Part shown: piece by piece, positions 1 through 64,000 of the stretch
Numbering within the stretch: position 1 is the first letter of the stretch
How the letters are laid out: the number at the start of each line of letters is the position of its first letter
Assembly: GCA_041750655.1 (NCBI GenBank)
Contig: JBGSYZ010000015.1
Span: 7,119 to 71,118 of the forward strand
Origin: Minisyncoccia bacterium
GTDB taxonomy: Bacteria; Patescibacteriota; Minisyncoccia; Phycocordibacterales; UBA918
DNA length: 64,000 bases
Direction: 5' to 3'
Program-made: the position numbers and the translations under genes
The notes under the pieces: generated by a model
What the model was told of the DNA's origin: nothing
Databases searched by the model: none
Seen by the model: the letters and a program-made list of their open reading frames with translations, nothing else

Positions 1-51
1 ATGGCGTTCTCCCCAGCAACTTTTTACTGACTTTGTGGTTAAATACTAGAC

Positions 52-753
52 ATGTCTCATACACAGAATAATATCTCCTGCGTCGGTTTTATCATGGATG
101 GCAACCGCCGGTGGGCAAAAAATCAAGATAAACCGACTCTCGAAGGGCACAAAAAGGGAGCGGAAACCTTTAATGAAATAGCTAAAGCTGTTCGTGACCG
201 AGATATTCCGCATGCGGTATTTTTTGCTTTTTCCACCGAAAACTGGAATCGTAGTGAAGAAGAGGTTACGTATTTAATGGAGCTATTTCATGAAGCTCTA
301 GATGATGCCGAACAAAAACTCAATGATGACAAAGAAAAGAAAGTACGATTACGCATAGTGGGACGACGGGAAGATTTTGCTCCTGATCTCCAAGAGCGGA
401 TGACAGCGCTAGAAATGAAGAGTGACAATTTTGAAGAAGTACACACCACTATTTGGATAGCTCTTTCCTATGGTGGTCGGGCCGAGATTGTCGACGCAGT
501 AAATAAAGCAGTGGCTGCTGGAGAAGAAGTGAGCGAAGATACTTTTAATGATTTGTTGTGGACGGGAGAAATGCCTGACCCAGACATCATTATTCGCACC
601 AGTGGCGAACAACGTATTTCTAACTTTATGACATGGAAATCAGTCTACAGTGAGTTCTTCTTCACCGACACTTTGTGGCCGGCGTTTTCAGTTGAAGAGT
701 TTGATTCAATTCTAGCTGATTACCAGAATCGTCATCGTCGTAACGGTACGTAA
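52..753 (+). CDS. uppS: undecaprenyl diphosphate synthase (cis-prenyltransferase)
   Basis: N-terminal MDGNRRWA motif; the overall UppS pattern runs the full 233 aa. Confidence 0.9.
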   Translation: MSHTQNNISCVGFIMDGNRRWAKNQDKPTLEGHKKGAETFNEIAKAVRDRDIPHAVFFAFSTENWNRSEEEVTYLMELFHEALDDAEQKLNDDKEKKVRLRIVGRREDFAPDLQERMTALEMKSDNFEEVHTTIWIALSYGGRAEIVDAVNKAVAAGEEVSEDTFNDLLWTGEMPDPDIIIRTSGEQRISNFMTWKSVYSEFFFTDTLWPAFSVEEFDSILADYQNRHRRNGT

Positions 754-754
754 C

Positions 755-1792
755 ATGCAGCCTCCAGCAGATGTAAAAAAAATCATTGCCCCCTACACAA
801 TGGCCATAGATACTGAGTTACAAAAACTCTTTTTAAGTATGCCTGACTTAGCTATGTATAGTCACTTAGCCTATTTTATGGGTTTTAAAAACGAGCAACT
901 TGAGGAAGAAGTAGTATATGGCGGTAAACGATTTCGATCGAGTGCGATGCTGATGTTGGCGGATTGGTATGGTGTGAAAGAGCAGGCATTAGCATTTGCT
1001 ACTGCTTTGGAGCTGTATCATAACTTTACCCTTATTCATGATGATGTAGTCGATAGAGACACGCACCGTAGAGGTCGACCGACCGTCTGGCATCTTTTTG
1101 GTCATGATCATGCCATCAATAGTGGTGATGCACAAATGATTATGATGGCGCAGATGTTGGCGAATGCTGCCGGTTCATATGAGGCTGGAGCAAAAACCCA
1201 AAGGTTTTTGCTCCAGCAATTTTTAATAGTAGTAGAAGGCCAATACTTAGATTTTGAACTAACGACCGCCATGCTGGGAGATACAATGGTCACTCAGGTA
1301 GTGTACGAAGATATGATTCGTCGCAAAACAGCCGAATTAATAGTAGCGGCCACTAAAGGGGCTGGTATATTAGCTACACAAGATGAAAACGAATTGCTGC
1401 ACCTTGAAAATTATGGTCGCAATCTCGGGATGGCCTACCAAATTTGTGATGACGTGGTATCGATTTGGGCCGATTCTGACACTACCGGTAAACGTAACTA
1501 CGGTGATCTTAAGGAAAAGAAAAAAACCTTACCAGTGTTGTATGCGTATGAAAAACTAGCTGAACAACCACGTAAAGATTTGGAAAATTTGTATACCCAA
1601 GAAACTGTAACTGATTCGGATTGTGAAGCGGTCATTGCATTACTGGATAGCGTTGATACTAAGGTCAAGATGGAATCATTATTTACTACACAGGCCAAAG
1701 CAGCCAAAGAATCAGCTCAAGCTCTGTCTTTGCACCAAGAGCACAAAGACATTCTTTGTTCGCTCGTCGATAGTTTGCTTCCGAAAGTATAA
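755..1792 (+). CDS. trans-polyprenyl diphosphate synthase (FPP/GGPP/octaprenyl-type)
   Basis: Two aspartate-rich motifs (LIHDDVVDRD and ICDDVVS) typical of trans-IPPS. Start codon overlaps the uppS stop. Confidence 0.85.
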   Translation: MQPPADVKKIIAPYTMAIDTELQKLFLSMPDLAMYSHLAYFMGFKNEQLEEEVVYGGKRFRSSAMLMLADWYGVKEQALAFATALELYHNFTLIHDDVVDRDTHRRGRPTVWHLFGHDHAINSGDAQMIMMAQMLANAAGSYEAGAKTQRFLLQQFLIVVEGQYLDFELTTAMLGDTMVTQVVYEDMIRRKTAELIVAATKGAGILATQDENELLHLENYGRNLGMAYQICDDVVSIWADSDTTGKRNYGDLKEKKKTLPVLYAYEKLAEQPRKDLENLYTQETVTDSDCEAVIALLDSVDTKVKMESLFTTQAKAAKESAQALSLHQEHKDILCSLVDSLLPKV

Positions 1793-1810
1793 ACACGGTA
1801 TAAATGAGGT

Positions 1811-2551
1811 ATGGAACCAACAATTTTATTTGAGAATGATGACGTCTTAGTCATTGATAAACCATCCGGTATGCGAGTGCACAATGACGCCCATGGTGAG
1901 GGTAAGACGGTAGCGGAGTGGTTTTTAGGCCGCGAGCCGCAGGCTCGCGGCGTCGGCGAAGCCCAAACTCTACCAGATGGAACACCGTTGGAGCGTTCAG
2001 GTGTCGTGCATCGTCTCGACCGCGATACTTCCGGCGTTTTAATCCTGGCAAAAAATCAGCCAGCCTTTCTGCATCTGAAAAAACAATTTCACGATCGCTT
2101 AGCTCATAAAGAATACCGAGCTTTTGTGTATGGCCTGATGAAAGATAAATGGGGAACGATTGACCGACCGATTGGTCGGAGTAGCAAAAGTCCGAAGCTC
2201 CGTAGTGCGCAGCGAGGAGCAAAAGGTACCCTCCGCGAGGCTGTCACGAGCTGGGAACTGATTGGTCAAAGCTACTCACACGCCTACCTAAAACTTCGTC
2301 CAAAAACCGGTCGAACTCACCAGCTCAGGGTGCACCTCAAGGCAATCGATCGACCGATCGTGATGGATCCGCTCTACGCTACTGAACACCACCGTACTAC
2401 CATGGATACCCTCGGGTTTGACCGTTTAGCGCTCCATGCTCATGTTTTAGAAATTACGTTACCAAATGGTGAAGAAACGCGATTCATTGCTCCGATGCCG
2501 CAAATCTTTGAAGAAGCGGCTGAAAAACTGTTAGAGGATCAAATTAAGTAG
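1811..2551 (+). CDS. RluA-family pseudouridine synthase
   Basis: HRLDRDTSGVLILAKN catalytic-Asp motif; size typical of RluA/RluD-type enzymes. Confidence 0.85.
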   Translation: MEPTILFENDDVLVIDKPSGMRVHNDAHGEGKTVAEWFLGREPQARGVGEAQTLPDGTPLERSGVVHRLDRDTSGVLILAKNQPAFLHLKKQFHDRLAHKEYRAFVYGLMKDKWGTIDRPIGRSSKSPKLRSAQRGAKGTLREAVTSWELIGQSYSHAYLKLRPKTGRTHQLRVHLKAIDRPIVMDPLYATEHHRTTMDTLGFDRLALHAHVLEITLPNGEETRFIAPMPQIFEEAAEKLLEDQIK

Positions 2552-2617
2552 TTGATTCGTTTGATTTGCTGTGGTAGAGTACCGCACGCGTAGAAAACTC
2601 TTAACGCCTTTTTATTT

Positions 2618-3214
2618 ATGACAACAGCAACAGCAGGAATCAATATTTCTCCAGTAAATATGGAGGAACGACAGACTCTCGGCATCAAAGCCGGTGATAC
2701 TGTTCGTGTTCACCAAAAAATTCAAGATAAGGGTAAAACCCGTATTCAAGTATTTGAAGGACTCGTATTAGCACGTAAGCACGGTACGGAACCAGGGGCT
2801 ACTTTTACAGTACGAAAGGTGGCTAGTGGGGTTGGAGTGGAGAAGGTATTTCCACTGTACTCACCAAACATTGACAAGATAGAAATCGTTCGACGTTCTA
2901 AAGTACGGCGAGCAAAACTGTACTACATCCGTGAGAAAGTCGCTCGTGAAATCAAACGACAAATGCGTCGTATGCAAATGATGACCCTTTCAACTGAGTC
3001 TGCTACTGAAGTGGCTCAACAAGCTGAAAAGGATGCGGCCGAAGCCGCTGAAGCTGAAGCGAAGGCCGCCGAAGCAGCAGCACAGGAGGCTGAAGCAAAA
3101 GCAGCCGCCGAAGCAGCAGCTACACCAGTTGAAGAAACTCCTGAAGCCGAAAAGGTGGAAACAGAAACTCCAGAAGTTGCTCAAGAAACAAAAGAAGAAG
3201 AGAATAAGGGTTAA
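2618..3214 (+). CDS. rplS: ribosomal protein L19 with an Ala/Glu-rich C-terminal extension
   Basis: Core matches L19 (GDTVRV...RIQVFEGLV...[18 protein letters not shown]...[17 protein letters not shown]). The last ~75 aa are a low-complexity [12 protein letters not shown] tail. Confidence 0.9.
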
Positions 3215-3237
3215 TACTATATCTAATAGTAAACAAA

Positions 3238-3266
3238 AGCCGGCACCTCTAGGCGCCGGCTTTTTG
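3238..3266 (+). terminator. rho-independent terminator after rplS
   Basis: agccggc-N9-gccggct stem followed by TTTTT. Confidence 0.7.
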
Positions 3267-3317
3267 TTTGCAAAAGAAAAAAAAGTCTTTAGAATAGACA
3301 CACTTTGAAAGAAGTAT

Positions 3318-3401
3318 GCCCAGGTGGCGAAATTGGTAGACGCGCATCCTTGAGGGGGATGTGGGAGTAATCCTGTGCTGGTTCAACTCCAGTCCTGGGC
3401 A
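3318..3401 (+). tRNA. tRNA-Leu (anticodon GAG)
   Basis: Acceptor stem gcccagg/cctgggc; D-loop GGTAGA; anticodon stem catcc/ggatg with loop ttGAGgg; long variable arm; T-arm GGTTCAACTCC. 84 nt. Confidence 0.8.
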
Positions 3402-3721
3402 CAAAACGTGAAAGAAAAAGATCCCTGCGGATCTTTTTCTAGTTTTGTGAGACGGAGACATGTTTTTGCTATTACAAATGCAAAAACGGTCGAGTCAGGG
3501 CAGCAAGTACTTAGGAATGTAACGACTTAGTAACTTGCGCCAGAGAGACTGCTTTGCTTTCGTGCCGTTGTGCCAAGCGGAGTTATATTTTTATTATTTA
3601 TAATATAAAAATAAACGAGCTGGGCTTGCAGGTTGTTAGAGCGTAGCGAGTTACAAACTTGATGGTACAAAACTAAAAAGCTATCACTTGACAAACCTAA
3701 AAATAAGCGTACTTTGCGGGT

Positions 3722-4057
3722 ATGAAGGCAGGGCTTTGTATAGCTATCATTCTAGTTTCAGGCGCAATTATACCGGCGCCACTTTTTGCCGCACCGGCTC
3801 TTGACCCCTATACAGCTGAAAATTTTTGGTTGTTGCCTCACACTCAACCGGCTTGGTTTGAGACCGACGGAAACGGTGGTTTTTATGGAGAGACAATTGA
3901 CGGTGTGGCTTTTTCTCAATCTTCGGTCGCTAATATAGTGGGAATAAAACTTCAAAAATTCTCTATCGGTACAGCCAACATCTATATTTCAAACAAAGGT
4001 ATCATCGATGCATCAAATGATTTAGCTGCGGTTTCTATGTACCTAACGCTAATGTAA
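3722..4057 (+). CDS. hypothetical secreted protein (signal peptide)
   Basis: N-terminal hydrophobic segment ending in an AAP motif; no recognisable domain. Confidence 0.35.
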   Translation: MKAGLCIAIILVSGAIIPAPLFAAPALDPYTAENFWLLPHTQPAWFETDGNGGFYGETIDGVAFSQSSVANIVGIKLQKFSIGTANIYISNKGIIDASNDLAAVSMYLTLM

Positions 4058-4088
4058 TATTATCGGTATTTATGCCATACTAGCAGTC

Positions 4089-4538
4089 ATGAAACGAGCC
4101 CGCGTCTATTCATATGGAATGATTCCAGTTCACCAAACAGTCAACGGACCGGAGGTGTTACTTGTCGAGCAGTATAGTGCCGAAGGGACCTATTGGGGTT
4201 TTCCTAAGGGTAAGACAGAGCCTGGAGAAGAACCTCTAGAAACTGCTACACGAGAAGCTAAAGAAGAAGCAGGTATTTCTTTTTCAAACATACTCGAAGG
4301 GGCGCATTTTACGCTCAACTATTCATTTACCTACGAAGATACCATTGTCGACAAGACCGTTACATATTTTATTGGCTTTGTTGATAATCCTGGTTTGGCG
4401 CTACGGGAAAACGAAATTAAAAACGCTGGCTGGTACAAACTCGGTGAAGCTCGTGAGCGTTTGTCTCATCTCAACACAAAAGAGATGTTTGATGCCGCTA
4501 CGTTATACCTAAATAATTATCTTAGAAATGAAACGTAA
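4089..4538 (+). CDS. NUDIX hydrolase
   Basis: Nudix box GFPKGKTEPGEEPLETATREAKEEAGI (GX5EX7REUXEEXGU). Confidence 0.85.
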   Translation: MKRARVYSYGMIPVHQTVNGPEVLLVEQYSAEGTYWGFPKGKTEPGEEPLETATREAKEEAGISFSNILEGAHFTLNYSFTYEDTIVDKTVTYFIGFVDNPGLALRENEIKNAGWYKLGEARERLSHLNTKEMFDAATLYLNNYLRNET

Positions 4539-5271
4539 CACTCGAGGAAACACCAGCGCTGATTATATTTACGGCAAGCACGCGGTGGCGGAGGCACTCA
4601 AGTATCGGCCTGATGTGGTGCGGACGCTGCTTATAGAATCCGGTAAACACGCCGACCTAAAATCACTAGCTGATGTTCCGACCGGTGTGCTCAATCTTCG
4701 CCAAATGCCGGGCGGTATTTCCCCAGAAGCAGTGCATCAAGGTGTGGTGGCAGAAATTGATACTAAAAAATTGATGGTTCAGTACAAGGACTTTATGAAT
4801 AGTTTGGAGATTACCCCGAACACTGCCGTCGCTGTGTTGGGCGAGATTCAAGATCCTCATAATGTTGGAGCTATCATCCGCAGTGCCGCTGGGTTTGGTC
4901 TCGCTGGAGTATTTATTCCACCGCACCGCCAAGCTTCAGTCACCGCGACGGTCATTAAAGTATCAGCCGGGATGGCGTTTCGAATCCCGTTGATTGAAAT
5001 AAAAAATGTAAATGCCACCGTACGAGATTTAAAAGAACGTGGTTTTTGGTCATACGGTTTGGCAGGCGAAGGGGATGTCAGTTTGCCTGATGAAAAATTT
5101 GACCGACCGAGTGTCTTTGTGGTTGGCAATGAAGGTGATGGCTTGCGTGAGAAAACTCGTGAGGTTTGCGACACGCTTATTTCTATTCCAATTGATGAAC
5201 GTTGCGAATCCCTCAACGCCAGCAACGCCGCCGCTGTGACTTTTTACGGTTGGCGTGTTCAAAGAAAATAA
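4528..5271 (+). CDS. SpoU/TrmH-family rRNA 2'-O-methyltransferase (RlmB-like)
   Basis: N-terminal IYGKHAVAEAL substrate-binding domain; SPOUT motifs IQDPHNVGAIIRSAAGFG and VVGNEGDGL...ISIPI. Confidence 0.85.
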   Translation: MKRNTRGNTSADYIYGKHAVAEALKYRPDVVRTLLIESGKHADLKSLADVPTGVLNLRQMPGGISPEAVHQGVVAEIDTKKLMVQYKDFMNSLEITPNTAVAVLGEIQDPHNVGAIIRSAAGFGLAGVFIPPHRQASVTATVIKVSAGMAFRIPLIEIKNVNATVRDLKERGFWSYGLAGEGDVSLPDEKFDRPSVFVVGNEGDGLREKTREVCDTLISIPIDERCESLNASNAAAVTFYGWRVQRK

Positions 5272-5273
5272 AA

Positions 5274-5999
5274 TCAACGCTTCAGTTTACGAAACAGCAT
5301 CATAAATAAATCTTTTTGAAACTTGGCTATTGTTGGATTTTCAATAACGGTGGCAATTGGTTGAGTGTAATCGATGAAAGCTATTTTGTTGCCGTAAATA
5401 ATCTGAGAAATGCCATAGCTAAAGGGTAGAAATTCTTCTGGTACAACACGAAGAGATTCCTCGAGAGATGGTTCTCGTGAGGCGACATAGTCTGGATTAG
5501 TAATTACTAAACGTTCCAACTGCATTGCGTCGCGCATTTTTTCGTACTCTTTGGGTAAGCCTACGGTCAAAATATGTTCAGAACTTTCTGAGCTATAGCG
5601 ATAAAATTCGTCACCTTTTTTTAGAGTTTGTAAAATATCTTCAAATACTGCGTATACTCCAGCTTTACCGTCTAATCTTTTTACAATTGGTTTTGTATTA
5701 TTTTGTAGCTGGTTTAATTGAGGAATAACAGTATTTAATTCTTCATGCACTACATCCAAGAGTGATCGTAAACGTTCTGGAGGTTCAGCTGCGTAGTGGG
5801 TAAGTTTTCCTACTTGGCGCTCACTAATGAGGCCTTTGTCTTTAAGGTGGGGAAGGGCGCGGTAGATGGCTGGTCGGTGTAATTTGCTGGTACGAGAAAT
5901 ACTCGAGATAGTCTGAGTACCATATGTAAGGAGATCCATATAAATACCAATTTCAGTTTTATTAAGCCCAATAGCCTGTAATAGAGTAGTTATTTGCAT
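5274..5999 (-). CDS. TrmB-family HTH transcriptional regulator
   Basis: N-terminal winged-HTH pattern (LGLNKTEIGIYMDLL...ISSISRTSKLHRPAIYRALPHLKDKGLI) followed by a TrmB-like C-terminal domain. Confidence 0.55.
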   Translation of the reverse strand: MQITTLLQAIGLNKTEIGIYMDLLTYGTQTISSISRTSKLHRPAIYRALPHLKDKGLISERQVGKLTHYAAEPPERLRSLLDVVHEELNTVIPQLNQLQNNTKPIVKRLDGKAGVYAVFEDILQTLKKGDEFYRYSSESSEHILTVGLPKEYEKMRDAMQLERLVITNPDYVASREPSLEESLRVVPEEFLPFSYGISQIIYGNKIAFIDYTQPIATVIENPTIAKFQKDLFMMLFRKLKR

Positions 6000-6372
6000 A
6001 AAATGTATTAAATTACTACAACTTTTTATAAGTTATAATATGCTTATTTGTATTGATTGTAACATGTATTTAAATTATACACAGTACATTTTGTATTATA
6101 TTTTTACACAATTTAAATAGAATAAATTATAGTGTAGGTGTAGTTAAGGAAACAAAACCAAGACAACTACTAGCACCTTACAACGTACTAAATCTGACAA
6201 CCGAAGGAAGGTTCCTTGCAAGGCTTTTCTTATGGGGTGTTTTAGTCAGATTTAGCATCACATACAGAAAAGCCCTGCAACGAGCGCTTCCTTACGGAAG
6301 CGCTCGTTCGTGTCCCGGCTCTAGGGTAGGGTCGGGTGGTGACGCGAAGCATCTTGTAATAAGGAGTATCCA

Positions 6373-6612
6373 ATGGATTGGATTCAAGTGGCTAGTTTGT
6401 CGCTCTTAGTTGGCGGGTACCTATGGTTTCGCTGTGCACGGATCAGACGACTGAGTCATTCGTTCATTGGGTGGCTCAAGTCTGAACCGGAAGAGGTGAA
6501 AATTGTGTTCACTCGGCCTGGTCAACAGAAAAAGAGACCAGGTGTACTGATAGACGGTGTTCCGTACCGTGATATCACCGATGAGCGATCAATCGAAAAG
6601 TTTGAGGACTGA
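6373..6612 (+). CDS. hypothetical small membrane protein (GC-rich island)
   Basis: ORF with one TM segment; AGGAG RBS 8 nt upstream; lies in the GC-rich segment. Confidence 0.3.
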   Translation: MDWIQVASLSLLVGGYLWFRCARIRRLSHSFIGWLKSEPEEVKIVFTRPGQQKKRPGVLIDGVPYRDITDERSIEKFED

Positions 6613-6747
6613 CATGCTCACTTTACTGTTCATCTACAAATGTCTCACTCTGCTCGGAATTATGGCTGTGCACCGACTCCTGCTTCGGTGAGTTGGTCGG
6701 TGGGCGGCTTTGCCGCCCACCCTCTTAACAACTCGTTCTTTTTTAAG

Positions 6748-6806
6748 TAAATCTGAACGTTCCTTCTGAGTGCTGCTCGGATACAATCGAGCAGCTTTCT
6801 AAGGAG
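6748..6806 (+). repeat. 58-bp direct repeat (copy 1): 5' leader with hairpin and AGGAG
   Basis: aaatctgaacgttccttctgagtgctgctcggatacaatcgagcagctttctaaggag is identical to the copy at 7308-7366. Contains an 8-bp stem gctgctcg/cgagcagc. Confidence 0.9.
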
Positions 6807-6881
6807 CGAATGCTCCCACGCGTTCCGTAGCCATGTTGGCTCGGATGATAACGCAGTGTTCCTTACATGGAGGAAGAAAAA

Positions 6882-7220
6882 ATGCTGATGTTCTTGCAGT
6901 TTGTAATCGGGGCGCTGCTCGCCGCGGCTGGCTATGCAGTCTGGTACGCTGGACGCAATGTCGCCTGGAAAGCGCGCCTCGAACGGAACTTCCTAATGCC
7001 GGGCGACGACCTCTTCGCGCGCAAACGTGCCTACAGCGGCTACGTGCGGTGGCTTCGCTATGTCGCATTTCCGACCGGGCTCGTGATGCTCGTTCCGACA
7101 CCACTCATGCACGATGTGATCCTCGGCCTCATCGCTGCCGGCCTCTTCTGGTGGATGAATCGCCAAAAGGTGGCCTATGACCAGGCGGTCACGACAGCCA
7201 ATAAACGTTCGACGAAGTAG
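6882..7220 (+). CDS. hypothetical membrane protein (2 TM)
   Basis: ORF track begins at 6867; the GGAGG-supported ATG is at 6882. About 62% GC. Confidence 0.4.
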   Translation: MLMFLQFVIGALLAAAGYAVWYAGRNVAWKARLERNFLMPGDDLFARKRAYSGYVRWLRYVAFPTGLVMLVPTPLMHDVILGLIAAGLFWWMNRQKVAYDQAVTTANKRSTK

Positions 7221-7307
7221 TGTTTATCGCTCGTAGGTAACATTCAAACACATGACCTGGCGGCAGTTCGCCAGGTCATACCATCACAGCTATTGATTTC
7301 TTCTAAC

Positions 7308-7366
7308 CAATAAATCTGAACGTTCCTTCTGAGTGCTGCTCGGATACAATCGAGCAGCTTTCTAAG
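7308..7366 (+). repeat. 58-bp direct repeat (copy 2), upstream of the SPFH gene
   Basis: Identical to 6748-6806. Confidence 0.9.
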
Positions 7367-7420
7367 GAGTGTAAAAACTCTTTCATGTTCCACCACTATA
7401 TCGGTGTGGGAGATAACATG

Positions 7421-8383
7421 AAGCACTTTGAAATGCCAAAGGAGGCAATCAAGATGGAAACTCAATTTCCTGTCAAAAAAATCACCACTACTGCAGCCGC
7501 AGCCCTGGCTGCTGCCATCATCGTCTTCGGTTCAATCTATGTTGTTTCTGAAGGTGAACGTGGCGTGCTTACCCGCAACGGTGCGTTTGTTGCGGTCAAA
7601 GAACCCGGTCTCGGCTTCAAGGTTCCGATTATCGACAGTGTGACCGACATGGAAATTCGTAACATGCGGATTGAAGTGCCGGTGCATGTCTACAGTTCGG
7701 ACACACAGCAGTACGAAGCCGCAGTGTCGGTCAACTATGATCTCAACCCTGCGGAAGTCGAACGGATCTTCAAGTCGGAAGGTGTCTACTATGCCGACCG
7801 GCGTCTGAAGCCACTTGTCGAGACCATCCTTAAGGAGGTGGCAGGCAAGTATTCTGCTCAGCGCACCATCCAGGAACGTGATGTTTTCGGTGCCGCCGTA
7901 CGCGATGCTATCCGCGAGGAAGCGCAAAGCTATGGCATTAACGTGACTGAGGTGCAAATCACCAACATCGATTTCACCGACCAGTTCGAGAATGCTATCG
8001 AAACGGCTATGCTGGCGAAAGCCAAGGTCGAAGAGGAACGTAACATCCTCGAGCAGAAGCGTATTCAGGCTGAGACGCGCGTCGTTGAAGCTACCGCCCA
8101 AGCTAATGCACTGCGTGAGCAGGCAAAAGGTGAAGCGGACGCTAAGCGGACGCAAGCTGAAGCTGAAGCAACCCGCATCTCTCAAATCGGGCAAGCTGAA
8201 GCTGATGCTATCCAAAAGAAGGCTAATGCACTTCGCGACAACCCAGAACTGACCGCCTACACCTATTCTTTGGCGGCGCAGAATTGGGATGGCGCCTTGC
8301 CGACACAATTTGTGCCGGGTTCGACGCTTCCGATTCTAAATGTTGCACCCAAGGGTGATAATTCCACTCTTGTGGGCAACTGA
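7421..8383 (+). CDS. SPFH/band-7 (prohibitin/HflK-HflC-like) membrane protein
   Basis: N-terminal TM, SPFH domain (GERGVLTRNGAF...VPIIDSV...) and a C-terminal Ala/Glu-rich coiled coil. Start is uncertain (7385, 7421 or 7454; the last two have an RBS). Confidence 0.8.
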   Translation, partial: KHFEMPKEAIKMETQFPVKKITTTAAAALAAAIIVFGSIYVVSEGERGVLTRNGAFVAVKEPGLGFKVPIIDSVTDMEIRNMRIEVPVHVYSSDTQQYEAAVSVNYDLNPAEVERIFKSEGVYYADRRLKPLVETILKEVAGKYSAQRTIQERDVFGAAVRDAIREEAQSYGINVTEVQITNIDFTDQFENAIETAMLAKAKVEEERNILEQKRIQAETRVVEATAQANALREQAKGEADAKRTQAEAEATRISQIGQAEADAIQKKANALRDNPELTAYTYSLAAQNWDGALPTQFVPGSTLPILNVAPKGDNSTLVGN

Positions 8384-8428
8384 TCTTTAACCACGGTGAA
8401 TCCGGTTTACTCCGGGCTCACCCAACTC

Positions 8429-8460
8429 AAAACCCGACGGTTATTCCGTCGGGTTTTTCT
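8429..8460 (+). terminator. rho-independent terminator
   Basis: aacccgacgg-ttatt-ccgtcgggtt followed by a T-run. Confidence 0.7.
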
Positions 8461-8478
8461 GTACACGCTAATGAAAAT

Positions 8479-8643
8479 CTATTGAGAAATTTTAAACCCA
8501 ATCCAAATACCAATTACTGCCCCAACTGCATTAAAAATAATAGATGAAAATGAAAAGTATGAAGCACCCCACAACAGAGGGATGTAACCGCCAGCTGTTC
8601 CACCAATAGCCATAAAAAGCCAGATTATCTTTTTTGATTGCAT
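8479..8643 (-). CDS. hypothetical 54-aa two-TM membrane peptide
   Basis: Translated by hand (MQSKKIIWLFMAIGGTAGGY...GFKISQ); below the ORF-track cutoff; glycine-zipper-like hydrophobic helices. Confidence 0.3.
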   Translation of the reverse strand: MQSKKIIWLFMAIGGTAGGYIPLLWGASYFSFSSIIFNAVGAVIGIWIGFKISQ

Positions 8644-8736
8644 GTAGATAATTATATACAGTATTTATGTGATTATTAAGTTCATGCTACAATAAATTTT
8701 TAGAAGTGCTCCACCAAAATTAAGAAGGGATAGCCG

Positions 8737-9039
8737 ATGAATATGGAGGCAGATATACTTACGTGCCGTCTGGCTGAAGCTGGTCTGTATGTAACCAGTT
8801 GTTCTCCAATGTATTCTGGAGGGCAGCAGTATCGGTATACACTGCGCAAGCATAGTAGCGGGTTATTCATTGCTTTTTTCTGCTGGTATGAAAAACTGGC
8901 AGTTGAGCGTAGTTTTAATCCGAAGCCACGAGAGGTAAAGGTAACAACTGAAATAACTCGAGCCGATGTATCCTCAGTGGTACATGCATCAGCAGTGGAG
9001 TGGCTTCAGGTTTTGCACCGACGGCACCCAATTCGATAA
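8737..9039 (+). CDS. hypothetical protein
   Basis: ORF ending at a strong hairpin terminator (9041-9076); no recognised domain. Confidence 0.3.
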   Translation: MNMEADILTCRLAEAGLYVTSCSPMYSGGQQYRYTLRKHSSGLFIAFFCWYEKLAVERSFNPKPREVKVTTEITRADVSSVVHASAVEWLQVLHRRHPIR

Positions 9040-9040
9040 A

Positions 9041-9076
9041 GGCCGCCCGCATAGCGGGCGGCCAAAATTATTTTTT
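9041..9076. terminator. bidirectional hairpin terminator
   Basis: ggccgcccgc-ata-gcgggcggcc, with an A-run on one side and a T-run on the other. Confidence 0.7.
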
Positions 9077-9087
9077 AAGGCACTAGA

Positions 9088-10470
9088 TTAAAGTCCTACT
9101 TCATTTGAAGTGCCTGATACTGGGTCGGTATCAGCGTTGTTTTGAGTAGCTGCTTTTGTTTCAAGTTCAAAATAGACGTTTAAGTTACTCACATTAAGTC
9201 TAGTGCTAAGCCACACTCTTAGCACCTCAGATTCGGCGTGAGAAATTGGCCCAAAACTTTTATCTGTCCGGACAATTACTACTGAAGATCTGACACTGCC
9301 ACCACCTTGTGAACTATTCATCAGTTCTCCGATAGATATATCGATAATCTTTTCGTTAATTAACTTAGCTTCAGCCAGTAGTTGTACAGGGTCTTGTTTT
9401 TGCTCATTTTCCAACAATAGCTCTAAGGTTTGTAATTTTTCATTGTCACTCTGAGCTTCGTCTACTACTTTTTGCCACTCTTCTTTCGTTAATGAAAAAC
9501 CATTTTGTCTGACTATCAAATCTGCTCCTTCGAGTCCATAGAGAGGTAAAAGATTTTTATAACTTTGTATTTGTTCATCAGAAAAATGCTCTGACAAAAA
9601 AGCTAACTCAATTGTTTTGCTCGGGTTGTAGTGTATGTTTTTATAAATAACTACATGACCAGCATTAGTGAAGTTATCTAAAATATATTGATCGGTGTTT
9701 TGTTGAAAATTATTTTGCTCAACGAACGTATACGCTAAATAGAGGGCTGGAGTAACTATGATAATAATAATGGCGCTTATGATTCGGCGAACCTTATTCT
9801 TTTTTATTTCATCTGGGTATTCTCGTTTCGGCAACTTTAGATATTTTGCTACCAACAAAGCCGAAAGACAGATAAAAATACAGTTAATTAAAAAGAGATA
9901 AAAAGCTCCAATAATAAATTTTGGTTGTAAGGTACCGATACCGTAACCAACCGTACACAGTGGCGGCATGATAGCGGTAGCAATCGCTACTCCCGGGATA
10001 ACGTTATTTTGACGGGCTCGACTAATACCAATAAAACCAGCGATACCGCCAAAAATAGCTATTAACACGTCGAAGATAGTTGGTTGAATACGAGACAATA
10101 ATTCAGACTGAGCGTTATCTATTGGTGAGAGAGCAAAATACAAAGCAGAAATAAAAATACTAATAGCTGTTAGGGTCAGGAGATTACGAAATGAGCGACG
10201 CATTAAGCCCCAATCGTAAATAGACAAGGCGAGACCAATACTCACAATTGGACCCATCAATGGTGAAATCAGCATAGCGCCAATGACCACTGGAATCGAA
10301 TTAATATTAAGACCAACTGAGCAAACCCCAATAGCAAATACCAATGTCCAAAAACGAGCACTACTAAAATCAGCATCGTCTTTAACGCGTTCAATAATTT
10401 CGTGTTTTTCTTCCGCTCCTTCGCGTAAGTCTAGTAATTTCTTAAGAAATAGGGTTATTTGTTGGGCCAT
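9088..10470 (-). CDS. DUF389-family integral membrane protein
   Basis: Multiple TM helices in the N-terminal half matching the DUF389/TIGR00341 pattern (GAMLISPLMGPI), plus a C-terminal soluble extension. Confidence 0.65.
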   Translation of the reverse strand: MAQQITLFLKKLLDLREGAEEKHEIIERVKDDADFSSARFWTLVFAIGVCSVGLNINSIPVVIGAMLISPLMGPIVSIGLALSIYDWGLMRRSFRNLLTLTAISIFISALYFALSPIDNAQSELLSRIQPTIFDVLIAIFGGIAGFIGISRARQNNVIPGVAIATAIMPPLCTVGYGIGTLQPKFIIGAFYLFLINCIFICLSALLVAKYLKLPKREYPDEIKKNKVRRIISAIIIIIVTPALYLAYTFVEQNNFQQNTDQYILDNFTNAGHVVIYKNIHYNPSKTIELAFLSEHFSDEQIQSYKNLLPLYGLEGADLIVRQNGFSLTKEEWQKVVDEAQSDNEKLQTLELLLENEQKQDPVQLLAEAKLINEKIIDISIGELMNSSQGGGSVRSSVVIVRTDKSFGPISHAESEVLRVWLSTRLNVSNLNVYFELETKAATQNNADTDPVSGTSNEVGL

Positions 10471-10541
10471 ATTTATACAACAATAGTAACAGCAGAAGCG
10501 ATAGTGACAAAGTTATATACCTTTAGTTTATCCATACGTCA

Positions 10542-11720
10542 TTACTGATACTGGATATAGATTGGTGTAGGAGTGAAGTTAAGTACCTCCTGTGGTGTAA
10601 AGAGTCCTGTGCTCGGTGGTTTTAAATCATTTTTATAGAAGAGCTTAATACCAGTAAACTGAACCGGTTCGGGAATAATGACGTGCTGGTACGTACCAGT
10701 TTTTAAATCTTTTGAACCCCAGCCGTCCATATCCATTACTACCTGTACCTCCGGTCGCGGTTGTATGTTTTGGTAATTAGTAACCATGTCTTGAGTAAAT
10801 CGATGTATCACCAATACTTTCGGCGGTAATTTATATTCGTGTACGATGTCTGCCAACCAATCGATAGCATAGTTGATATCAGCTGCGTCAAAAGTGCCAA
10901 TAGCAGTACCCGGTCGTTGGCCGCCTTTCATGGAGAACTCAGGATCAATGCCGAGATGTACGTCTGGCCGACTTAAGTACTCACGGAACTTTGGTAACTC
11001 ACGTTGCAAGTTACTGAGGCCAACTTGTAAATCAAGAAATAATACTCCGTTGACCTCGTGTGCTAGTTCGTATCCGCGCTCGATGTGTTCAGCTGGCATA
11101 ACATTGCGCCACATGCCATCCGCGCCAGCACTGCCTTGGGCTACCATGGCAATGTAGTGTATAGCCGGAATGACCGGTGTGTTTGGGTCAGCAGTTTCCC
11201 AAGCGGTGACTGTGTTATCAAGGTGCGTAATGAGTGCATCGTGATCAAGTTCACCGAGAATCCCCATGTAGCGTGAATAAAAATTGCCGTAGTAGGCGAC
11301 AAGGCGATTAAAAGGGAGTAACGCACCACCGTTTGGGTAGGGATTTTTAGCTGGCCAGCGACGGTTGGCGACGGTGGTATTGGTTGAGCTGCTGGTGATG
11401 AGTTCGTATTTCGGTTTGGTCGTGGTACCAGCTTCGGTGACAATCGTTATTTCTTCTGCAAGGGTTGAGCTTGCGAACCCTGCCAAGGCTAAGACACGAT
11501 GATTATAATCTTCTTTGTTAAGTGGTAGTGGCCACTCCGGTGGTGGCGGCAAGGTGTCATCCTTTTCTTCACCCAACAGGGGAGTAGTGGTCGAAGTATT
11601 TAAATTGGTGAAGGAAAGTGTAGTGACGGCGGGCAACCAGACGTTTACCAAAAATAAACCAACCGTCGCTATACCTGCGGTAATTACAGCCACTATTGCG
11701 ATATGCCAGTATTTATTCAA
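10542..11720 (-). CDS. hypothetical membrane-anchored extracytoplasmic protein
   Basis: N-terminal TM/signal anchor followed by a large hydrophilic domain; no confident family assignment. Confidence 0.45.
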   Translation of the reverse strand: MNKYWHIAIVAVITAGIATVGLFLVNVWLPAVTTLSFTNLNTSTTTPLLGEEKDDTLPPPPEWPLPLNKEDYNHRVLALAGFASSTLAEEITIVTEAGTTTKPKYELITSSSTNTTVANRRWPAKNPYPNGGALLPFNRLVAYYGNFYSRYMGILGELDHDALITHLDNTVTAWETADPNTPVIPAIHYIAMVAQGSAGADGMWRNVMPAEHIERGYELAHEVNGVLFLDLQVGLSNLQRELPKFREYLSRPDVHLGIDPEFSMKGGQRPGTAIGTFDAADINYAIDWLADIVHEYKLPPKVLVIHRFTQDMVTNYQNIQPRPEVQVVMDMDGWGSKDLKTGTYQHVIIPEPVQFTGIKLFYKNDLKPPSTGLFTPQEVLNFTPTPIYIQYQ

Positions 11721-11838
11721 TACCGCAATAATAACATGCGCTTTTTTAATGATGTGGTAGAGGATGTTTGATCTTTTGTAGTAAATAGACGGTAAACTTT
11801 AATCTTTTATTTTTTAGTGAATAACGAGCCAGTTAGCT

Positions 11839-12501
11839 TTACTCTACAGGGATAATAATTTCATTGCGAAGAATGAGGGGCATTGAAAGTGGAGGATTAT
11901 ATTGTGCCACTTGTATATCACCAACAATTTTTACCCTATCTCTTTCCAATAAAGATTGTAGTAGGACTTTTTTCTTATCTATTCTGTTTGGGGTGGGATA
12001 CCACGTGAATTTTAAAACAGCGACTTTCTGAGTAGCCACTTCACGTATATGCACGGCAGGATTATTTGGAGCCGGCAAATTCTCCAGCGTATATTCTGAT
12101 GGTAAAACAAAAGCAATAACTCTCCCTTTAGAATTATTTTCTGTTTCGAGAACCGGAGCAGTCATAGCAATTTTTTCTGATGTCTGACTTTCTAACACCG
12201 GCGAAGTCATAGAAATATTTGTTTTTGTAGTGTTGTTACCAAAAATATAATCGGCAACAATTCGAAAACCAGTGCTCAGAGCTTCTTGTCGATTACCGCT
12301 TACTGTAGTTTCCGCTACGATATACGGTTGGTACTCACGAAGCTCGTAGCCGTTTTTGCTCTCAAGAACGGTATAGGTTGGCTTCTCAATATTGCGTACA
12401 AATATATAACTGATTCCTGCCCACAGGACAAGCAATATAATGAACCCAAATAAGACATAATAAATATACATGACTAAAGTATAGCAGTTATAACGTCCCA
12501 T
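11839..12501 (-). CDS. SOUL/HBP heme-binding family protein (membrane-anchored)
   Basis: Y.VLESKNGYELREY start, an IAMTAPV motif and a C-terminal YNPP motif, all characteristic of SOUL family proteins. Confidence 0.7.
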   Translation of the reverse strand: MGRYNCYTLVMYIYYVLFGFIILLVLWAGISYIFVRNIEKPTYTVLESKNGYELREYQPYIVAETTVSGNRQEALSTGFRIVADYIFGNNTTKTNISMTSPVLESQTSEKIAMTAPVLETENNSKGRVIAFVLPSEYTLENLPAPNNPAVHIREVATQKVAVLKFTWYPTPNRIDKKKVLLQSLLERDRVKIVGDIQVAQYNPPLSMPLILRNEIIIPVE

Positions 12502-12540
12502 TAAGATACTCAGAAAAACCTTATTAAATTTCCTTTAAAA

Positions 12541-12665
12541 TGCTGGATGCAAAAGTCCAAGAGACTTTTGCACGAGGTTGCCAGCTCGTCAGGATGACAA
12601 CCTAAACAGCTCCTGTAGGGAAGCCTCTGACCACTTGGGTGGAGCCAGTTTTACTTTTGGTTAAA
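12541..12665 (+). ncRNA. structured non-coding element, copy 1 (family unknown)
   Basis: Hairpin gcaaaagtc/gacttttgc, then a ggttg...caacc helix enclosing an inner hairpin, then cttgggtggagcc. Paralogous to 13500-13640. Confidence 0.35.
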
Positions 12666-12796
12666 TAAGTCAAGAATCGATAGGTGTTATGCATAGAAAA
12701 TGCTATCATAAAATATTGAGAGGTTAGTTGCGAGATTGACCGTTTACTATAAAACTGAGCGCGTTCTCTATAGTGCACAGTAGAAAAATAAAATAT

Positions 12797-13186
12797 ATGA
12801 CTACTAGGAATATACTATTAGGAATTTTTATGGTTGCAGTTTTTGCAACTGGTTTCACAGTAGGTAGGTTTAGCGGTGAAGGGAATATGATTGTTACTAG
12901 CAGTCGCAATGTACCTGTAGAAAGTTCTTCCCAAAATGACAGTATTACAGAAGGTGATCAATCAACAGGTATCGAAGAAAATACAACCATTTCAACTGAC
13001 AACTTAACGGATGGCCAAAAAAAGATGTTATCAGCGGTAGGTATTGATGCTGAGTCTATTGTGGTAACGCCAGAGATGGCAGCTTGTGCTGATACAAGTG
13101 TGGGAGCGAGTCGAATGAGTGAAATTATCAATGGAGCCACTCCGTCAATAACTGAGGGAATAAAGTTAGTAGCTTGTTATAAATAA
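12797..13186 (+). CDS. hypothetical secreted/membrane-anchored small protein
   Basis: ORF track begins at 12773; the M at 12797 starts a signal-anchor (MTTRNILLGIFMVAVFATGF); Ser/Thr-rich. Confidence 0.4.
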   Translation: MTTRNILLGIFMVAVFATGFTVGRFSGEGNMIVTSSRNVPVESSSQNDSITEGDQSTGIEENTTISTDNLTDGQKKMLSAVGIDAESIVVTPEMAACADTSVGASRMSEIINGATPSITEGIKLVACYK

Positions 13187-13195
13187 TAAATATAT

Positions 13196-13444
13196 ATGAG
13201 TATTTTAGTTTGGGTAATTTTTGGCGCTTTAGCTGGTTGGGTAGGATCAATGATTATGGGTACCGATGGACAACAGGGTTTAGTTCTTAATATTGTCGTT
13301 GGTATTATAGGCGCTGTTCTAGGCGGATATATAATGAATTACTTTGGTAAAGGTGGTGTAAGTGGATTCAATCTGTATAGCTTCCTGGTTGCAGTTGTTG
13401 GAGCCGTAGTATTGCTAGCAATACTTAAGCTTATTCGAGGATAA
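13196..13444 (+). CDS. GlsB/YeaQ/YmgE-family (transglycosylase-associated) stress membrane protein
   Basis: 82 aa (ILVWVIFGALAGWVGSMIMG...VVGIIGAVLGGYIMNYFG) with typical family length and motifs. Confidence 0.8.
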   Translation: MSILVWVIFGALAGWVGSMIMGTDGQQGLVLNIVVGIIGAVLGGYIMNYFGKGGVSGFNLYSFLVAVVGAVVLLAILKLIRG

Positions 13445-13470
13445 GCCACTTAGTTAAGTTAAGTTTGTTT

Positions 13471-13507
13471 GCAAAAATCCCCAGACTAGAAGGGGGATTT
13501 TTGCATT
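13471..13507 (+). terminator. rho-independent terminator (12-bp stem)
   Basis: gcaaaaatcccc-loop-ggggatttttgc. Confidence 0.75.
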
Positions 13508-13640
13508 TGGGTGACTACCGACCCTTGGGTGGAACCAATTGCAAGTGAGAAAGTGTGGGGCACTTTTGCAAGAGGTTGCCAGCTGCGCCTGCAGCGACAA
13601 CCTGAACAGCTTCTGTAAGAAGCTGTGTCTTGAATGGCTA
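13500..13640 (+). ncRNA. structured non-coding element, copy 2 (family unknown)
   Basis: Shares acttttgcaNgaggttgccagct...gacaacctRaacagctYctgta..gaagc and cttgggtggaRcca with copy 1, but in permuted order. The inner hairpin differs with compensatory pairing (gctgcg/tgcagc versus gtca/tgac). Confidence 0.35.
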
Positions 13641-13764
13641 AGCGATGCAAGGGTTTGTTTTAGATAGTGATATTAAAAATGGTTCCACTGGGTTGGTAGG
13701 GAAAAGAAAAGCCACCCTCTCGCCGAAACGAAAGGGTTGCTTTCAGTTTTGCCAGGGGTGGCGG

Positions 13765-14235
13765 TCAGCGTGGTTCGTATTCGTCCCAACGCTTCACTTC
13801 ACCGTACAGAACTATGTAGACACCAGGCGGTAGCGTTTGCACCGCCCCGACAGCCATACCGACGTTGAAGTCGGCATCGGACTCACGGAAGCGTTCGGGG
13901 GTCATGGCGCCCGTCAGAATGATAGTCTTGTCCGTGATGTCAGACAGATGCTCGGCAGTGACGTGAATGGTGTCGGTGCCGTGCAGAATGACCACCTTGT
14001 CTTCGTGCGCGGACGCCGCGATGCGTTTGATGGCATCACGGTCATCGTCATCCATGTCCAGGCTGTCTTCCTGGCAGGCGCAGGTAAACCCCACTGCGTA
14101 GGGAATACCAGCACGACGACAGATACGATGCCAGGCCGATTCGCCGATGACGAAGTTGTAGCCATGGTTGTCATCGTTGGCCAGATAGTCCTTGTCGATG
14201 GTGCCACCTGCTTGAATAAAGCGAATGATACTCAT
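13765..14235 (-). CDS. asparaginase N-terminal-domain-like protein (standalone, ~156 aa)
   Basis: FIQAGGTIDK and VVILHGTDTI motifs resemble the L-asparaginase/GatD N-domain. Start MSIIRF has a GGGGGTGG RBS and an ATGA overlap with the upstream gene. GC-rich. Confidence 0.45.
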   Translation of the reverse strand: MSIIRFIQAGGTIDKDYLANDDNHGYNFVIGESAWHRICRRAGIPYAVGFTCACQEDSLDMDDDDRDAIKRIAASAHEDKVVILHGTDTIHVTAEHLSDITDKTIILTGAMTPERFRESDADFNVGMAVGAVQTLPPGVYIVLYGEVKRWDEYEPR

Positions 14236-14582
14236 ACGTTGCCACCCCCGTAAGTTTCTGCACCAGCTTCGGTCGTGCACCAGCACACCGATTCGATGCC
14301 GCCGTTGATTGGCCGAACGACTTCGACCGATTTCTTGGTCACGGTCATCAGGTATTTGGCGATAACCGTGCAGCATTCAAGGAATTCAGGACGAGTGAAG
14401 TCCTTTTCTTCCATGAAAACGTGCACGACCATCACGTCAGGTTGCGTCAGCCCATCACTGGTTTCAACCCAGATGAAATGTGGGTAGACATAGCCCATGA
14501 CGTTGCTGCCAAGCGCTTTGACTTGCTCGACCTGCGTTTCGGTAGGGTGGCTGTCAGCCACGATTCTGAAAATTGGCATCAC
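14232..14582 (-). CDS. hypothetical protein (possible tautomerase-superfamily, N-terminal Pro)
   Basis: 116 aa beginning MMPIF; size and N-terminus are reminiscent of MIF/tautomerases, but sequence similarity is not established. Confidence 0.25.
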   Translation of the reverse strand: MMPIFRIVADSHPTETQVEQVKALGSNVMGYVYPHFIWVETSDGLTQPDVMVVHVFMEEKDFTRPEFLECCTVIAKYLMTVTKKSVEVVRPINGGIESVCWCTTEAGAETYGGGNV

Positions 14583-15133
14583 ACTTCCTTTCAGATAGCG
14601 ACGACGTGGCCGAGAGCCATGTTGTCGTCAGGGGGTGAAGAGTTGCTTGATCTCGGCCGTTTCTGGTGAAGGCGGCTTTCAGTTCATCGAAGGTATATAG
14701 GGTCAGCCACATACCGCTGGTATTCTCGGCTTCCAGCACGTCATCGAACCCGAACGGGGTCGAAAACATGCCAGGCTAGCCAGGCTTCAGGCAGGCCCGA
14801 AGCGATGCCAGGGTAGGTCGCGCCCAGACCGCGCACTTCACCGACTTCGAACGTATGGCCAGTGAATTCCCACTGCTTCTTGCAGTAGTCGATGCTGGCC
14901 GCAGACGGGTCGATGCCGACGTAGTTCGTGATGCCGAGTTCAGGCAAAATGCTGATGACTCTGCCGATACGACACCCGACATCAACCACTTCGCCGTCGG
15001 CAGGTACGTCCCTGAAGATATGGCGAGAGAAGTGGTCGACCCAGATTGGTGTGTCTGACGTATCACCAGCACGAATGTATTCATCGTACATGGCGACAGC
15101 CCCTGTTTCCATGGGTGAGAGTGCGAGTTCCAT
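14554..15133 (-). pseudogene. class I SAM-dependent methyltransferase interrupted by a +1 frameshift
   Basis: N-terminal ORF (14741-15133) carries the VVDVGCRIG motif I. The C-terminal continuation (FGFDDVLEA...) is in another frame (14554-14769). Removing one C from the CCCC run near 14745 restores a single frame. Confidence 0.5.
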
Positions 15134-15352
15134 TCGCGTGTCCCTTCCTAGTTTGGTGTGGATGTGTGAGAACTTCTAGGCACAAGGCCGCAAAATTTCG
15201 CTTCGAACAATATAATGAAAATGGGTGTTTGTAAAGGTATTTAAATTTTGTAGTCGCTCTGGTTTCACTAAGTTCACTAGGCACTCAAAAAACACATACA
15301 GTCGAACCAAAATACCTTTATTTATATAGTCCCTAGAGAATCTAGGGCAGTA

Positions 15353-15426
15353 GGGCGGCTACCGGGAATCGAACCCGAATTTTCGGTACCACAAACCGAC
15401 GTAATAACCGTTATACAATAGCCGCC
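15353..15426 (-). tRNA. tRNA-His (anticodon GUG)
   Basis: Reverse complement gives acceptor ggcggct/agccgcc, anticodon stem tcggt/accga with loop ttGTGgt, T-arm tcggg-TTCGATT-cccgg and discriminator C. Confidence 0.8.
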
Positions 15427-15719
15427 ATGTAACTGAGGGGCAGCGTAGCTGCGCCCCATCGGTGGCCATAGTTATACCGGTTTTTGGTAAAAAAGTCGAG
15501 GATAATTTTGCTACAATACCGACTATGAACAACACAACTCTCACTATCGCTATTGTTTTTATTTTTCTCCTAGGAGCTGGCTTTGGGTTTTATTTGACCA
15601 GACTAATCTTCTAACTTTACTGCATGAAGTTTGACGAATACACCTGTGTATTGTCGGAATATAATATTGTGTGTCCATAGCGTATAATCCAAACAATTTA
15701 TTATTTAAACGTTTTAATT

Positions 15720-16109
15720 ATGAAAGGATTTATCGAAGAATTTAAAGCCTTTGCGATGAAAGGCAACGTGATTGATTTGGCTGTAGCGGTAGTAATTGGC
15801 GCCGCTTTCGGGAAAATCGTCTCATCATTGGTGGCCAACATCATTACCCCAATTATTGGCCTTCTAATGGGTGGTGTTGATTTTTCAGGATTGGCATACA
15901 CCATTGGTGATGCTGAAGTAACTTACGGCGTGTTTATTCAATCAGTGATTGATTTTGTTATTGTGGCCTTCGTTATCTTTATGGTAGTCAAGGCTATCAA
16001 CAAAGCCACTGCTCTGGGTAAGAAAGAGGAAGAAGCTCCAGAAAAACCAAAAGAACCATCTGAAGAAGTGAAACTCCTTCGAGAAATTCGTGACAATCTG
16101 AAGCGATAG
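15720..16109 (+). CDS. mscL: large-conductance mechanosensitive channel
   Basis: [34 protein letters not shown]...; two TM segments and a C-terminal charged helix; 129 aa. Confidence 0.9.
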
Positions 16110-16121
16110 GTATAAAGAAAG

Positions 16122-16150
16122 AACGCCGTGACCAAAGGTCACGGCGTTTT
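16122..16150. terminator. bidirectional terminator between mscL and carD
   Basis: aacgccgtgacc-aaa-ggtcacggcgtt followed by a T-run. Confidence 0.75.
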
Positions 16151-16648
16151 AAGTTTTTCTGCCCACTCAGGCGGAAGAGGTTCTCGCTCAATAAGGCTCT
16201 CAATGATTCCACGAGCACCCAGTCTTGGTACTTGGAGCACCGACACGAGTTCGTTGGTTAACCGTTGCAACCCTTTCTCATACAGTTCATATCGCTGCGA
16301 CCCCAACTCACCGGCATCTTTAGTGTAGAGATTGCGTACGAGAGTGGCGAGTTCTTTAATGTCACCACTATTGAGCTGTTCTCGATACCTTTTATATCGT
16401 TGATTGTTATTTGGTGCTTTTATATGTGTTCGTTTGCCACGTAATATTTTTATGACTCCCAGAACACTTTCTTTCGAACTAGGAACCCGCACACCCGAGG
16501 CAGCCATTTCATCTTGAGGTCTAATAACCGTCACATCACCACAGACAATTTTGAAACACTTTTTCCCATATATCTCAATTTCTTCAATAATTGTTCCTAA
16601 ACCGAGTTCCGGAACCACCACCTGGTCATTAACTGAGAACTTTCCCAT
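16139..16648 (-). CDS. CarD/CdnL-family RNA polymerase-binding transcription factor
   Basis: N-terminal FSVNDQVVVPELGLGTIIEEIEIYG matches the CarD_CdnL_TRCF RNAP-interaction domain. Confidence 0.8.
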   Translation of the reverse strand: MGKFSVNDQVVVPELGLGTIIEEIEIYGKKCFKIVCGDVTVIRPQDEMAASGVRVPSSKESVLGVIKILRGKRTHIKAPNNNQRYKRYREQLNSGDIKELATLVRNLYTKDAGELGSQRYELYEKGLQRLTNELVSVLQVPRLGARGIIESLIEREPLPPEWAEKLKTP

Positions 16649-17164
16649 GAGAGTTCCTTTCTTAGCTACTCTCTATTAACTATGCCTCAGTCTATAAATA
16701 CTGCAACCGTTTATGATTTTGAAATAAAAAATGATGGCTGTATATATAGCCACATCGGATATTTTGATTCGTACTGCATCTTCACTAGGAGTTATCCACA
16801 GGTCTCCTTCACTCACATCAGTAATTTAGGTAGCAAGTAAGCCACTGCTACCATAGTAAGCCACCATACAGTAGTTTTTTTGATGTGCTAATATCATAAG
16901 TAACACACGAGTTCGTGTGTGTCGGAGGAAGACACGCGCTTCGTGGCTCATTAGCCTGTGCCCGAATAAGCACGAGTCATATTAGCTCGAGCAAAGGTGA
17001 TCTTTCTTAAAAACAACTGACCGCTTACTCCAAAGCGGCGGCCCACCAGCAATTGTTTTTGCGAACGATCATTCTCACTATCCTGTTGTAAAAACAGGGT
17101 CTCTTTCTCGATGCTGAACTTCTTGTACAACTTAATAGTACCTTTAAAGAATCGTAGTCTTTAT

Positions 17165-18478
17165 ATGAAAATTGAACACATTAAAAAACGTGATGGCTCT
17201 ACTCAGCCTTTTGATGTAGACAAAATCACCAGTGCTGTCCTGAAAGCCTTCAATGAAACTGGCGAAGGTAGTGCGGCGGAAGCCAAAAAAGTGGCTGAAA
17301 AGGTTCATGAAAAAACTATTGCCATGTGTGTACAAGCTGGCACAGCTGACACTGAAGACCCACTATCGCTGAAATGCATCGATGGCAATCCGACCGTAGA
17401 AGAAATTCAAGACCTGGTGGAGCAAGCATTGATGGAGCTCGATTACTTTGAAACCGCCAAGGCGTACATTATTTATCGTAGTGCTCGCAAAAAACTTCGG
17501 GAGCGTGATATTTTTACCAAACGCACAACCCTCAAACCTTACGAGTATCCCGAATTAGTGGAATATGTTGATGCTATTCGTCACTCGTATTGGGTACACA
17601 CCGAATTCAATTTCACTGGTGACATTGATGATTTTAAGGTGAAGGTAAACCAAGCAGAACGAAACGCTATCAAAAAGACTATGCTGGCTATTGCTCAGAT
17701 TGAAGTTGCAGTAAAAACTTTTTGGGGCAATATTTACAATAAAATGCCCAAGCCAGAGATCGGTGCGGTGGGAGCCACTTTTGCTGAAAGTGAGGTACGC
17801 CATATGGACGCCTACTCACACCTACTTGAGGTACTTGGGCTTAATGATGAATTTAAAACGCTCACTCACGAACCAGTGATTCAAAAACGCATCGCCTATT
17901 TGGATAAGACCATTAATTTAAGCAAAACCAACGACAACCGAGAATACTCACAAGCGGTGTTGCTTTTCTCACTCTTCATCGAACACGTGTCTTTGTTCTC
18001 ACAGTTCCTTATTATGATGAGTTTCAATAAGCACAAAAATCTCTTCAAGGGTATAAGTAACGCAGTAGAAGCTACCTCTAAAGAGGAACAAATTCACGGT
18101 ATGTTCGGGACTGATGTCATTAACATCGTCAAAAAAGAGCATCCAGAATGGTTTGACGATTCTCATCGTGAGACTGTTCGCACTATGTGCATTGAAGCGT
18201 ACCAAGCTGAAGATTCAATTATCGATTGGATTTTTGCTGATGGCGAACTTGAGTTTATGCCGAAAGCCGAAATTAAAGAATTTATCAAAGAGCGACTCAA
18301 CCGCTCACTTGAGGGTATTGGTATGTCAAAAGTGTTCACCGTAGATGAAGCACTGCTCGAAAAGACCGACTGGTTTGATGACGAAGTAATCGCTACCAAG
18401 CACGTCGACTTTTTTGACAAACGTTCAATTAATTACAACAAACGACAACAGAGCGTAACCAGCGCTGACCTTTTCTAA
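17165..18478 (+). CDS. nrdB: class I ribonucleotide reductase beta subunit (ferritin-like R2) with N-terminal ATP-cone
   Basis: ATP-cone pattern (MKIEHIKKRDGSTQPFDVDKITSAVLKA) followed by R2 di-iron motifs (FAESEVRHMDAYSH; LFIEHVSLFSQF). ORF track starts at 17111; the preferred start is M17165. Confidence 0.8.
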   Translation: MKIEHIKKRDGSTQPFDVDKITSAVLKAFNETGEGSAAEAKKVAEKVHEKTIAMCVQAGTADTEDPLSLKCIDGNPTVEEIQDLVEQALMELDYFETAKAYIIYRSARKKLRERDIFTKRTTLKPYEYPELVEYVDAIRHSYWVHTEFNFTGDIDDFKVKVNQAERNAIKKTMLAIAQIEVAVKTFWGNIYNKMPKPEIGAVGATFAESEVRHMDAYSHLLEVLGLNDEFKTLTHEPVIQKRIAYLDKTINLSKTNDNREYSQAVLLFSLFIEHVSLFSQFLIMMSFNKHKNLFKGISNAVEATSKEEQIHGMFGTDVINIVKKEHPEWFDDSHRETVRTMCIEAYQAEDSIIDWIFADGELEFMPKAEIKEFIKERLNRSLEGIGMSKVFTVDEALLEKTDWFDDEVIATKHVDFFDKRSINYNKRQQSVTSADLF

Positions 18479-18507
18479 ATCTTAATTAACCACTTACTGT
18501 ACAACGT

Positions 18508-20208
18508 ATGAAAAACCGAACTGAACCCTGGTACTGGATCAACGACAACACTCGAGCATTTATGGCGCGTGGTTATTTGGTTGATGGTCAAACCACTGAA
18601 GAGCGGGTGAAATATATTGCCGAGTATGCTGAAAAGGTGCTCAAGAAAGAAGGGTTTGCCAAAAAGTTTGAGGAGTACATGGCTAAGGGTTGGATTTCGC
18701 TCGCTACGCCAGTATGGACCAACTTTGGTCTCAAACGCGGTCTACCCATTAGTTGTTTTGGTTCATACCTTGCTGACGATATGGCCAGTATTTTACATAC
18801 GCAAGCAGAGGTGGGGATGATGAGTAAGTATGGTGGTGGCTGTAGTGCTTATTTTGGGGCGTTACGTGAACGCGGATCAGACATTACTCACAACGGTACC
18901 TCAAGCGGTCCAGTGCACTTCATGCAGTTGTTTGAAAAAATTCTTGACGTGGTTTCTCAAGGCGCTACCCGCCGCGGCACTTTTGCTGCGTACTTACCGA
19001 TTGAGCACCCAGATGCTCTTGAGTTTCTCGATATTGGTACTGAAGGTAATCCAATTCAAAAAATTAATCACGCTATTACGGTTACCAATGAATGGTTGCA
19101 GGCGATGGTTGATGGTGATGAGGAGAAGCGGGCAATTTGGGCTAAGGTACTACAACGCCGGGGTGAGATTGGGTATCCGTACATCATGTTTATCGATAAT
19201 GCCAATGATCAGCGACCCCAGGTATATAAAGACAAAAAATTGCCGATTTTCGCCAGTAATGTGTGTAGTGAAATCATGCTTCCAAGCAAGCCTGATTGGT
19301 CGTTTGTATGTTGTCTCTCATCAATTAACTTGATGCACTACGATGAGTGGAAGGATACTGATTTGGTAGAAACCATGATTTATCTGCTTGATGCTGTTAT
19401 GACTGACTTCCTCGAGAAGCTGGAAGCGATGCGTGACTCAGATGATCCGGATAAGCAGTTGGCTTTCAGATTTATGGAGCGTCCGTATAATTTTGCGAAA
19501 GCTAACCGTGCGCTTGGTCTCGGCACTCTCGGTTATCATTCGCTCTTTCAATCAAAAAATATACCGTTTGAAAGTGAGGAAGCGGCTAGACTTAACGAAG
19601 AGATTTTTAAACTAATTCGTGAACGAGCTGATACAGCCTCAGAAGAAATGGCTACAGAGTATGGCGAACCAGAAATTCTTACCGGCTACGGTCGTCGTCA
19701 CACCACTACTATGGCTGTGGCTCCGAATACCTCTTCGGCGTTTATCCTCGGTCAGGTATCACAAGGTATCGAACCAGTCTGGAGCAACTGTTATGTAAAA
19801 GATGTAGCCAAGTTGAAGGTGACTATTAAAAATCCATTTTTGGAAATGTTGCTCGAGGAAAAAGGTAAAAATGATAAAGCCACCTGGAATAGTATTCGCG
19901 ACAATGATGGTTCAGTTCAGCACCTGAGCTTCCTCACTGATGAAGAAAAATCTGTGTATAGAACGTTCGCCGAAATTGACCAATCAGTTATTATTGAACA
20001 AGCGGCTGTACGACAGAAATACATTGACCAAGGTCAATCACTGAACGTAATGGTACCACCAACGACGTCGCCGAAAGACATCAACAAACTGTACATGCAA
20101 GCCTGGCAAAACGGCATAAAAGCCCTCTACTACCAGCACAGCATGAACGCCGCCCAAGCCATGACCAGAAAGAAACTAGCCGAAGCAGTGGCTCGTAAAG
20201 CGGAGTAG
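18508..20208 (+). CDS. nrdA: ribonucleotide reductase alpha (catalytic) subunit, short form without ATP-cone
   Basis: Catalytic ASNVCSEIMLP (N-C-E) motif and C-terminal YYQHS tail; directly downstream of nrdB. Confidence 0.85.
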   Translation: MKNRTEPWYWINDNTRAFMARGYLVDGQTTEERVKYIAEYAEKVLKKEGFAKKFEEYMAKGWISLATPVWTNFGLKRGLPISCFGSYLADDMASILHTQAEVGMMSKYGGGCSAYFGALRERGSDITHNGTSSGPVHFMQLFEKILDVVSQGATRRGTFAAYLPIEHPDALEFLDIGTEGNPIQKINHAITVTNEWLQAMVDGDEEKRAIWAKVLQRRGEIGYPYIMFIDNANDQRPQVYKDKKLPIFASNVCSEIMLPSKPDWSFVCCLSSINLMHYDEWKDTDLVETMIYLLDAVMTDFLEKLEAMRDSDDPDKQLAFRFMERPYNFAKANRALGLGTLGYHSLFQSKNIPFESEEAARLNEEIFKLIRERADTASEEMATEYGEPEILTGYGRRHTTTMAVAPNTSSAFILGQVSQGIEPVWSNCYVKDVAKLKVTIKNPFLEMLLEEKGKNDKATWNSIRDNDGSVQHLSFLTDEEKSVYRTFAEIDQSVIIEQAAVRQKYIDQGQSLNVMVPPTTSPKDINKLYMQAWQNGIKALYYQHSMNAAQAMTRKKLAEAVARKAE

Positions 20209-20220
20209 TATAGGTAAAGA

Positions 20221-20280
20221 AAACCCCTGGCGTGGTTGCATCTCGCGATGATGCAACCCGGCCAGGGGTTTTCTTTTTTT
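20221..20280 (+). terminator. terminator after nrdA (long hairpin)
   Basis: aaacccctggc...gccaggggttt hairpin followed by T8. Confidence 0.8.
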
Positions 20281-20284
20281 TATT

Positions 20285-20318
20285 AAAAAGCCGCGGGCTG
20301 TAGGCCCGCGGCGGCTTC
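20285..20318 (-). terminator. terminator for the minus-strand gene 20322-20681
   Basis: gccgcgggc-tgtag-gcccgcggc, with a T-run on the minus strand. Confidence 0.7.
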
Positions 20319-20321
20319 GTA

Positions 20322-20681
20322 CTAGATGAAAAACGGCGCGTAAAGTTCCTTCGGGATAAAAAACTTGTAGGCACCACTCAAAACTCCGTAATTTGTAATG
20401 TTGGTGTTTATTTCGGAGATGTCATCTAACCCAATGTCACGCTCATTGAGCTTGTGCACCAAATCAAAAAACGAGTCGGCCAGCACCTTTTCCTGCATAG
20501 AAGAACCCTTCTTCCTTTTAAGAACGGCGACAAACTTACAATCCCTCTTACCAGATAGCACTTGTTCGTACATCTTTATGAGTGTGCGGAGCTGCCAAGC
20601 GTTAGAAGGGTCGAGCTTCGGCACCTTTTCCTTAAGCACTTGGAGCTGAAGTCGAATGTAATCTATTAGCCAAGGTTCCAT
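20322..20681 (-). CDS. hypothetical protein
   Basis: 119-aa ORF bracketed by a terminator; no recognised domain. Confidence 0.4.
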   Translation of the reverse strand: MEPWLIDYIRLQLQVLKEKVPKLDPSNAWQLRTLIKMYEQVLSGKRDCKFVAVLKRKKGSSMQEKVLADSFFDLVHKLNERDIGLDDISEINTNITNYGVLSGAYKFFIPKELYAPFFI

Positions 20682-20811
20682 CTTCTTCTCCAGTAATTGC
20701 CTTACCTGAAGCCCAGACTATGGCGTAAGTCACAATGTGTCAATAAAAGCATGGTCGCGAGCCGAAGGCTCGCGACCATGCTTTTTTCTGGGATTTTGTT
20801 ATGCTTGATAG

Positions 20812-21729
20812 ATGAGCAAATCACTCATAAATCTATTTATCATCACGCTTTTGTTTGGCGGAAGTTATTTTTGGTATGAAGCCAGAGCCGTGTGTCCGAT
20901 ACCACTTAACTATAGGCTCGGAGTAGTGGACGAGCACTTTGGTTTGAGTGAAGAAGAGGCTCGAGCGGTAATTAGCGAAGCGGAATCTTTGTGGGAAGAT
21001 GCTACTGGCTTAAACCTCTTTACCCAGGCCGATGATGCTCGTTTAGCTATTAATTTTGTTTTTGATGAACGGCAACAATTTACCAACGCTGAGGAAGCTC
21101 TAAGTCACGAACTAGAAGTAGCTAGAGAGGTAAATGAAGAAATAGAAACGCAGTACGCACAACTGGTTGGTGAATATAGTGATTTAAATCAAAATTATGA
21201 AACCAGAAAAGCAAATTATGAACGTTCGCTCAGTAGCTACAATCAAGAAGTTGAGAGTTGGAATCAGAAAGGGGGTGCACCACAAGATGTGTACGATGAG
21301 CTAAACCAGAAGAAACAGTCGCTTGATAGTGAGCAAGAAAAATTAAATGATCTCAGAAGTGATTTGCAAGACTTGGTAAACCAGATTAACAAACTAACTG
21401 AAACCGCCAATGAAGTAGTTACCAAATACAATCAAGGAGTGGCTACCTATAACGATGCGTTTTCAGAAACTACCGAATTTACCCAAGGTGACTATCAGGG
21501 TGATAAGATAAATATTTATCAATTTAAAAGTCATGATGAGTTGGTGCTGGTGTTGGCCCACGAACTTGGTCACGCGTTAGGTATGGATCATGTTGATAAT
21601 CCTCAGTCAATTATGTATATGCAAATGGGAGAACAGTCTCTTGGTACCGGTTTGACGACTGAAGATTTGACTGATTTTCGAATGGTTTGTGGTGACGGAA
21701 CGACCCTCTCCAAGATTAAATTCTGGTGA
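20812..21729 (+). CDS. membrane-anchored metzincin/matrixin-like zinc metalloprotease
   Basis: HELGHALGMDH (HExxHxxGxxH) near the C-terminus, an N-terminal TM, and a central coiled-coil region. Confidence 0.7.
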   Translation: MSKSLINLFIITLLFGGSYFWYEARAVCPIPLNYRLGVVDEHFGLSEEEARAVISEAESLWEDATGLNLFTQADDARLAINFVFDERQQFTNAEEALSHELEVAREVNEEIETQYAQLVGEYSDLNQNYETRKANYERSLSSYNQEVESWNQKGGAPQDVYDELNQKKQSLDSEQEKLNDLRSDLQDLVNQINKLTETANEVVTKYNQGVATYNDAFSETTEFTQGDYQGDKINIYQFKSHDELVLVLAHELGHALGMDHVDNPQSIMYMQMGEQSLGTGLTTEDLTDFRMVCGDGTTLSKIKFW

Positions 21730-21756
21730 TATAATTAATACATTAATAAAAAATAT

Positions 21757-22554
21757 ATGGAAAATACAACCCTTTTAAATTCAAAAAATATTCGATTATT
21801 GGTAATGCTACTACTAGCGAGTGCCACTATTGCGCTTTTGGTATACGCTAATGCCACCTACCGAATGTCAAGAAACCAATTTGGTCCTATTACAATCAAT
21901 GTACAAGGTGAAGGTGAGGTTTTAGCTAAACCAGACATTGGCAGTTTTTCTTTTAGTGTTCGGGCTGAAGGAAAAGATGCAGCTGAGGCCCAAGAGAAGT
22001 CAGCTGAGACCAACAATGCCATCATTGCGTATTTACAGGAGCAAGGGGTGGAAGATAAAGACATAAAGACTCAGTACTACAATCTTAATCCAAAATATCG
22101 CTACGAAGAACGTGTTTGCCCATTTGGTAGTTACTGTCCACCAAGTGAACCGATCATTGATGGTTACGAAGTTAGTCAGAATGTTACGGTAAAAGTTCGT
22201 GATTTGGACAAATCTGGTGATTTGATAACTGGTGTGGGCGAGAAGGGAGCTTCTGATATTTCTGGGTTGTCATTCACTATTGATGACACTGACGCTTTAG
22301 AAGCCCAAGCCCGAGAAATGGCTATTGCTGATGCTAAGGAAAAAGCTAAAAAGTTGGCTAAGGACTTGGATTCTAGATTAGTTAAAATGATTAGTTTTTA
22401 CGAAGAACAAGGTGGGTATCCTATGCCGTACGGTTATGGTGGAGCAATGATGGATAAGGCGGTAGCTATGGAATCAGCACCAGTTTCTCCTGAATTACCA
22501 ACCGGCGAAAACACTATTCGCAAAGTGGTAAATGTTACCTACGAGATTCGGTAA
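21757..22554 (+). CDS. SIMPL/DUF541-domain protein (YggE-like), membrane anchored
   Basis: Pattern (ITINVQGEGEV...PDIGSFSFSV...YEVSQNVTVKVRD) is typical of SIMPL / 26 kDa periplasmic immunogenic protein. Confidence 0.7.
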   Translation: MENTTLLNSKNIRLLVMLLLASATIALLVYANATYRMSRNQFGPITINVQGEGEVLAKPDIGSFSFSVRAEGKDAAEAQEKSAETNNAIIAYLQEQGVEDKDIKTQYYNLNPKYRYEERVCPFGSYCPPSEPIIDGYEVSQNVTVKVRDLDKSGDLITGVGEKGASDISGLSFTIDDTDALEAQAREMAIADAKEKAKKLAKDLDSRLVKMISFYEEQGGYPMPYGYGGAMMDKAVAMESAPVSPELPTGENTIRKVVNVTYEIR

Positions 22555-22571
22555 ATAAACTGACAAAAAGT

Positions 22572-22602
22572 AAAGAGGGGCACCTCTGGTGCCCCTCTTT
22601 AC
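22572..22602 (+). terminator. rho-independent terminator
   Basis: aaagaggggcacc-tct-ggtgcccctcttt. Confidence 0.8.
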
Positions 22603-22637
22603 TTTTAAATTATTCTTGGTATAAAACATTCAGAGAT

Positions 22638-22886
22638 ATGGAGGAGACTATGGGAAATCGACCAACCCTCACGTTGAATAACTTCGCCGATTTAGCAACG
22701 GTGAAAGGGCAAATGACACCAACTCCTGTTGTAAAAGCCAGTGCTGGCCTATTGATGCAACGAGGAACAAGGCAAGGGATGAAGACAGATTTTCTGGGAG
22801 AGTATCGCTGGCATAAACTTTCCGATAGTTTGGGAGAATCGCTTATGCCAATAGATACTATTGGCTCATATCCGGTGTATGGATGA
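22638..22886 (+). CDS. hypothetical protein
   Basis: GGAGG RBS; followed by the gccggctgc/gcagccggc terminator at 22888-22920. Confidence 0.35.
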   Translation: MEETMGNRPTLTLNNFADLATVKGQMTPTPVVKASAGLLMQRGTRQGMKTDFLGEYRWHKLSDSLGESLMPIDTIGSYPVYG

Positions 22887-23012
22887 ACCTCGGCCGGCTG
22901 CATGCGCAGCCGGCCTTTGACATTTAACAAATGAAGAGTATTATACAAGAACATAAACAACCGCCCAGAAGGGCGTTTTTTTAGAGGAAAAAGTACAATT
23001 AACTACATCAAT

Positions 23013-23201
23013 ATGAACCGACTTATAAACTACATCAAAGATACTCAAGCCGAGATGGCTCACGTATCATGGCCAACTCGCAAGCAGGCGGTTATTTATA
23101 CTGCTCTCGTGGTGGCTATTGCCGGGGTGACATCATTGTTTACTTCTGGTTTCGATTTTTTATTCTCAGAACTACTCAATCTATTTATTTCTAACTACTA
23201 A
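23013..23201 (+). CDS. secE: preprotein translocase subunit SecE
   Basis: 62 aa with SecE C-terminal TM pattern (AEMAHVSWPTRKQAVIYTALVV); immediately precedes nusG. Confidence 0.8.
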   Translation: MNRLINYIKDTQAEMAHVSWPTRKQAVIYTALVVAIAGVTSLFTSGFDFLFSELLNLFISNY

Positions 23202-23205
23202 TCCT

Positions 23206-23751
23206 ATGGCTAAACAAGAAAGTAGCGGCGAACGACACTGGTACGCCATTCATACCTATGCTGGGTATGAGAACGCTGTGATGCGTAACCTCAAACAGCG
23301 AATTGATTCGATGGAAATGGCCGGGAAGATTTTTGATGTAGTGGTCCCGACTGAAAAGAAAATTCGCGTCAAAGGTGGCAAGCGAGTGACTGAAGAAGAA
23401 CGAGTCTATCCGGGGTATGTACTCGTGGATATGATTGTAGATGAAGAGTCGTGGTTTATTGTACGAAACACTCCGCGAGTAACTGGTTTCGTTGGTTCAG
23501 GTACTCAGCCGGTACCATTGACTGATGACGAGCTCAAAAGTCTCTTTAAGCGTATGGAAGATGATTCACCAAAGCACAAAGTCGATTTATCGATTGACGA
23601 CTTGATTATTATCAACGACGGTCCGTTTAAAGACCTGGAAGGTAAAGTCGGGGAGATTGATGAAGAGCGTGGAAAGGTGAAGGTTCTGGTGAGTATGTTT
23701 GGGCGGGAGACCCCGGTAGAACTGGACTTCCTCCAGGTTAAAAAGGCTTAA
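23206..23751 (+). CDS. nusG: transcription termination/antitermination factor NusG
   Basis: NGN domain (WYAIHTYAGYENAV) and C-terminal KOW motif (GKVGEIDEERGKVKVLVSMFGRETPVEL). Confidence 0.9.
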   Translation: MAKQESSGERHWYAIHTYAGYENAVMRNLKQRIDSMEMAGKIFDVVVPTEKKIRVKGGKRVTEEERVYPGYVLVDMIVDEESWFIVRNTPRVTGFVGSGTQPVPLTDDELKSLFKRMEDDSPKHKVDLSIDDLIIINDGPFKDLEGKVGEIDEERGKVKVLVSMFGRETPVELDFLQVKKA

Positions 23752-23778
23752 ATTGGCGAATAGCTTTGTCGTTACGGT

Positions 23779-23822
23779 AAAAGGCCGGCTCCCTGGACAG
23801 TTGTCCCGGTCGCCGGCCTTTT
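23779..23822 (+). terminator. terminator after nusG
   Basis: aaaaggccggc...gccggcctttt. Confidence 0.75.
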
Positions 23823-23985
23823 ACCTAGACTCAGCGCTCTTCATCCAATTTAAGCCTTTCTAGAAAAGATAGATAAAACAAAACCTCCAGTTAACTAGAG
23901 GTTTTGTTTTGTGATCGCTATTATTCATTGGTGAATTTGACAAAACAATTATTAATCTATTAGATAAGTGTCAGGAGGATTAGAA

Positions 23986-24210
23986 ATGAGTTTGAAAGAT
24001 GCTCAAGTAAAAACGAGAATGTTGGCTGGTCAATCGTTAAAAGATTGGCGTAGCAAAGCAAATCTTACCCAAATTCAGCTTGCGGGAAAAATGAGTACGA
24101 CACAAAAACAGATTTCTCGCGCTGAATCAGGCAGGGCAAACCTCACGATTGATTTCATTTCAGGGTGGGCCTATAATTGCGGTCATAAGTTTGAGTTCCC
24201 AAAATTTTGA
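23986..24210 (+). CDS. XRE-family (Cro/C1-type) HTH DNA-binding protein
   Basis: LKDWRSKANLTQIQLAGKMSTTQKQISRAESGR helix-turn-helix; AGGAGG RBS 8 nt before the ATG at 23986. Confidence 0.6.
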   Translation: MSLKDAQVKTRMLAGQSLKDWRSKANLTQIQLAGKMSTTQKQISRAESGRANLTIDFISGWAYNCGHKFEFPKF

Positions 24211-24287
24211 GTAGATTACTAAACCGGCTGCGAAGCCGGTTCTTCTCTTGCCAAAAGGCAAGATTTTAGGTACTATCTGCCCACTGA

Positions 24288-24386
24288 AACGAGTGAGGCG
24301 CGATGTCTTACAGACACTGTACACCTTTTGGATACTCTGTATCTCAAAAGGTTTTGCGGAAGTCTCCCAGACTTCCTCACTCGTTC
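24288..24386 (+). promoter_or_regulatory. structured 5' leader upstream of rplK
   Basis: A 12-bp long-range stem (aaacgagtgagg / cctcactcgtt) encloses two local hairpins (ccttttgg...caaaagg and ggaagtct-ccc-agacttcc). Confidence 0.3.
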
Positions 24387-24490
24387 ACTAGACTGTTACG
24401 CTCGCTGGGTTCGGTCGCTTCAACCAAATCGACCCAGCAAATTAGCTACTAAAAGCTAATCGCTAATAACTAACGACTAAAAAAAACAAC

Positions 24491-24913
24491 ATGGCTAAAA
24501 AATTAGTAAAAAAGATTAAGGTACAGGCCAAAGGTGGTCAGGCAACACCCGCTCCACCATTAGGTCCGGTACTCGGACAGGCTGGTATTCAAATTGGTGA
24601 GTTTGTAAACCAATTCAATGAACAAACTCGTGACCGCATGGGTGAAGTCGTACCGACTATCATCAACGTATACGACGATCGAAGTTTTACCTTTGAATGT
24701 AAGACGACCCCCGCTTCACGGATGATTCTTAAAGCGATTGGTAAGCCAAAGGGTTCAAGTAAGAACTTGGTTTCAAAAGCTGGTGAAATCACCAAAGCGC
24801 AAATCCGTGAAATTGCCCTCGCTAAAATGGTAGACCTCAACGCTGCTTCACCAGAAGCGGCTGACAAAATCATCGAAGGTACCTGTAAATCAATGGGGGT
24901 GAAGGTTATTTAG
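24491..24913 (+). CDS. rplK: ribosomal protein L11
   Basis: PLGPVLGQAGIQIGEFVNQFN and NVYDDRSFTF match L11 along the full length. Confidence 0.95.
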   Translation: MAKKLVKKIKVQAKGGQATPAPPLGPVLGQAGIQIGEFVNQFNEQTRDRMGEVVPTIINVYDDRSFTFECKTTPASRMILKAIGKPKGSSKNLVSKAGEITKAQIREIALAKMVDLNAASPEAADKIIEGTCKSMGVKVI

Positions 24914-24954
24914 ACGACCTTAACAGACCTTGTAAAGGATTAAAGTGGTCTAAA

Positions 24955-25002
24955 CCATATAAAAATAGCCAGATTCGTCAGAATCTGGCTATTTTTATAT
25001 GG
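24955..25002 (+). terminator. very strong hairpin terminator after rplK
   Basis: 22-bp perfect stem ccatataaaaatagccagattc-gtca-gaatctggctatttttatatgg. Confidence 0.8.
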
Positions 25003-25190
25003 TTTTGTATAAACAAACAAGCAAACACACCAGTGCGTGTTTGCTTATACAGGTTTCGCTCGTTCGAAAATAAAAATGCTGATGCGCTTTTATTTTGCTC
25101 GCATCGCTCGCCTGTAAGTATTTACTACTTGCTCCGTCTAAAAGGGTAGATTGTATAACGTAGCCCCAATCCCAGAGTGAGGAACCCCCG

Positions 25191-25664
25191 ATGCCTATAA
25201 AATATCTGCGTCTCATCGCCAACAAAGTTGCACCACGGAGTGACTTTCTGACACTTCTGGTGTGTGTGGAGAAAAAATGGTTTTTGGTTTCGAAGCAACT
25301 CTTTGTGGAGCAGACACGGCTTCAACGATCCTTTCGACATGATCGACTGGAACACGGTGAAAATTCTGTGACTGCCGCTCGAAGAGTTATTTCGATGTTT
25401 TTTGGGGGGTGTGGCCCTGGTCATATCGTTCCAGGTCAATGCAAAGATTTCAGAGGCGCCGCCCCCAAACGGCTGCATTGGCCCGCAGCGATTGAGTTGT
25501 CGGTAACAATGGCAGCTATGCCACTTGAAATCAAAAAACACCTTCAACCCTTGGACCGAAAACCAAACAATCGCATAGAGCAAACGCTCCAGCTGATGAT
25601 AAAAAAAACCTTTGAGCCTCGGCTCAAAAACCTCAGACAGGTAGCGGCTACCGAGGCTGCGTGA
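25191..25664 (+). CDS. doubtful ORF (hypothetical) in a locus lacking rplA
   Basis: 157-aa ORF with atypical composition and no RBS; ends at terminator 25683-25715; an antisense ORF of similar length exists. This may be non-coding. Confidence 0.15.
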   Translation: MPIKYLRLIANKVAPRSDFLTLLVCVEKKWFLVSKQLFVEQTRLQRSFRHDRLEHGENSVTAARRVISMFFGGCGPGHIVPGQCKDFRGAAPKRLHWPAAIELSVTMAAMPLEIKKHLQPLDRKPNNRIEQTLQLMIKKTFEPRLKNLRQVAATEAA

Positions 25665-25682
25665 TTACCCGATGCTCATTAC

Positions 25683-25715
25683 TAAAGGGCCGACTTCAAC
25701 GTCGGTCCTTTATTA
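25683..25715 (+). terminator. rho-independent terminator
   Basis: aaagggccgac-ttcaac-gtcggtccttt followed by a T-rich run. Confidence 0.7.
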
Positions 25716-25795
25716 TTTTGTGTTATTTGTAGTGTAAGAAAAGTGTTCATTATCCGTCATGGACGGCGGAAGGGTGCAAAAAAAAAGATAATTCA

Positions 25796-26173
25796 ATGAA
25801 AAAACGCACCATTGTGTTCGTTAGGTCACAAGTAACCGGTCGAGTAGCCCTTGTTAACCCCACATCTGTTTTGATGGGGACAGACAAAGTGCCAGTTGTC
25901 GAAAATTTGAACAAAGATGTTGAGTTCAGACCTGTTGAATTTGACGGCTCTGATCAGATTATCGAAGGTGTCAGAAGAACTTTTTGGGTGGTGGATATTC
26001 CACGAGAAGATTTCCGCCGACTATTGGCCCACAAAAAGTCAGTGGAGTGGGTGGGTTCATTTTCAGTGGATCGACACCAAAAAGAGGGTCCGCTGAAAGA
26101 GCTTCTGACCAAAGCTTTTCTGCATTTGCCCAAGCTAAGTGCAGTCAAACAATCAAAAGAAAACGCTGCTTAG
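25796..26173 (+). CDS. hypothetical protein
   Basis: 125-aa ORF followed by terminator aaagggccggctc/gagccggccctt at 26192-26230. Confidence 0.4.
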   Translation: MKKRTIVFVRSQVTGRVALVNPTSVLMGTDKVPVVENLNKDVEFRPVEFDGSDQIIEGVRRTFWVVDIPREDFRRLLAHKKSVEWVGSFSVDRHQKEGPLKELLTKAFLHLPKLSAVKQSKENAA

Positions 26174-26318
26174 CAGCACACAGCTCTTTCAAAGGGCCGG
26201 CTCGTTAGAGCCGGCCCTTAATTTTTAATATTACACAACGCATTTTTTCAATCGCGTTCTTGTTTTTTAAAATAATTTACGGTTAACTAGGCATAGCTAG
26301 TTCAAAAAGGAGGTCATC

Positions 26319-27440
26319 ATGACCATAAATACTATCGGTGCGCTACCGCGCCAGAGCTTGTTGCAATTTATGAGGTCTGGCTTCATCCTCGATGCAGCCG
26401 AAGAGTGTGCTTCACCAGCTTCACTCGACTTACGTCTGTCAAATGAAATGTATCGAGTACATTCAGTCGCTTTGCCCAACAGCCAAGAACGGGTGGCTGA
26501 TCTGCTTCGCTATATGGAGGCCGAACGACACGACATTAATCATCCGCTTCGTAAAGGTGAGCATTATTTGATACGCCTTCAAGAATCGCTTAAGTTACCT
26601 CGCGAATACTATGGGTTTTGCAACCCGAAATCATCAACTGGTCGCTTGGACGTGCATGTGCGTGTATTGGCTGATTTTATGCCTCGGTATGATTCAGTTT
26701 CGTCCGGTTACTCTGGGCCGCTGTGGCTCTATGTCACTCCTCGGACTTTCGGTATTAAAGTACGGGAAGGCGATACGCTGGCTCAGTTGCGACTTTTTAA
26801 TGGTGACACACGTTTGTCTCGCCACGACATGATCGGAGCCTATGCTGAGCATCAGTTTGCATGGACTTTGCAAGGTAAAAAGTTACCGTATGAAAAATTA
26901 CGTAGCTTTGATCAGGATGGTGGTTTGATGTTGTCACTTTGGTTACCTAAAGATGGTGAGGTATTTGGGTATCGGTGTGTGGCATCACCAGACAACATTC
27001 TTGATTTGTCAGATCGTGATGTGGATCCTAGAAACTACTTCATTCCAGAAGTGGTAAGGGATGGTGCAGCCAGAGCGGTAAAAGGGCGCTTCTACATTCT
27101 CTCTTGTACCGAAGCCATTGTTATCCCACCAGGGTTTGCGGCGGAAATGCGGGCTATGGATGAACGCAGCGGAGAGTTTCGTTCCCATTACGCTGGTTTC
27201 CTTGATCCTGGTTGGGGTTGGGGTGCAGACGGTACCGGAAAGGGGAGGCCGTTTACCCTTGAGTTCCGTTCCTATGCGGAGACTGTCACTATACGTCGGG
27301 GCCAACCAGTGGCCATGATTAAGTTTGAACGGATGCTCGCAGAACCTGATGTGCAGTACGATGACCCCGCTAAGTTGTCGCATTACATCAAACAGTTTCG
27401 TCCACAGTTGGCCAAGCAGTTTGCGCCTTATCCGATATGA
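26319..27440 (+). CDS. dcd: 2'-deoxycytidine 5'-triphosphate deaminase, long (double-domain) form
   Basis: ASLDLRLS matches the dCTP deaminase/dUTPase-fold signature (ASYDLRLG in E. coli Dcd); duplicated half-domains; about 370 aa as in the long DCD family. Confidence 0.55.
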   Translation: MTINTIGALPRQSLLQFMRSGFILDAAEECASPASLDLRLSNEMYRVHSVALPNSQERVADLLRYMEAERHDINHPLRKGEHYLIRLQESLKLPREYYGFCNPKSSTGRLDVHVRVLADFMPRYDSVSSGYSGPLWLYVTPRTFGIKVREGDTLAQLRLFNGDTRLSRHDMIGAYAEHQFAWTLQGKKLPYEKLRSFDQDGGLMLSLWLPKDGEVFGYRCVASPDNILDLSDRDVDPRNYFIPEVVRDGAARAVKGRFYILSCTEAIVIPPGFAAEMRAMDERSGEFRSHYAGFLDPGWGWGADGTGKGRPFTLEFRSYAETVTIRRGQPVAMIKFERMLAEPDVQYDDPAKLSHYIKQFRPQLAKQFAPYPI

Positions 27441-27452
27441 GTTCAAAAGAAA

Positions 27453-27490
27453 AAGGCCGGCGCTCCCGTAGGGGGCGCCGGCCAAATTAT
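27453..27490. terminator. bidirectional terminator between dcd and the thyX-like gene
   Basis: aaaaggccggcgctcc-cgta-gggggcgccggcc. Confidence 0.75.
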
Positions 27491-27492
27491 TT

Positions 27493-28905
27493 TTACGTAA
27501 CCACAATATCTTGTGTGCCACGTTTAAGATCAAAGCGATCAGGGCCAATGTCGGCGTAGAGTGGTATCAGCTCTCCAAAAGTCTCTTTGATATATTCTAC
27601 TACTCCATGAGCGACCATACGGACTGTTGGGTGCACGGTTGTGCCAGCCCGCAATTCAGCAATATAAACCCAGGTCGGCAAGTCACCACGGAAGTCGCAG
27701 CTCACCTGATAGCCCATCGGTATAAAATACTGCCGATTAGCAATGCTTATCTCCAACGAATCTAGGTCACTAGAAAGTTCAGTCAAATATTTTCCGACCT
27801 TGTTGGCGAACTGCTTTGGTAACTCGGAAAGATACCAAGGATGGAAGCCGATTTCTTCGGTCAATAGTGGCACCCGTTGGGTAACACTACGCTGACGTTG
27901 GATGTCTCGGTACCCCCCGTAGTCGATAGGGAACAAAAATCGCAGTGTACCTAGAACCCCAAGCTCTTTCGGAAGCTCGGTATACTGAGGTCTTTTTGCA
28001 AAAACTTCCGAGTATTTCTGAACTTCTTCGATATCAATCTCGTTACCAGTACAGACAAGCTCAGACACACTAGCATCATGGAAGTAGTGAAACTCCCGTA
28101 CCACTCCGGCCAAATACGCTTCGGTTGCCCAGTAGCGTTTTGGTTGCGGGTGATTACCGGCTACACCCAGCGACCGATTCTTACTAAAGGTCCGTTCGTG
28201 ACGAATCATCAGCAAAGTCTCGAGAGTCTCGCCGATGTTACGTACTTCGGCCAACGGGTGGTTACGAAGTTGCAATAGCCGATCATCGAATACTCGGAGC
28301 TCACCATGCCAGGCGACATTGGTGCTACAACCAGCTGGCAAAAACCCGCGAGCGACATCAAACGCTCTGGCATTAACGGTTTTTTCGTAGACAGCTTCCG
28401 ACTCGCCCTTTTTGGCAAATTTTTTGTACGGAAACCGACGCTTCATATCTTCTTTGAGCACCTTGAGCGCTTCAAGATAGAAAGCTCGCTGACGTTCCAA
28501 AATTTCATGTGAAGCACCAGTTTGCACTGGGTCAATGAACGGCTGGTTGGTAAAGTCGATATAGCGCGTAGAGCATTCTTGCCCATTGTAGAGGGCAAAT
28601 TGCTGCAGGGCCTTAGCGGCTAGCATCGAGACCCGTTCGAAGAGAACAGTGATTGAACCATTATCAGCCACCGATTTGTGGCCATAACCAACATAAGTTT
28701 GCTGCATAAATGGTCCCGGTCCTTTACTGACAAGAATATCCAATAGTTCATCGATGACCGAAGGATTGCGCGAGAACATAGCCTGGGTCATGGCCTCTTC
28801 TTCCGGGCCGATGAGGGTACCGGTGTTCATGAGAAGGATTTTGCCGCCGCTATGCAGGCCGAGTTCGGCATGTACCAGATCGGCTAGATTTTGTGGTTGA
28901 GCCAT
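27493..28905 (-). CDS. tandem-domain ThyX-like protein (putative FAD-dependent thymidylate synthase)
   Basis: Two ThyX-like RHR/serine motifs (RHERTFSKNRS and IQRQRSVTQR) in a 470-aa protein, flanked by dcd, tmk and dut. Confidence 0.4.
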   Translation of the reverse strand: MAQPQNLADLVHAELGLHSGGKILLMNTGTLIGPEEEAMTQAMFSRNPSVIDELLDILVSKGPGPFMQQTYVGYGHKSVADNGSITVLFERVSMLAAKALQQFALYNGQECSTRYIDFTNQPFIDPVQTGASHEILERQRAFYLEALKVLKEDMKRRFPYKKFAKKGESEAVYEKTVNARAFDVARGFLPAGCSTNVAWHGELRVFDDRLLQLRNHPLAEVRNIGETLETLLMIRHERTFSKNRSLGVAGNHPQPKRYWATEAYLAGVVREFHYFHDASVSELVCTGNEIDIEEVQKYSEVFAKRPQYTELPKELGVLGTLRFLFPIDYGGYRDIQRQRSVTQRVPLLTEEIGFHPWYLSELPKQFANKVGKYLTELSSDLDSLEISIANRQYFIPMGYQVSCDFRGDLPTWVYIAELRAGTTVHPTVRMVAHGVVEYIKETFGELIPLYADIGPDRFDLKRGTQDIVVT

Positions 28906-29102
28906 TGTGGTCTCCTGTCTATATTTCTAGGATCATTCCTGCTGCGAGTATAACAATCTACAATCTGTAAAGACATTGACCTTTGTTTTAATATGTTATC
29001 TGTTTGTACATGCTGAGCCATTCTTTTTATGAGTAGGGAAGTACTATTTATCCGATAGAAGTGATTTACTTACTGTAGACATGAAATAGAGGAGGACACA
29101 CT

Positions 29103-29717
29103 GTGTTCATCACATTCGAAGGAATTGGTGGGTGCGGAAAATCCACCCAAAGTAAAAAAGTTGTTGAGTATCTTCGTAAGATTGGGCATGAAGTTTTTCA
29201 TACTCGTGAGCCTGGTGGTTCGCCCGGTGCTGAAGAAATTCGCCGGTTAATTCTTGAGGGAGATGGAAATAGGTGGTCAGCTGAAACCGAAATTTTACTT
29301 TTCAACGCTGCGCGTCGTGATCATTTGGAACGGTTAGTTTGGCCAGCTCAAAAGTCTGGTAAAATAGTTATTTCTGATCGTTTTGTTGATTCCACTCGAG
29401 TATATCAGGGAGTGGCCCGGGCTGACTTGCGAGGTTTGGTAGATGAGCTTCATACCTTGGTTATAAACTACGAAGCTGATTTAACACTCGTCATAGACAT
29501 CGATGTAAAAACTGCGATGGAACGTATGAGTTTGCGTTCTGGGGAGCAAGATCGCTTTGATGAAATGGGAATGAAATTTCAACAAGATCTTCGTGATGGT
29601 TACTTGAGTTTGGGAAAAGAATTTCCCGAACGATGCATTATTGTTGATGGGTTGGGTCCACAAGATGAAGTTTTTTCAAGAGTTAAAGCAGTCGTTATGA
29701 AACGACTGGGTACATAA
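29103..29717 (+). CDS. tmk: thymidylate kinase
   Basis: P-loop FITFEGIGGCGKST; DRF/LID region; GTG start with a GAGGAGG RBS. Confidence 0.9.
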   Translation: MFITFEGIGGCGKSTQSKKVVEYLRKIGHEVFHTREPGGSPGAEEIRRLILEGDGNRWSAETEILLFNAARRDHLERLVWPAQKSGKIVISDRFVDSTRVYQGVARADLRGLVDELHTLVINYEADLTLVIDIDVKTAMERMSLRSGEQDRFDEMGMKFQQDLRDGYLSLGKEFPERCIIVDGLGPQDEVFSRVKAVVMKRLGT

Positions 29718-29719
29718 TA

Positions 29720-29758
29720 ATAGCCGGCGCCCGCAGGGCGCCGGCTAAAATCTTTTTT
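29720..29758 (+). terminator. terminator after tmk
   Basis: tagccggcgcc-cgca-gggcgccggcta followed by T6. Confidence 0.8.
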
Positions 29759-29875
29759 GCTATACCTCACCCTTACTTTAAGTCTATTTTTAAGTCGTGG
29801 TCAGTTTTATTTTATGTTTCAAATTTTTATAGGTGATATTTTTGTTTTTATTACAAATAGTCAATAATGACTGAC

Positions 29876-29904
29876 TTAAAGTTAGGGTCGAGGTATACTA
29901 CCCA
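29876..29904 (+). promoter_or_regulatory. promoter-like conserved motif upstream of dut
   Basis: ctgact-N17-tatact with spacer taaagttagggtcgagg; 22 of 26 nt identical to the motif at 36862-36888. Confidence 0.4.
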
Positions 29905-29906
29905 GC

Positions 29907-30329
29907 ATGCAAATGCGGTTTAAGAAATTACATCCTGAGGCCAAAGCACCGACCTTCGCTCATGCCACTGATGCCGGGATGGATTTATATACAATTGAAG
30001 ACTTTACTATTGAGCCAGGTGCGCACTACAATGCGCTGACGGGCATATCTCTGTTACTACCGGATGGGTATGCGGGGTTGATTTGGGACAAGGGTGGTAT
30101 TGGTATGCAACGACACATTAAGACTATCGGTGGTGTTTTTGATACTGGATACCAAGGAGATTACACTATTGGACTTGTAAACGTTGGGCATGAACCTCAG
30201 ACTTTTAAAAAAGGTGACAAAATTGCTCAAATACTGATTCAAAAAGTGGAGCATCCCGAGCTTATTGAAGTGGAGGAATTTGAACAAACCGCTCGTGGTG
30301 ATGGTCGATTTGGGAGTACTGGCAAGTAA
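29907..30329 (+). CDS. dut: dUTP diphosphatase
   Basis: dUTPase motifs (AGMDLY, GLIWDKGGIG, RGDGRFGSTG). Confidence 0.9.
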   Translation: MQMRFKKLHPEAKAPTFAHATDAGMDLYTIEDFTIEPGAHYNALTGISLLLPDGYAGLIWDKGGIGMQRHIKTIGGVFDTGYQGDYTIGLVNVGHEPQTFKKGDKIAQILIQKVEHPELIEVEEFEQTARGDGRFGSTGK

Positions 30330-30439
30330 AGATCTCAAACTTTGGATTAGCTTGCGTAGTTAAAAATTGATGATATTGTATTTAGTGACGTAGGCTGGAA
30401 CCCTGTGTCAAAATTCACTGTCCCTCGTTCCGCAACTTA

Positions 30440-30468
30440 AGCCGGGCGCCCTGCGCCCGGCTTTTTTC
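30440..30468 (+). terminator. terminator after dut
   Basis: aagccgggcgc-cctgc-gcccggctt followed by T6. Confidence 0.8.
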
Positions 30469-30497
30469 TTTTGCCAAACACGTTACAATGACGAGAC

Positions 30498-31598
30498 ATG
30501 TTCAATAATTTACTTATTAGGTTAGAAAATTCAAAATCATATCGTAAGTTCAAACATCATTGGCTAACGATTGCTTTTATTTTAGGATTTGTTTTAGACA
30601 ATCTGACACTCAATAGTGTTGAGCAAGTGTTTGATAATTCTATTTTGGCAATGTACATATTTCTGTCTATGGCCAGTATGTTATTACTCTATGCCGGTAG
30701 CGCACAGAAGTTAAACGATCGCAACAGTGAGTTGGCCCGTACCTATGCCCCTTTGTTTATTCAGTACGCCTTTGGAGGTCTGCTCTCCGGGATGCTTATC
30801 TTCTATGGCCGTAGTGGGGACTGGGGTCAAAGTTGGCCGTTTCTACTATTAATACTGTCAGTGATTTATGGGAACGAGACTATCCGCAATCGCTCGGCTC
30901 GATTGGTCTTCAATCTCTCGGTCTTCTTCATCGGCCTATTTTCATACACTGTTCTTATCATACCTGTGATTACTGGCTTGATGAACGTATGGGTTTTTCT
31001 CGGTAGTGGTTTGATTGCGATATGTATAATGTATTTTTTTGTACAAGCGTTGTTCAAGGTGGTACCGAATTTTATCACCTTACACCTTAGAGCCATTATT
31101 TTTACCATCGGTGCTATCTATGTGACTTTTAATACGTTATATTTCACCAATATCATTCCACCCATTCCCTTGTCACTTAAAGACGTAGGTATATTTCACT
31201 CGGTAGTGCGGTTTGAAAATGGTGACTACCAGCTTAAGTACGAGAAAGGAAAGTGGTGGCAACCATTTAAAAATTCTGATAGCACGTTCCATGCGGCCCC
31301 AGGCGACAATATGTATTGTTTTGCTAAAGTGTTTGCTCCAACCAAATTATCGATAGACATTTATCATCGCTGGGAATATAAAGATGCTAATGGTAAATGG
31401 GTAGAACACTTCCGCACCTCGTATCCTATTTCAGGAGGAAGTGACGGTGGCTATAGAGGGTACACACTTGTAAAAAGTTTTAATTCAGGTGAGTGGCGGT
31501 GCAGTGTGGAAACCGAACGTGGACAGGTGTTGGGCCGTGAGACATTTACCGTGGAGAAGGGAGTTACTCCGGGAGAGTTAGTGACTCGGGTGGAATAG
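30498..31598 (+). CDS. hypothetical polytopic membrane protein with C-terminal soluble domain
   Basis: About 6 TM helices, then a Trp/Tyr-rich soluble domain (YQLKYEKGKWWQPF...GEWRCSVE). Confidence 0.5.
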   Translation: MFNNLLIRLENSKSYRKFKHHWLTIAFILGFVLDNLTLNSVEQVFDNSILAMYIFLSMASMLLLYAGSAQKLNDRNSELARTYAPLFIQYAFGGLLSGMLIFYGRSGDWGQSWPFLLLILSVIYGNETIRNRSARLVFNLSVFFIGLFSYTVLIIPVITGLMNVWVFLGSGLIAICIMYFFVQALFKVVPNFITLHLRAIIFTIGAIYVTFNTLYFTNIIPPIPLSLKDVGIFHSVVRFENGDYQLKYEKGKWWQPFKNSDSTFHAAPGDNMYCFAKVFAPTKLSIDIYHRWEYKDANGKWVEHFRTSYPISGGSDGGYRGYTLVKSFNSGEWRCSVETERGQVLGRETFTVEKGVTPGELVTRVE

Positions 31599-31657
31599 TT
31601 TGTCCTTCTCTGCCTCTTGCCGTCATTGTCTTAAAGGCGTATTGTGCAAATTAGGAG

Positions 31658-31864
31658 GTGTATCACATGTGGGTTTTTCATCCTGAGCTATTAGTGGCTG
31701 GCATTGCCATCCAGGCTAAGCTGGCTGCGGATTTCTCCCAAATGTGGGTTGAGGTTCTTTCCCCACCGGAAAGAGGTTTGGTTGTACCATACCAACCTCG
31801 AGTCAGAGTTACTCATCACCATGAAAAGCCAGCCCCAGTTTTGCAGTTGGCTGACCACCGTTAG
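31658..31864 (+). CDS. hypothetical small protein
   Basis: AGGAGG RBS; terminator ggtcccg...cgggacc at 31874-31904. Confidence 0.3.
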   Translation: MYHMWVFHPELLVAGIAIQAKLAADFSQMWVEVLSPPERGLVVPYQPRVRVTHHHEKPAPVLQLADHR

Positions 31865-32008
31865 ATACTTCTGGTCCCGATTAAACCCGGGACCGAATTT
31901 TTTGTCTAAATAACTTATCTTGCCAAGAAAAACTTTTTACCGTAAGGTGTGTCGTTAGACGTTGCAGAGCAACAATAAACAAAACTTTTCAGGCCAAGGG
32001 AGACACAA

Positions 32009-32380
32009 ATGGCAAATGGAAAAGGACGTCATCGATCACGACTCCATGTTCGCTTTGGCGAGCGCGGTGTCAAGAAACTTTGCGTGAGCGTACCATTCAC
32101 TGATGAGTGTAAGGCGGAAGTGGTGGGTTTGATCGAGGCCTATCTCGAACGGACCAAACCACAGCCCGGGCGCAAACGATTGGCCAACCCAGATTCACAC
32201 TCGACAAGCGTTAAGTTCCTGCTGGGACAGGGCGGACAAGATTTGGGCATTCAGTCTGTGACGGTTTCACTGGCTGATTTGAGGACTGGCCGTACACAAA
32301 AGCTGTTTAGCCGTCTTGATGAAGCTCGCAACGCAGCGATTGCTAAGCTCGACCCACCGCAATCCATGGCTGCTGAATGA
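32009..32380 (+). CDS. hypothetical basic protein (GC-rich, about 57% GC)
   Basis: ORF with an AAGGGAG RBS and its own terminator (ccagggaattttccctgg, 32480-32515); composition unlike its neighbours. Confidence 0.4.
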   Translation: MANGKGRHRSRLHVRFGERGVKKLCVSVPFTDECKAEVVGLIEAYLERTKPQPGRKRLANPDSHSTSVKFLLGQGGQDLGIQSVTVSLADLRTGRTQKLFSRLDEARNAAIAKLDPPQSMAAE

Positions 32381-32598
32381 GCGTGATGTGGTGGTTGCCA
32401 CCACTCTTGGATGTCAGTTGGGCATTGTTTTGCCAGCTGATGGCTGGTGATCCACCGTATTGGGGTGGCGGTAGGTTCTTTCAATGGCCAGGGAATTTTC
32501 CCTGGCCATTTCGCTTTTCTATTTTATAAATCGTGATACGATGCTTACGCAGTCTGATACGCTGCTTAATAAGTAATGTCTGATATACATTCACATAT

Positions 32599-35500
32599 AT
32601 GAATACTAAAAAGCAAGGTGAATCGCATAGCGAGAGAAGGTACCCTGGGGTAAATGGTCGTGGAAACGACTCGGTGGAAGTGGTTGAAACAAACCAAAAA
32701 AGTGATGTTGCACTGCGTGAAGAAGCCATACTAGCTTTTTGGCAGGAACACGACATATTTAAAAAGAGTGTAGACACTCCAGCTGGTGAAAAACCGGTCG
32801 GAGATTTTGTTTTTTATGATGGTCCACCGTTCGCTACTGGTTTACCGCACTACGGGCATATTTTGGCTAGTACTATCAAAGACGCTATCCCGCGGTTTTG
32901 GACAATGAATGGGTATCATGTGCGCAGGCAGTGGGGATGGGACTGTCACGGCTTGCCACTGGAGAATTTGATTGAGAAAAAATTAGGCTTAGCTACCAAA
33001 CGAGACATTGAAGAGTACGGAGTGAAGAATTTTAACGAAGCAGCCCGCGGAGCAGTGATGGAATATGCCGATGAATGGGCGCGAATAATTCCCCGCATGG
33101 GTCGCTGGGCCGACATGGAAAACGACTACAAAACCATGGATAGTTCCTACACAGAAAGTGTGTGGTGGGTGTTTTCGGAACTTAATAAAAAAGGAAAAGT
33201 GTTTGAAGGCTTTAAGTCGATGCACTTATGTCCGCGTTGTGGCACTACTTTATCTAACTTTGAGGTGAATCTGGGTTACAAAGACATAAAGGATATTTCA
33301 GTATACGTTAAGCTACCACTGATTGATGAACCAGATACGTCACTATTGGTGTGGACGACTACACCATGGACGCTACCGGGCAATATGGCGGCGGCGGTAC
33401 ATAATGAGTTTGATTATGTACAAGTTCGAGTTACTACAGATGACGGAGAAGAAAATTTGATTTTGGCTAAAGGTCGCCTCGCTGCGCTCGGCGACCTACC
33501 GTACGAAATAGTGGAAGAAATGAAAGGGGCTGACTTAGTGGGTAAACGCTATGTGCCACCGTTTGATTATTGGAGTAAGCAAGACTTTGAGGGCAAGGAG
33601 AACGCTTGGCAGATTTTTCATGCTGAGTATGTCGAGCTTGGCGAAGAAGGTACCGGTGCGGTGCACCTCGCGCCGGCCTACGGAGCGGATGATATGGAAC
33701 TGGCCAAGGAACATGGTCTACCCTTGGTGCATCACGTCGATGAGAACGGACACTTCAAGGAGTTCGTGACTGATTTCGCCGGGCAACTGGTGAAGCCCAA
33801 AGACGATGATGACTCGGGGGTAACCCACCTCGATGCTGACATTGAAATTGTGAAAGCACTGAAAGAGAGTGGCCGACTATTTAAAAAAGAAAACATCACG
33901 CACAGCTACCCACACTGTTGGCGATGTGATACACCGCTTCTTAACTACGCGACGACGTCGTGGTTTGTTGATGTACCTTCCATAAAAGACGAATTAGTCA
34001 CAGAAAACGAAAAGGTACAGTGGGTGCCAGAACATGTCGGGACGAATCGTTTTGGTAAGTGGCTTGATGGTGCTCGGGATTGGGCGGTCAGTCGCCAGCG
34101 CTACTGGGGCGCACCGCTACCGATTTGGCGTAACCCAGAAACTAAGGAATACCATGTCTTTGGTTCCCTTAAAGAAATTCAAGAATTTACTCCCAAGAGT
34201 GGCAATGAGTATTGGTTGATGCGGCACGGCGAAAGTGAAAGCAATATCAAAGGTATTATCAGTTCCAATAAAGACAATAAGGATGGCCTAACCGACAAAG
34301 GGAAGAAACAGGTTGAGAAGGCGGCTGCCATGCTACCTAAGGATATAGATATTGTTATTCACTCTGGTTTTGAGCGCACCCGCGAAACCGCCGAGCTCGT
34401 CGCGGCTGCCCTCGGCAACGCGGAAGTAATCGAAGATGATCGAGTGCGAGAGTTAGATTTGTCCGATGACTTCGAAGGAAAAAGTTGGGATGAGTACAAC
34501 GCACAGTTTGGTAGTTGGGAAGAGCGTTATACCAAGGAACTTGATGGTTCAGAAAATCGTCGTGATGTGCAAAAGCGTATGGGTTCTTTTTTGTCGACCG
34601 TTGAAGAAAAATATCAAAACAAGAAAGTACTTATTATTAGTCACGCCGGAACGCTATTTGCCTTAGAGTGTGCTGCCCAAGGTTTAAATCCGAAAGAAGC
34701 AGAAGTTCACTTTGCCAACGGCTCTCACTACCTGGATAATGCCCAAATTCGTACTTTAGACTTCACTCCTATTCCGCACAACGACAACTACGTGCTCGAC
34801 TACCACCGACCATACATCGATAATTTTGTAGTAGAAAAAGACGGAGTGCGTCTCGAGCGGGTGCCAGACGTATTTGATTGCTGGTTTGAGAGCGGTTCGA
34901 TGCCGTACGCGCAATATCATTATCCGTTTGAAAATGAAAAAGAGTTTGAGAAAAAATTATTTCCTGCCAACTTTATTGCTGAAGGACTCGATCAAACTCG
35001 CGGTTGGTTTTACTCACTCATAGTACTCGGTACAGCGTTGTTTGGAAAAAGTCCGTTTGAAAATGTGATTGTAAACGGCTTAGTAATGGCCGAAGATGGG
35101 AAGAAGATGAGTAAGTCACTACAGAACTACCCAGATCCGATGGATGTGGCTGATAGTGCTGGGGTAGATGCTATGCGATTTTATTTATTGTCTTCCTCAA
35201 TTGTCCGCGGTGAGGATTTAAATTTTTCTGAGAAAGGAGTGCTGGAATTACAGCGTAAAAATATTGGCCGATTACACAATGTGCTCACTATGTTTAAAGA
35301 ATATAGTATAGATGCAAAAACAGCATCCCACGCTGTTTCAGCGAGCGATAATTCTCCCCATGTCTTAGATACATGGATCATCGCTCGCCTCAATGAGCTC
35401 ATCGCCGAAACTACTGCTGGCTATCAAGCCTATGAACTTGATAAAGCAACGCGACCAATTACCGACTTCATTGACGACGTATCCGTCTGGTACTTACGAC

Positions 35501-36204
35501 GCAGTCGAGAAAGACTGAAAGGTGTCGGGAAGTCCGGGGGACTTTCCGACACAGAAGACAAAGAGCTAACTTTAGGTACGATGCGACATGTACTAAAAAA
35601 CTTAGCTCTGGTGATGGCCCCCGTCATGCCTTTCTATGCAGAGTATCTGTGGCAAGCGGTAAAAGAAGAAAAAGAAGCAGAGAGCGTACACTTAGGAGTT
35701 TGGCCAAAGGCAGGAGTGATTGACGATGAGCTCCTAGCTGAAATGAAGTTAACTCGAGAAGTCGTTTCACAAGCTTTGGAAGCCAGAGCTAAGTCTGGGT
35801 TGAAGGTACGACAACCACTTTCTGCACTAACCTCGCCAACTATGGTCGGTGATGATTTTGTAGACATTGTTAAAGATGAAGTAAACGTTAAAGCAGTCAT
35901 TTTTGATGAATCTGTCGAGAGTGTTGTTCTCAATGAAACAATTACCCCCGAGCTCCAGGCGGAAGGCGACACTCGTGAATTAATCCGAGCTATTCAAGAT
36001 ATGCGTAAACAGGCTGGGTTACAAACTGCAGATAGAATCAAGCTCACTATTCAGACTTCTGATGGTGGAGAGGCAATTGTAAAACTATTCCAAACAGACA
36101 TCCAAAAAACTGTTGGTGCGACGGAGGTGGTTTTCGGTGACGCACATGGTAGTGAAATCAAAGCGGGTGAGCATGAGTTTACTGTCGAGATAACTAAAGT
36201 GTAG
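32599..36204 (+). CDS. ileS: isoleucyl-tRNA synthetase (type 2) carrying an inserted histidine-phosphatase-like domain
   Basis: HIGH (PHYGHIL), GWDCHGLP, WAVSRQRYWGAPLPIW, WFESGSMPYAQ and KMSKS (KKMSKSL) motifs. An extra segment of about 190 aa (residues ~535-725) carries RHGESESN. The start codon is uncertain. Confidence 0.85.
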   Translation: MNTKKQGESHSERRYPGVNGRGNDSVEVVETNQKSDVALREEAILAFWQEHDIFKKSVDTPAGEKPVGDFVFYDGPPFATGLPHYGHILASTIKDAIPRFWTMNGYHVRRQWGWDCHGLPLENLIEKKLGLATKRDIEEYGVKNFNEAARGAVMEYADEWARIIPRMGRWADMENDYKTMDSSYTESVWWVFSELNKKGKVFEGFKSMHLCPRCGTTLSNFEVNLGYKDIKDISVYVKLPLIDEPDTSLLVWTTTPWTLPGNMAAAVHNEFDYVQVRVTTDDGEENLILAKGRLAALGDLPYEIVEEMKGADLVGKRYVPPFDYWSKQDFEGKENAWQIFHAEYVELGEEGTGAVHLAPAYGADDMELAKEHGLPLVHHVDENGHFKEFVTDFAGQLVKPKDDDDSGVTHLDADIEIVKALKESGRLFKKENITHSYPHCWRCDTPLLNYATTSWFVDVPSIKDELVTENEKVQWVPEHVGTNRFGKWLDGARDWAVSRQRYWGAPLPIWRNPETKEYHVFGSLKEIQEFTPKSGNEYWLMRHGESESNIKGIISSNKDNKDGLTDKGKKQVEKAAAMLPKDIDIVIHSGFERTRETAELVAAALGNAEVIEDDRVRELDLSDDFEGKSWDEYNAQFGSWEERYTKELDGSENRRDVQKRMGSFLSTVEEKYQNKKVLIISHAGTLFALECAAQGLNPKEAEVHFANGSHYLDNAQIRTLDFTPIPHNDNYVLDYHRPYIDNFVVEKDGVRLERVPDVFDCWFESGSMPYAQYHYPFENEKEFEKKLFPANFIAEGLDQTRGWFYSLIVLGTALFGKSPFENVIVNGLVMAEDGKKMSKSLQNYPDPMDVADSAGVDAMRFYLLSSSIVRGEDLNFSEKGVLELQRKNIGRLHNVLTMFKEYSIDAKTASHAVSASDNSPHVLDTWIIARLNELIAETTAGYQAYELDKATRPITDFIDDVSVWYLRRSRERLKGVGKSGGLSDTEDKELTLGTMRHVLKNLALVMAPVMPFYAEYLWQAVKEEKEAESVHLGVWPKAGVIDDELLAEMKLTREVVSQALEARAKSGLKVRQPLSALTSPTMVGDDFVDIVKDEVNVKAVIFDESVESVVLNETITPELQAEGDTRELIRAIQDMRKQAGLQTADRIKLTIQTSDGGEAIVKLFQTDIQKTVGATEVVFGDAHGSEIKAGEHEFTVEITKV

Positions 36205-36205
36205 T

Positions 36206-36772
36206 GTGGCCTACGCTACGTATACAACCGAAGCGATTGTGTGTGGCAGTAAAGATTCTAATACTTCCGACCGTTCGTACTTACTGTTTACACAAAGAGC
36301 TGGTATGTTGTGGGCCAGTGCCAGGAGTGTGCGGACGGAAAAATCCAAACAGCGCTACGCGCTCGTTGATTTTTCCGTCATCCGAGTTTCACTTGTGCGT
36401 GGGAAAAGTGGTTGGCGCATTGGTAGTGTTGAATCACTGTTGAATCCATTTATGCAGAGTGATAACCGACAGGCTCGGGCTTTTATACAATTAGTAGTAC
36501 GTTCACTTCGAAGATTTCTTCACGGAGAAGAACCAGCCCCTGCCGTTTTTGAAGATGCTAAGGGAGCACTTTACTTGGCTACTAAAAATCAAAACTTTGA
36601 GGAGATTGGGAATATATACATGTTGCGACTTTTAGAAAAATTAGGCTACGTGAGTAGTAAAACTTCATTTGCCCCGCTACTGGCTGGCAGTATTCTTTCT
36701 CAGACTAAAGAAAAGGTTCCGGCTGAAGGTCTCAAAGCCATTGATATTGCCTATAGAGCCAGTCATTTATAG
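36206..36772 (+). CDS. recO: DNA repair protein RecO-like (short form)
   Basis: N-terminal OB-fold pattern (EAIVCGSKDSNTSDRSYLLFTQRAGMLWASARSVRTEKSK). GTG start 1 nt after the ileS stop. Confidence 0.55.
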   Translation: MAYATYTTEAIVCGSKDSNTSDRSYLLFTQRAGMLWASARSVRTEKSKQRYALVDFSVIRVSLVRGKSGWRIGSVESLLNPFMQSDNRQARAFIQLVVRSLRRFLHGEEPAPAVFEDAKGALYLATKNQNFEEIGNIYMLRLLEKLGYVSSKTSFAPLLAGSILSQTKEKVPAEGLKAIDIAYRASHL

Positions 36773-36782
36773 GTGGTATACC

Positions 36783-36888
36783 CTGCCCTAACTTTTTAGT
36801 CTATAAAGGAGGTGTATATAAAAGTCAGGCTTGTGTGTTAAATATTGTCTATTATCTAGCTGACTAAAAAGTTAGGGCAGGGTATACT
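36783..36888. repeat. 26-bp perfect inverted repeat separated by a 53-bp spacer
   Basis: ggtataccctgccctaactttttagtc (36783-36808) is the exact reverse complement of gactaaaaagttagggcagggtatac (36862-36888). Confidence 0.9.
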
Positions 36889-36895
36889 TTGTTTT

Positions 36896-38836
36896 ATGGC
36901 TGAAGAGCAGAAGAAACGAGAAGAGATGGATTCGCTCCGTGAGCGGTTGTATGATCGTGGCCTAACTCCTAAGCCACACGAACGAACCGTATTACAACCA
37001 CTTGAACATAAAGACGTGCCACACTCGTGGGGCCAGCCTACGCTTGAGTCAAAAGAATTGGAAGCAAGTACTGATACGCCCGGGGTAAAGCCAGTTGGTT
37101 ATTTTAATGTACACACTATGCCTAAGAGGAAAAAGTATCGAACCATTTTTGTACTATTTGGGGTATTGTTCTTTTTGGTTACTTTAATTGTTTCCAGTAG
37201 CTATATGTTCTTGGGTGGCAATACTATTTCCAACGACAATATTTCTGTTTCAATCACTGGTCCGTTTTCAGTTGGTGGTGGGGAAGTATTACCACTTCAG
37301 ATTGGAGTAACCAACCAAAACACCTCTCCAATCAAAGCGGCTACTCTTATTGTGCGCTATCCATTAGGTACTCAATCACCAGATGAAGAAGGAAAAGAAA
37401 TCCAGCGCGAGGCTATTCCCCTCGAAAGTATTGGTGCTGGAGAAACAATCAATATTCCGGTTAGAGCCATCATATTTGGCGAAGAAGATGAAGAGAAACA
37501 AATCCAGGCTGAAGTTGAGTACCAACTCAAAGGTTCAAACGGTATTTTCTTCAAAGAAGCCGAACCTCATATTTTCAAAATAAATTCATCACCAGTGACC
37601 ATTTCTATTGAAAGTCTCAAACAAGTATCTTCTGGTCAACCGGTTGATGTCATTATGACCGTTCGTTCCAATTCAAGTACTGCTCTGCACGACCTAGTCG
37701 TGCGGGCGGAGTATCCGTTTGGTTTTGATTACACTTCGTCAAAACCAAATCCTGTTTCTGGTCAAAACGTCTGGCTTATTCCTGAACTCAAGCCAGATGA
37801 ATCTTTCAGTATCAATGCTCGAGGGGTTGTGTCAGGTACCAAAAGTGATGAGCGTATCGTTCGAGCTTCGGTTGGGGTAGCTAACGACACCAATGCGTAT
37901 CGCTTAGCGTCGATTTTTAGCTCCTCAGATTTTCAATACGAATTTGAACAAGAATTCTTGGCATTTGATGTTCGTATAAATGGCAACACCAGTGATACAG
38001 TCGTGGTTGATAGAGGTGATCAGGTACAAGTACGAGTGGATTTTACCAATCCACTTGAAGACGCTATTTATGATGCTTCACTCGAAATTGGTCTAACCGG
38101 GACTGCTCTTGATGAAGGACGTGTAAAAGTACAAAACGGTTTTTATGATTCAATTAAGAATGCTATTTTATACGATCGAACTACCAATGGTGCTTTAGAA
38201 AAAATATTACCAGGTAAAACGGTCCAATTAGCCTTTTCCATGGACTCCGACGCTTTTGTTACCCAAACTCCAGAAATAAATTTAATAATTGATGGTAAAG
38301 CGGCTCGAGTGCAAGAAAGTAACGTACCAGAAACCTTGAAGGGTAATGATACTCGTACTATCAAGTTCGCGAGTCAGGTTAATCTACTGTCTAGCATCAC
38401 TCCGCAAAGTGGACTGATTCCGCCAGTAGCAGAAAAACTTACTCAATACACGGTAGCGATGCGTATAGAAAGCGGAACCAATGACCTTATTAATGGCGAA
38501 GTGACAGCGAGCTTACCAAACTATGTATCGTGGCTTGATTTAACAAGTGGTGATGGTAGGGTAGAGTTTCGTCCGAGTAGTCGCACGGTGATTTGGGATG
38601 TTGGCAATATCGACAATAACGACTCCGCTACTATGACATTTACGATCGGTTTCTTACCGAGTATTTCCCAAGTCGGGGAAACTCCAACCTTGGTCAGTAA
38701 CCAAAACTTTAAAGCTACTGATCGATTTACCGGCACGATTATCCGCGACAGTACTGCCGCGCTTACGACAATTTTGTCCCCAGAAACTGGCTATGGTCAG
38801 AAGAGTGGCGAAGTCAGACGGACGGAAAATGATTAA
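36896..38836 (+). CDS. single-pass membrane-anchored extracytoplasmic protein with repeated beta-rich domains
   Basis: Charged N-terminus, TM (IFVLFGVLFFLVTLIV), then about 540 aa of Ig-like/DUF11-like segments. Confidence 0.5.
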   Translation: MAEEQKKREEMDSLRERLYDRGLTPKPHERTVLQPLEHKDVPHSWGQPTLESKELEASTDTPGVKPVGYFNVHTMPKRKKYRTIFVLFGVLFFLVTLIVSSSYMFLGGNTISNDNISVSITGPFSVGGGEVLPLQIGVTNQNTSPIKAATLIVRYPLGTQSPDEEGKEIQREAIPLESIGAGETINIPVRAIIFGEEDEEKQIQAEVEYQLKGSNGIFFKEAEPHIFKINSSPVTISIESLKQVSSGQPVDVIMTVRSNSSTALHDLVVRAEYPFGFDYTSSKPNPVSGQNVWLIPELKPDESFSINARGVVSGTKSDERIVRASVGVANDTNAYRLASIFSSSDFQYEFEQEFLAFDVRINGNTSDTVVVDRGDQVQVRVDFTNPLEDAIYDASLEIGLTGTALDEGRVKVQNGFYDSIKNAILYDRTTNGALEKILPGKTVQLAFSMDSDAFVTQTPEINLIIDGKAARVQESNVPETLKGNDTRTIKFASQVNLLSSITPQSGLIPPVAEKLTQYTVAMRIESGTNDLINGEVTASLPNYVSWLDLTSGDGRVEFRPSSRTVIWDVGNIDNNDSATMTFTIGFLPSISQVGETPTLVSNQNFKATDRFTGTIIRDSTAALTTILSPETGYGQKSGEVRRTEND

Positions 38837-38852
38837 CTAACCTTAAGATTTT

Positions 38853-40235
38853 ATGGCAGATAAAGATGACACAATGGAGAAGATTGTTGCGCTCTGTAAG
38901 CGCCGGGGTTTTGTGTTTCAGGGGAGTGAGATTTATGGTGGTCTTCGTGGTACGTGGGATTTTGGTCCACTCGGGGTAGTGCTCAACAACAACATCAAGC
39001 GTGAATGGTGGAAGATGTTTGTCGAAAGTCGCGAGGATATGTACGGTCTGGATGCTGCTATCATCATGAATGCCAAAGTGTGGGAAGCGTCAGGTCACAC
39101 AGGGGCGGGTTTTTGTGACCCGTTAGTAGAAGATGTCGAAACTGGTGAACGTTACCGAGCTGATCATCTTTTAAAAGATATTGGTGTAAATGCTGATGGT
39201 TTGGCTCTCGAGGAAATAGACGCCATAATCCGCGAGGAAGGAATCAAAAGTCCAAAAGGTAATGATTTGTCTGAAGCAAGACAATTTAATCTCATGTTTG
39301 AAAGTAGAGTTGGTGCAACAGCCGGAGACGAGGGGAAGGTATATCTTCGGCCAGAGACGGCACAGGGAATTTTTGTAAACTTTAAAAATGTAGTCGATTC
39401 AATGTCACCTAAGATGCCGTTTGGTATCGCTCAGATAGGAAAAGCGTTTCGTAACGAAATCGCTCCTCGCGAGTTTCTTTTTCGCGTGCGGGAATTTGAA
39501 CAGATGGAAATTGAGTACTTTGTGAAAGAGGCAGAATGGGAAACTGAGTTTGAAAAACTCCGCCAAGATATTGTGAAGTGGCACGAGCACCTTGGGCTTT
39601 CCAGTGAAAACATTCGCGAGTTTGAGGTGCCGGAAAATGACCTAGCCCATTATTCTAAACGAACCATTGATTTTGAATACAATTATCCGGGTAAAGGCTT
39701 TGATGAGCTAGCGGGGTTTGCGTATCGAACTGACCACGATCTAAAAAACCACATGGAGGCTAGCGGAGTTTCTATGGAATACATTGAACCAGATGGTTCG
39801 CGCTTTATTCCACACGTACTGGAACCTTCTTTCGGCGTTGGCCGCGCCCTCACTGCCGTACTGTGTGAAGCCTACACTGAGGACGAAATGGGTGGGGAAG
39901 TACGAACGTATCTGAAGTTACCGGCTCACTTGGCCCCGTACCGCGTAGCGGTCTCACCACTACTGCGCAATAAACCACAGCTCGTAGAGAAAGCGCGCGA
40001 AGTTTTTACTATGCTCAAAGCTGAGTTTGGTAACGTGGCGTGGGATGATAATGGTAATGTTGGAAAACGTTACCGCCGCCAAGACGAAATCGGTACGCCG
40101 CACTGCATTGTGATTGATTTTGAAACGTTAGGTGAAGAACAGCCAGATCTAAAAGATACCGTTACAGTTCGTGACCGTGATACAGGCGAGCAGACACGTC
40201 TAGTAATTGCTGAGTTGGTAAACTATCTGAAGTAG
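38853..40235 (+). CDS. glyQS: glycyl-tRNA synthetase (alpha2 type)
   Basis: KRRGFVFQGSEIYGGLRGTWDFGPLG N-terminus; class II motifs; 460 aa. Confidence 0.9.
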   Translation: MADKDDTMEKIVALCKRRGFVFQGSEIYGGLRGTWDFGPLGVVLNNNIKREWWKMFVESREDMYGLDAAIIMNAKVWEASGHTGAGFCDPLVEDVETGERYRADHLLKDIGVNADGLALEEIDAIIREEGIKSPKGNDLSEARQFNLMFESRVGATAGDEGKVYLRPETAQGIFVNFKNVVDSMSPKMPFGIAQIGKAFRNEIAPREFLFRVREFEQMEIEYFVKEAEWETEFEKLRQDIVKWHEHLGLSSENIREFEVPENDLAHYSKRTIDFEYNYPGKGFDELAGFAYRTDHDLKNHMEASGVSMEYIEPDGSRFIPHVLEPSFGVGRALTAVLCEAYTEDEMGGEVRTYLKLPAHLAPYRVAVSPLLRNKPQLVEKAREVFTMLKAEFGNVAWDDNGNVGKRYRRQDEIGTPHCIVIDFETLGEEQPDLKDTVTVRDRDTGEQTRLVIAELVNYLK

Positions 40236-40239
40236 ATAC

Positions 40240-40277
40240 ACAAAACGCCGGGCCCACAGGGCCCGGCGTTTTCTTGT
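40240..40277. terminator. bidirectional terminator
   Basis: aaaacgccgggccc-acag-ggcccggcgtttt. Confidence 0.8.
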
Positions 40278-40281
40278 GTAT

Positions 40282-42858
40282 CTACTGTATTCCGGAGGCA
40301 GTGAACGTTGGTGAAAGCGGTTGTAGTGCTATACCGTCATACCCAACTATTCCAGTGTCTTGTACCGGGTAGTTTTTCCAGGTTTCGAGTAACTCATCAA
40401 TGGGGTTTTGAACTGAGGTGTAGGACATCTGAGCTCCGCCACGACCAAAAATTACTTTGTCACCATCCTTAAATGGTGTAGTTGGAGTAATTCTTACAAT
40501 CCCAGCGTTTTGGTCCTGCCAAACGGCTGTAAATCCAGAATGGGTCCAGCCAGCACCCTGGTTAATCTCAAAACCAAGTACTTCTGTGAAGTACGACTTT
40601 GAAGTATCAAGCGGTGCATCACCTCGCTTTAGACGTGGAGTTGTAAAAGTCCCGGCATTATTAGACGTAACATTTACGTCAGCATAACTACCATCAACAC
40701 TCCATGTTGTGCTTGTGAATGCAGGTTGTGTGTAATCAACATAACCCAATGGTTCAAGTACAGCTACTGCCATGTGGCGAGCAACAAGTAAAAGACCATC
40801 ATAATTGTTGTCTCGTGGGTGTGAGTAATCTATAAGTTTTCCAGTACTGTTGAATTCTCCTATGGCATGATAAGTAACAAGGCGATTCCATGGTAGTGAG
40901 AACGATTGTACTCGAGGATCTGCAAAGAAGTTTTCTAAAGTCTGATTGATTCGCTCCACGTTTACCATATTGAAGTTTACACCTCCAGCCACTAGATCAG
41001 TGGCGTTTTTCATGTCACCTGTAGTCGGCAGGAATCGATTGGGACCAAATTCTAGGTATTTAGTGCGACTGCGGCTGAATATACCCCGACCTGGGTCATT
41101 AGGGTCAGCAGTAGTGACGTCCCAGAGGCAGTGATCTACATTGCCGCCACGAACGTTTTTGGTGCCGAGGGTAAATGGCGTACCATCCCAATTCTCGCAC
41201 ATAGTAAACGGACTGTACCATAGAGGGAAGTTGTACCCAGCTGATTTATCAGCTGCCCACCAACTAGTAGCCATGATACCGATTTCAGAACCTCGGGAAC
41301 GTACCCAGTTCACCGTATCTTCTAAGTGGGTCCAGCGACGCTTAGTATCACTATCATTCATCAAACTACCTCGACTTGTACCTGAGTGCATAAAGTCAAC
41401 GAACATAAATTTATGTCCAGGAGCATTTTGGTAGAGAATGTTAGAGAGCTGGGCCATACTAGCAGTAAGGTTGTTTCCATTTTTAACATTGTGATAGAGA
41501 AGTTGAGCAGTAGGCGCAGTATCATTCACTACGTATAGCACTTGTAGTGTGTCGTCGTTTAATACTGGCATCGCTCCATTAGCAGCGATGAAGTTTCTAT
41601 TCTGATATGTATTGAGCATGTGTTGAAACTCTGACTGACTCAGCATGCCAAAGATTGTACCCGGCGAGAAAGTGTTCGTTCCTGAAGTGAAGACAGTTGG
41701 ATTGGCAGCCAATCGAACACTTACAGTACGCCATGGCGCACCATCAATATTAGTTACTATAAGTGAACCGCTCCAGTTACCGGTTGCGTCAGTGGTCGCA
41801 ACTACGTTCCAGTTACCAGTGCCAGGGTCGTATCCTTCGATTACGTCTCCGGCTGTCGCAGTACCACTAATCGGGACGAGGGCAGTATTTCCTCCATTAA
41901 CCTTATCGATATCGTAAATCATTCGATCTTGAGGAATATCAATGAGTGTCAGGGTTGTGTTAGTTGAAGTGCCGGTTGATACGATGGTAAAGCCACTCAC
42001 CACCAACGCAGCAGACACATTACCCGCTGCATCAGTCACCGTCAGCGAACAATCGCTATACGTACCAACTGCCAGTGGCCCGAAAGTTATCGTTGTGTTG
42101 CCTGTATTCACAGAAGTTATCGGGGCTCCGCATGAGCCAGCGAATGTCACTGTACCGGCTTCATCGGTACTAAAAGTATAATCAGGAGTAGTGTCAGTGG
42201 TCGTAGCTGCGACTGGAGTGACTTCCGCTAGGACTGGGGCGGTGGTGTCGGTTGGGGGTGTTCCTACATCCGTGACCGCACCGTATTGCAGTTTAGTGTT
42301 CCAGGTGGTGGCGCTACCATTTTCATAAAAGATCGATGTGCCATTTGCATCTTGGTAGTCGATGCTATCGACCACGAAGGCGCCTGACTTGTTGAAGTTG
42401 GTCGTGTTTGCTGAGTTGATGAGTTTTGGCAAGAGTACAGAGTTACCAGTCATGGTCCTGCTCGCTAGGATTGCCCCATCAGCAGTAATAGTAAGGAGAC
42501 TAGGAGTCGCTGCAACCGTGAGATTAAATGGTCCGGTTGGAATGGCTGCTGCAACAACCACCACATCAGCCTGCCTGACCTTGTTTGCATCAGCAATACG
42601 CACCCGCAACCGCCCATCGGCTAGGGTACTTATATACGTGTCAAAGTTGTTTGATGCCAAAAAAGTGTCCTGACCAGTGGTGGGAATGAGACCGTTGAAC
42701 GTAATGGTAAAACCAGCAGTACTGCCAGGGTTTACCGTAATGACGTCGCCATTATCGAAGGCAACGGCGGCATTTGCCGTATTTGTGTAGCTGGCAAGTA
42801 CGCCAACACTGAACGTAATTACGAGTAAAATGCTTAAGAGTTTGTAAAACATATGCAT
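40282..42858 (-). CDS. large secreted Thr-rich protein with Ig-like domains (function unknown)
   Basis: Signal peptide (MHMFYKLLSILLVITFSVGVLASYTNTANA); Thr/Gly-rich beta repeats; the C-terminal half is possibly hydrolase-like. Confidence 0.55.
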   Translation of the reverse strand: MHMFYKLLSILLVITFSVGVLASYTNTANAAVAFDNGDVITVNPGSTAGFTITFNGLIPTTGQDTFLASNNFDTYISTLADGRLRVRIADANKVRQADVVVVAAAIPTGPFNLTVAATPSLLTITADGAILASRTMTGNSVLLPKLINSANTTNFNKSGAFVVDSIDYQDANGTSIFYENGSATTWNTKLQYGAVTDVGTPPTDTTAPVLAEVTPVAATTTDTTPDYTFSTDEAGTVTFAGSCGAPITSVNTGNTTITFGPLAVGTYSDCSLTVTDAAGNVSAALVVSGFTIVSTGTSTNTTLTLIDIPQDRMIYDIDKVNGGNTALVPISGTATAGDVIEGYDPGTGNWNVVATTDATGNWSGSLIVTNIDGAPWRTVSVRLAANPTVFTSGTNTFSPGTIFGMLSQSEFQHMLNTYQNRNFIAANGAMPVLNDDTLQVLYVVNDTAPTAQLLYHNVKNGNNLTASMAQLSNILYQNAPGHKFMFVDFMHSGTSRGSLMNDSDTKRRWTHLEDTVNWVRSRGSEIGIMATSWWAADKSAGYNFPLWYSPFTMCENWDGTPFTLGTKNVRGGNVDHCLWDVTTADPNDPGRGIFSRSRTKYLEFGPNRFLPTTGDMKNATDLVAGGVNFNMVNVERINQTLENFFADPRVQSFSLPWNRLVTYHAIGEFNSTGKLIDYSHPRDNNYDGLLLVARHMAVAVLEPLGYVDYTQPAFTSTTWSVDGSYADVNVTSNNAGTFTTPRLKRGDAPLDTSKSYFTEVLGFEINQGAGWTHSGFTAVWQDQNAGIVRITPTTPFKDGDKVIFGRGGAQMSYTSVQNPIDELLETWKNYPVQDTGIVGYDGIALQPLSPTFTASGIQ

Positions 42859-43009
42859 AGGGTAGGGTTGAGTTTATTGGATAAAGTCAGTTCCGGATCC
42901 AAATATATAGTAATTACCTGAAAAGTAAATCTTTTTGAGTAGTTGTCTTTCCTCGTCTCCAACGTAAAATAAGGTTATTCTGGCTTTGAACAGTAGAAGG
43001 AGGTATAAA

Positions 43010-43357
43010 ATGGCTGATTCAGTAAAAGTGTACACGGCGGTTGATGGCTTCCTGTGCCAACAAGGCTATCACGCTCATCTGAAGCGAAAGACGGTTGACG
43101 AGCACTGGCTACAACACACCATCGCCGAACTCAATGCTTGCGCCTGCGCGTGTTTTGGAAAGGGTTGTTGTATGCAAACGTACTTCACCAACCCGTTTGC
43201 AGCTATTGGCAATATCCCGGGCTGGAGCAGCGCGCATGAAGCTGAAACGCTTAAAGCCGGCGGTTTCCTCACACGGGAAGCTGAAGAGACATTAAGACCA
43301 GGGTCGCTTCCGGCGCTTCTTCTTGTCTTGGTTTTTAGGCCTACTGTGATACAGTAA
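43010..43357 (+). CDS. hypothetical Cys-rich small protein
   Basis: AGGAGG RBS before the ATG at 43010 (ORF track starts at 42986); CACACFGKGCC cysteine cluster. Confidence 0.35.
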   Translation: MADSVKVYTAVDGFLCQQGYHAHLKRKTVDEHWLQHTIAELNACACACFGKGCCMQTYFTNPFAAIGNIPGWSSAHEAETLKAGGFLTREAEETLRPGSLPALLLVLVFRPTVIQ

Positions 43358-43364
43358 TTTTACT

Positions 43365-44804
43365 ATGAGCGAAGAAAATACTCAGAAAAAGGCCCGCTAT
43401 ATAACTACCACTTTGCCGTATGTAAACGCTGACCCACACATTGGTTTTGCGCTGGAGTTTGTGCAGGCTGACACTTTGGCTCGCTACTGGCGACTGATTG
43501 GTCACGAAGTTTTTTTCAATACTGGTACTGATGAGCATGGTCAAAAAATAGCCGAGAAAGCCGACGCCGCTGGACAAGATAGACAAGCATATGTCGACCA
43601 TTACGCCGAACAATTTAATAAACTCAAAGGGGCACTCAATTTATCGTACGATAAATTTATTCGTACGACTGATGAAGCACACAAGCAGGCGGCACAGGAG
43701 ATTTGGAAACGGTGTGCTGCTCAAGGTGATATTGGTAAAAAGACTTACTCCGGATTATATTGCGTTGGAGACGAAATGTTTTTACGCGACACAGACCTAG
43801 TAAATGGTCGTTGCCCTAATCACCCCAATGTTGACCCTATACAGGTTGAAGAGGAAAATTATTACTTCAAACTTTCAAATTACGAAGAGTACCTGATTGA
43901 GTATCTATCTGATGAGTCGGTGATTATTCCTGATTGGCAACGGGCATGGGCTTTGGATTTTGTTAAAGCTGGGTTAGGTGATTTAAGCATCTCCCGTCCG
44001 AAATCTCGGGTTAATTGGGGAGTGCCGGTCCCTGGAGATGACGATCATGTAATGTACGTCTGGTTTGATGCTCTGACAAATTACATTTCCACTCTGGGCT
44101 GGCCAAATGAGAACGGTGATTTTAAAAAGTTTTGGGTTGAGGGAGAGACAGTGCAAGTGGCGGGGAAAGATCAAGTGAGATTCCAATCAATTATCTGGCA
44201 AGCTATGCTTAAAAGTGCTGGCTTACCGGCCACCGATGTTGTGTCGTACCACGGCTTTATCAATAGCGGGGGACATAAGATGAGCAAGTCACTCGGGAAT
44301 GTAATATCTCCCTATGAGCTCGTAGAAAAATACGGTACTGATGCTACTAGGTATTTGTTGCTACGACACGTTCATCCTACCGAGGATTCTGACCTAACTT
44401 GGGAGAAGATGGATGAGTACTACACCGCTAATTTAGTTAATGGATTGGGGAACGTAACGGCTCGGATTTTAAAAATGTGTGAAACTCATCTCGAACCCTT
44501 TAACTTTGAACCAATCGACCCTACTCAGTTTGAGGGGCCGATGATTCTAAATTTCCAACAAGCCATGGATCATATCTGGGATAAGATTCAGCGAATGGAT
44601 GAAATCATTGCCGAAACTGAGCCGTTTAAACTTATCAAAACCGATCCAGAAATAGCTAAAAATATCTTAGTTGACTTACGAGAACAACTTATGCACGTTG
44701 GTCGTTTATTACTGCCGTGCATGCCAGAAACCTCAAAAACTATTCGGGCAGCAGTGCGAGCCAACCGGAAGCCGGACAATCTTTTTAAACGGTTGGAAGA
44801 ATAG
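43365..44804 (+). CDS. metG: methionyl-tRNA synthetase (short form)
   Basis: PYVNADPHIGFA (HIGH-region variant), KMSKSLGN, and a MetRS connective-peptide pattern. Confidence 0.9.
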   Translation: MSEENTQKKARYITTTLPYVNADPHIGFALEFVQADTLARYWRLIGHEVFFNTGTDEHGQKIAEKADAAGQDRQAYVDHYAEQFNKLKGALNLSYDKFIRTTDEAHKQAAQEIWKRCAAQGDIGKKTYSGLYCVGDEMFLRDTDLVNGRCPNHPNVDPIQVEEENYYFKLSNYEEYLIEYLSDESVIIPDWQRAWALDFVKAGLGDLSISRPKSRVNWGVPVPGDDDHVMYVWFDALTNYISTLGWPNENGDFKKFWVEGETVQVAGKDQVRFQSIIWQAMLKSAGLPATDVVSYHGFINSGGHKMSKSLGNVISPYELVEKYGTDATRYLLLRHVHPTEDSDLTWEKMDEYYTANLVNGLGNVTARILKMCETHLEPFNFEPIDPTQFEGPMILNFQQAMDHIWDKIQRMDEIIAETEPFKLIKTDPEIAKNILVDLREQLMHVGRLLLPCMPETSKTIRAAVRANRKPDNLFKRLEE

Positions 44805-45517
44805 TGATAGAATATTCCCATATGATGATTAACCAAAAATACCAGGATATCCTGACTAATGATGAGCGAGCGACAGTCGTTGCTAAGGAGATTTTAGAAA
44901 AGGGGCACATTGAGTTAAAAGATTTTCTTAGCTCGGAGGCTTGGAATAAGCTAAAAAACTTTGCGGAAGAGAAGAGGGAACAAGCTGTGTCTGGATTTGA
45001 TGGGGGTATGAGTCTTGGAAAGGGTAAGGATCTTGAAGGAACCTTTGGCCACGAGTTTGGTCATTCTGAAGAAATACTACAGTTTTGCGAGAAAGTGCAT
45101 CAGGCCCGACAGAAACTGGAAGGGAAAAAACCAACAACCCTTGACCCAGCCAAACACGTAATTGGTTTTCCGTACAAAGACGCGCGCGGTGGGGCCAAAA
45201 CAGTACCGACTCCGTATCACTTTGACGGAGCCTACATTAACATCCTTATTCCCATTATTTTGCCTGAGGATCAAATCAAGAGCGGTGGTAGTTTGACCGT
45301 ATTCCCGAACATTCGTAAAAAGTACGGCACCACTCTTTCAAAATTTTTGTGTCGCGGCCTTCGCCACTCATCGTTCCTTCGTAAACTCTTTGGTGCGAAG
45401 ACGGTAGTGTACACAGTTGGTTCGGCGCATATTTTCTTTGGTGATATTAGTTTTCACGGGGTAGAACCAATTACTGGCGGTGAGCGCTTGGTGATGACTA
45501 TTAACTCGCATTGGTAG
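44804..45517 (+). CDS. putative Fe(II)/2-oxoglutarate-dependent oxygenase superfamily protein
   Basis: HxD...H...R arrangement (PYHFDGAY ... ISFHGVEPITGGERLV) consistent with the 2OG-oxygenase facial triad. Also contains HEFGH. Confidence 0.4.
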   Translation: MIEYSHMMINQKYQDILTNDERATVVAKEILEKGHIELKDFLSSEAWNKLKNFAEEKREQAVSGFDGGMSLGKGKDLEGTFGHEFGHSEEILQFCEKVHQARQKLEGKKPTTLDPAKHVIGFPYKDARGGAKTVPTPYHFDGAYINILIPIILPEDQIKSGGSLTVFPNIRKKYGTTLSKFLCRGLRHSSFLRKLFGAKTVVYTVGSAHIFFGDISFHGVEPITGGERLVMTINSHW

Positions 45518-45529
45518 AGCTTAGTTTTA

Positions 45530-45560
45530 AGGCCGGCGCCGTAGGCGCCGGCCTTTCGTG
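45530..45560 (+). terminator. terminator
   Basis: aaggccggcgcc-gta-ggcgccggcctt. Confidence 0.8.
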
Positions 45561-45571
45561 GTATATTTCTC

Positions 45572-46396
45572 TTGATGACTTTTAAATACATCGACACCCA
45601 CGCGCACCTTAATCTCGCCCAGTTTGCTAACGATACAGAGGCGGTAATAACCAAAAACCACGAAGTGGGCGTGGCGGTTATTAATGTGGGGACTCGCAAG
45701 GAAACCAGTCAATTGGCGGTGGATATTGCCCGCGAGCACCCTGAGAATTGGGCGATAGTCGGTATTCACCCGCTTAACGTAGTGGAAGCTGATCCTGATG
45801 ACCACGGCGCTACTCAGCCAGAAAACAAACTTGATTACGAGTTTTATAAAACCTTAGCGCTTGATGAAAAAGTAGTCGGTATCGGGGAATGTGGTTTTGA
45901 TTATTTTCATAATAGTGATGAGACCTACGAGCTACAGCGAGAAGTGTTTGTGGCGCAGATTGCGCTCGCCAACGAAGCAGGGAAACCACTGATGCTTCAT
46001 TTGCGCAACAGTAAAGACGGGCAGGGAAGGAATGCGTATGATGATGCTTTAGAAATTTTAAAAAGCGAGGCCAAAGTGCCCGGTAACGCTCACTTCTACG
46101 CTGGCACAGCCGAGCAGGCCAAAGCTTTTTTTGAACTTGGGTACACCATCTCTTTTACCGGGGTAATTACGTTTGCCAAAGACTACGAACAACTCGTGAA
46201 AGACGTGCCGCTCAATATGATTCACGCTGAGACGGACTGCCCGTATGTGGCACCTAAGCCCTATCGTGGTCAGCGTTGTGAACCCCACATGGTTATTGAA
46301 ATATATAAAAAGATAGCGGAAATAAAGAATTTAGATGAAGAATTAGTACGTGAACAACTAATAAAAAACGCACAGAAGTTGTATAGCTTTGCTTAA
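45572..46396 (+). CDS. tatD: TatD-family metal-dependent DNase/hydrolase
   Basis: IDTHAHLN start and GECGFDY motif, typical of TatD. Confidence 0.9.
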   Translation: MMTFKYIDTHAHLNLAQFANDTEAVITKNHEVGVAVINVGTRKETSQLAVDIAREHPENWAIVGIHPLNVVEADPDDHGATQPENKLDYEFYKTLALDEKVVGIGECGFDYFHNSDETYELQREVFVAQIALANEAGKPLMLHLRNSKDGQGRNAYDDALEILKSEAKVPGNAHFYAGTAEQAKAFFELGYTISFTGVITFAKDYEQLVKDVPLNMIHAETDCPYVAPKPYRGQRCEPHMVIEIYKKIAEIKNLDEELVREQLIKNAQKLYSFA

Positions 46397-46496
46397 AATC
46401 AACAAACGTCACTAATACAAGCAGTGTCTAATACGCTGTGAGTGCAATTTGTTGAATTGCAATAAAGTAATAAAGTAGCTATGTGGCTTGGTATTT

Positions 46497-46916
46497 TTAT
46501 AACCAAAAGATGGCATACAACACCATCGGCACCACCCACGTCAACCAATCAGCGATACCTTTACCACGGGTTTGCTGAAAACGCATTGGATGTGAAAAAA
46601 ATTCTTGGATAAATAACGCTAAAATAGCGACACCTAAAAGTACATAGAGTGCTACTTCACTACCAAAGAGCTTTTGAGAAATAAGGGTTGAAAACACAAT
46701 GAATATAACAGAGCCAATAAAGTGCCACGCTCCGCGATAAAATTGTAATTTATACCCAAGCCGGTTTGGACCGTATGTTTCAATAGCTTTTTCCACCGCT
46801 TGCATATATGACTCACGGCCACGCACAAACCGACCTTCAATTTCTGAGGCAAAAGGGTAGAGTCGGTCCGGAATGGACTCACAATATAGGTATATTTTTT
46901 TAAACCAAGCTTTCAT
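46497..46916 (-). CDS. hypothetical membrane protein
   Basis: 139 aa with 3 predicted TM helices; no recognised domain. Confidence 0.4.
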   Translation of the reverse strand: MKAWFKKIYLYCESIPDRLYPFASEIEGRFVRGRESYMQAVEKAIETYGPNRLGYKLQFYRGAWHFIGSVIFIVFSTLISQKLFGSEVALYVLLGVAILALFIQEFFSHPMRFQQTRGKGIADWLTWVVPMVLYAIFWL

Positions 46917-46968
46917 ACTTAGTATTGTACCCTACCATTATTTAATAAATCACGTAACAGTTTAAAAC

Positions 46969-47904
46969 TTAATCAAAAATAGAGATCAGGTACTCATCAA
47001 TTTTTCGTTGTTCCCAATCGTAGAAGTGAGCGTCATCTTTTCGCAAATCATTAGCCAGGTCGGTGCCCACAAAACGCCAGTGCCAAGGTTCAAAAATGTA
47101 ATAACCATTTTCTTCTGGGTAAGAAAGGGTAAAACCATATTTGTAAGCATTTTTAACTAACCAATCATATGCTGCGGTATTTTCAAAACCAGTTAAACCA
47201 CCGTTGATACCACTAGTAGTAAAATCAATGGTGGTACCAAGTTGATGCTCAGAGTAGCCTTGATCGGCGGAGAATGTATTGGCACCACTACCAAAGGTAG
47301 TAGTGTAGTCGCCCTTAAGTTGGGCTTGCATATCAAATGAACGATAGGCTGATATTACCCACAGATCCACTCCATCTTTTTTGGCTGCTTTTACCATCTT
47401 TTCAAAGTACGGCAAAACTTTACTATGAAGGAAGAATGTTCGACTTTCATCATACTTCCACTCGTTGTCTATTTCTTTCAGACTTTCTGGCACATAATGT
47501 TCGTTTAGGAAATATACTTTGGAGTATTTCTGGAGAAGTTCTTTGTCGGTTTTAGAAAGTTTATCGAGCACTCCGACAGTACCAGCTATATCTTTTATCT
47601 GGTCCTCAAAACCATCGTTTTTGTTTTTTTCATCTCGAAGTTCGTCTTTTAGATTATCTTTGTCTCCCTCAAGGTCAGCCACCACTTCTTCTAATGAAGC
47701 AATAGTAGTGGTAGCGGTCAACAAAGCCATAGTAGTAGAAGCAAGAGTAGTCGAAATAGAGTCATTTTCTTCTATCAAGGCAGCTTTGTCTGCTTCCAGT
47801 TTTTGGTTTTCAGTATACTGGTACACATTGCCACCAACAGCTGCGGTAAGCGCGACCAATAGAACAAAAAGTATCAAAAAGTAGTATTGTGTAATAAACC
47901 GCAT
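46969..47904 (-). CDS. membrane-anchored peptidase M15 (VanY-like D-Ala-D-Ala carboxypeptidase)
   Basis: SEHQLGTTIDF and EPWHWRFVG zinc-binding motifs; N-terminal TM and coiled coil. Confidence 0.75.
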   Translation of the reverse strand: MRFITQYYFLILFVLLVALTAAVGGNVYQYTENQKLEADKAALIEENDSISTTLASTTMALLTATTTIASLEEVVADLEGDKDNLKDELRDEKNKNDGFEDQIKDIAGTVGVLDKLSKTDKELLQKYSKVYFLNEHYVPESLKEIDNEWKYDESRTFFLHSKVLPYFEKMVKAAKKDGVDLWVISAYRSFDMQAQLKGDYTTTFGSGANTFSADQGYSEHQLGTTIDFTTSGINGGLTGFENTAAYDWLVKNAYKYGFTLSYPEENGYYIFEPWHWRFVGTDLANDLRKDDAHFYDWEQRKIDEYLISIFD

Positions 47905-48002
47905 GAGACTCTATTGTACCTTTAAATTCGGTAAGAGAAATGCTTGCTGGGGCTAAAAATGTGTGGTAGCGTAAGCGCGTTATCAGTTAAGACATCAATA
48001 AT

Positions 48003-48543
48003 GTCTGAAAAAGAAATGCCAGCAGCCGAAGTCGGCTCGGTAGAGATGAGCGATGCTAATCACTACGAGTTTGCTTTCCACGTACTTCCAACGGTTGCTG
48101 AAGGGGAGGTAGCCGGAGTGTACGATGCACTCAAGGCGCACATTACTAAAGCCGGTGGTGAGATATCTGTAGAAGAATCTCCTGCCCGGGTTGATTTAGC
48201 GTACGAAATCATCAAACCAATTGATGGTAAAAATCGTAGGTTTACCAGTGCCTATTTTGGGTGGGTTCGATTTGCACTCAAGCCTGAAGCGGTTAAAGAT
48301 TTGACTGAAGAACTAGAAGGAATGACATCGCTTCTTCGTTCAGTCATGATTAAACTCACTCGAGCTGAAGAGGCAGAACCATTCTTCTATCACGAAGCGA
48401 TGGCTTCTGACAAAAAGGTTGTAGAAGTTGGTGACGACGAAAACGACTCAAGTGATGATGATTCTGAAGTTACAGATGATTCTGAAGATGAAGAGGTATC
48501 AGAGGAGGCACTTGAGGATTCGCTGGAAAAAATTACAAAATAA
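48003..48543 (+). CDS. rpsF: ribosomal protein S6 with acidic C-terminal tail
   Basis: HYEFAFHVLP...LAYEI...G.YFGWVRF core; D/E/S-rich tail. Start is uncertain (47944, 48003 or 48045). Confidence 0.8.
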
Positions 48544-48555
48544 CCAGAAACACGT

Positions 48556-48999
48556 ATGTACCTTAATAAAGCCATGATTTTCGGAAACCTCACTCGAGAT
48601 CCCGAACTTAAGTCACTCCCAAGTGGTATGCAGGTGTGTAGCTTCAGTATTGCCACTAACCGTGTCTACAACGACCGAGATGGTAAACGACAAGAACAAG
48701 TTGACTATCACAACATTGCAGTATTTGGTAAGCAAGCTGAAAACAGTGCAAAGTACTTAAAGAAGGGTAGTAGCGCGTATATTGAAGGACGACTACAAAC
48801 TCGCAGTTGGGAAGCTGACGGTGTAAAACATTATCGAACAGAAATCGTGGCCGATCGAGTACAGTTTGGTCCTCGTTCCGGAAGTTCTGAAGGTGGCGCT
48901 CCAAGTAACAGTACTGCCTCAAAAGATGATAGTGGAAAGATGCCGGAGGCTGTGGAATATCCAGAGGAAGATATTAATCCAGAGGACATACCTTTTTGA
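48556..48999 (+). CDS. ssb: single-stranded DNA-binding protein
   Basis: OB-fold pattern (NKAMIFGNLTRDPELK...HNIAVFGKQAE); C-terminal DIPF acidic tip. Confidence 0.9.
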   Translation: MYLNKAMIFGNLTRDPELKSLPSGMQVCSFSIATNRVYNDRDGKRQEQVDYHNIAVFGKQAENSAKYLKKGSSAYIEGRLQTRSWEADGVKHYRTEIVADRVQFGPRSGSSEGGAPSNSTASKDDSGKMPEAVEYPEEDINPEDIPF

Positions 49000-49178
49000 T
49001 TGTTGAACTTACACCATCTGCTTTGTTGCAGTTCGGAAAATATTAGCTCACGGTAGCTATCTACCGCTCGTAATATTTTCCTCCTACGCCTCGCATCTGG
49101 CGCAATTCAAGCAATCAAAACAAACATGACTTTCTAGAATTTAACTAACGACTAATTACTAAAAAATAACCACTAACC

Positions 49179-49382
49179 ATGTCAGAAGATAAAAAAGAAA
49201 AAGTAACTGTGAGCACTCACGTAGACTTCAAAAACGTGCAAAAGCTTCGCAACCACATCAATCCGCACGCGCGTATGTTTGGTCGCAAACGCACAAACTT
49301 TACCGCTAAAGAGCAACGAAATTTCGCCAAAGCTATCAAGCGAGCTCGCTTTATGGCTCTATTGCCGTACGTGAACTACTAG
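49179..49382 (+). CDS. rpsR: ribosomal protein S18
   Basis: FKNVQKLRNHINPHARMFGRKRTNFTAKEQRNFAKAIKRARFMALLPY. Confidence 0.9.
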   Translation: MSEDKKEKVTVSTHVDFKNVQKLRNHINPHARMFGRKRTNFTAKEQRNFAKAIKRARFMALLPYVNY

Positions 49383-49520
49383 GCGTTAGAACAAGGAACG
49401 CAAGCGACTATGTTCTTAGACCGATCCGTAAAATGCTTCCCAAGATGAAGCATTGAGGATCCATTGGTATAAAGCCTAAATAAATTTAATTAGTGGAATT
49501 TATCAATTCCACTAGACTAA

Positions 49521-49548
49521 AAAACCGCCTACATAAGCGGTTTTTTTG
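49521..49548 (+). terminator. terminator after rpsR
   Basis: aaaaaccgc-ctacataa-gcggttttttt. Confidence 0.8.
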
Positions 49549-49580
49549 GGTGTGTTTGTAGACAAATCCACAGTTGTATG

Positions 49581-49610
49581 TTGACAAATTGTGTTAAATA
49601 TTATATAATA
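49581..49610 (+). promoter_or_regulatory. perfect consensus sigma70-type promoter
   Basis: TTGACA, a 17-nt spacer, then TATAAT, followed by an A-run; lies 35 nt upstream of a small GC-rich ORF. Confidence 0.6.
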
Positions 49611-49644
49611 AAAAAAGAGAAGAGTCAATGGAAAGGGAAAACAA

Positions 49645-49818
49645 ATGGGCAAACTGCTGTTCGACGATCCACTCGCCATGGGCGGGCCAATTGTCGCAAT
49701 GACCCGCGAGGACAAGAGTCCGAAAGGGCGTTTCAATTTTATTGTCTGGGTCGCTGAACACGCGATCGGGGCGACTGCCAGGGTCCTGAAACCCCACAAG
49801 GTCGGAGGTGTATCGTGA
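49645..49818 (+). CDS. hypothetical 57-aa peptide (GC-rich micro-operon, gene 1)
   Basis: Hand translation MGKLLFDDPLAMGGPIVAMTREDKSPKGRFNFIVWVAEHAIGATARVLKPHKVGGVS; about 60% GC; below the ORF-track cutoff. Confidence 0.35.
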   Translation: MGKLLFDDPLAMGGPIVAMTREDKSPKGRFNFIVWVAEHAIGATARVLKPHKVGGVS

Positions 49819-49928
49819 AAGAGCATCAGGACGATGACCACTACGCTGGGCCCCAATGGCTCGGACTGGTAATCCTGTTATCGTTCATCGCACCACTGAT
49901 TGCGGTGCTCGTGTATGCGCTCAGCTAA
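49815..49928 (+). CDS. hypothetical 37-aa single-TM peptide (gene 2, GTG start overlapping the upstream stop)
   Basis: GGAGG 7 nt before the GTG; product VKEHQDDDHYAGPQWLGLVILLSFIAPLIAVLVYALS; terminator hairpin immediately downstream. Confidence 0.35.
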   Translation: MKEHQDDDHYAGPQWLGLVILLSFIAPLIAVLVYALS

Positions 49929-49936
49929 GTGCGTAC

Positions 49937-49975
49937 CCCAAAAAAGACCCGTCGCACTCTGTGCGGCGGGTCATC
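49937..49975. terminator. bidirectional terminator (micro-operon and efp)
   Basis: gacccgtcgcac-tctgt-gcggcgggtc. Confidence 0.7.
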
Positions 49976-49992
49976 TTCATTTTATTCTATAT

Positions 49993-50568
49993 TTATGCCT
50001 TATCCACTCGTTCGGTATAAAGACCTGTATCAGTATTGATGGCCACTACATCGCCTTCGTTGATAAACATTGGCACCATGGCTTTAGCTCCGGTTTCTAA
50101 GGTAACTTCTTTTTGCGCGCCAGACGACGTGTTACCTTTAACGGCCTCCATCGCTTCTTTTACTTTGAGCTCCACTTTAATAGGCATTTTTACCCCAATT
50201 ACTTCATCATCAAATACCATAGCGTCTAACTCAGTGCGCTCTTTTATATACTTACCCTGATCACCAATCAAATCCTCGCTCAGCGCAAAACGGTCACCGG
50301 GATTACCGGCGATATGGAACCAGTATTCGCCTGGTTTACGATAGATAAACACAATCTGGCGGGTTTCCAAATCGGCTTCGTCAGCAGTTTCACTAACGTG
50401 GAAGGTGTTTTCTACCACCCGGCCAGATTTTAAACTCTTAAGTTTAGTGATATTTACCGGCTTACGCTGTTGTTTGCGGAACACATGATGAGACAGCACG
50501 AGGAAAGGTTCACCGTCGAAGATAATTACTTTCTTACTTAGAATTTCATTGTATGAGAGTTTTGCCAT
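49993..50568 (-). CDS. efp: elongation factor P
   Basis: Full-length EF-P pattern (KVIIFDGEPFLVL...KPGEYWF...); 191 aa. Confidence 0.9.
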   Translation of the reverse strand: MAKLSYNEILSKKVIIFDGEPFLVLSHHVFRKQQRKPVNITKLKSLKSGRVVENTFHVSETADEADLETRQIVFIYRKPGEYWFHIAGNPGDRFALSEDLIGDQGKYIKERTELDAMVFDDEVIGVKMPIKVELKVKEAMEAVKGNTSSGAQKEVTLETGAKAMVPMFINEGDVVAINTDTGLYTERVDKA

Positions 50569-50669
50569 AATTTGATTGTTTAAAGCGCCTATTTATACCA
50601 GAGTCAGAGCATAAAGGCAAAAATCACACAACTTCTCTTATATTTTATCGGTGATAGTATGGGAAGACC

Positions 50670-51260
50670 ATGCTCGGTATGTCTAGCGGAGAAAGCGCTA
50701 AAGAAATGGCAGATGAAGAGGTTCTGGTTCGTTCTCAGATAGAACCATGGTTGTTTGGTGTGCTCCTAGACCGCTACCAAGATGCTTTTCTACGCAAAGC
50801 TCGCTCGATTGTCCGTAACCCACTCGATGCCGAAGAAGTGGTGCAAGACGCCTTCACGAAGATTTACATCAATGCCGATAAGTTTGAAGTACGCGAAGGA
50901 GCTAAGTTTTCCTCGTGGGCCTACACCATTCTTATGAACACCGCGTTTACTCGTTACCAAAAGCTTATCAAGCATGGGCAGCGCGTGGCCAATCTCGACC
51001 CAGAATTTGAACAATTCATTGGTGACAAAAAAGAACACTCTGGTTTTGAAGAAAAGCGCGATGCCATCGAACGATTATTTGAAAAATTACCGGGACATTT
51101 TGTCTACGTCCTGCGTTTGCACTACCTCGAGCGTTGGAGTCATGCTGACATAGCCGAGGAAACTGGGGAAACAGTCGGCACCGTCAAAGCCCGTATCCAT
51201 AGAGCTAAAGCAGCCTTTCGCAAGGAAGCGGATGGGAATGAGGCAGAGTTGCTTTCTTAA
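50670..51260 (+). CDS. ECF-type RNA polymerase sigma factor (sigma-70 family)
   Basis: Region 2 (DAEEVVQDAFTKIY...FSSWAYTILMNTA) and region 4 HTH (YLERWSHADIAEETGETVGTVKARIHRAKAAFR). Start may instead be at 50706. Confidence 0.8.
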   Translation: MLGMSSGESAKEMADEEVLVRSQIEPWLFGVLLDRYQDAFLRKARSIVRNPLDAEEVVQDAFTKIYINADKFEVREGAKFSSWAYTILMNTAFTRYQKLIKHGQRVANLDPEFEQFIGDKKEHSGFEEKRDAIERLFEKLPGHFVYVLRLHYLERWSHADIAEETGETVGTVKARIHRAKAAFRKEADGNEAELLS

Positions 51261-51333
51261 GTTCTAATCCTACGGCCGGAGCAAACTACGTAACCTTTAT
51301 ACTGTCACCCCAGTTCTAATAAGTGCTCTACAT

Positions 51334-51681
51334 ATGGACACAAAATTACACAAGCACATAATGCGACGGGTGTACTATAGTTTTGCGATTAGCATCACTA
51401 CCCACACCATGTTTTGGCGGGGAGTATTCCTTGGTGCTGCTACTCTACTTTTAGCACAGTGGCTGCACGTCGCGAGTATTATTCATAATATTTTAGCTAC
51501 GCCTTTGGGGAACACCCCACAGTATGTGGCTAATTCATTTGTAAACGCTGCTACCCATGGAGAACTGATGACCGCCTTATTACTGGTGTTGGCGGTAGCA
51601 GTGGGTACTTCTGCCTTATGGCGGATTACTAAAGCCTTAGCAGTTGTAGGTCTAAAAATGCATAACATGCAATTGAACTAA
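51334..51681 (+). CDS. hypothetical membrane protein, possible cognate anti-sigma factor
   Basis: Immediately downstream of the ECF sigma gene; 3 TM helices. Confidence 0.35.
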   Translation: MDTKLHKHIMRRVYYSFAISITTHTMFWRGVFLGAATLLLAQWLHVASIIHNILATPLGNTPQYVANSFVNAATHGELMTALLLVLAVAVGTSALWRITKALAVVGLKMHNMQLN

Positions 51682-51712
51682 ATAACTAAAATTCTAACGA
51701 ACATCGCGAACA

Positions 51713-51788
51713 AAAACCGCAGACTCTACATCGGCGGTTTTTTGTTTTTATGATAAAAGAGCCGCGCCCGCAGGGCGCGGCTCTTTCG
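51713..51788. terminator. two consecutive hairpin terminators
   Basis: aaaaccgcagactct...gcggtttttt and aagagccgcgcc-cgca-gggcgcggctctt. Confidence 0.75.
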
Positions 51789-51912
51789 TTTGGTTAAGTA
51801 TTATTTGTGTCAAAATAATGCTTTTCTAAAAATTGGCCTTGATTGTTCCTCGCCATTTTCTGGGATGAAAATGTCTAACGGAACGACTGGAAAATATAAT
51901 CGCTTGTGCTCA

Positions 51913-52995
51913 TTATTTTCCAGCCTCTTTCATCTCTTTCTTAATGTGTTTTAGTATTTCGTTACTGAGTTTTTTGTCTTCACGCAAAGTAGTACGGGCA
52001 GCATCATAACCGCGACCAAGTTTCACTACCGTACTCTCATCTCCACCAGGGGGAGTGTACGAATACGAAGCACCAGACTTGCTAACCAGACCGTATTTTT
52101 CACCAAGCGCCAAAAGTTCACCTTCGCGGCTAATACCTTCGTTATAGATAAGATCGAATTCGGTAGTCTTGAACGGTGCGGCAATCTTGTTCTTGACTAC
52201 CTTTACTCGGTGGCGACCACCTACCACTTCGTCACCTTTTTTAATTTGCGCAATGCGACGGATATCGAGCCGAACTGAGGTATAGAACTTGAGAGCCTTT
52301 CCGCCTGGTGTAGTTTCTGGGTTACCAAACATGACCCCGATTTGCATGCGGATTTGGTTAATGAAAATCACCACCGTCTTACTCTTGCTGACAATACCCG
52401 TGAGCTTTCTCAGAGCCTGACTCATCAAACGCGCTTGTTTACCTACGTGGTGCGCACCCATTTCGCCTTCGATTTCGTCTTTAGGGGTCAGCGCTGCTAC
52501 TGAGTCAATAACAATCACATCAATCTTTCCTGAACGAACGAGCGACTCCACAATTTCCAAAGCTTGTTCACCTGTGTTTGGTTGTGAGATAAGCAGTTCT
52601 TCGAGCTTAACCCCAAGATTCTTGGCGTACTCCGGGTCCATAGCGTGTTCGGCATCAATGAAAGCACAGACGCCATTCATCTTTTGCGCTTCAGCAATGG
52701 CGTGCAAGGACAGGGTAGTTTTTCCAGAAGATTCTGGTCCGTATATTTCAATAATACGTCCGCGCGGGAAACCACCGATGCCCAATGCATCATCCAGGCC
52801 AATCGAACCAGTCGGCACCGCATCCACGTCGACCTTTTTGGTTTCACCAAGGGTCATGATGGCATCGTCACCAAATTTAGTTTTTATACTTTTCAGCGTC
52901 TCAGAAATATCAACTGCGCCTTTATTCACGTTGTCATTTGCTTCAACAGGTTCTTTCTTCGGGGCGGTTTTTTTGGTTGCTTTTTTTGTTGCCAT
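51913..52995 (-). CDS. recA: recombinase RecA
   Basis: GPESSGKTT Walker A and RecA-specific L1/L2 regions; 360 aa. Confidence 0.95.
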
Positions 52996-53004
52996 AAAAT
53001 TATC

Positions 53005-53382
53005 TTACATGTTAATACTCGAGGCCGGACGATAGACAAACGAACGGGTGAGGGTTGTTTCTCGTCCGTACCGGTCATGGGCACGTATAGTCATTATAGT
53101 ATACCCATTTTCAAGCACCAATTGTTCTGAAAAGGCGCCATTTTCATTAGTGTAGATTGGTCGTCCGTTTATGGTGAGATCGGTTATATTTTCTGCTTGA
53201 CCGGCTATTTCAATAGTTCGTTCATTATAAATTGGTTTAGTTTCAGTCGTGAGATGTACTACTGGACCAATGATGAGAAAACGAGCTTGAAACGCCACAT
53301 AGCCCAATATTACTAACGCTACTAGTGTTAACGAGACTAGCTTTAGGAAGGAACGGAGCTCTAAATACGGACGATTGCTCAT
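53005..53382 (-). CDS. hypothetical membrane-anchored protein
   Basis: N-terminal TM then beta-rich domain; operonic with ftsK/recA. Confidence 0.4.
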   Translation of the reverse strand: MSNRPYLELRSFLKLVSLTLVALVILGYVAFQARFLIIGPVVHLTTETKPIYNERTIEIAGQAENITDLTINGRPIYTNENGAFSEQLVLENGYTIMTIRAHDRYGRETTLTRSFVYRPASSINM

Positions 53383-53384
53383 AA

Positions 53385-55553
53385 TTAATCTTTGTTTTCT
53401 TCAGACTCGTCAGTATTTGAGTTATTTTGGTCCAATATTTCTCGAGGGCGAGCACCGTCAGCTGGTCCGATTACGCCTCGTTCTTCCAGAATATCTATCA
53501 ACCGAGCTGCTCGTGAATAACCGATACGTAGTTTGCGCTGTAGGTATGAAGTGGAGGCTTTACCAGCGTCCATGACCGCTTGTTTTGCGTCTTCATACAA
53601 GTCGTCATCTTCTTCATCGTCAACCATGCTCGCAAACATGGCATCAGCACTCTCACCGTCTTGTTTACCGTCCAGATCAATAGAATCAAGACTGTGGACG
53701 TCTTCCAGGTTCTTGAGGTACTCAATTACTCGCTTAAACTCTTCATCTGACACGTACGCAGACTGAAGACGAATTGGTTTGCTGAGTTCACCAGTGAGAT
53801 AGAGCATGTCACCTTGACCAAGAAGTTTTTCAGCTCCGACAGCATCAAGAATCGTACGAGAGTCAATTTGTGAAGCCACCTGCATCGCTAGGCGAGTGGG
53901 AATGTTGGCCTTAATGGTCCCGGTAATAACGTTTACCGATGGTCGCTGGGTAGCCAGAATGAGGTGAATACCAACCGCGCGGGACATTTGAGCTAAGCGT
54001 ACAATCAAAGCTTCGAGTTCACGCGGGTACGCGTGCATGAGGTCAGCGAGTTCGTCCATCACTATCACAATGTAGGGGAGTGGTTCTGGGAGATTAAGTT
54101 TTTCTTCTTCTGGTTCACCGGCTTCCACCCATTTTTTCTTAGCTGGTTGGTACACTCGTTCGTGATAGCTCGCTAAGTTTTGCATTTTTTCTGCTTGCAG
54201 AATGTCGTAGCGTCGTTCCATTTCTTTTACCGCCCACTTCAGTGAAAGCATAGCTTTTTTGGCTTGCGTGATAACCGGAGTCAGAAGGTGAGGAATGCCA
54301 TCGTAGACAGTGAGTTCAACGCGCTTCGGGTCCACCATAATAAATCGTAGCTGTTCAGGAGAATTACGGAACAGAAGAGAGATTACCAAGTTATGGATCA
54401 TAACCGACTTACCTGAGCCAGTGGTACCCGCGATAAGACCGTGCGGCATGCGCGCAATGTTGGAGAAGTGAGCCTTACCAGTGATGTCTTTTCCAAGGGC
54501 AATCAAGAGTGGTTTGTCTGAGTCAGTGTATTCAGGACTTGAAAGTAGGGAAGCCAGACCCACTTGTGATTTGGTGGTGTTGGGTACTTCGATACCCACC
54601 AGTGACTTACCAGGAATCGGGGCTTCGATGCGGATAGTCCCTGAAGCGAGATTGAGTTCGAGCTCACGTTGCAAACCAACGATACGGGCAATTTTTACTC
54701 CTTGCGCAGGCTTGAGCGCGTAACGAGTAACCGTTGGTCCAATCTCAACCGTGTCCATTTCGACGTTGATACCAAATTCTGCGAGGGTACGTTTAATGAT
54801 GTTGGCATTGGCCTTCACGTCGCCAGTTTTTGGCTTTCCTTTATCTTTATTTAAAAGAGAGAGGGGAGGTGGGGCGTAGCTGCCAGTAAAACTGGAGACG
54901 ACAAAATCACCAGTCTCTTTTTTAAGACCCAACCGTTCACTCACTGACTTTTTCTTAGGTTGCTCTTCGTCAGATTCCTCGTCTTTCTCATCAATCTCTT
55001 CCGCGTCTTCATCAATCTCAGGTTCTATAAAATCAATATCTTCTTCTATCAGCTCATTCGCTTCTTTCGGAGTACGCTTTGGTAGTCGTAAACCGGTGTT
55101 AAAGGTTAAAAATATTCCTACTAACACAATAGCAATAAGGGTAATAGCACTCGCCACGCCACCAATAAAATGCATAAATGGCCACAACACTATAAAGCCA
55201 ATCAACCCACCCATGTCTTCTCCAATTTGTTCTAAGAGAGCCAAACATCCAAAGAACAATAGTAGAGTACCAATAATTTTTGAAGTACTGATAGCCTCGT
55301 CTTCACGTGGGTTCAGGAGTACGTATATGTAGAGGCCACAGACCAATGGTGCCAAGACAAAACCAAACCCAAGTAAATAAGAAAGGGTTTTGTGAGTGAT
55401 ATCACCAACTACACCCGCGTAGCCTAAAGAAGCCAGTATAAAAAATACCCCTAACACCAAAAACACTACCGCGCCGATAGCTTGTTTGGTGTGGCTTGAG
55501 ACATCATCAAATATTGGTGTACGCTCCCTAGTTTTCTTTTTCTTTTTCGCCAT
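53385..55553 (-). CDS. ftsK: DNA translocase FtsK/SpoIIIE
   Basis: N-terminal TM domain, acidic linker, motor with GTTGSGKSV Walker A and ATQRPS, C-terminal gamma wHTH. Confidence 0.9.
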   Translation of the reverse strand: MAKKKKKTRERTPIFDDVSSHTKQAIGAVVFLVLGVFFILASLGYAGVVGDITHKTLSYLLGFGFVLAPLVCGLYIYVLLNPREDEAISTSKIIGTLLLFFGCLALLEQIGEDMGGLIGFIVLWPFMHFIGGVASAITLIAIVLVGIFLTFNTGLRLPKRTPKEANELIEEDIDFIEPEIDEDAEEIDEKDEESDEEQPKKKSVSERLGLKKETGDFVVSSFTGSYAPPPLSLLNKDKGKPKTGDVKANANIIKRTLAEFGINVEMDTVEIGPTVTRYALKPAQGVKIARIVGLQRELELNLASGTIRIEAPIPGKSLVGIEVPNTTKSQVGLASLLSSPEYTDSDKPLLIALGKDITGKAHFSNIARMPHGLIAGTTGSGKSVMIHNLVISLLFRNSPEQLRFIMVDPKRVELTVYDGIPHLLTPVITQAKKAMLSLKWAVKEMERRYDILQAEKMQNLASYHERVYQPAKKKWVEAGEPEEEKLNLPEPLPYIVIVMDELADLMHAYPRELEALIVRLAQMSRAVGIHLILATQRPSVNVITGTIKANIPTRLAMQVASQIDSRTILDAVGAEKLLGQGDMLYLTGELSKPIRLQSAYVSDEEFKRVIEYLKNLEDVHSLDSIDLDGKQDGESADAMFASMVDDEEDDDLYEDAKQAVMDAGKASTSYLQRKLRIGYSRAARLIDILEERGVIGPADGARPREILDQNNSNTDESEENKD

Positions 55554-55746
55554 GTATTTCTCTAATTCGCAGAAGACTAATAGTTATAAAAGTATACCGT
55601 GTTTTATATAGTTACGGCTAAATTTTATCCTTACTTTGAAGAAAATGCTAAATGAAACCAAGTTAAGATACCCCTTGAATAAAGGACAAAATAAGGTACA
55701 GTAATAAGGACAACTCAGAGCCACATCAATAAGTCATTAAAAGACC

Positions 55747-56442
55747 ATGGATAACGATTTAAAAGGACAAGTCCAGCAGAAAAGTCTCATAACAGATGAG
55801 TATTATTATAAATATATTTTTAAAAAGACAGAAAAAATTGTGTCTGCTGTCTTTTTTATGATATCTAAAGGTCAACAAATCCCGCAAGAAAATGTCGTAC
55901 GGGCTGACCTTGAAAGACGCGCCAAGGACGTTCATTCAGTAGCTTTGTCTTTATTAAACCTGGAACCTGATGCCGCTGCGTATGGCATGCAGACTTTATT
56001 GCATGGACTGGTGTCTCTGGATAGTATCCTCAATATCTTCCAAGCCATGGGTGGTATCTCCGAAGCTAATCGACAAATAATCTCATTCGAGATAGAGGGT
56101 GTACAAAGAAGCATGCGTCGATATTTGGGTGATTCTGCATTTGTGCTAAACCTGAATGAATCTACCAGTAGCCAACCAAAAATCAGACACTCTTCAGCCG
56201 CTTCTTCCAACACACCAGCCTCACTCCAAAATAAAACTGCCAGTGATAGTGGTAATCAAGAACGGAGTGATCGCATAATCGGACTTTTAAAAGACATAGA
56301 TGGCTTAGGTATTAAAGACATAGCTGCCGTTATAACGGACTGTAGTGAAAAGACAATCCAAAGAGAACTCATGTCTCTTATTGAAAATGGCTTAGTAAAG
56401 AGAGAAGGAGAAAGGAGATGGTCACGTTATTTCTTAGTATAA
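55747..56442 (+). CDS. hypothetical protein with C-terminal winged-HTH
   Basis: C-terminus IKDIAAVITDCSEKTIQRELMSLIENGLVKREGERRWSRY resembles a DeoR/MarR-like wHTH. Confidence 0.4.
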   Translation: MDNDLKGQVQQKSLITDEYYYKYIFKKTEKIVSAVFFMISKGQQIPQENVVRADLERRAKDVHSVALSLLNLEPDAAAYGMQTLLHGLVSLDSILNIFQAMGGISEANRQIISFEIEGVQRSMRRYLGDSAFVLNLNESTSSQPKIRHSSAASSNTPASLQNKTASDSGNQERSDRIIGLLKDIDGLGIKDIAAVITDCSEKTIQRELMSLIENGLVKREGERRWSRYFLV

Positions 56443-57164
56443 GACTTTATTGTCTTTTTATTGCTTGTCTTTGTATTGTCTTAAATAGGTAGCTGAGTAG
56501 TACCTAAAGACACCCAAGATGACTTTAAGTTTTATAGATATTTCTCTGCCTTTTCTTGATTTGCCAGGTTCTTTTAAGTGTTTCCTAATCACTATTTTGG
56601 TGTAAGAACCGAGCTTTGACAGCGTCATAGTTTAGTAGTTAGGTGACTTGGGTAGGTTGACGTAGTTATAAAACCAACGTATTCTCTCACCTTAAATAGT
56701 GTTGCACTCAATGTTTATTGAGTTACATATCCACAAACAAACAAGCTTTCTTGCAAAGAATTTTGTATACTGGTTTATGTGCCGAGCACGCTTTTTCTTT
56801 ACCTGCACTTTGCAGTAGATATAAAGTTGTCTTTGGAGGTAACACACTGTTCATTGATAATTGAATATAGAACAAACCCCGCTTTTCTGTTTAATAAATA
56901 GATAAGCATTTTAGTCGCGCATTTATTAATGTGTCGACCCATGAATTGTTCCAAATATATTTCCGCTCGACTCGTTCTGCCTTGGTTGCTAATGAAAGAT
57001 ATACCGATTGGATTCGCAGCTAACCTTTATGTGTAACAACGTAGAGGATAGTGATGTTCGTGATTGAAGTGTTGGTTTCGCCTCACTTGAATCGCCAATA
57101 TGAATTAATTCATATTACTAGTAACGTTAAAAGTAATTTTGACGAAAAAAAAGTTAATTAACTT

Positions 57165-59174
57165 ATGAGTAAAGTATTAGATATTGCTGTTGCTAAGTTC
57201 GCTGTAGCGTTCGTAGCAGTAGCTATGCTTGTATCTCTTGTAGCTCCTGTTGCGCAAGCACAGACTACAGAAGAACTACAAGCTATGATCAATGACCTGC
57301 TTGCCCAAGTTGCTGCTCTACAGGGAACTGTAGGTGGTACAACTTCAGTTGGCGCAGGTGTGTGTCCATACACATGGACACGTTCTCTTAACAGCGGCGC
57401 CACCGGTGCTGATGTTATGACTCTTCAGAAGTTCCTAAACGCTGATCCAGAAACACGTGTTGCTGTATCAGGGGCTGGTTCAGCTGGAGCGGAAACTAGT
57501 TACTACGGTGGCCTTACAGGTGCTGCAGTGGCTAAGTTCCAAACCAAGTACCGTGCAGATATTCTGACACCACTTGGACTTGTTAACGCCACAACTTACT
57601 TTGGTCCATCAACAATGGCTCAAGCTAACAAGTTGTGTGTATCTGCTCCAGTAATGGATGACAGTTCAGATGATTCTTCAGATGATTCTTCAGATGATTC
57701 TTCAAGCGCTGCACTTAGCGGTGGTGAAGCTTCACTAGACAATTTTGATTTAACAAGTGGTGATGACACTGATCTACAAGAAAACCAAGAAAATGCTCCA
57801 GTAGCAGACATTGAGTTTGACGTAAAAGATGGTGACATCAAGATTAGCCGTGTTGACATCATCTTTGATGCCACTGGTTCTACAGTTGAAGAAGATCCAT
57901 GGGATACTTTTGAAACTGTATCTCTATGGGTAGACGGAGACATGATTGCTGAAATGGATGTGAATGACCGAAACGATTGGTCACGAAACACTCCTTCTAC
58001 AGGATTTGACCGAGTTCGTCTAACTGGACTTGACCAAGTATTCCGAGAAGGTGATACCGCCAACATCACTGTTGGTGTAACAGTACAAAATACTGTTCGT
58101 GGCGTAGATTCTACCGCTGCAAACTGGGATATTTACATTCCAGATGATGGTGTTCGTGGACGAGATGGTGCTGGTATCGACCAATACGTTGGTGAGGATA
58201 CAGACACTGTTTCATTCAACATTGACGTAGCTGGTGCTGATGATCAAATTCGTGTAAACGAATCATCAAATGACCCAGCAGCGACTACTCTAGAACTTAA
58301 GGATGATACTCGTTCTGACTGGACTACTGTTATGGCTTTCGAGCTTGACACTCGTGACAGTACAAACGATATTGAAATCCAAGGTCTAGAACTTAACTTC
58401 AACTTCAGTTCAAGTACTTACGCTGGTCTAGTAGACGATATTCGTCTAGTAGCTGATGGTAATACTTACACTGACGAATCAGTAACTGGTGACGATGTTA
58501 CCTTCACATTCGACAATGAATTCTTCATTGACGCTGGTGATGCTACTGATGTAGAGGTTGAAGTTCGCTTCAAGAAACTTAATCCAGGTGACGAAGGCAC
58601 AACTATGTCTATCGATGTAGATGCTGCCAACGTTGAAGCTGAAGGTGAAAACAACGTTACTGACCTAACTGGTGTGGCTTCAAGCGAGACACACACACTT
58701 CGAACTGAAGGTGTTGGTCTAGAGCTTGTTTCACAAACAGCAACATCTAAGAATAACGACACTACACCAGCTTCTAGTTACGGTGAGTACAAGATCACAT
58801 TCGATGCTACTGCTATTGGAGACACTATGTGGATTCCACTAACAGCTGCTCGAAATGCTTCTAGTACAGTTGGTGCGGCGTACCAAATCGAAGATGCTAA
58901 CGGAAGTGCTACGACTAGTGGTACAGTGACTGAGTCACTTACCCGTAAGTCTGGTGGTTCAGTAACTGGTAACTTTGTTAAGATCAGCGAAGGTCAAACA
59001 GCAACGTTTGAACTCGTTGTGACTTACGACCCTACTCTTACTGGGCAATACCGCTTGCAGTTGCTAAGTTCTGCATTCAAGCCAGTAACTTCTGGAACCC
59101 CAAGTGGTTCTGATGTTGCTACAGCTTTGCCTGCTGAAGACTTCGAAACTAGTAACACACTTGTAAATAACTAA
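57165..59174 (+). CDS. secreted cell-surface protein with peptidoglycan-binding domain and DDSS tandem repeats
   Basis: Signal peptide; PG_binding_1-like segment (GATGADVMTLQKFLN...LTGAAVAKFQTKY); (DDSS)x4 encoded by (gatgattcttca)x3; acidic beta-rich C-terminal domains. Confidence 0.6.
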   Translation: MSKVLDIAVAKFAVAFVAVAMLVSLVAPVAQAQTTEELQAMINDLLAQVAALQGTVGGTTSVGAGVCPYTWTRSLNSGATGADVMTLQKFLNADPETRVAVSGAGSAGAETSYYGGLTGAAVAKFQTKYRADILTPLGLVNATTYFGPSTMAQANKLCVSAPVMDDSSDDSSDDSSDDSSSAALSGGEASLDNFDLTSGDDTDLQENQENAPVADIEFDVKDGDIKISRVDIIFDATGSTVEEDPWDTFETVSLWVDGDMIAEMDVNDRNDWSRNTPSTGFDRVRLTGLDQVFREGDTANITVGVTVQNTVRGVDSTAANWDIYIPDDGVRGRDGAGIDQYVGEDTDTVSFNIDVAGADDQIRVNESSNDPAATTLELKDDTRSDWTTVMAFELDTRDSTNDIEIQGLELNFNFSSSTYAGLVDDIRLVADGNTYTDESVTGDDVTFTFDNEFFIDAGDATDVEVEVRFKKLNPGDEGTTMSIDVDAANVEAEGENNVTDLTGVASSETHTLRTEGVGLELVSQTATSKNNDTTPASSYGEYKITFDATAIGDTMWIPLTAARNASSTVGAAYQIEDANGSATTSGTVTESLTRKSGGSVTGNFVKISEGQTATFELVVTYDPTLTGQYRLQLLSSAFKPVTSGTPSGSDVATALPAEDFETSNTLVNN

Positions 59175-59248
59175 TAAGTTATTTACTAGTACAAGCTAGT
59201 CAATCGTAGGCTGAAATCTAGTATTCTTCTCCACGTTGAGTATTAGTC

Positions 59249-59455
59249 AAAAAGCGCTCCCGTAAGGGAGCGCTTTTTGTTTGGTTATAGTTTTGGGTGG
59301 TGGCAGGATAAAAGAGAAGTGCCCGGCGCCTTTAGGCGCCGGGCATTTTCTTTTTCTTTTTTCTATAACTATTTGTAGCTAGGTCTTTCCTAGCTATTAT
59401 TCATTTATATACAAATATATACAAAGAGGGGCGCCTTTGGCGCCCCTCTTTTGCT
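59249..59455 (+). terminator. three tandem rho-independent terminators
   Basis: Three stem-loops: caaaaagcgctccc-gtaa-gggagcgctttttg; aagtgcccggcgcc-ttta-ggcgccgggcatttt; aagaggggcgcc-tttg-gcgcccctctttt. Confidence 0.75.
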
Positions 59456-59572
59456 ATACTTAAGCGCAAGATGTTTAACAAAACCTTTTATAAATTTTTA
59501 TATAGTTTTATTGCCATTGTTGCTTCCACTATGGTTTTAATATTAGTTATTGGGCATTTAACAAAATAATTT

Positions 59573-60055
59573 ATGAGAGTCACTGATCAGTATTTTTGGA
59601 ACTTTGTTTTTGGGCTTTTCTTTTTAGCTTTGGTGGTAATGGGGGCGGTCGCGCTTGATTCGGAAACGGCTCGAGATTTTGCCACTCTCACTTTCGCCGA
59701 TTATGCACTTATGACCTTGGCTTCGTGGCGTTTGATTCGTTTGTTTGTATACGACACAGCGACTAAATTTATCCGTGAACAATTTTACGATGCCACTAAA
59801 GTAAAGGGGGGAGTGATGCTTGAAAAACCAGCTCGTGGTCCACGACGCACACTAGCTGATCTTTTGTGCTGCCCGTGGTGTTTTGGTGTGTGGGCCACTG
59901 CTCTGGTGGTCTTTTGCTACATGGCGTTTTCATGGGCAGTATATCCTGTGGCTTTTCTGGCTCTCTCTGCTGCTGCCTCATTTCTCCAAATTCTTTCTAA
60001 TCTCGTCGGTCACAAAGCTGAGCAACTTAAAAACCAAAACGAAGGACGAATGTAA
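59573..60055 (+). CDS. DUF1360-family membrane protein
   Basis: CCPWCFGVWATALV motif and 4 TM helices, typical of DUF1360. Confidence 0.65.
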   Translation: MRVTDQYFWNFVFGLFFLALVVMGAVALDSETARDFATLTFADYALMTLASWRLIRLFVYDTATKFIREQFYDATKVKGGVMLEKPARGPRRTLADLLCCPWCFGVWATALVVFCYMAFSWAVYPVAFLALSAAASFLQILSNLVGHKAEQLKNQNEGRM

Positions 60056-60058
60056 TTT

Positions 60059-60451
60059 ATGGTCATTCCAGAATTTTGTACAAAATATCTCACTGCAGCC
60101 GAAGGTAAGGCTTTGGCTACATGTGGCAAGGAAGGAGTAAGCGTGGTGCCAGTTTCCAGTCTAAAATTAATAGACGAAAAAATAATTTTAGTTAATTATT
60201 TTTTCAATCAATCTCTTACCAACATCGAACAAAATCCAAAAGTTGCTTTAGCGGCTTGGATTGGTCTTGAGGGCTGTCGCGTGGAGGCTACGGCCGAGCA
60301 TGTAACAGAGGGGGAGGTTTTTGACGAAGTTGTAGCTTGGATAAAAGAAACACTCCCTGAACGAGTGGTAAAAGGTGTGCTTATTCTCACCCCGACCGCT
60401 TTCTATGACATCAGCGCTGGCCCAGAAGCAGGAAAGCGCATCGAAGACTGA
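60059..60451 (+). CDS. pyridoxamine 5'-phosphate oxidase-like FMN-binding split-barrel protein
   Basis: Size and pattern (VPVSSLKLIDEKIILVNYF..KT..NIEQNPKVALAAW) match the PNPOx-like general stress protein fold. Confidence 0.55.
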   Translation: MVIPEFCTKYLTAAEGKALATCGKEGVSVVPVSSLKLIDEKIILVNYFFNQSLTNIEQNPKVALAAWIGLEGCRVEATAEHVTEGEVFDEVVAWIKETLPERVVKGVLILTPTAFYDISAGPEAGKRIED

Positions 60452-60479
60452 CCCCTTTCATTTTCAATAAAATTTGCTA

Positions 60480-60668
60480 TAGTATCGGGCAACAGGCTCA
60501 TGACAGTTGGTCTGTGTGCGTAAAGGCACACAAATAAAGAAGCGTTTGCTTCGCCAGCCGAGGTCCAATCTCAATTTATTTTGATACTGGAGGTCGAAGC
60601 CTAGGAGTGAAAAAATCCTTTGGATTTTTTCACTCGTGGGCCTGGAATTTAATCACGTAAATAAATTT
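60480..60668 (+). promoter_or_regulatory. candidate ribosomal protein L10 (rplJ) leader
   Basis: Structured 5' UTR immediately upstream of rplJ with hairpins (tgtgtgc-gtaaagg-cacaca; agtgaaaaaatcc-tttg-gattttttcact attenuator-like). Confidence 0.35.
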
Positions 60669-60672
60669 TACT

Positions 60673-61161
60673 GTGGCAATTACAAAAGCAAAAAAAGAAG
60701 AAATCTTAACTAAACTGGAAGGGATCAAGAAAGATTCTGACTCAATCGTATTCGTGAACTTCACTCAAATGGAAGGTAACGATGTTACCGCTATGCGCGC
60801 TAAGTTGCGAGAAGAGGGAGTGGGCTACTTTGTTGCCAAGAAAACCCTCGTTGCTCGAGCCTTTGATGGTGCGTTTGAAGGTGAAGTACCAGCGCTTGAT
60901 GGCGAGATTGCACTGGCATACAGCACAGATGCTATCGCACCAGCACAAAACATCAAGGAGTTTTCTGGAAAGTTTAAGGACAAGATCGCTATCGTCGGTG
61001 GAGTGTTTCAAGGTGTATACAAATCACGCGAAGAAATGACTGAGATTGCTTCAATCCCACCACTACAAGTATTACGAGGAATGTTCGTGAATGTTATCAA
61101 CTCACCGATTCAAGGTGTTGTGTTAGCACTTAATGCTATTTCTGATAAGAAATCTGCATAA
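60673..61161 (+). CDS. rplJ: ribosomal protein L10
   Basis: MAITKAKKEEI...; full-length L10 pattern. Confidence 0.9.
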   Translation: MAITKAKKEEILTKLEGIKKDSDSIVFVNFTQMEGNDVTAMRAKLREEGVGYFVAKKTLVARAFDGAFEGEVPALDGEIALAYSTDAIAPAQNIKEFSGKFKDKIAIVGGVFQGVYKSREEMTEIASIPPLQVLRGMFVNVINSPIQGVVLALNAISDKKSA

Positions 61162-61308
61162 TTGATTAATCTAAAAAATAATTATGGCTGAAGACAAATA
61201 AGTAATAGGGAGCGTAAGCGACCATATTCTTATTTGGTTCCGAATTTCTTTAATTCCTAAAAGAAATTCCTGGAACGCTCACTATAAGAAACTAAATATA
61301 AAATTACT

Positions 61309-61785
61309 ATGAGTGATGAAAAAGAAACAGAAGTAGTTGCTGAGGCAGCTACTCCAGAAGTTAAAGAAGCTGCTCCAGCAGCTAATGACTCAGGTGTTGA
61401 TGAGACAGTTGAAGTTCCAAAAGAGTTCAAGAAGCTAGTAGAAGAAGTAGAGAATATGACTGTTCTGCAACTGAACGAACTAGTTAAGGTTCTAGAAAAG
61501 CGTTTTGGTGTATCAGCGGCTGCGGTGGCAGTAGCTGGTCCAGCTGCCGGCGGTGATGCTGGCGGTGATGAGCAATCAGAATTTACCGTCGTACTCGCAG
61601 ATGCTGGTGCGGCCAAGATTGCAGTTATCAAGGCTATCAAAGAGGCTTTAGGACTCGGTCTTAAGGAAGCGAAAGATATGGTTGACGCTGCTCCTGGCGA
61701 CGTAAAGGCTGGTATGAAGAAGGAAGATGCTGAAGCCCTCAAGGCTAAGCTTGAGGAAGCTGGCGCTAAGGTGGAACTTAAGTAA
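61309..61785 (+). CDS. rplL: ribosomal protein L7/L12
   Basis: Flexible [13 protein letters not shown] hinge and a C-terminal domain ending [14 protein letters not shown]. Confidence 0.9.
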
Positions 61786-61802
61786 AGTTTCTCGCTAAAA
61801 AT

Positions 61803-61838
61803 AAAAAGCGTGGACAACTGTCCATGCTTTTTATTTTT
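61803..61838 (+). terminator. terminator after rplL
   Basis: gcgtggaca-act-tgtccatgc followed by T5. Confidence 0.7.
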
Positions 61839-61906
61839 ACAAAACACCCCAAATTCCTTGTCCAGACCAGTAAATCCGACATCGTGATATACTCGGAACA
61901 TTCAGT

Positions 61907-62530
61907 ATGGCAGCAGATCCTCTCGCAATCCTCTTCGGTAGTCCGTCACGGGTAAAACTCCTGCGTTTTTTCTTATTTAACCCGTCCAAAGAATTTACTT
62001 TTGAAGAAATCAGCCGCCGAGCCAAGCTGGTTCGACGTACCGCTCGCACCGAAATCAACGCCCTCGAGCGCGCCAGTGTAATCAAAAAAACCAGTATTTT
62101 TATACCCAGCGAAAGAACCGGAAAAAAGGTTCGTACTGTCGTATATATTTTAAATAAAAAATTTCCCGAACTGCAGGCTCTACAAACCTTCCTCTTTGAA
62201 ACCGCTCCGATTAATGGACTAACTTTGTTGAAACATTTAAATAAAGTAGGGAAGATAGACTTCTTGGTAACTTCAGGAGTATTCGTGCGCGAGTTTGAGC
62301 ATAGGCTCGATTTTATGCTGGCAATGAAGAAATTGGATGAACCAAAAATTGAAAACGCTATCCGGGCTCTTGAGAGTGAATTAGGGATTGAAATTCGTTA
62401 CGCTGCGTTCACCTCTGAAGATTTAAAGTATCGCGTTGGCATGCACGATAAACTCATTCGCGATGTATTTGATTATTCTCACGAAGTGTTGGTAGACAAA
62501 CTGGGTATTGAAAACGAAATGCAACGGTAA
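61907..62530 (+). CDS. hypothetical protein with N-terminal winged-HTH
   Basis: PSRVKLLRFFLFNPSKEFTFEEISRRAKLVRRTARTEINALERASVI resembles an ArsR/MarR-type wHTH. Confidence 0.4.
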   Translation: MAADPLAILFGSPSRVKLLRFFLFNPSKEFTFEEISRRAKLVRRTARTEINALERASVIKKTSIFIPSERTGKKVRTVVYILNKKFPELQALQTFLFETAPINGLTLLKHLNKVGKIDFLVTSGVFVREFEHRLDFMLAMKKLDEPKIENAIRALESELGIEIRYAAFTSEDLKYRVGMHDKLIRDVFDYSHEVLVDKLGIENEMQR

Positions 62531-62625
62531 TCATTGACAAGTACTGTTCCTGTTGCACGGTCATACTTTTCCGTAATGTACGTTATTATATAGGTGTAGT
62601 TTAGTAATTAACTCACAATACACAT

Positions 62626-63327
62626 ATGGAACGTGATTTATTCGGAGTTCTTGAGATGTCATTCTACAGTTTATGGAACGACGTTCTCTCGTATCTTCCC
62701 TCAGTCCTAATCGCTCTTTTGGTTCTTATCGTTGGTTGGATTATTGCTGGTTCACTCAAAGTAGTAATCGAAAGTGTGTTCACCAAACTTAAGGTAAACG
62801 AAGCTTTGGATAAAGCCGGAGTTGACTCACTAGCTCAACGAGCTGGGTACAAACTTAAAGCCGGTGTGTTTGTCGGGACTTTAGTAAAATGGTTTGTTAT
62901 TCTCGTTTTCTTTGTGGCCGCACTGGAGATTTTGCATCTCAGTCAAGTAACGGTCTTTTTCCGAGATGTAGTACTTGGGTACTTACCTAAAGTAATTGTC
63001 TCAGTGCTAATCCTGTTGGTCTCAACTATTGTGGCTAACGTAGCGAGCGCTAGTGTGGTGGCAGCCGCTCGGGCAGCGGAAATAAAAACCGCAGATATGT
63101 TGGGCTCAGTGACACGCTACGCCATCTTGGTATTCGCGTTACTAGCGGTACTTAATCAACTTAATATCGCGGCTGAATTGGTAAATACACTCTTTATGGG
63201 CATTGTCTTTGCCGCTTCACTAGCTTTTGGTCTCGCGTTTGGGTTGGGAGGAAAGGAAGCAGCTGCCAGATACATTGCTGAAATGACTGGAAAAGGGGAA
63301 GGACATAGTGGACATCACCACCATTAA
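62626..63327 (+). CDS. small mechanosensitive-channel-like 'conserved TM helix' repeat protein with C-terminal His run
   Basis: Two to three repeats of the TM-helix motif (LVKWFVILVFFVAALEIL..); ends GEGHSGHHHH. Confidence 0.5.
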   Translation: MERDLFGVLEMSFYSLWNDVLSYLPSVLIALLVLIVGWIIAGSLKVVIESVFTKLKVNEALDKAGVDSLAQRAGYKLKAGVFVGTLVKWFVILVFFVAALEILHLSQVTVFFRDVVLGYLPKVIVSVLILLVSTIVANVASASVVAAARAAEIKTADMLGSVTRYAILVFALLAVLNQLNIAAELVNTLFMGIVFAASLAFGLAFGLGGKEAAARYIAEMTGKGEGHSGHHHH

Positions 63328-63348
63328 GATAGGTGTAGTGTAGAAAAA

Positions 63349-63385
63349 AGGCCGGTGCGCGTACGCACCGGCCTTTATTGTTTCA
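63349..63385. terminator. bidirectional terminator
   Basis: aaaaggccggtgcgc-gta-cgcaccggcctttt. Confidence 0.8.
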
Positions 63386-64000
63386 TCAGGACTTGAGTAT
63401 AGCGCCATACTTAGCAGCAATTCTTGCTGCTTCATCTGGATCTATTTCGAGTAGACTTCTGCCAGGGTCGAATGAACGTTCAGTTGAAAGAGGCTTGATC
63501 ACTCGTGAATGTTTTGCGTCGTAAAGATTGTTCAGAATCTCCAACACTCGCCCAAGCTCTTCCGCACTCTTAACTGCGTCTTTCATCAACGCTTTGACCT
63601 CTTCTGCGCTTTTGTCAGCACAAGCGGCTCTGATCATGTCGCGGGTAAGCGTCACGATGCTTGATTTGCTGGTAACTTTGACACTCGCATTAAGCATCTT
63701 GAAAATATTGGCAGGGGAACGGCCGTACGTCTTGCCAGCTGCTTGCCCACCACCACCAAGATACCCATCGTGTTTGACTTTACCATTTTTGATGAACTCG
63801 ATGGCTTGGTTTGCATGCATGCCTTGTTCTTCAATGCGTTTAAACAAGGCGCGCTGTAACCCAAAACTTAACTTATCGGCGCCATCGAGTTCATTAAAAG
63901 GAATATCTTCTTTAGATAACTCATACCGCTGCATCATTTCGAGAAAGTTTCCCGCCTCGACATCAGTGATTGAACCTAGAGCTTCAGCTACACCAATAGG
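63386..64000 (-). CDS. hypothetical protein (5' end beyond window)
   Basis: The frame stays open to the window edge upstream of the M at 63937. Confidence 0.35.
   Translation of the reverse strand, partial: PIGVAEALGSITDVEAGNFLEMMQRYELSKEDIPFNELDGADKLSFGLQRALFKRIEEQGMHANQAIEFIKNGKVKHDGYLGGGGQAAGKTYGRSPANIFKMLNASVKVTSKSSIVTLTRDMIRAACADKSAEEVKALMKDAVKSAEELGRVLEILNNLYDAKHSRVIKPLSTERSFDPGRSLLEIDPDEAARIAAKYGAILKS

Follow-up and report, generated by a model that had tools for sequence, protein, structure and literature searches.

Modular structured leader elements upstream of small membrane-protein and SPFH genes in a Patescibacteria genome

Results

Genes and base composition of the locus

The locus occupies part of a 64-kb window, which is the whole stretch of DNA that was analysed. 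On its left lies a divergent gene for a TrmB-family HTH regulator (5274-5999, minus strand; Pfam TrmB, E = 3e-14), which also adjoins the SPFH locus in the related contigs L004/L005, L006 and L019. The first cistron after leader A (see below) is ORF79 (6373-6612, plus strand), which was taken from the list of open reading frames, codes for a protein with one N-terminal transmembrane segment and has its ribosome binding site, AAGGAG, 6 nt upstream. It matches nothing in Pfam, NCBIfam or PADLOC, its GC3 is host-like (z = 1.1), and its position is taken in the relatives by unrelated small membrane ORFs. A possible hydrophobic mini-ORF of 25 residues (MLTLLFIYKCLTLLGIMAVHRLLLR; 6614-6691, plus strand), read from the sequence and preceded at 5 nt by GAGGA, follows. 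The next gene (6882-7220, plus strand) codes for a membrane protein of 112 residues with two transmembrane segments (2-TM), and its start agrees with the N-termini of the homologues. This gene has a GC content of 0.596 and a GC3 of 0.743, which gives z = 4.6 against 59 host ORFs (0.41 ± 0.07). A full HMMER search of 1.84 billion representative proteins found 13 homologues of 105-122 residues (at most 53% identity), mostly on very short contigs; exact look-ups of the 117- and 112-residue forms returned no record, and a word-index homology search returned nothing.

The last gene (7454-8383, plus strand, 309 residues) codes for an SPFH/prohibitin-like membrane scaffold (Pfam Band_7, E = 1e-32). 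Its PF01145 score of 114 bits, against a cut-off of 23.6, and its hydrophobic N-terminus place the product among the SPFH/Band 7 proteins; among solved structures prohibitin 1/2 and HflK come closest, and the protein scores below the HflK/HflC cut-offs. It has 35 homologues with 59-94% identity in Patescibacteria-type contigs, and the GC3 of its gene is mildly elevated (z = 2.0). The initial annotation placed the start at 7421, but 7454 is most likely, since AAGGAGG lies 8 nt upstream of it, the homologues start there (MEYQ.../MEII...) and the upstream ATG is out of frame in L015. PADLOC defence models matched neither ORF79, the 2-TM protein nor the SPFH protein, which leaves a reading as a defence system unsupported.

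The GC-rich island described initially is real: GC content is 0.48-0.62 over 6150-8400, compared with 0.29-0.31 at 5851-6300 and 0.36 at 8401-8700. The GC-richest 2300-nt segment of the whole 64 kb starts at 6201 (0.514, against a mean of 0.441 with a standard deviation of 0.024).

Transcription signals

Promoters were sought by the sigma-70 criterion of -35 and -10 hexamers with a spacing of 16-18 nt. In 5900-8700 the scan yielded one plus-strand site, the putative promoter TTTACA ... TATAGT (6103-6133), with a predicted transcription start near 6140, where the GC content starts rising. L004, L006 and L019 share the TTTTTACACAA block and a TATAGT/TATTGT box. The suggestion that the two genes are driven separately from the repeats described below is thus not supported, as neither copy has a promoter-like site. 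Two further candidates were rejected: the loop TACAAT or the box as a promoter (TACAAT is not conserved in L015, L006 and L019, and the scan gives no site), and an ECF-type promoter with a TCTGA -10 and a GGAAC -35, for which inspection found no -35 at the right spacing.

Intrinsic terminators, defined as a GC-rich stem-loop with at least five U in 8 nt directly after it, were absent from the scan of 5900-8700, the heads being followed only by UUUCUAAG or UUUUGUAA. The right edge of the GC-rich stretch carries an inverted repeat, the terminal hairpin AAAACCCGACGG-ttatt-CCGTCGGGTTTT (8429-8457), which is probably a bidirectional terminator and was missed by the scan because its T run lies inside the stem.

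A 59-nt exact repeat and its predicted structure

An exact direct repeat of 59 nt is found at 6748-6806 and 7311-7369 (plus strand). The 58-bp duplication reported initially is therefore genuine, although its second copy (given as 7308-7366) had been misplaced by 3 nt, and the 8-bp hairpin noted in each copy is present as GCTGCTCG/CGAGCAGC. The 64-kb window contains these two copies only, and none of 100 dinucleotide-preserving shuffles yielded a comparable match. Cores of 22-32 nt had no exact match in the viral, species-representative genome and JGI metagenome collections (the source genome is not among them), no similar DNA was found among PLSDB plasmids, and a covariance-model search gave no further head copies. 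A MITE would be expected in many copies per genome, with terminal inverted repeats and a target-site duplication and without a positional link to genes. The repeat does not behave as such a genome-wide element: the 64 kb contain it twice, and each time a start codon follows at 75-84 nt. Run SRR28170474 was assembled independently in Logan, and that assembly agrees at 100% identity with everything from 7340 rightwards; its break lies 30 nt before the end of copy 2, where a k=31 graph should break if the repeat is genuine.

The repeat (hereafter the head) consists of a 9-nt box, UAAAUCUGA, and a three-tier hairpin of about 50 nt. The hairpin is predicted to be irregular, with about 20 bp, and the box to be single-stranded. 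Its outer (basal) helix is CGUUCCUU/AAGGAGCG, in which an anti-SD-like GUUCCUU pairs with the SD-like AAGGAG; the mid helix is GAG/UUC and the inner helix GCUGCUCG/CGAGCAGC, with a U-U mismatch besides. Copy 1 folds with a minimum free energy of -28.9 kcal/mol (z = -5.5) and scores 83 bits against the covariance model. Copy 2 lies at the position orthologous to the heads of the relatives (L015 542-599, L006 5866-5923 and L019 2258-2316), and in all five heads the same three-tier hairpin is the minimum free energy structure. Between them the inner helix varies on both sides (GCUGCUCG/CGAGCAGC, ACUGCUUG/CAAGCAGU, ACUGUUGUGC/GUACAGCAGU and UGCUGCA/UGCAGCA), as does the mid helix (GAG/UUC, CAA/UUG and ACG/UGU). 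The helices are 83% paired, against 39-56% in slid controls, with 5 pairs (9 cells) changed on both sides, statistics that are thin and phylogenetically correlated because they come from only five homologous loci, all in related genomes. The G-U pairs are compatible with the sense strand only. The compensatory changes in the orthologous loci and these G-U pairs support the initial view of a shared cis-acting element close to the genes, of which the repeat is a part.

The AAGGAG of the head, which had been taken as the ribosome binding site of a "hairpin + RBS" leader, forms the 3' side of the basal helix. A ribosome binding site should be a purine-rich complement of the anti-SD some 5-10 nt before the start codon. 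AAGGAG ends at 6806 in copy 1 and at 7369 in copy 2, which leaves 75 and 84 nt to the respective start codons (6882 and 7454), so it is not the ribosome binding site of those genes. They have their own: the true SDs, GGAGGAAG (6869-6876) and AAGGAGG (7439-7445), lie 5-8 nt from the ATG of each cistron. The sole ATG near a head AAGGAG is at 6810, 3 nt past copy 1, and is conserved neither in copy 2 nor in the orthologues.

Leader B

Together with a tail hairpin, the head makes up what we call leader B. Three other metagenomic contigs carry it ahead of their orthologous SPFH genes, and its conservation there includes compensatory base changes. The tail of copy 1 (6807-6881, plus strand) contains the hairpins GGAGC/GCUCC and CGCGUUCCGUAGCC...GGCUCGG...AACGC, and in the predicted fold a UUCCUU/GAGGAA hairpin covers the true SD. 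It aligns with the other leader-B tails and is 54% identical to that of copy 2. The copy-2 tail (7370-7453, plus strand) has an alternative hairpin AAGGAGU/ACUCUUU, a hairpin UUUCAUGUU...AACAUGAAG and a GAUAAC-AUG-AAGC motif in addition to the true SD; it is 85% identical to the L015 tail and homologous to the tail of leader A. Every head is preceded by a GC hairpin and a pyrimidine-rich spacer. For copy 1 this is the inverted repeat GGTGGGCGGC-TTT-GCCGCCCACC (6699-6721, plus strand) with a 26-nt spacer, and for copy 2 the inverted repeat ATGACCTGGCG-gcagtt-CGCCAGGTCAT (7252-7279, plus strand), which follows the 2-TM gene and ends 31 nt before the head. In L015, L019 and L006 the corresponding hairpin is GGGCGGC/GCCGCCC or GGGCC/GGCCC and precedes the head by 17-31 nt.

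Leader A

All three nested inverted repeats noted initially at the left edge were found: an 11-bp inverted repeat (6188-6198/6245-6255), the palindrome CCTTGCAAGG (6214-6223) and a 13-bp stem (6279-6291/6296-6308). What had been overlooked is that they are leader A, a more conserved RNA and structured 5' UTR (6188-6372, plus strand) which opens the operon, as supported by homologues, folding (z = -6.9) and covariation. All of its elements are on the plus strand. The box CTAAATCTGAC (6188-6198) is followed by a small hairpin AAGGA/UCCUU (6204-6217), a long hairpin P2 (6218-6278) with GTCAGATTTAG (6245-6255) in its apical loop, a GC hairpin P3 (6279-6308), a tail hairpin P4 (about 6309-6348) and the SD AAGGAG (6361-6366). 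As GTCAGATTTAG is complementary to the box, a pseudoknot P1 is possible; the box and its complement do not vary in any copy. Five leader-A homologues have a near-invariant core of 68 nt in common. The 27-bp P2 hairpin is 99% paired, against 40-49% in slid controls, with 4 pairs changed on both sides, and P3 and P4 also show compensatory changes. With the box and a homologous tail in common and a larger middle domain, leader A is best read as a paralogue of leader B, and the 59-nt repeat is a paralogous, shortened module of it. A small peptide within leader A (ATGGGGTGTTTTAGTCAGATTTAG) was considered and rejected, its ATG not being conserved in L019.

Both leaders are previously uncatalogued, the head being a hairpin of a structured leader present in a few Patescibacteria. 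Rfam 15 at gathering thresholds gave two tRNAs only in the whole window, hits at E up to 5 in 5900-8700 were at chance level and far below threshold, and nothing was found on the leaders of L004, L006, L015 and L019. A 20-mer from the leader-A core had a sole match among species-representative genomes, in the relative JAYQPD010000007.1, and a second invariant block was absent from viral contigs. Our literature search found no SPFH-associated RNA motif.

Relatives and origin of the cassette

The order TrmB-leader-SPFH is syntenic in four related contigs, so the cassette in its entirety was not imported recently. The horizontal acquisition proposed initially for all of it is not supported by the z-scores of ORF79 and the SPFH gene given above either: only the 2-TM gene is clearly foreign in composition. 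It is absent from L004, L006, L015 and L019 and is likely a recent insertion. The two heads are 100% identical within the genome, while orthologues are 68-75% identical and the two tails 54%, which indicates recent duplication or gene conversion. The initial annotation had offered recent duplication or strong selection for the exact identity; the former holds, the latter does not as its cause. The cargo ORFs between leaders A and B differ in every genome, the small ORFs upstream of the SPFH gene matching neither NfeD nor any other family, and L004 lacks cargo and head with leader A intact. Neither leader was found with the SPFH relatives L002, L014, L008, L016, L020 and L029. Protein-guided retrieval from metagenomes gave six loci, none with the leaders, and an SPFH search of viral contigs gave only relatives with 31-34% identity.

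Discussion

The explanation that we favour for the observed repeat, compensated helices, synteny and compositional outlier, and consider fairly probable, is that of modular leader elements on one SPFH-operon mRNA, with the identity of the heads due to duplication or gene conversion. The GC-rich stretch would be a single transcription unit of a Patescibacteria genome, running from the promoter through leader A, the small membrane ORFs, leader B, the 2-TM gene, the second leader B and the SPFH gene. Head and tail would form a modular mRNA element set before a cistron, most likely acting post-transcriptionally by marking a processing or 5'-end-protection point between cistrons and/or by tuning ribosome access. 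The SPFH gene, and here the 2-TM gene, could thereby be expressed independently of the variable upstream ORFs. The identical heads would stem from a duplication or gene conversion tied to the event that placed the foreign 2-TM gene between two copies of leader B, and not from selection. In line with generic features of conserved structured cis-regulatory RNA, the helices are compensated and strand and position are fixed in five related loci: every leader copy is on the sense strand, upstream of cistrons.

An unlikely alternative is a sensor RNA with an SD-decoy switch, in which leader A would be riboswitch- or thermosensor-like and the heads would toggle SD masking. In the ON state the anti-SD GUUCCUU would be held by the decoy AAGGAG; in the OFF state AAGGAG would pair with a downstream hp2 arm, and the freed anti-SD would mask the true SD. 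AAGGAG is indeed predicted to pair with GUUCCUU or else with the hp2 arm. Both partners are conserved, the downstream arm with covariation (ACUCUUU, GCUCC, CGCUUC and GAUACUUC), and forcing GGAG downstream leads to anti-SD/true-SD pairing at a cost of 0.2-1.3 kcal/mol in copies 1 and 2 and L015. In L006 and L019, however, the alternative fold costs 2.8-4 kcal/mol and leaves the SD unmasked. Across the ensemble the anti-SD pairs with the decoy at P = 0.42-0.98 and with the true SD at no more than 0.09; since the latter pairing almost never forms, a translational switch gains little from the folding. In favour of a sensor, leader A has its near-invariant 68-nt core, may form a pseudoknot and carries UUU(U)G after a GC hairpin, but there is no Rfam riboswitch match, the gene context suggests no ligand and the distribution is very narrow. 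A bolder reading, which we hold to be quite improbable, makes leader A a new sensor RNA (a riboswitch, or protein- or temperature-responsive) whose invariant P2 loop GUCAGAUUUAG could base-pair either with the 5' box of leader A itself or with the identical box that begins every downstream head, so that one sensor would coordinate processing or translation of several cistrons from a portable 5' UTR. If this were true, the leaders would form a multi-site modular riboregulator specific to the Patescibacteria SPFH operon, and the portable 5' UTR would let foreign small membrane genes join the operon by homologous recombination.

It is also distinctly unlikely that the elements are intercistronic attenuators, with the inner hairpin of the head plus UUUCU/UUUUGU, and P3 plus UUU(U)G, serving as intrinsic terminators that cut read-through into the next cistron and might be relieved by an antiterminator factor binding the box. 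GC-rich stems of 7-10 bp followed by 3-4 U do occur in all homologues and upstream of each cistron, and the conserved single-stranded box could be a protein site. The terminator scan was nevertheless empty, the U tracts are short, interrupted and predicted to be paired in the mid helix, and inspection found no antiterminator pairing with the 5' arm of the hairpin.

DNA-level sites are a very improbable reading. Here the boxes (TAAATCTGAC at 6189, 6748 and 7311, inverted at 6245-6255) would be TrmB operator half-sites, or the heads would be recombination sites swapping small-gene cassettes. The box is invariant in all copies, without covariation that would prove RNA pairing, the cargo varies from genome to genome, the foreign 2-TM gene is flanked by two identical heads and its homologues are mostly from very short contigs. 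Against this, compensatory changes and G-U pairs preserve the helices that surround the box, a sign of RNA, and L004, with leader A intact and cargo and head missing, does not fit box-to-box recombination. Inspection found no integron-type RYYYAAC/GTTRRRY core sites and no adjacent integrase; an integron attC/gene cassette was likewise rejected, as the 59-mer has neither core site and no integrase is present among the neighbouring ORFs. The AT-rich promoter region contains a better candidate for the TrmB operator, a conserved palindrome ATACA-N10-TGTAT at about 6078-6097. Finally, an artefact in which a short-read assembler chained heads from different strains or loci is extremely unlikely: a k=31 assembly from comparable data does break within the repeat, and its graph equally fits an empty site plus a 563-nt circle or a tandem, but the window belongs to a 73.6-kb NCBI contig, ordinary reads are longer than 59 nt, which makes spanning with unique flanks feasible, and full leader-B tails and real genes lie to the right of both heads, so both contexts must exist in the data.

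Returning to the modular leaders, if they turn out to be stabilising hairpins only, the finding is of routine interest. Patescibacteria genomes are reduced and contain little non-coding DNA, and an intergenic region of about 370 nt with a near-invariant, structured core of 68 nt is in such a genome a costly, presumably important feature. Few regulatory RNAs have, to our knowledge, been described in Patescibacteria (CPR). The locus offers two linked, uncatalogued RNA modules with testable helices on a prohibitin-type scaffold operon whose small-protein partners change between genomes. It also provides an example of a perfect short repeat born of local gene conversion or cassette insertion, and not of selection or a mobile element.

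Comparison with known systems

Leader A resembles the riboswitch and attenuator leaders of Rfam in its conserved core, compensated helices, possible pseudoknot and adjacent GC hairpin, and in lying directly upstream of the first cistron. It differs from them in that no Rfam family matches it, even at E up to 5, in being known from five examples in one narrow clade, and in the weak U tract after P3. The gene order recalls the SPFH (prohibitin, HflK/C, QmcA)-NfeD operons, with a Band_7 gene downstream of small membrane-protein genes; it differs from them in that the upstream small ORFs are mutually unrelated between genomes and do not match NfeD.

Intercistronic processing and stabilising hairpins are represented by phage T7 RNase III sites and by 5'-terminal stabilising stem-loops. 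The heads have no sequence relationship to the T7-type hairpins, and their conserved single-stranded 9-nt box has no counterpart there. The likeness to those systems is that the heads are predicted to be irregular hairpins of about 20 bp, interrupted by internal loops, which recur between the cistrons of one putative transcript, and that each follows a 3' hairpin of the upstream cistron.

The AAGGAG of the head can be compared with the STAB-SD of Bacillus thuringiensis cry3A, an SD-like sequence about 125 nt from the start that does not initiate translation, and which has to be single-stranded to bind the 30S subunit and block RNase J1 (review PMC4113751; Agaisse and Lereclus 1996). In this it is unlike the head AAGGAG, for which pairing within the basal helix is predicted. 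The STAB-SD of cry3A sits downstream of the trimming point of a longer transcript, and the head AAGGAG may be placed likewise. What the two have in common is a distant, non-initiating SD-like sequence (here 75-84 nt upstream) within a long 5' UTR.

The duplicated repeat and its genetic context

The initial annotation had singled out a GC-rich island at 6150-8400 carrying an identical leader in front of two genes, and this observation is real. Across this interval GC content is 0.48-0.62, whereas the intergenic flanks on either side have 0.29-0.36; no other 2.3-kb stretch of the window is as GC-rich, this one lying about 3 sd above the mean. All three inverted repeats reported at its left edge were found (6188-6198/6245-6255, the palindrome CCTTGCAAGG, and 6279-6291/6296-6308). 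The direct repeat, TAAATCTGAACGTTCCTTCTGAGTGCTGCTCGGATACAATCGAGCAGCTTTCTAAGGAG, is exact over 59 nt and occurs at 6748-6806 and 7311-7369, which corrects the position of the second copy by 3 nt. A match of this kind was obtained in 0 of 100 dinucleotide-preserving shuffles, and no third copy is present in the 64 kb. From 7340 on, an assembly in Logan (SRR28170474) is identical to the window; its beginning falls 30 nt short of the end of copy 2, which is what a k=31 graph should give at a genuine repeat.

The operon is flanked by a divergent gene for a TrmB-family regulator (5274-5999) and comprises ORF79, the first cistron (6373-6612), a possible mini-ORF of 25 aa (6614-6691), the gene for a 112-aa 2-TM membrane protein (6882-7220) and, downstream of it, a Band_7/SPFH gene, the closest solved relatives of whose product are prohibitins and HflK. 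The SPFH gene most likely starts at 7454, since AAGGAGG lies 8 nt upstream, homologues begin at the equivalent codon, and in L015, a short related contig carrying the same leaders, the ATG further upstream is not in frame. A scan of 5900-8700 gave a single promoter-like call on the + strand (TTTACA/TATAGT, 6103-6133) and no promoter-like or terminator-like call at either repeat. A conserved AT-rich block between the divergent promoters (about 6078-6097, reaching up to 6115) is a candidate TrmB operator; it holds a palindrome ATACA-N10-TGTAT followed by TTTTTACACAA and is common to the window and the related loci L004, L006 and L019. As for the organism, the FtsK encoded in the window has its named relatives, at 66-69% identity, in Candidatus Pacebacteria, Parcubacteria and Patescibacteria.

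Structure of the repeat

The repeat, hereafter the head, has the same predicted MFE fold in 5/5 copies (z = -5.5). An unpaired box (UAAAUCUGR) is followed by an outer helix of 6-9 bp, in which (A)CGUUCCUU pairs with AAGGAG(Y)G. Beyond a small internal loop come a mid helix (3-4 bp), then a pyrimidine-U mismatch, and lastly an inner helix of 7-10 bp with a variable loop. The AAGGAG at the end of each copy had been taken for a ribosome-binding site; instead it forms the 3' side of the helix at the base of the head. An orthologous head is found upstream of SPFH in L015, L006 and L019, and a covariance model recovered only the five known instances among the window and 19 loci (174 kb). Both-sided changes between genomes occur in the inner and mid helices (5 pairs, 9 cells), with a covariation score reached by no shuffle. 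The alignment is 83% paired, compared with 39-56% in slid controls, and this figure is an underestimate, since in L015 and L006 the outer helix is misaligned by one column. Every head is preceded by a GC hairpin and a pyrimidine-rich spacer (17-31 nt). A 6-codon ORF (ATGCTCCCACGCGTTCCGTAG, 6810-6830) begins 3 nt after copy 1; neither copy 2 nor the orthologues are followed by such an ORF, so this one has probably arisen by chance.

Leader A and the modular organization of the leaders

The operon opens with another structured 5' leader, leader A (6188-6372). Its 68-nt core, (C)TAAATCTGACAACCG(T)AAGGARGGTTYCTTGCAAGRCTTTTCTT...GTGTTTTAGTCAGATTTAGC, is near-invariant in five homologues, while the coding DNA beside it is only 74-82% identical. 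The consensus fold has four helical elements: a small hairpin (AAGGA/UCCUU), a long hairpin P2 (6218-6278), a GC hairpin P3 (6279-6308) and a tail hairpin P4 (about 6309-6348). Over five sequences P2 is 99% paired, and both partners have changed in four of its pairs, whereas slid controls reach 40-49%; in L019, UAUGGGG...CAUCACAUA is swapped for UGCCCGG...CGCCGAGGUA and pairing is kept. Further compensatory changes are seen in P3 and P4. The 11-bp inverted repeat noted at the edge of the island joins the 5' box of leader A to the apical loop of P2, so that a pseudoknot might form here, or else a pairing that competes with the top of P2. Both arms are invariant. A search of the window and four homologous loci against Rfam gave no match for the leaders. 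Leader A, which has to date been seen at five related loci only, is a candidate for a new structured RNA of Patescibacteria. At L014, an SPFH relative having neither leader, there is a short 5' hairpin (GCGTCTGAC-ATTCC-GTCAGAC, 125-160), whose words TCTGAC, ATTCC and GTCAGA also occur in the box and loop of leader A.

The box that opens leader A also opens leader B (a head with its tail), and the tails of the two are homologous. Each tail runs from a hairpin with a covarying outer helix (UUUCAUGUU/AACAUGAAG, UUUGCGUU/AACGCGAA, UUUUGCAUU/AAUGCAAAG, UCUCGUG/CACGAGA or CUUUGUC/GACAAAG) through GAUAAC-RYG-AAGC...CUUUG to the true Shine-Dalgarno (SD) sequence of the gene. The shared box and homologous tails therefore indicate that leaders A and B are paralogous box-middle-tail modules which differ in their middle domain. 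In L004, SPFH directly abuts leader A and leader B is lacking, and the small membrane ORFs found between the two leaders differ from genome to genome and are mutually unrelated. This uncatalogued modular pair is the more valuable object of study.

Related loci and history of the operon

Metagenomic contigs commonly carry SPFH homologues (59-94% identity). In L004/L005 (GCA_038145135.1), L006 (GCA_054018315.1) and L019, SPFH adjoins the divergent TrmB gene as it does in the window, and their TrmB-SPFH intergenic regions can be aligned to 6017-6370 of the window. Elsewhere (L002/L003, L014, L016, L008, L020 and L029) SPFH has different neighbours, and the 5' regions are short and unrelated. In L006, the DNA 2-5 kb upstream of this locus also encodes a large serine recombinase (1-792), with the domains Resolvase, Recombinase and Zn_ribbon_recom, as well as a toxin-antitoxin pair, PhdYeFM/YoeB; the locus meant is that of TrmB and SPFH.

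Horizontal acquisition of the whole cassette had been proposed from its composition. Since four related contigs show synteny for the operon, the cassette as a whole is not a recent import in this genome. SPFH is GC-richer than its surroundings in every relative (48% against 23% in L016, 62% against 43% in L014), the GC-rich orthologues being those of 68-94% amino acid identity (L016 4001-4912, L014 456-1370, L006 6001-6924, L008 3001-3897). Its high GC relative to the hosts and its unrelated neighbourhoods make older or ongoing transfer of this gene among Patescibacteria lineages plausible.

The heads are 100% identical to each other in the window, and their identity to orthologous heads is 68-75%. 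Between copies 1 and 2 the tails share 54% identity, while the copy-2 and L015 tails agree at 85%. On this pattern purifying selection does not account for the identical heads; a recent event confined to the head, either duplication or gene conversion, does. The 2-TM gene between them is a compositional outlier, with a GC3 of 0.743 against 0.407 ± 0.074 in 59 host ORFs (z = 4.6, compared with 2.0 for SPFH and 1.1 for ORF79), and is absent from all four syntenic relatives. The family is rare (13 homologues among 1.84 billion representatives), and most homologues (P0121-P0135) lie on contigs of 539-1470 nt, which would fit repeat-flanked cassettes that break assemblies, although this is only suggestive. 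One such contig is close in size to the 563-nt spacing of the heads. The most economical history would be an ancestral operon of leader A, cargo, leader B and SPFH, into which leader B and the 2-TM gene were later inserted as a unit, or in which the head was subsequently homogenised.

Other features of the window

A second GC-rich stretch (about 13200-15200, 0.50-0.59) lies beside tRNA-His (15353-15425, -). Its asparaginase-like gene (13765-14376, -) and 130-aa ORF (14741-15133, -) are likely a horizontally acquired pair at a tRNA gene, since their GC3 is about 0.63 and the host mean 0.41. A class I aminoacyl-tRNA synthetase of 1201 aa (32599-36204, +; IleRS-like, with tRNA-synt_1, Anticodon_1 and DUF5915) has a His_Phos_1 (histidine-phosphatase) domain inserted at residues 539-709. 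The ribonucleotide reductase small subunit (17111-18478, +) carries an N-terminal ATP-cone, which the adjacent 566-aa large subunit (18508-20208, +) lacks; in L006 the ATP-cone is instead on a 980-aa large subunit.

Proposed function of the leaders

The initial annotation had offered recent duplication or selection on a shared cis-regulatory site. Both the duplication and a cis-regulatory element hold up, the latter as RNA, while the ribosome-binding reading falls away. Compensatory changes, G-U pairs that fit the sense strand only, and fixed sites upstream of cistrons argue for an element acting at the RNA level, as does the lack of promoter or terminator calls at the heads in our scan. The order of elements before each cistron (GC hairpin, spacer, AU-rich single-stranded box, long irregular hairpin) is that of intercistronic processing and 5'-end protection. 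Weighing these arguments against two other readings, we therefore favour, by inference, an element that punctuates and protects the mRNA after transcription and may also have a translational component.

A less likely reading is a translational switch, in which AAGGAG would act as an SD decoy whose re-pairing would free GUUCCUU to mask the true SD. AAGGAG does have a second, covarying downstream partner, and when this pairing is forced GUUCCUU reaches the true SD in 3/5 sequences at a predicted cost of 0.2-1.3 kcal/mol, but the ensemble probability of the masked state is at most 0.09. Transcription attenuation at the heads is not supported, the terminator scan giving no indication of it. Regarding the favoured punctuation and protection element, the distant SD-like AAGGAG of the head is reminiscent of the STAB-SD stabiliser (PMC4113751), from which it differs in that its AAGGAG is predicted to be paired.

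Follow-up and report, generated by a model that had tools for sequence, protein, structure and literature searches.

The window, that is, the whole stretch of 64,000 nucleotides of Minisyncoccia DNA that we analysed, carries on its + strand an ileS gene followed by recO (Table 1). The ileS reading frame is continuous and encodes 1201 residues. The product scored 878 bits over its whole length against the ileS model TIGR00392 (cutoff 621.4) and belongs to that family, in agreement with the preliminary description of the window, which had read it as an isoleucyl-tRNA synthetase (IleRS) with its landmarks in normal order. The HIGH signature, the CP1 motifs, KMSKS and the Anticodon_1 domain follow one another in the canonical order; all are conserved across 120 homologs, the motifs to about 100%. 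The CP1 editing domain, which also holds a GTGAVH motif at residues 351-356, is predicted to be intact.

Searches against solved structures placed the protein on the type-2, eukaryote-like side, with E-values of about 1e-196 to 1e-214 for 9w01, 6ldk, 8wnd, 1ile and 8c8u, whereas matches to the type-1 enzymes 1ffy, 8c9e and 8wni were weaker (1e-75 to 1e-86). In Foldseek, 8c8v ranked first, and TMt values to type-2 and eukaryotic IleRS structures were 0.69-0.77. Judged by sequence, the product is a type-2 (eukaryote- or archaeon-like) IleRS, with DUF5915 in place of the bacterial zinc-binding C-terminus. The whole synthetase body is like that of Priestia megaterium IleRS2 (8c8v) and of the yeast (8wnd), human cytosolic (9w01) and Thermus thermophilus (1ile) enzymes, with which it shares the HIGH/KMSKS Rossmann fold, the CP core, CP1, CP2, CP3, the anticodon-binding domain and DUF5915. 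Two special IleRS families were rejected, the mupirocin-resistance enzymes MupA/MupB (NF000257/NF000258; 657-667 bits, cutoff 1900) and the GNAT-containing IleRS (NF040702; 331 bits, cutoff 1999, with no GNAT in the Pfam scan).

Table 1. Features of the ileS locus, with positions counted from the first nucleotide of the window
Feature	Residues	Position	Strand	Basis or remark
ileS, type-2 IleRS with nested phosphatase domain	1201 aa	32599..36204	+	ORF, TIGR00392, closest solved structures
HIGH signature (HYGH)	84-87	32848..32859	+	98-100% conserved, 120 homologs
CP1 editing-domain threonine-rich motif TTTPWTLPGN	253-262	33355..33384	+	conserved
First half of CP3: hairpin and short helix, ...LPIWRNPETKEYHVFGSLKEIQEFT	about 498-531	34090..34191	+	ScIleRS/human IleRS alignment and published limits
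Histidine phosphatase domain (branch 1), the insert, including its conserved junction peptides PKSGN.../...PHNDNY	532-731	34192..34791	+	Pfam, AF2, Foldseek
RHGxxxxN motif: R542, nucleophile H543 (then G544), N549	542-549	34222..34245	+	invariant in 120/120 homologs
Second phosphate-binding arginine	R593	34375..34377	+	invariant
General acid/base, then phosphatase-type motif E-x3-[GA]-x2-[FLY]-E-G-K-x-W	E618	34450..34452	+	invariant
Second catalytic histidine (ISHAG)	H682	34642..34644	+	invariant
CP3, second half, VLDYHRPYIDNFVVEKDGVRLERVPDVF, running into DCWFESG		34792..34884	+	alignment
KMSKS signature	836-840	35104..35118	+	conserved in homologs
Anticodon-binding domain, Anticodon_1	924-1076	35368..35826	+	Pfam
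C-terminal DUF5915, typical of type-2 IleRS	1108-1201	35920..36201	+	Pfam
recO, conserved downstream neighbour, RecO_N/RecO_C		36206..36772	+	Pfam; lies in the syntenic block connecting this locus to the free-gene arrangement

A histidine phosphatase domain within CP3

Published limits of CP3 are residues 459-526 in ScIleRS (PMC7955072) and 473-534 in CaIleRS (PMC7191050), so that the subdomain normally comprises about 60-70 residues and not the few dozen that had been assumed at the outset for the canonical connective region. No solved IleRS structure has an insertion in CP3; in the window protein, 200 residues take the place of about 3 in the human enzyme. When the protein was aligned with human cytosolic IleRS (9w01_B), residue 531 stood opposite residue 492 and residue 732 opposite residue 496; the insert therefore comprises residues 532-731, or 200 amino acids. 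The preliminary description had found the right segment, although its limits (34200-34790, about 190 residues) were not exact. By the same alignment to a reference enzyme, one of the checks it had proposed, the insert is mapped to the middle of CP3 and does not substitute for it. The CP3 of T. thermophilus IleRS contains a zinc motif (PMC7191050). In many relatives of the window protein the insertion site falls between the two halves of this zinc knuckle, and both Cys pairs are retained alongside the insert in 27 of 82 embedded loci. The window lineage, in contrast, has lost the motif: the CxxC of other lineages is absent, and all four knuckle cysteines are missing from 120/120 of the closest homologs.

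In Pfam, the tRNA-synt_1 match is interrupted at residues 539-709 by His_Phos_1 (PF00300), which was found in the whole protein with E=3.1e-33 and 115.5 bits (gathering cutoff 21.7) and in the insert segment alone with E=9.7e-35. Both elements from which a histidine phosphatase/PGAM-superfamily domain had been suspected, the phosphohistidine RHG signature (R542-H543-G544...N549) and an ISHAG element with the second catalytic histidine (H682), thus proved to be what they seemed. GC content is 0.455 in the insert and 0.458 in the rest of ileS, with no break in composition. The junctions read TPKSGN/EYW on the N-terminal side and PHND/NYVLD on the C-terminal side; the same junction occurs in all embedded forms compared, among which the peptides PKSGN and P726-H727-N728-D729 are strongly conserved. 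In AF2 models the insert had a pLDDT of 93-98 within the full-length protein and of 96 when modelled alone (pTM 0.92), and Foldseek matched it to PspA (4ij6) with a probability of 1.00 and a TM of 0.79. We conclude that the insert is predicted to fold independently, with the alpha/beta fold of the superfamily. The first and last strands of the domain are adjacent, which suits a nested insertion.

The six catalytic residues R542, H543, N549, R593, E618 and H682 are all invariant in 120/120 homologs. Apart from them, the domain varies more than any other part of the protein; column entropy was 1.69 for the insert, the highest in the catalytic half, versus 0.46-0.93 elsewhere. Of the 162 domains in the best 150 representative clusters, 130 have the hexad RHNREH, among them all tandem and second-site copies, and free-standing homologs retain the same residues. 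The insert is apparently an active enzyme, a complete phosphatase domain with the full branch-1 catalytic set. The preliminary description had allowed for a lineage-specific expansion lacking a conserved catalytic constellation; the insert is indeed lineage-wide, but its constellation is invariant.

The consensus that follows the catalytic Glu, E-[LFIY]-[DQ]-x-[GA]-x-x-[FLY]-E-G-K-x-W, is a phosphatase pattern and differs from the signature E-R-H-Y-G...N-K of the cofactor-dependent mutases (dPGM). For embedded and free forms alike, the top NCBIfam match is nevertheless a 194-aa archaeal dPGM model (dPGM_arch, NF038349), at 77-109 bits; with 77-80 bits for the insert and 108.6 bits for the free homolog, both fall short of its cutoff of 225, and the dPGM model TIGR01258 gave 22.5 bits (cutoff 81.7). 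The equivalog models of the phosphatases were likewise not reached: PspA phosphoserine phosphatase (NF045917) gave 59-64 bits against a cutoff of 350, although PspA is the closest solved structure, CobC alpha-ribazole phosphatase (TIGR03162) 74-78 bits against 162.9, and SixA phosphohistidine phosphatase (TIGR00249) 33-39 bits, over the N-terminal third only, against 74.5. The insert resembles the small branch-1 phosphatases PspA (4ij5/4ij6), PhoE/YhfR (1h2e/1ebb), CobC (6e4b/6nru), GpgP Rv2419c (4qih) and the riboflavin-pathway HFP (9mmh) in fold (TM 0.70-0.79, rmsd 2.6-3.5 Å), length (about 190-210 aa), full catalytic set and post-Glu motif, but shares only 22-29% identity with them and meets none of the NCBIfam equivalog cutoffs. 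Solved dimeric dPGMs fitted the model with TM 0.60-0.69, versus 0.75-0.79 for small-molecule phosphatases. On the predicted structure, the insert is closest to the small phosphatases PspA, PhoE and CobC and not to the mutases. PspA-, PhoE- and CobC-type enzymes are free-standing, whereas the phosphatase described here is nested in, or encoded beside, IleRS.

An intein, or another self-splicing or mobile in-frame element, was rejected, since Pfam shows no Hint/intein or homing-endonuclease family in the protein, the C-terminal junction reads HN followed by D and not by Cys, Ser or Thr, and the insert is a complete metabolic-type enzyme domain. A role in anti-phage defence was also rejected, as neither the insert nor the whole protein nor the free homolog matched any PADLOC family.

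Distribution of the domain and its free-standing counterpart

PF00300 is present in all of the 120 closest protein clusters, and the insert was found at the same site in 80/80 retrieved species-representative genomes of Parcubacteria/Paceibacteria; the closed chromosomes CP060229.1 and OY970126.1 are among the genomes that carry it. The IleRS-embedded form accounts for 108 of the best 150 representative clusters. The same in-frame architecture also recurs in many metagenomes from different sources, which brings it to well over a hundred independent assemblies. The phosphatase domain sits at one fixed site across Parcubacteria. That an assembly or gene-calling artefact joined IleRS to a phosphatase gene, for which only the general risk of metagenome assemblies speaks, has a practically negligible chance of being right given the identical frame and junction in clusters, genomes and metagenomes alike and the unbroken composition at the insert; the preliminary description had rightly taken the segment for a genuine domain insertion and not a chimeric join. 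In full-text literature searches we found no earlier publication of a phosphatase within IleRS. Some of the embedded proteins appear at NCBI just as 'class I tRNA ligase family protein'; at JGI, the free form bears the name 'broad specificity phosphatase PhoE' and a homolog is labelled 'probable phosphoglycerate mutase'. The name Nealsonbacteria is attached to one homolog. The nested copy is easily overlooked in gene-level annotation.

Related lineages encode the same phosphatase in a free-standing gene of about 190 codons, placed directly between argS and ileS, with the order pyrH-argS-phosphatase-ileS-recO. At one such locus (L086), for example, the order is pyrH-argS-hisphos-ileS-ORF-recO, and ileS encodes 991 residues without the insert. 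Among 70 free-standing loci, ileS lies downstream in 52 of the 56 that could be evaluated (46 of these 52 within 300 nt, mostly at -15 to +25 nt), and argS lies upstream in 57 of 66. Embedded-type genomes have the order argS-ileS::phosphatase-recO, with argS upstream in 45/61 and recO downstream in 53/80. Thus, one locus occurs in two states, as a free neighbouring gene and as the CP3 insert. The nested form may have arisen through local relocation or duplication of the neighbouring phosphatase gene into the CP3 loop. In neighbour-joining trees of the insert-masked IleRS and of the domain, which had very short internal branches and no outgroup, free-gene lineages fell to either side of the midpoint root. 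Since pyrH, argS, ileS and recO are functionally unrelated, their conserved adjacency accounts for the origin of the insert and is no proof of functional coupling. The link between a free gene, lying between argS and ileS, and the CP3 insert is new here, and a locus caught both as a neighbour gene and as a nested domain provides a clean case from nature of the origin of a nested-domain protein.

Some relatives carry 2-4 tandem, catalytically intact phosphatase copies inside IleRS, and some have a second insertion site, after residue ~903. All three insertion sites lie within the second Rossmann half, the one that bears KMSKS; CP3 and two further loops are permissive for insertions, which is of use in IleRS engineering. 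Additional domains occur as well. One singleton IleRS (P0242) has a P-loop kinase-like domain, with weak AAA_18/AAA_33/Zeta_toxin and sub-threshold kinase matches and no solved relative found. Another protein (P0223) combines a Y1 transposase, His_Phos and GNAT in an IleRS; we set it aside as truncated and doubtful evidence, its ORF ending after GNAT on a contig that lacks the C-terminal IleRS half. On a single contig (locus L081), a phosphatase of the same subfamily, with 37% identity, is fused to Sua5/YrdC (P0225), another adenylate-forming, translation-related enzyme; this is a C-terminal fusion and not a nested one.

Few known enzymes are as conserved as the aminoacyl-tRNA synthetases. The bacterial ones seldom bear extra catalytic domains, and what is inserted into their Rossmann-fold catalytic domain is normally a small, structural or tRNA-binding module. 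In the present case, an essential synthetase holds a complete second enzyme domain in its CP3 throughout a whole class of ultra-small bacteria that belong to the candidate phyla radiation. A precedent for a bacterial IleRS with an extra enzymatic domain is the GNAT-containing IleRS, a curated exception family whose domain is an acetyltransferase. The RNase H/CobC-like acid phosphatase of the Rv2228c type (NF005567) joins a branch-1 phosphatase covalently to a nucleic-acid enzyme; the insert scored 67-72 bits against this model (cutoff 326), which describes an end-to-end fusion with RNase H and not a nested insertion. The yeast TFIIIC subunit Tfc7 (tau55) likewise places a histidine phosphatase domain in tRNA-related machinery, but there the domain is N-terminal and belongs to a eukaryotic transcription factor with no relation to aminoacylation.

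Possible roles of the nested phosphatase

The ileS product would be bifunctional, a fully equipped type-2 IleRS that bears a PhoE/PspA/CobC-like histidine phosphatase in the CP3 surface subdomain. By the standard mechanism of the superfamily, H543 would attack a terminal phosphate held by R542, R593, N549 and H682, a phospho-histidine intermediate would form, and E618 would protonate the leaving group. The domain may thus be a phosphomonoesterase whose substrate is small and soluble, and it would be produced 1:1 with IleRS. Our best guess is that the phosphatase is an autonomous catalytic module that need not join the aminoacylation mechanism; its fusion would have been tolerated at first and kept from then on, as it could hardly be excised cleanly. 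Overall, a bifunctional polypeptide with an autonomous phosphatase module derived from the neighbour gene seems to us the best explanation, and we give it about an even chance of being correct.

The strong conservation of the junction peptides hints at a fixed geometry, and hence possibly at functional integration rather than at a loosely tethered passenger. Also, the amplified copies inside IleRS and the Sua5/TsaC fusion would be coincidences under pure hitch-hiking. The phosphatase could be a dedicated partner of IleRS, in some Parcubacteria as a trans subunit and in others as a nested domain, and its chemistry could act back on the aminoacylation cycle, for instance through the removal of PPi or a nucleotide or the processing of a phosphorylated ligand bound to the synthetic site. 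We hold this only tentatively and think it somewhat unlikely; if true, it would be the first case of a second active site, one for phosphoryl transfer, that serves an aminoacyl-tRNA synthetase's own reaction.

A rival proposal is that the phosphatase is mechanistically coupled to adenylate-forming chemistry and removes a phosphorylated by-product or ligand of the synthetic site, such as PPi, AMP or another nucleotide, thereby pulling or tuning aminoacylation, in cis where it is nested and in trans where the adjacent gene encodes it. Sua5/TsaC, to which the close homolog is fused, also converts ATP to acyl-AMP and PPi, and the amplification of intact copies inside IleRS suggests that throughput matters. 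The kinase-like domain of P0242, the confinement of the three insertion sites to the KMSKS-bearing half and the conserved junction peptides can be read in the same sense. A tblastn search with E. coli Ppa gave no match in the window and 1.23 Mb of related loci, a weak negative that does not show absence, as these loci amount to a few percent of any genome. On the other side, the P0242 domain is a singleton with weak matches only, adjacency to housekeeping genes proves nothing, and we know of no branch-1 histidine phosphatase that acts as a pyrophosphatase. Moreover, at least one Parcubacterium has been drawn with an H+-PPase (PMC5220378). This coupling, which would be a new kind of synthetase accessory activity, appears to us unlikely.

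The target could also be a macromolecule of translation, the phosphatase healing tRNA 3' ends on which nucleases or toxins have left a phosphate or pyrophosphate, or dephosphorylating IleRS or another protein as a switch. The host protein is a tRNA-binding enzyme, the kinase-like and phosphatase pair in P0242 recalls the end-healing logic of Pnkp, and SixA, PGAM5 and Sts-1, members of the superfamily, are protein phosphatases. The insert gives a SixA score, but one below the cutoff, and its nearest structures are small-molecule enzymes; a tandem amplification would also be hard to explain for a regulator. To our knowledge, Sua5/TsaC does not bind tRNA, nor do we know of a histidine phosphatase that acts on RNA ends. 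In the yeast IleRS-tRNA complex, the acceptor stem makes few contacts with the catalytic domain, and CP3 is not named (PMC11685878). We consider a macromolecular target improbable.

Phosphoglycerate mutase (PGM) was reported absent from several shallow Parcubacteria clades, possibly because its forms are too divergent (Jaffe et al., 2020; PMC7304191), and the insert could be this missing central-metabolic enzyme riding on ileS. The rank of the archaeal dPGM model among the NCBIfam matches and the JGI label of one homolog point in this direction. The dPGM equivalog cutoffs are missed widely, however (225-421 bits needed), the motif after the catalytic Glu is that of phosphatases, and the dimeric dPGM structures fit less well than phosphatases do, all of which makes this decidedly improbable. 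Were it true, of PGM or of another core enzyme, the activity would lie hidden in a translation gene and hence be overlooked by HMM-based metabolic reconstructions.

By analogy with MccE-type enzymes, the domain might instead be a self-protection module that inactivates a phosphorylated IleRS inhibitor or reverses a toxin kinase, with GNAT domains as its counterpart. An NCBIfam family of GNAT-containing IleRS exists and P0223 carries GNAT, although that protein is truncated. We know of no phosphorylated natural IleRS inhibitor, and aminoacyl-adenylate mimics are not terminal phosphomonoesters. Parcubacteria do have genes for MccH-like HIT phosphoramidases that act against aminoacyl-nucleotide antibiotics (PMC7157772). 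The PADLOC defence models gave no match, and the domain is stable and housekeeping-like across the whole class, not patchy as resistance genes are, and such a role seems remote.

Finally, the insert could have assumed a structural role in the window lineage, where the knuckle cysteines are lost, as a catalytically dead filler that replaces or braces the CP3 zinc knuckle. We regard this as very remote, since about a third of the embedded loci hold both Cys pairs alongside the insert, the rest of the domain drifts around six invariant catalytic residues, and the free-standing homologs keep these same residues.

The nested domain and its place in the synthetase

The whole protein encoded by ileS in the window was assigned to IleRS by NCBIfam (TIGR00392, 878 bits vs a cutoff of 621), and its Pfam tRNA-synt_1 match is interrupted at residues 539-709 by His_Phos_1 (PF00300; E=3.1e-33, 115.5 bits vs a gathering score of 21.7; 9.7e-35 when the segment was searched alone). 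The PGAM-like domain that the preliminary description had placed inside IleRS is thus borne out. Because the alignment to human cytosolic IleRS (9w01_B) breaks at query residue 531 (query 39-531 to human 14-492) and restarts at 732 (human 496), we assign residues 532-731 to the insert, which essentially matches the 34200-34790 first proposed. The RHG motif noted at that stage is R542-H543-G544...N549 (RHGxxxxN), and the second catalytic histidine, seen there in ISHAG, is H682. The GC content is 0.455 in the insert vs 0.458 in the remainder of ileS, with no compositional break.

In IleRS alignments the insertion point corresponds to about residue 492 of the yeast and human enzymes, in the middle of CP3 (ScIleRS 459-526, PMC7955072; CaIleRS 473-534, PMC7191050). 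The insert lies 3' of the CP3 beta-hairpin and short helix (...VFGSLKEIQEF) and ahead of ...LDYHRPYID. The synthetase body is of type 2 (eukaryote-like), with the human, yeast, Candida and T. thermophilus IleRS and P. megaterium IleRS2 as top sequence and fold matches; type-1 enzymes score far below type-2, and the C-terminus is a DUF5915 region (Pfam). T. thermophilus CP3 bears a zinc motif (PMC7191050). Both cysteine pairs of this zinc knuckle (CxxC ... CxC/CxxC) flank the insert in 27/82 embedded-type loci; they are lost in 50 of the 82, in all 120 closest homologs and in the window. HIGH, GWDCHGLP, TTTPWT, GTGAVH, DCWFESG and KMSKS are essentially invariant among the homologs, from which the synthetase part is predicted to be, and should be, fully active.

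Over 120 homologs, sequence variation within the catalytic half is highest in the insert (mean column entropy 1.69 vs 0.46-0.93 for the Rossmann and editing parts; only 7% of its columns invariant). The branch-1 catalytic set of the insert (R542, H543, N549, R593, E618, H682) is invariant in the same homologs, and likewise the family-typical T565, G568, E652, R660 and G695; in the wider family the hexad RHNREH is found in 130 of 162 domains. The insert was modelled with a pLDDT of 93-98 within the full-length protein. Modelled alone it reached a pLDDT of 96 and a pTM of 0.92, which supports an independent fold, and its first and last beta-strands lie in one sheet, as a nested domain requires. 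The top Foldseek matches are small phosphatases (TM 0.70-0.79), namely PspA (4ij5/4ij6), a riboflavin-pathway phosphatase (9mmh), Entamoeba phosphoserine phosphatase, GpgP, PhoE and CobC, whereas the dimeric dPGM mutases match less well (TM 0.60-0.69). After the catalytic Glu the insert has the phosphatase pattern E-x3-[GA]-x2-[FLY]-E-G-K-x-W, unlike the mutase motif. None of the NCBIfam equivalog cutoffs for dPGM, CobC, PspA and SixA was reached, so that homology does not reveal the substrate. We conclude from sequence and models that the insert is a nested histidine phosphatase of the phosphatase type, predicted to fold independently and with a complete catalytic set. It is made at 1:1 stoichiometry with a complete IleRS.

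Features of the window and of the compared loci
Feature	Sequence	Position (nt)	Strand	Remarks
Two-domain dCTP deaminase	Window	within 26319-30329		373 aa
ThyX-like ORF	Window	within 26319-30329	-	unusually long, 470 aa; Thy1 match at residues 72-228 only
Thymidylate kinase; dUTPase	Window	within 26319-30329		
ORF directly upstream of ileS	Window	32009-32380	+	123 aa; no Pfam match at E<=1e-3
ileS	Window	32599-36204	+	single long ORF, 1201 aa
CP3 flanks of insert	Window	34108-34140 and 34819-34860		compare loci L073, L064, L135, L148
Phosphatase insert	Window	34192-34791	+	200 aa, from 9w01_B alignment
recO	Window	36206-36772		
DUF11 protein gene	Window	36896-38836		
Class II aminoacyl-tRNA synthetase gene	Window	38853-40235		tRNA-synt_2b and HGTP_anticodon
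ORF	Window	40282-42858	-	858 aa; no Pfam match at E<=1e-3
Class I aminoacyl-tRNA synthetase gene	Window	43350-44801		weakly similar to IleRS C-terminal half
Archaeal-type UMP kinase gene	L086	3383-4018		
P0225	L081	977-2140		complete ORF, single contig; Sua5/YciO/YrdC (threonylcarbamoyl-AMP synthase family) fused to histidine phosphatase
P0242	L164	4001-8188		complete 1395-aa IleRS ORF, 11.6-kb contig; CP3 phosphatase and P-loop kinase-like domain
P0223	L165	4001-7201		IleRS N-terminal two-thirds; Y1 transposase, CP3 phosphatase and C-terminal GNAT

Distribution and variants of the embedded form

Each of the 120 top-scoring protein clusters (64-80% identity; drawn from NCBI, JGI, ENA, Logan and Tara) combines PF00300 with IleRS domains, and their insert varies little in length (197-208 aa). 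A scan with one genome per species returned at least 583 IleRS relatives; in all of the best 80 (41-68% identity) the domain lies within the IleRS ORF. These 80 carry the labels Paceibacterota, Nomura-, Adler-, Taylor-, Zambryski-, Wolfe- and Magasanikbacteria and Minisyncoccia; two of them are closed chromosomes. The same insertion is thus widespread among relatives. HMMER, run exhaustively against 1.84 billion representatives with the insert alone as query, found 739 clusters below 1e-10; among the best 150 of these, 108 are IleRS or IleRS fragments. The junction is identical in all embedded forms compared; this constancy, the many independent assemblies and the lack of a GC break uphold the earlier view of a genuine insertion, not an assembly join. 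A few carrier contigs bear odd taxon labels (Spirochaetia, Azotimanducaceae, "uncultured Saccharibacteria"), probably through mis-binning or automated naming noise. Public-database names are generic ("class I tRNA ligase family protein", "isoleucyl-tRNA synthetase", "hypothetical protein"), the first and last being used by NCBI for several.

Variant architectures were also found, all of them database singletons. Three IleRS proteins (P0186, P0140, P0219) have two tandem phosphatase copies in CP3, and one fragment (P0131) has four. In P0164, P0182 and P0200 a second copy follows query residue ~903, in the stretch that separates the anticodon-binding domain from the stem-contact fold. R-H-x-R-E-H is intact in every complete copy; in P0131, Ala replaces Asn in the third copy and the fourth is truncated where the fragment ends. 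Copies 2 and 3 of P0131 group together in the domain tree, as do both copies of the free tandem protein P0227, pointing to in-gene duplication in each. The P-loop domain of P0242 (residues ~724-905, after query residue ~771, following the WFESG...motif) gave weak AAA_18/AAA_33/Zeta_toxin matches, and neither a kinase family nor a solved structure could be matched to it. The phosphatase part of P0225 is 37% identical to the insert. In P0223 an IS200/REP-type Y1 tyrosine transposase domain lies in frame inside the editing domain; the ORF stops after GNAT and the C-terminal IleRS half is absent nearby. Because this ORF ends prematurely we discount P0223, which may represent a paralog in decay or a fault of the assembly.

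The free-standing gene and the probable origin of the insert

The non-IleRS matches include free-standing proteins of ~190 aa, 34-40% identical to the insert, that keep its catalytic residues and the N-x-Y motif ahead of RHG. At one locus, L086, the order is pyrH - argS - phosphatase (187 aa) - ileS - ORF - recO - DUF11/CLIPPER protein; ileS there encodes 991 aa without the insert and begins 6 nt past the phosphatase stop. The window has the right-hand part of this arrangement (ileS, recO, DUF11 protein). The order argS-phosphatase-ileS recurs in L083, L084 and one ENA contig, in L088 the phosphatase lies immediately 5' of an ileS that is 56% identical to that of the window, and in L082 the phosphatase gene and an ileS lacking the insert converge. 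The UMP kinase encoded by pyrH of L086 is of the archaeal type (TIGR02076, above cutoff) and differs from the bacterial pyrH type; its gene, with equivalents in L091-L157, is conserved as the neighbour upstream of argS.

Four free-standing members served as seed for a metagenome scan, which yielded 73 loci, 70 of them free-standing. ileS follows the phosphatase gene on its strand in 52 of the 56 loci with sufficient flank, within 300 nt in 46 of those (most gaps -15 to +25 nt), and argS lies upstream in 57/66. The embedded form occupies the same neighbourhood at two loci (L135, L148). In embedded-type genomes argS is directly upstream of ileS in 45/61 evaluable loci and recO is downstream in 53/80. 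The shared gene order on both sides thus defines two states of one locus, argS-phosphatase-ileS-recO and argS-ileS::phosphatase-recO. We conclude that the insert is homologous to a gene that is putatively co-transcribed with ileS in sister lineages.

At 90% identity the free family comprises no fewer than 120 clusters. Its JGI name is "broad specificity phosphatase PhoE", and a member from Nealsonbacteria, itself a Parcubacterium, is included. Neighbour-joining of IleRS after masking of the insert placed free-gene lineages in a long-branched clade of 21 and also at the base of the tree's other half; one large clade consists mostly of embedded forms, the two types being interleaved in places and the internal branches very short. 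The tree of the domain is star-like. Provisionally, free to embedded seems the more likely direction, because of this placement of the free-gene lineages and because one in-frame insertion would be simpler than a clean excision plus a new ORF.

Possible roles of the embedded phosphatase

Searches of the literature turned up no description of a histidine phosphatase within or beside IleRS. Aminoacyl-tRNA synthetases with an added catalytic domain are a known kind (the NCBIfam exception family "ileS_w_GNAT" is another extra-domain IleRS, already known to curators), and here ordinary components form an unusual combination: the added enzyme is nested within the catalytic domain, the feature extends over a whole bacterial class and the locus can be seen in both of its evolutionary states.

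The most economical reading, to which we give roughly an even chance, is that the phosphatase would be an autonomous small-molecule phosphomonoesterase locked into a permissive IleRS loop. It is favoured because adjacency and persistence need no coupling and because the nearest relatives are small-molecule phosphatases. The pyrH-argS-phosphatase-ileS-recO genes are functionally unrelated housekeeping genes, so adjacency explains the origin of the insert, not its purpose; and since separation after fusion is improbable, persistence is no evidence of coupling. The junction peptides are strongly conserved, the domain has been amplified and re-inserted repeatedly in IleRS, and a Sua5/TsaC fusion exists (P0225); these three observations speak for a role connected with adenylate-forming chemistry, for example removal of PPi or nucleotides, which is possible if unlikely. 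A macromolecular substrate, tRNA ends or a phosphoprotein, seems improbable. It is doubtful that the domain is a hidden phosphoglycerate mutase: the best sub-threshold HMM is archaeal dPGM and the mutase is missing from several Parcubacteria clades (Jaffe et al. 2020, PMC7304191), but the motif and fold comparisons indicate a phosphatase. Self-protection against synthetase-directed compounds would fit, circumstantially, the kinase-like and GNAT co-inserts and the MccH-like enzymes of Parcubacteria (PMC7157772); PADLOC gave no match, however, and we consider this reading very doubtful. The invariant active site makes dead structural filler highly improbable, and an assembly artefact, contradicted by the distribution across clusters and genomes, can practically be dismissed.

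The phosphatase domain is absent from the two other synthetases encoded nearby in the window, and just upstream of ileS lies a cluster of pyrimidine deoxynucleotide genes.

Follow-up and report, generated by a model that had tools for sequence, protein, structure and literature searches.

A candidate two-gene micro-operon for a small soluble protein and a single-span membrane peptide between rpsR and efp in an uncultured Paceibacteria bacterium

The genes rpsF, ssb and rpsR lie in this order on the plus strand of the window, i.e. the whole stretch of 64,000 nt analysed here, and are followed by a unit of two short ORFs on the same strand, by efp on the minus strand, by an ECF-type sigma factor gene and a 115-aa membrane ORF, both on the plus strand, and by recA on the minus strand. 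The nearest genomes are those of Paceibacteria (Kaiserbacteria/Nomurabacteria-like MAGs), the best species representative having an EF-P identity of 80%, and the order recA-sigma-efp-rpsR-ssb-rpsF is kept in essentially all of the 80 GTDB loci that we fetched. The features of the two-ORF unit are listed in Table 1; both ORFs, of 57 and 37 codons, lie exactly where the original prediction had placed them, the second with its GTG start overlapping the stop of the first.

Table 1. Features of the rpsR-efp interval, in coordinates of the window.
Feature	Position	Strand	Description
rpsF-ssb-rpsR bidirectional intrinsic terminator	49519..49546	.	Inverted repeat AAAAAACCGCCTA/TAAGCGGTTTTTT, 92% complementary, flanked by A-run and T-run
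Sigma-70-type promoter TTGACA-17-TATAAT	49581..49609	+	12/12 consensus match; predicted TSS ~49616
-35 TTGACA and -10 TATAAT	49581-86 and 49604-09	+	17-nt spacer
Overlapping divergent promoter TTGACT-17-TATAAT	49600..49628	-	Predicted TSS ~49593
5' UTR	49616..49644	+	Purine-rich AAAGGGAAAAC ahead of ORF1
ORF1	49645..49818	+	57 aa, no TM helix
ORF1 motif FNFIVWVAEHA	49732-49764	+	BLASTP window/L081 motif, E=5e-6
Shine-Dalgarno GGAGG for ORF2	49804..49808	+	Inside 3' end of ORF1, 6 nt before GTG
ORF2	49815..49928	+	GTG start, 37 aa, overlaps ORF1 stop as GTGA
ORF2 acidic N-tail motif DDHYAGPQWLG	49833-49865	+	
ORF2 single C-terminal TM helix	about 49860-49922	+	Predicted from hydrophobicity
Micro-operon (+) / efp (-) bidirectional terminator	49946..49982	.	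Stem-loop 49946-49972 plus T-run

Homologues of the two-ORF unit beside efp were sought by nhmmer, tblastn and a profile search in 80 GTDB species representatives, and none was found. A metagenome contig scan with EF-P as bait yielded a second lineage, L081, whose EF-P is 96% identical to that of the window and which is also represented by copies of more than 99% identity (L161-L163), and an exhaustive HMMER search of 1.84 billion representative proteins yielded a third, L164, with an EF-P identity of 90%. The comparisons below are therefore between three diverged lineages (window, L081 and L164) plus near-identical copies. In L081 and L164 the unit is found in the rpsR-efp interval or beside efp, and all three lineages have the same architecture of a perfect promoter, an ORF1 of 57-65 aa, a 4-nt overlap, a Shine-Dalgarno (SD) sequence, an ORF2 with a TM helix and an efp-adjacent terminator. 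True matches among the 1.84 billion representative proteins numbered only three, all from this clade; a 1437-aa repeat protein (P0004) that also came up in the HMMER search was rejected as a false positive caused by its FTFVVWVV repeats. In a word-indexed search of 5.8 billion proteins ORF1 matched only itself, and when ORF1 and the alignments of ORF1 and ORF2 served as queries in word-indexed searches, nothing came back beyond the window's own protein and the L081 lineage. Scanning metagenome and viral contigs directly for the peptide patterns gave no match. The expectation that automated annotation would miss both ORFs proved only partly true, as the 57-aa ORF1 is present in the NCBI/Logan protein collection and both ORFs are called in the JGI/Logan homologues; annotation does not always miss them.

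The plus-strand promoter agrees with the sigma-70 consensus in every position, as had been claimed, and does so in L081 and L164 as well. Exact TTGACA-17-TATAAT occurs a single time in the 64 kb and not once in 100 dinucleotide shuffles, in agreement with the claim that such a promoter is rare by chance. Promoter core and flanks are kept in the three lineages despite saturation of the synonymous sites of efp, the window and L081 being about 89% identical in positions 49560-49628 (counted by eye on the alignment), and the element GTCAA(G/T)GGA of the 5' UTR is likewise retained in all three.

On the minus strand a second promoter overlaps the first, matching the consensus in 11 of 12 positions in the window and L081 and in 12 of 12 in L164, with conserved hexamers and a variable spacer. 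The -10 hexamers of the two promoters overlap, sharing ATTATATAAT, and 23 bp separate the predicted divergent TSSs, an arrangement that by sequence corresponds to a bidirectional promoter. In PMC10268837, which summarises Warman et al. 2021, this class, built on the symmetry of the -10 element, is defined by divergent TSS pairs 7-25 bp apart, most commonly 18 bp. The locus resembles the class in its overlapping opposite -10 elements and in a predicted TSS distance within this range, but deviates from the commonest spacing, and both directions here also possess near-perfect or perfect -35 hexamers in all three lineages. From the minus-strand promoter a short RNA would result, about 50-75 nt in length and terminating at the bidirectional rpsR terminator, which is conserved in L081 as a 15-pair hairpin and would serve both the rpsF-ssb-rpsR operon and any short RNA from this promoter. 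The conserved overlapping divergent promoter is an extra feature that the operon model described below does not explain. We also considered an origin of replication or control by DnaA, suggested by TGTGGATAA/GTGGATAAG ahead of the promoter in L164, and rejected both: the window has 16 DnaA boxes with 16.1 expected and shows no GC-skew switch.

At the other end of the unit ORF2 is directly followed by a hairpin, as predicted, with a 12-pair stem containing 9 G-C pairs and a subsequent T-run. In L164 two pairs of this stem are changed on both sides in a compensatory manner (C-G to A-U and A-U to G-C). Terminator calls were obtained here for either strand of L164 and, in L081, for the efp strand; since the hairpin can also be read as a terminator of efp, it would be common to the micro-operon and this convergent gene.

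SD-like motifs are scarce in this genome, being absent from 34 of 44 long ORFs, and a TGnTAnAAT-like box lies immediately before the ATG of many genes, suggesting that their leaders are short or absent. Neither a -35/-10 consensus promoter nor an SD seems to be present in most genes. Because SDs are rare and TGnTAnAAT boxes near the ATG are common, the combination of a consensus -35/-10 promoter and a strong internal SD is locally unusual, as would suit an internal cistron that has to recruit ribosomes for itself. The claimed strong GGAGG ahead of ORF2 has counterparts in L081 (GAGGAGG) and L164 (AGGAG), 6-8 nt upstream of the start in the three lineages, and stop and start overlap by 4 nt throughout (GTGA in the window and L081, ATGA in L164). 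Overlap, internal SD and their conservation in relatives point to a translationally coupled bicistronic architecture. A frameshifted single gene was rejected, as a TGA at 49755-57 closes the ORF2 frame upstream of the GTG and the two-ORF layout is found in all lineages.

Several lines of evidence bear on whether the two frames are coding. Between the lineages efp is about 80% identical at the DNA level with saturated synonymous sites (pS 0.66-0.78), and the EF-P proteins are 88-96% identical, while the small peptides fall to 24-46% identity. From promoter to terminator, including the DNA of ORF1 and ORF2, the window and L081 are only 42-48% identical, and both frames are open with the same boundaries. 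In every pair of lineages pN (0.34-0.56) lies below pS (0.60-0.82) for ORF1 and ORF2, where pN is biased downward by the protein-level alignment and dN/dS cannot be properly estimated because synonymous sites are saturated. The best cross-genome translated alignment is that of the annotated frame for ORF2 between the window and L081 (score 76), for ORF2 between the window and L164 (101) and for ORF1 between L081 and L164 (137). Codon periodicity is of the type GC1 > GC2 < GC3 in the ORFs, with values of 0.63/0.44/0.67 for ORF1, and codon position 2 of ORF2 shows an enrichment of T. As frames, motifs, pN below pS, frame scores, periodicity and hydrophobicity agree, we conclude that both ORFs are in all likelihood translated genes; the check proposed with the original prediction, conservation of the peptide frames, was thus positive at the protein level in two other lineages.

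ORF2 has the acidic N-terminus and the one TM helix that had been ascribed to it. Its maximum Kyte-Doolittle value over 19 residues is 2.81, which was reached in none of 20,000 shuffles, and the hydrophobicity of the TM segment of L081 ORF2 was likewise reached in 0 of 20,000. The L164 peptide (MNAEPDDHYAGPHWLGIVIL...) carries the same motif as the window peptide, the two having DDHYAGPxWLGxVIL in common, and in the 15 aligned codons of this block 7 synonymous and 2 nonsynonymous differences were read by eye. BLASTP of the ORF2 peptides of the window and L081 gave no alignment. Across the three lineages ORF2 is 34-42 aa long and is made up of an N-tail, polar or acidic, and a single TM helix at the C-terminus. 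Being a conserved short ORF with one TM helix and protein-level constraint, it has the features of a small membrane protein, and we conclude that it most probably encodes a real small membrane peptide.

The ORF1 homologues are 61-65 aa long in L081 and 62 aa long in L164. All three lineages retain the motif F[ND][FI]x[IV]WVxxH with synonymous changes in its F codons, and HYxGLxGLDWDDxP is common to L081 and L164. The L081-L164 pair, with 28 of 61 residues identical and a pN of 0.34 against a pS of 0.74, shows what looks like clear purifying selection. A hairpin within the ORF1 motif (GGUCGC-N7-GCGAYC) is present in the window and L081 and absent from L164, therefore the constraint appears to act on the peptide. 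An AlphaFold2 model of ORF1 from a 2-sequence alignment had a pLDDT of 49.9 and was uninformative.

Among the copies of ORF1 that of the window has diverged most: the HY-GL-GLDWDD block is lost, and compared to L164 it is almost neutral (pN 0.56, pS 0.60). Together with the strictly conserved stop/start overlap and with predicted folds in which the SD and start of ORF2 are able to pair with downstream codons, this would be in line with an ORF1 that serves mainly as a regulatory or coupling leader whose translation opens the ORF2 start or delivers ribosomes to it, the ORF1 peptide having little function of its own and ORF2 being the only functional product. The motif kept in all three lineages with synonymously changed F codons and the pN, pS and frame score of the L081-L164 pair argue against such a role, which we regard as quite unlikely; in the window's lineage ORF1 may matter mainly as a coupling ORF. 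As a separate observation, the similarity groupings of the locus conflict, ORF1 grouping L081 with L164, ORF2 the window with L164, and EF-P the window with L081, which reflects either rate heterogeneity or recombination.

The unit is GC-rich, as had been noted, but below the roughly 60% originally given: the two ORFs have 56.3% GC and the transcript 55.6%, compared to 44.1% for the window, which places the ORFs in the top 1.4% of 284-nt windows, and local 100-nt windows reach a GC fraction of 0.54-0.60. GC3 is 0.65-0.68 in the unit in all lineages (0.57 in ORF2 of L081), whereas it is 0.34-0.51 in the neighbouring genes and averages 0.415 (sd 0.084) in the long ORFs of the window. Since GC3 persists although synonymous sites have fully turned over, something maintains it, which hints at an additional RNA-level or recombination-related constraint outside the operon model.

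High GC, GC3 maintained in all lineages, a strong promoter and a terminator could also be expected of a gene for a structured non-coding RNA in which the ORFs are incidental, and the fold of the whole transcript gives z values of -3.6 in the window and -3.2 in L081. Without the terminator, however, z is only -1.29, and the covariation term of alifold is small (-2.6 kcal/mol). Rfam 15, at gathering thresholds as well as at E <= 10 with relaxed filters, matched nothing in 49616-49940, including RNase P, SRP, 6S and tmRNA, and ARAGORN found no tRNA or tmRNA in the unit; weak Rfam matches (SraG, RNAI, AgrB and leader families) all fall on the rpsR terminator at 49426-49608, outside the unit, and were discarded. 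As frames, TM character and peptide motifs persist at the low nucleotide identity between the window and L081, an RNA gene is hardly credible as an explanation.

A recently acquired cassette had also been proposed originally, and a foreign cassette of higher GC, or an assembly chimera, was weighed as a rival explanation. GC and GC3 of the unit are indeed about 3 sd above those of the host genes, the 80 nearest GTDB species loci contain no homologue, and the gap contents of relatives are heterogeneous. These points are outweighed by the fact that three lineages whose synonymous divergence is saturated have the unit at one and the same locus, with its GC3 maintained rather than decaying. The search of phages, plasmids and viral contigs revealed no similarity, the unit has no flanking direct repeats, and all true matches among the representative proteins belong to this clade. 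A chimera, which the original prediction had named as a refuting outcome, is excluded, since homologous GC-rich units are found at this locus in independent assemblies of other samples. Recent acquisition is thus very improbable, and the unit so appears to be an old micro-operon that is maintained vertically, evolves fast and belongs to an orphan family.

The original prediction had further likened the unit to small toxic-peptide or toxin-antitoxin modules. In such a type I-like system ORF2 would be a membrane-damaging toxin gated by ORF1, in the manner of hok/mok, and by an antisense or divergent RNA. ORF2 is small, hydrophobic and single-spanning, in all lineages it overlaps an upstream ORF to which its translation would be coupled, the unit evolves fast and is restricted to one clade, and the conserved adjoining divergent promoter could provide the RNA. 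With hok/mok/sok loci the unit has in common the short mRNA from its own promoter, the small single-TM peptide and the coupling to an overlapping upstream frame. It differs in that neither an antisense RNA gene nor complementarity is found here: no antisense promoter lies within the unit or at its 3' end in the three lineages, and the divergent RNA, considered as a candidate antitoxin, does not overlap the mRNA, forms best duplexes equal in energy to those of shuffled controls (fraction 0.53 and 0.56) and is not conserved in its body in L164. Neither does the unit belong to a described toxin family, as Pfam (including the Hok, Ldr, Fst, TisB and Ibs models), NCBIfam, PADLOC and PHROGs gave no match to either ORF at E <= 1, with the ORFs of two lineages as queries. 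Most type I toxins carry a basic tail, whereas ORF2 has an acidic N-tail and lacks a basic C-tail. In addition, ORF1 bears its own conserved peptide motif, and the perfect-consensus promoter is under no evident repression. We consider a toxin module improbable; the missing antisense companion, the lack of RNA pairing and the acidic tail without a basic tail favour a pair of soluble protein and membrane peptide instead.

We thus interpret the unit, with a rough probability of 0.8, as a bicistronic, protein-coding operon which belongs to an uncultured bacterium of the Paceibacteria (Patescibacteria/CPR), is restricted to its clade and would encode a small membrane-associated pair rather than a toxin system. 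At the level of sequence this supports the predicted core of the unit, a stretch from promoter to terminator with two apparently translationally coupled tiny genes, the second for a single-TM peptide. The operon is probably highly expressed. The sigma-70 consensus promoter would start an mRNA of about 360 nt near 49616, from which ribosomes would first make ORF1, a presumably soluble protein with the motif F-N-F-x-[IV]-W-V-x-x-H. At the GTGA they may reinitiate, or the GGAGG may recruit ribosomes, leading to translation of ORF2. In the resulting peptide the C-terminal ~21 residues are predicted to form one TM helix, the acidic N-tail with DDHYAGPxW being placed at the membrane interface, and transcription would stop at the bidirectional hairpin that also serves the convergent efp. 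ORF1 and ORF2 may act together as a soluble partner and a membrane anchor or regulator, because coupling would yield roughly equal amounts of the two products; both this partnership and a non-toxic role are suggested by the architecture.

Small membrane proteins of at most 50 aa such as AcrZ, KdpF, CydX and MgtS bind and modulate larger membrane complexes. ORF2 resembles them in its size, its single TM helix, the lack of a signal peptide, its lineage restriction and in that such proteins are often missed or left unnamed in annotation, but has no sequence similarity to any of them in the Pfam/NCBIfam search, is not located beside a transporter or oxidase operon and would be co-translated with a dedicated small soluble partner. 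Pf3-coat-type peptides are N-out single-span proteins in which a short acidic N-tail and a hydrophobic helix favour translocation of the N-tail. ORF2 has the same succession of a short acidic N-terminal tail and one hydrophobic helix and might adopt the same topology, but differs in lacking a basic C-terminal segment and a phage context. The class of bacterial small membrane proteins of at most 50 aa is reviewed in PMC11539335.

CPR/Patescibacteria have small genomes, and their membrane biology, comprising host attachment, uptake and the envelope, is little understood. An orphan two-peptide membrane module at a conserved position would be a concrete, small and cheaply synthesised target for functional work, and the fast divergence of small membrane proteins bears on how 'orphan' small ORFs elsewhere are judged. 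Should the unit be merely an accessory pair of small proteins, it would be an ordinary entry for the small-protein catalogue.

The gap between efp and rpsR ranges from 15 bp to 2.8 kb in relatives. In 81 loci with a gap of 150-1300 bp we counted ORFs that have 30 aa or more and include a hydrophobic stretch of TM grade, and found 55 on the rpsR strand as compared to 3 on the efp strand; by our own count from the listing they occupy 45 of the 81 loci. These ORFs form 51 BLASTP clusters with similarity only among near-identical genomes, and none matched a Pfam family. Given the rapid divergence of ORF1 and ORF2 within the three-lineage clade, the simplest reading is that the rpsR-efp gap would be an old slot for small membrane proteins whose occupants evolve beyond recognition, the alternative being repeated gene turnover in the slot. 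The unit would then be the local form of a slot that is filled throughout this clade and in which homology can be followed among close relatives only. One may go further and regard the gap in Paceibacteria as a locus that is conserved in position, evolves very fast and houses small membrane peptides expressed at a high level, equipped in this clade with a conserved perfect bidirectional promoter, where diversifying selection and/or recombination would account for the divergence, the incongruent similarities and the high GC3, possibly because the acidic N-tail is surface-exposed on an episymbiont at a host/phage interface, or because the pair is a self-protecting toxin/immunity couple; this extended reading is speculative and unlikely. 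Independently of these readings, several of the relatives' loci carry two small ORFs in tandem.

Both small ORFs of the unit, ORF1 and ORF2 (57 and 37 aa in the window), have a GC3 of 0.57-0.68 in all three lineages compared, i.e. the window, L081 and L164, with the neighbouring genes ranging from 0.34 to 0.51. As this high GC3 is found across the lineages despite saturation of their synonymous sites, the GC-richness of ORF1 and ORF2 is maintained rather than inherited via recent transfer. Pairwise similarities among the three lineages group L081 with L164 for ORF1, the window with L164 for ORF2, and the window with L081 for EF-P. These incongruent groupings suggest lineage-specific bursts of change or recombination inside the unit.

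The main promoter is overlapped by a divergent promoter on the opposite strand, ATTATATAAT being common to both, and this second promoter is kept in 3/3 lineages. It would give rise to a short RNA of ~50-75 nt that stops at the bidirectional rpsR terminator (49519-49546). Directly upstream of the -35 element L164 contains a tandem pair of DnaA-box-like nonamers, TGTGGATAA and GTGGATAAG, at whose position the window carries AAATCCACA. Searching the whole window revealed neither an excess of DnaA boxes nor a GC-skew switch.

We also analyzed the rpsR-efp gap in 81 relatives, using loci L003-L126, and counted 55 small ORFs with TM segments on the strand of rpsR versus 3 on the opposite strand. 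According to BLASTP these slot ORFs form 51 unrelated clusters. Many of the ORFs encode two-TM hairpins of 55-66 aa or peptides with a C-terminal anchor.

Coordinates of the features in the window and in related loci
Feature	Window	Other loci	Remarks
Small-ORF region compared for GC3	49645-49928	L081 1088-1410; L164 101-390	
Divergent promoter, TTGACN-17-TATAAT	49600-49628	L081 1437-1465; L164 59-87	minus strand in window; near-perfect or perfect
DnaA-box-like nonamers		L164 11-30	
Slot ORFs (examples)		L007 4680-4913; L103 3649-3852; L109 2894-3049; L113 3645-3797	
rpsR-downstream repeat segment	49388-49439	L081 (reverse strand), after ssb and after rpsR; L163 1718-1793	L163: >99% identical copy of L081
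GC-rich island	6761-7285		117-aa three-TM ORF 6867-7220, upstream of 332-aa ORF 7385-8383
GC-rich island	13681-15100		three ORFs, 13765-15133, minus strand
Long-ORF starts (examples)	1811, 36896, 44822, 45575, 50670		

Directly 3' of rpsR lies a segment of ~52-76 nt, which in the L081 lineage has a second copy 3' of ssb (84-88% identity). Possibly it represents a shared element flanking rpsR, either regulatory or terminator-associated. Several relatives (rpsR-efp gaps of L001, L012, L014 and L030) encode a small protein family with the C-terminal end DDPYFxRVDxELKxKGL directly after rpsR. Of this ending the window shows only ...EDPLV-stop (GAGGATCCATTGGTATAA, ~49450-49470), possibly a remnant of the family.

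Two further GC-rich islands of the window have a GC content of 56% or more over 284-nt windows. The 332-aa ORF next to the first looks SPFH/band-7-like as judged by eye alone; in the second, ORF 13765-14376, the sole one with a GC3 figure, has a value of 0.63.

Throughout the window 34 of 44 long ATG-initiated ORFs lack an SD-like motif within 20 nt of the start, and many long ORFs have a TGnTAnAAT-like box 8-14 nt ahead of the ATG, suggesting that mRNAs of this genome are as a rule leaderless or have very short leaders.
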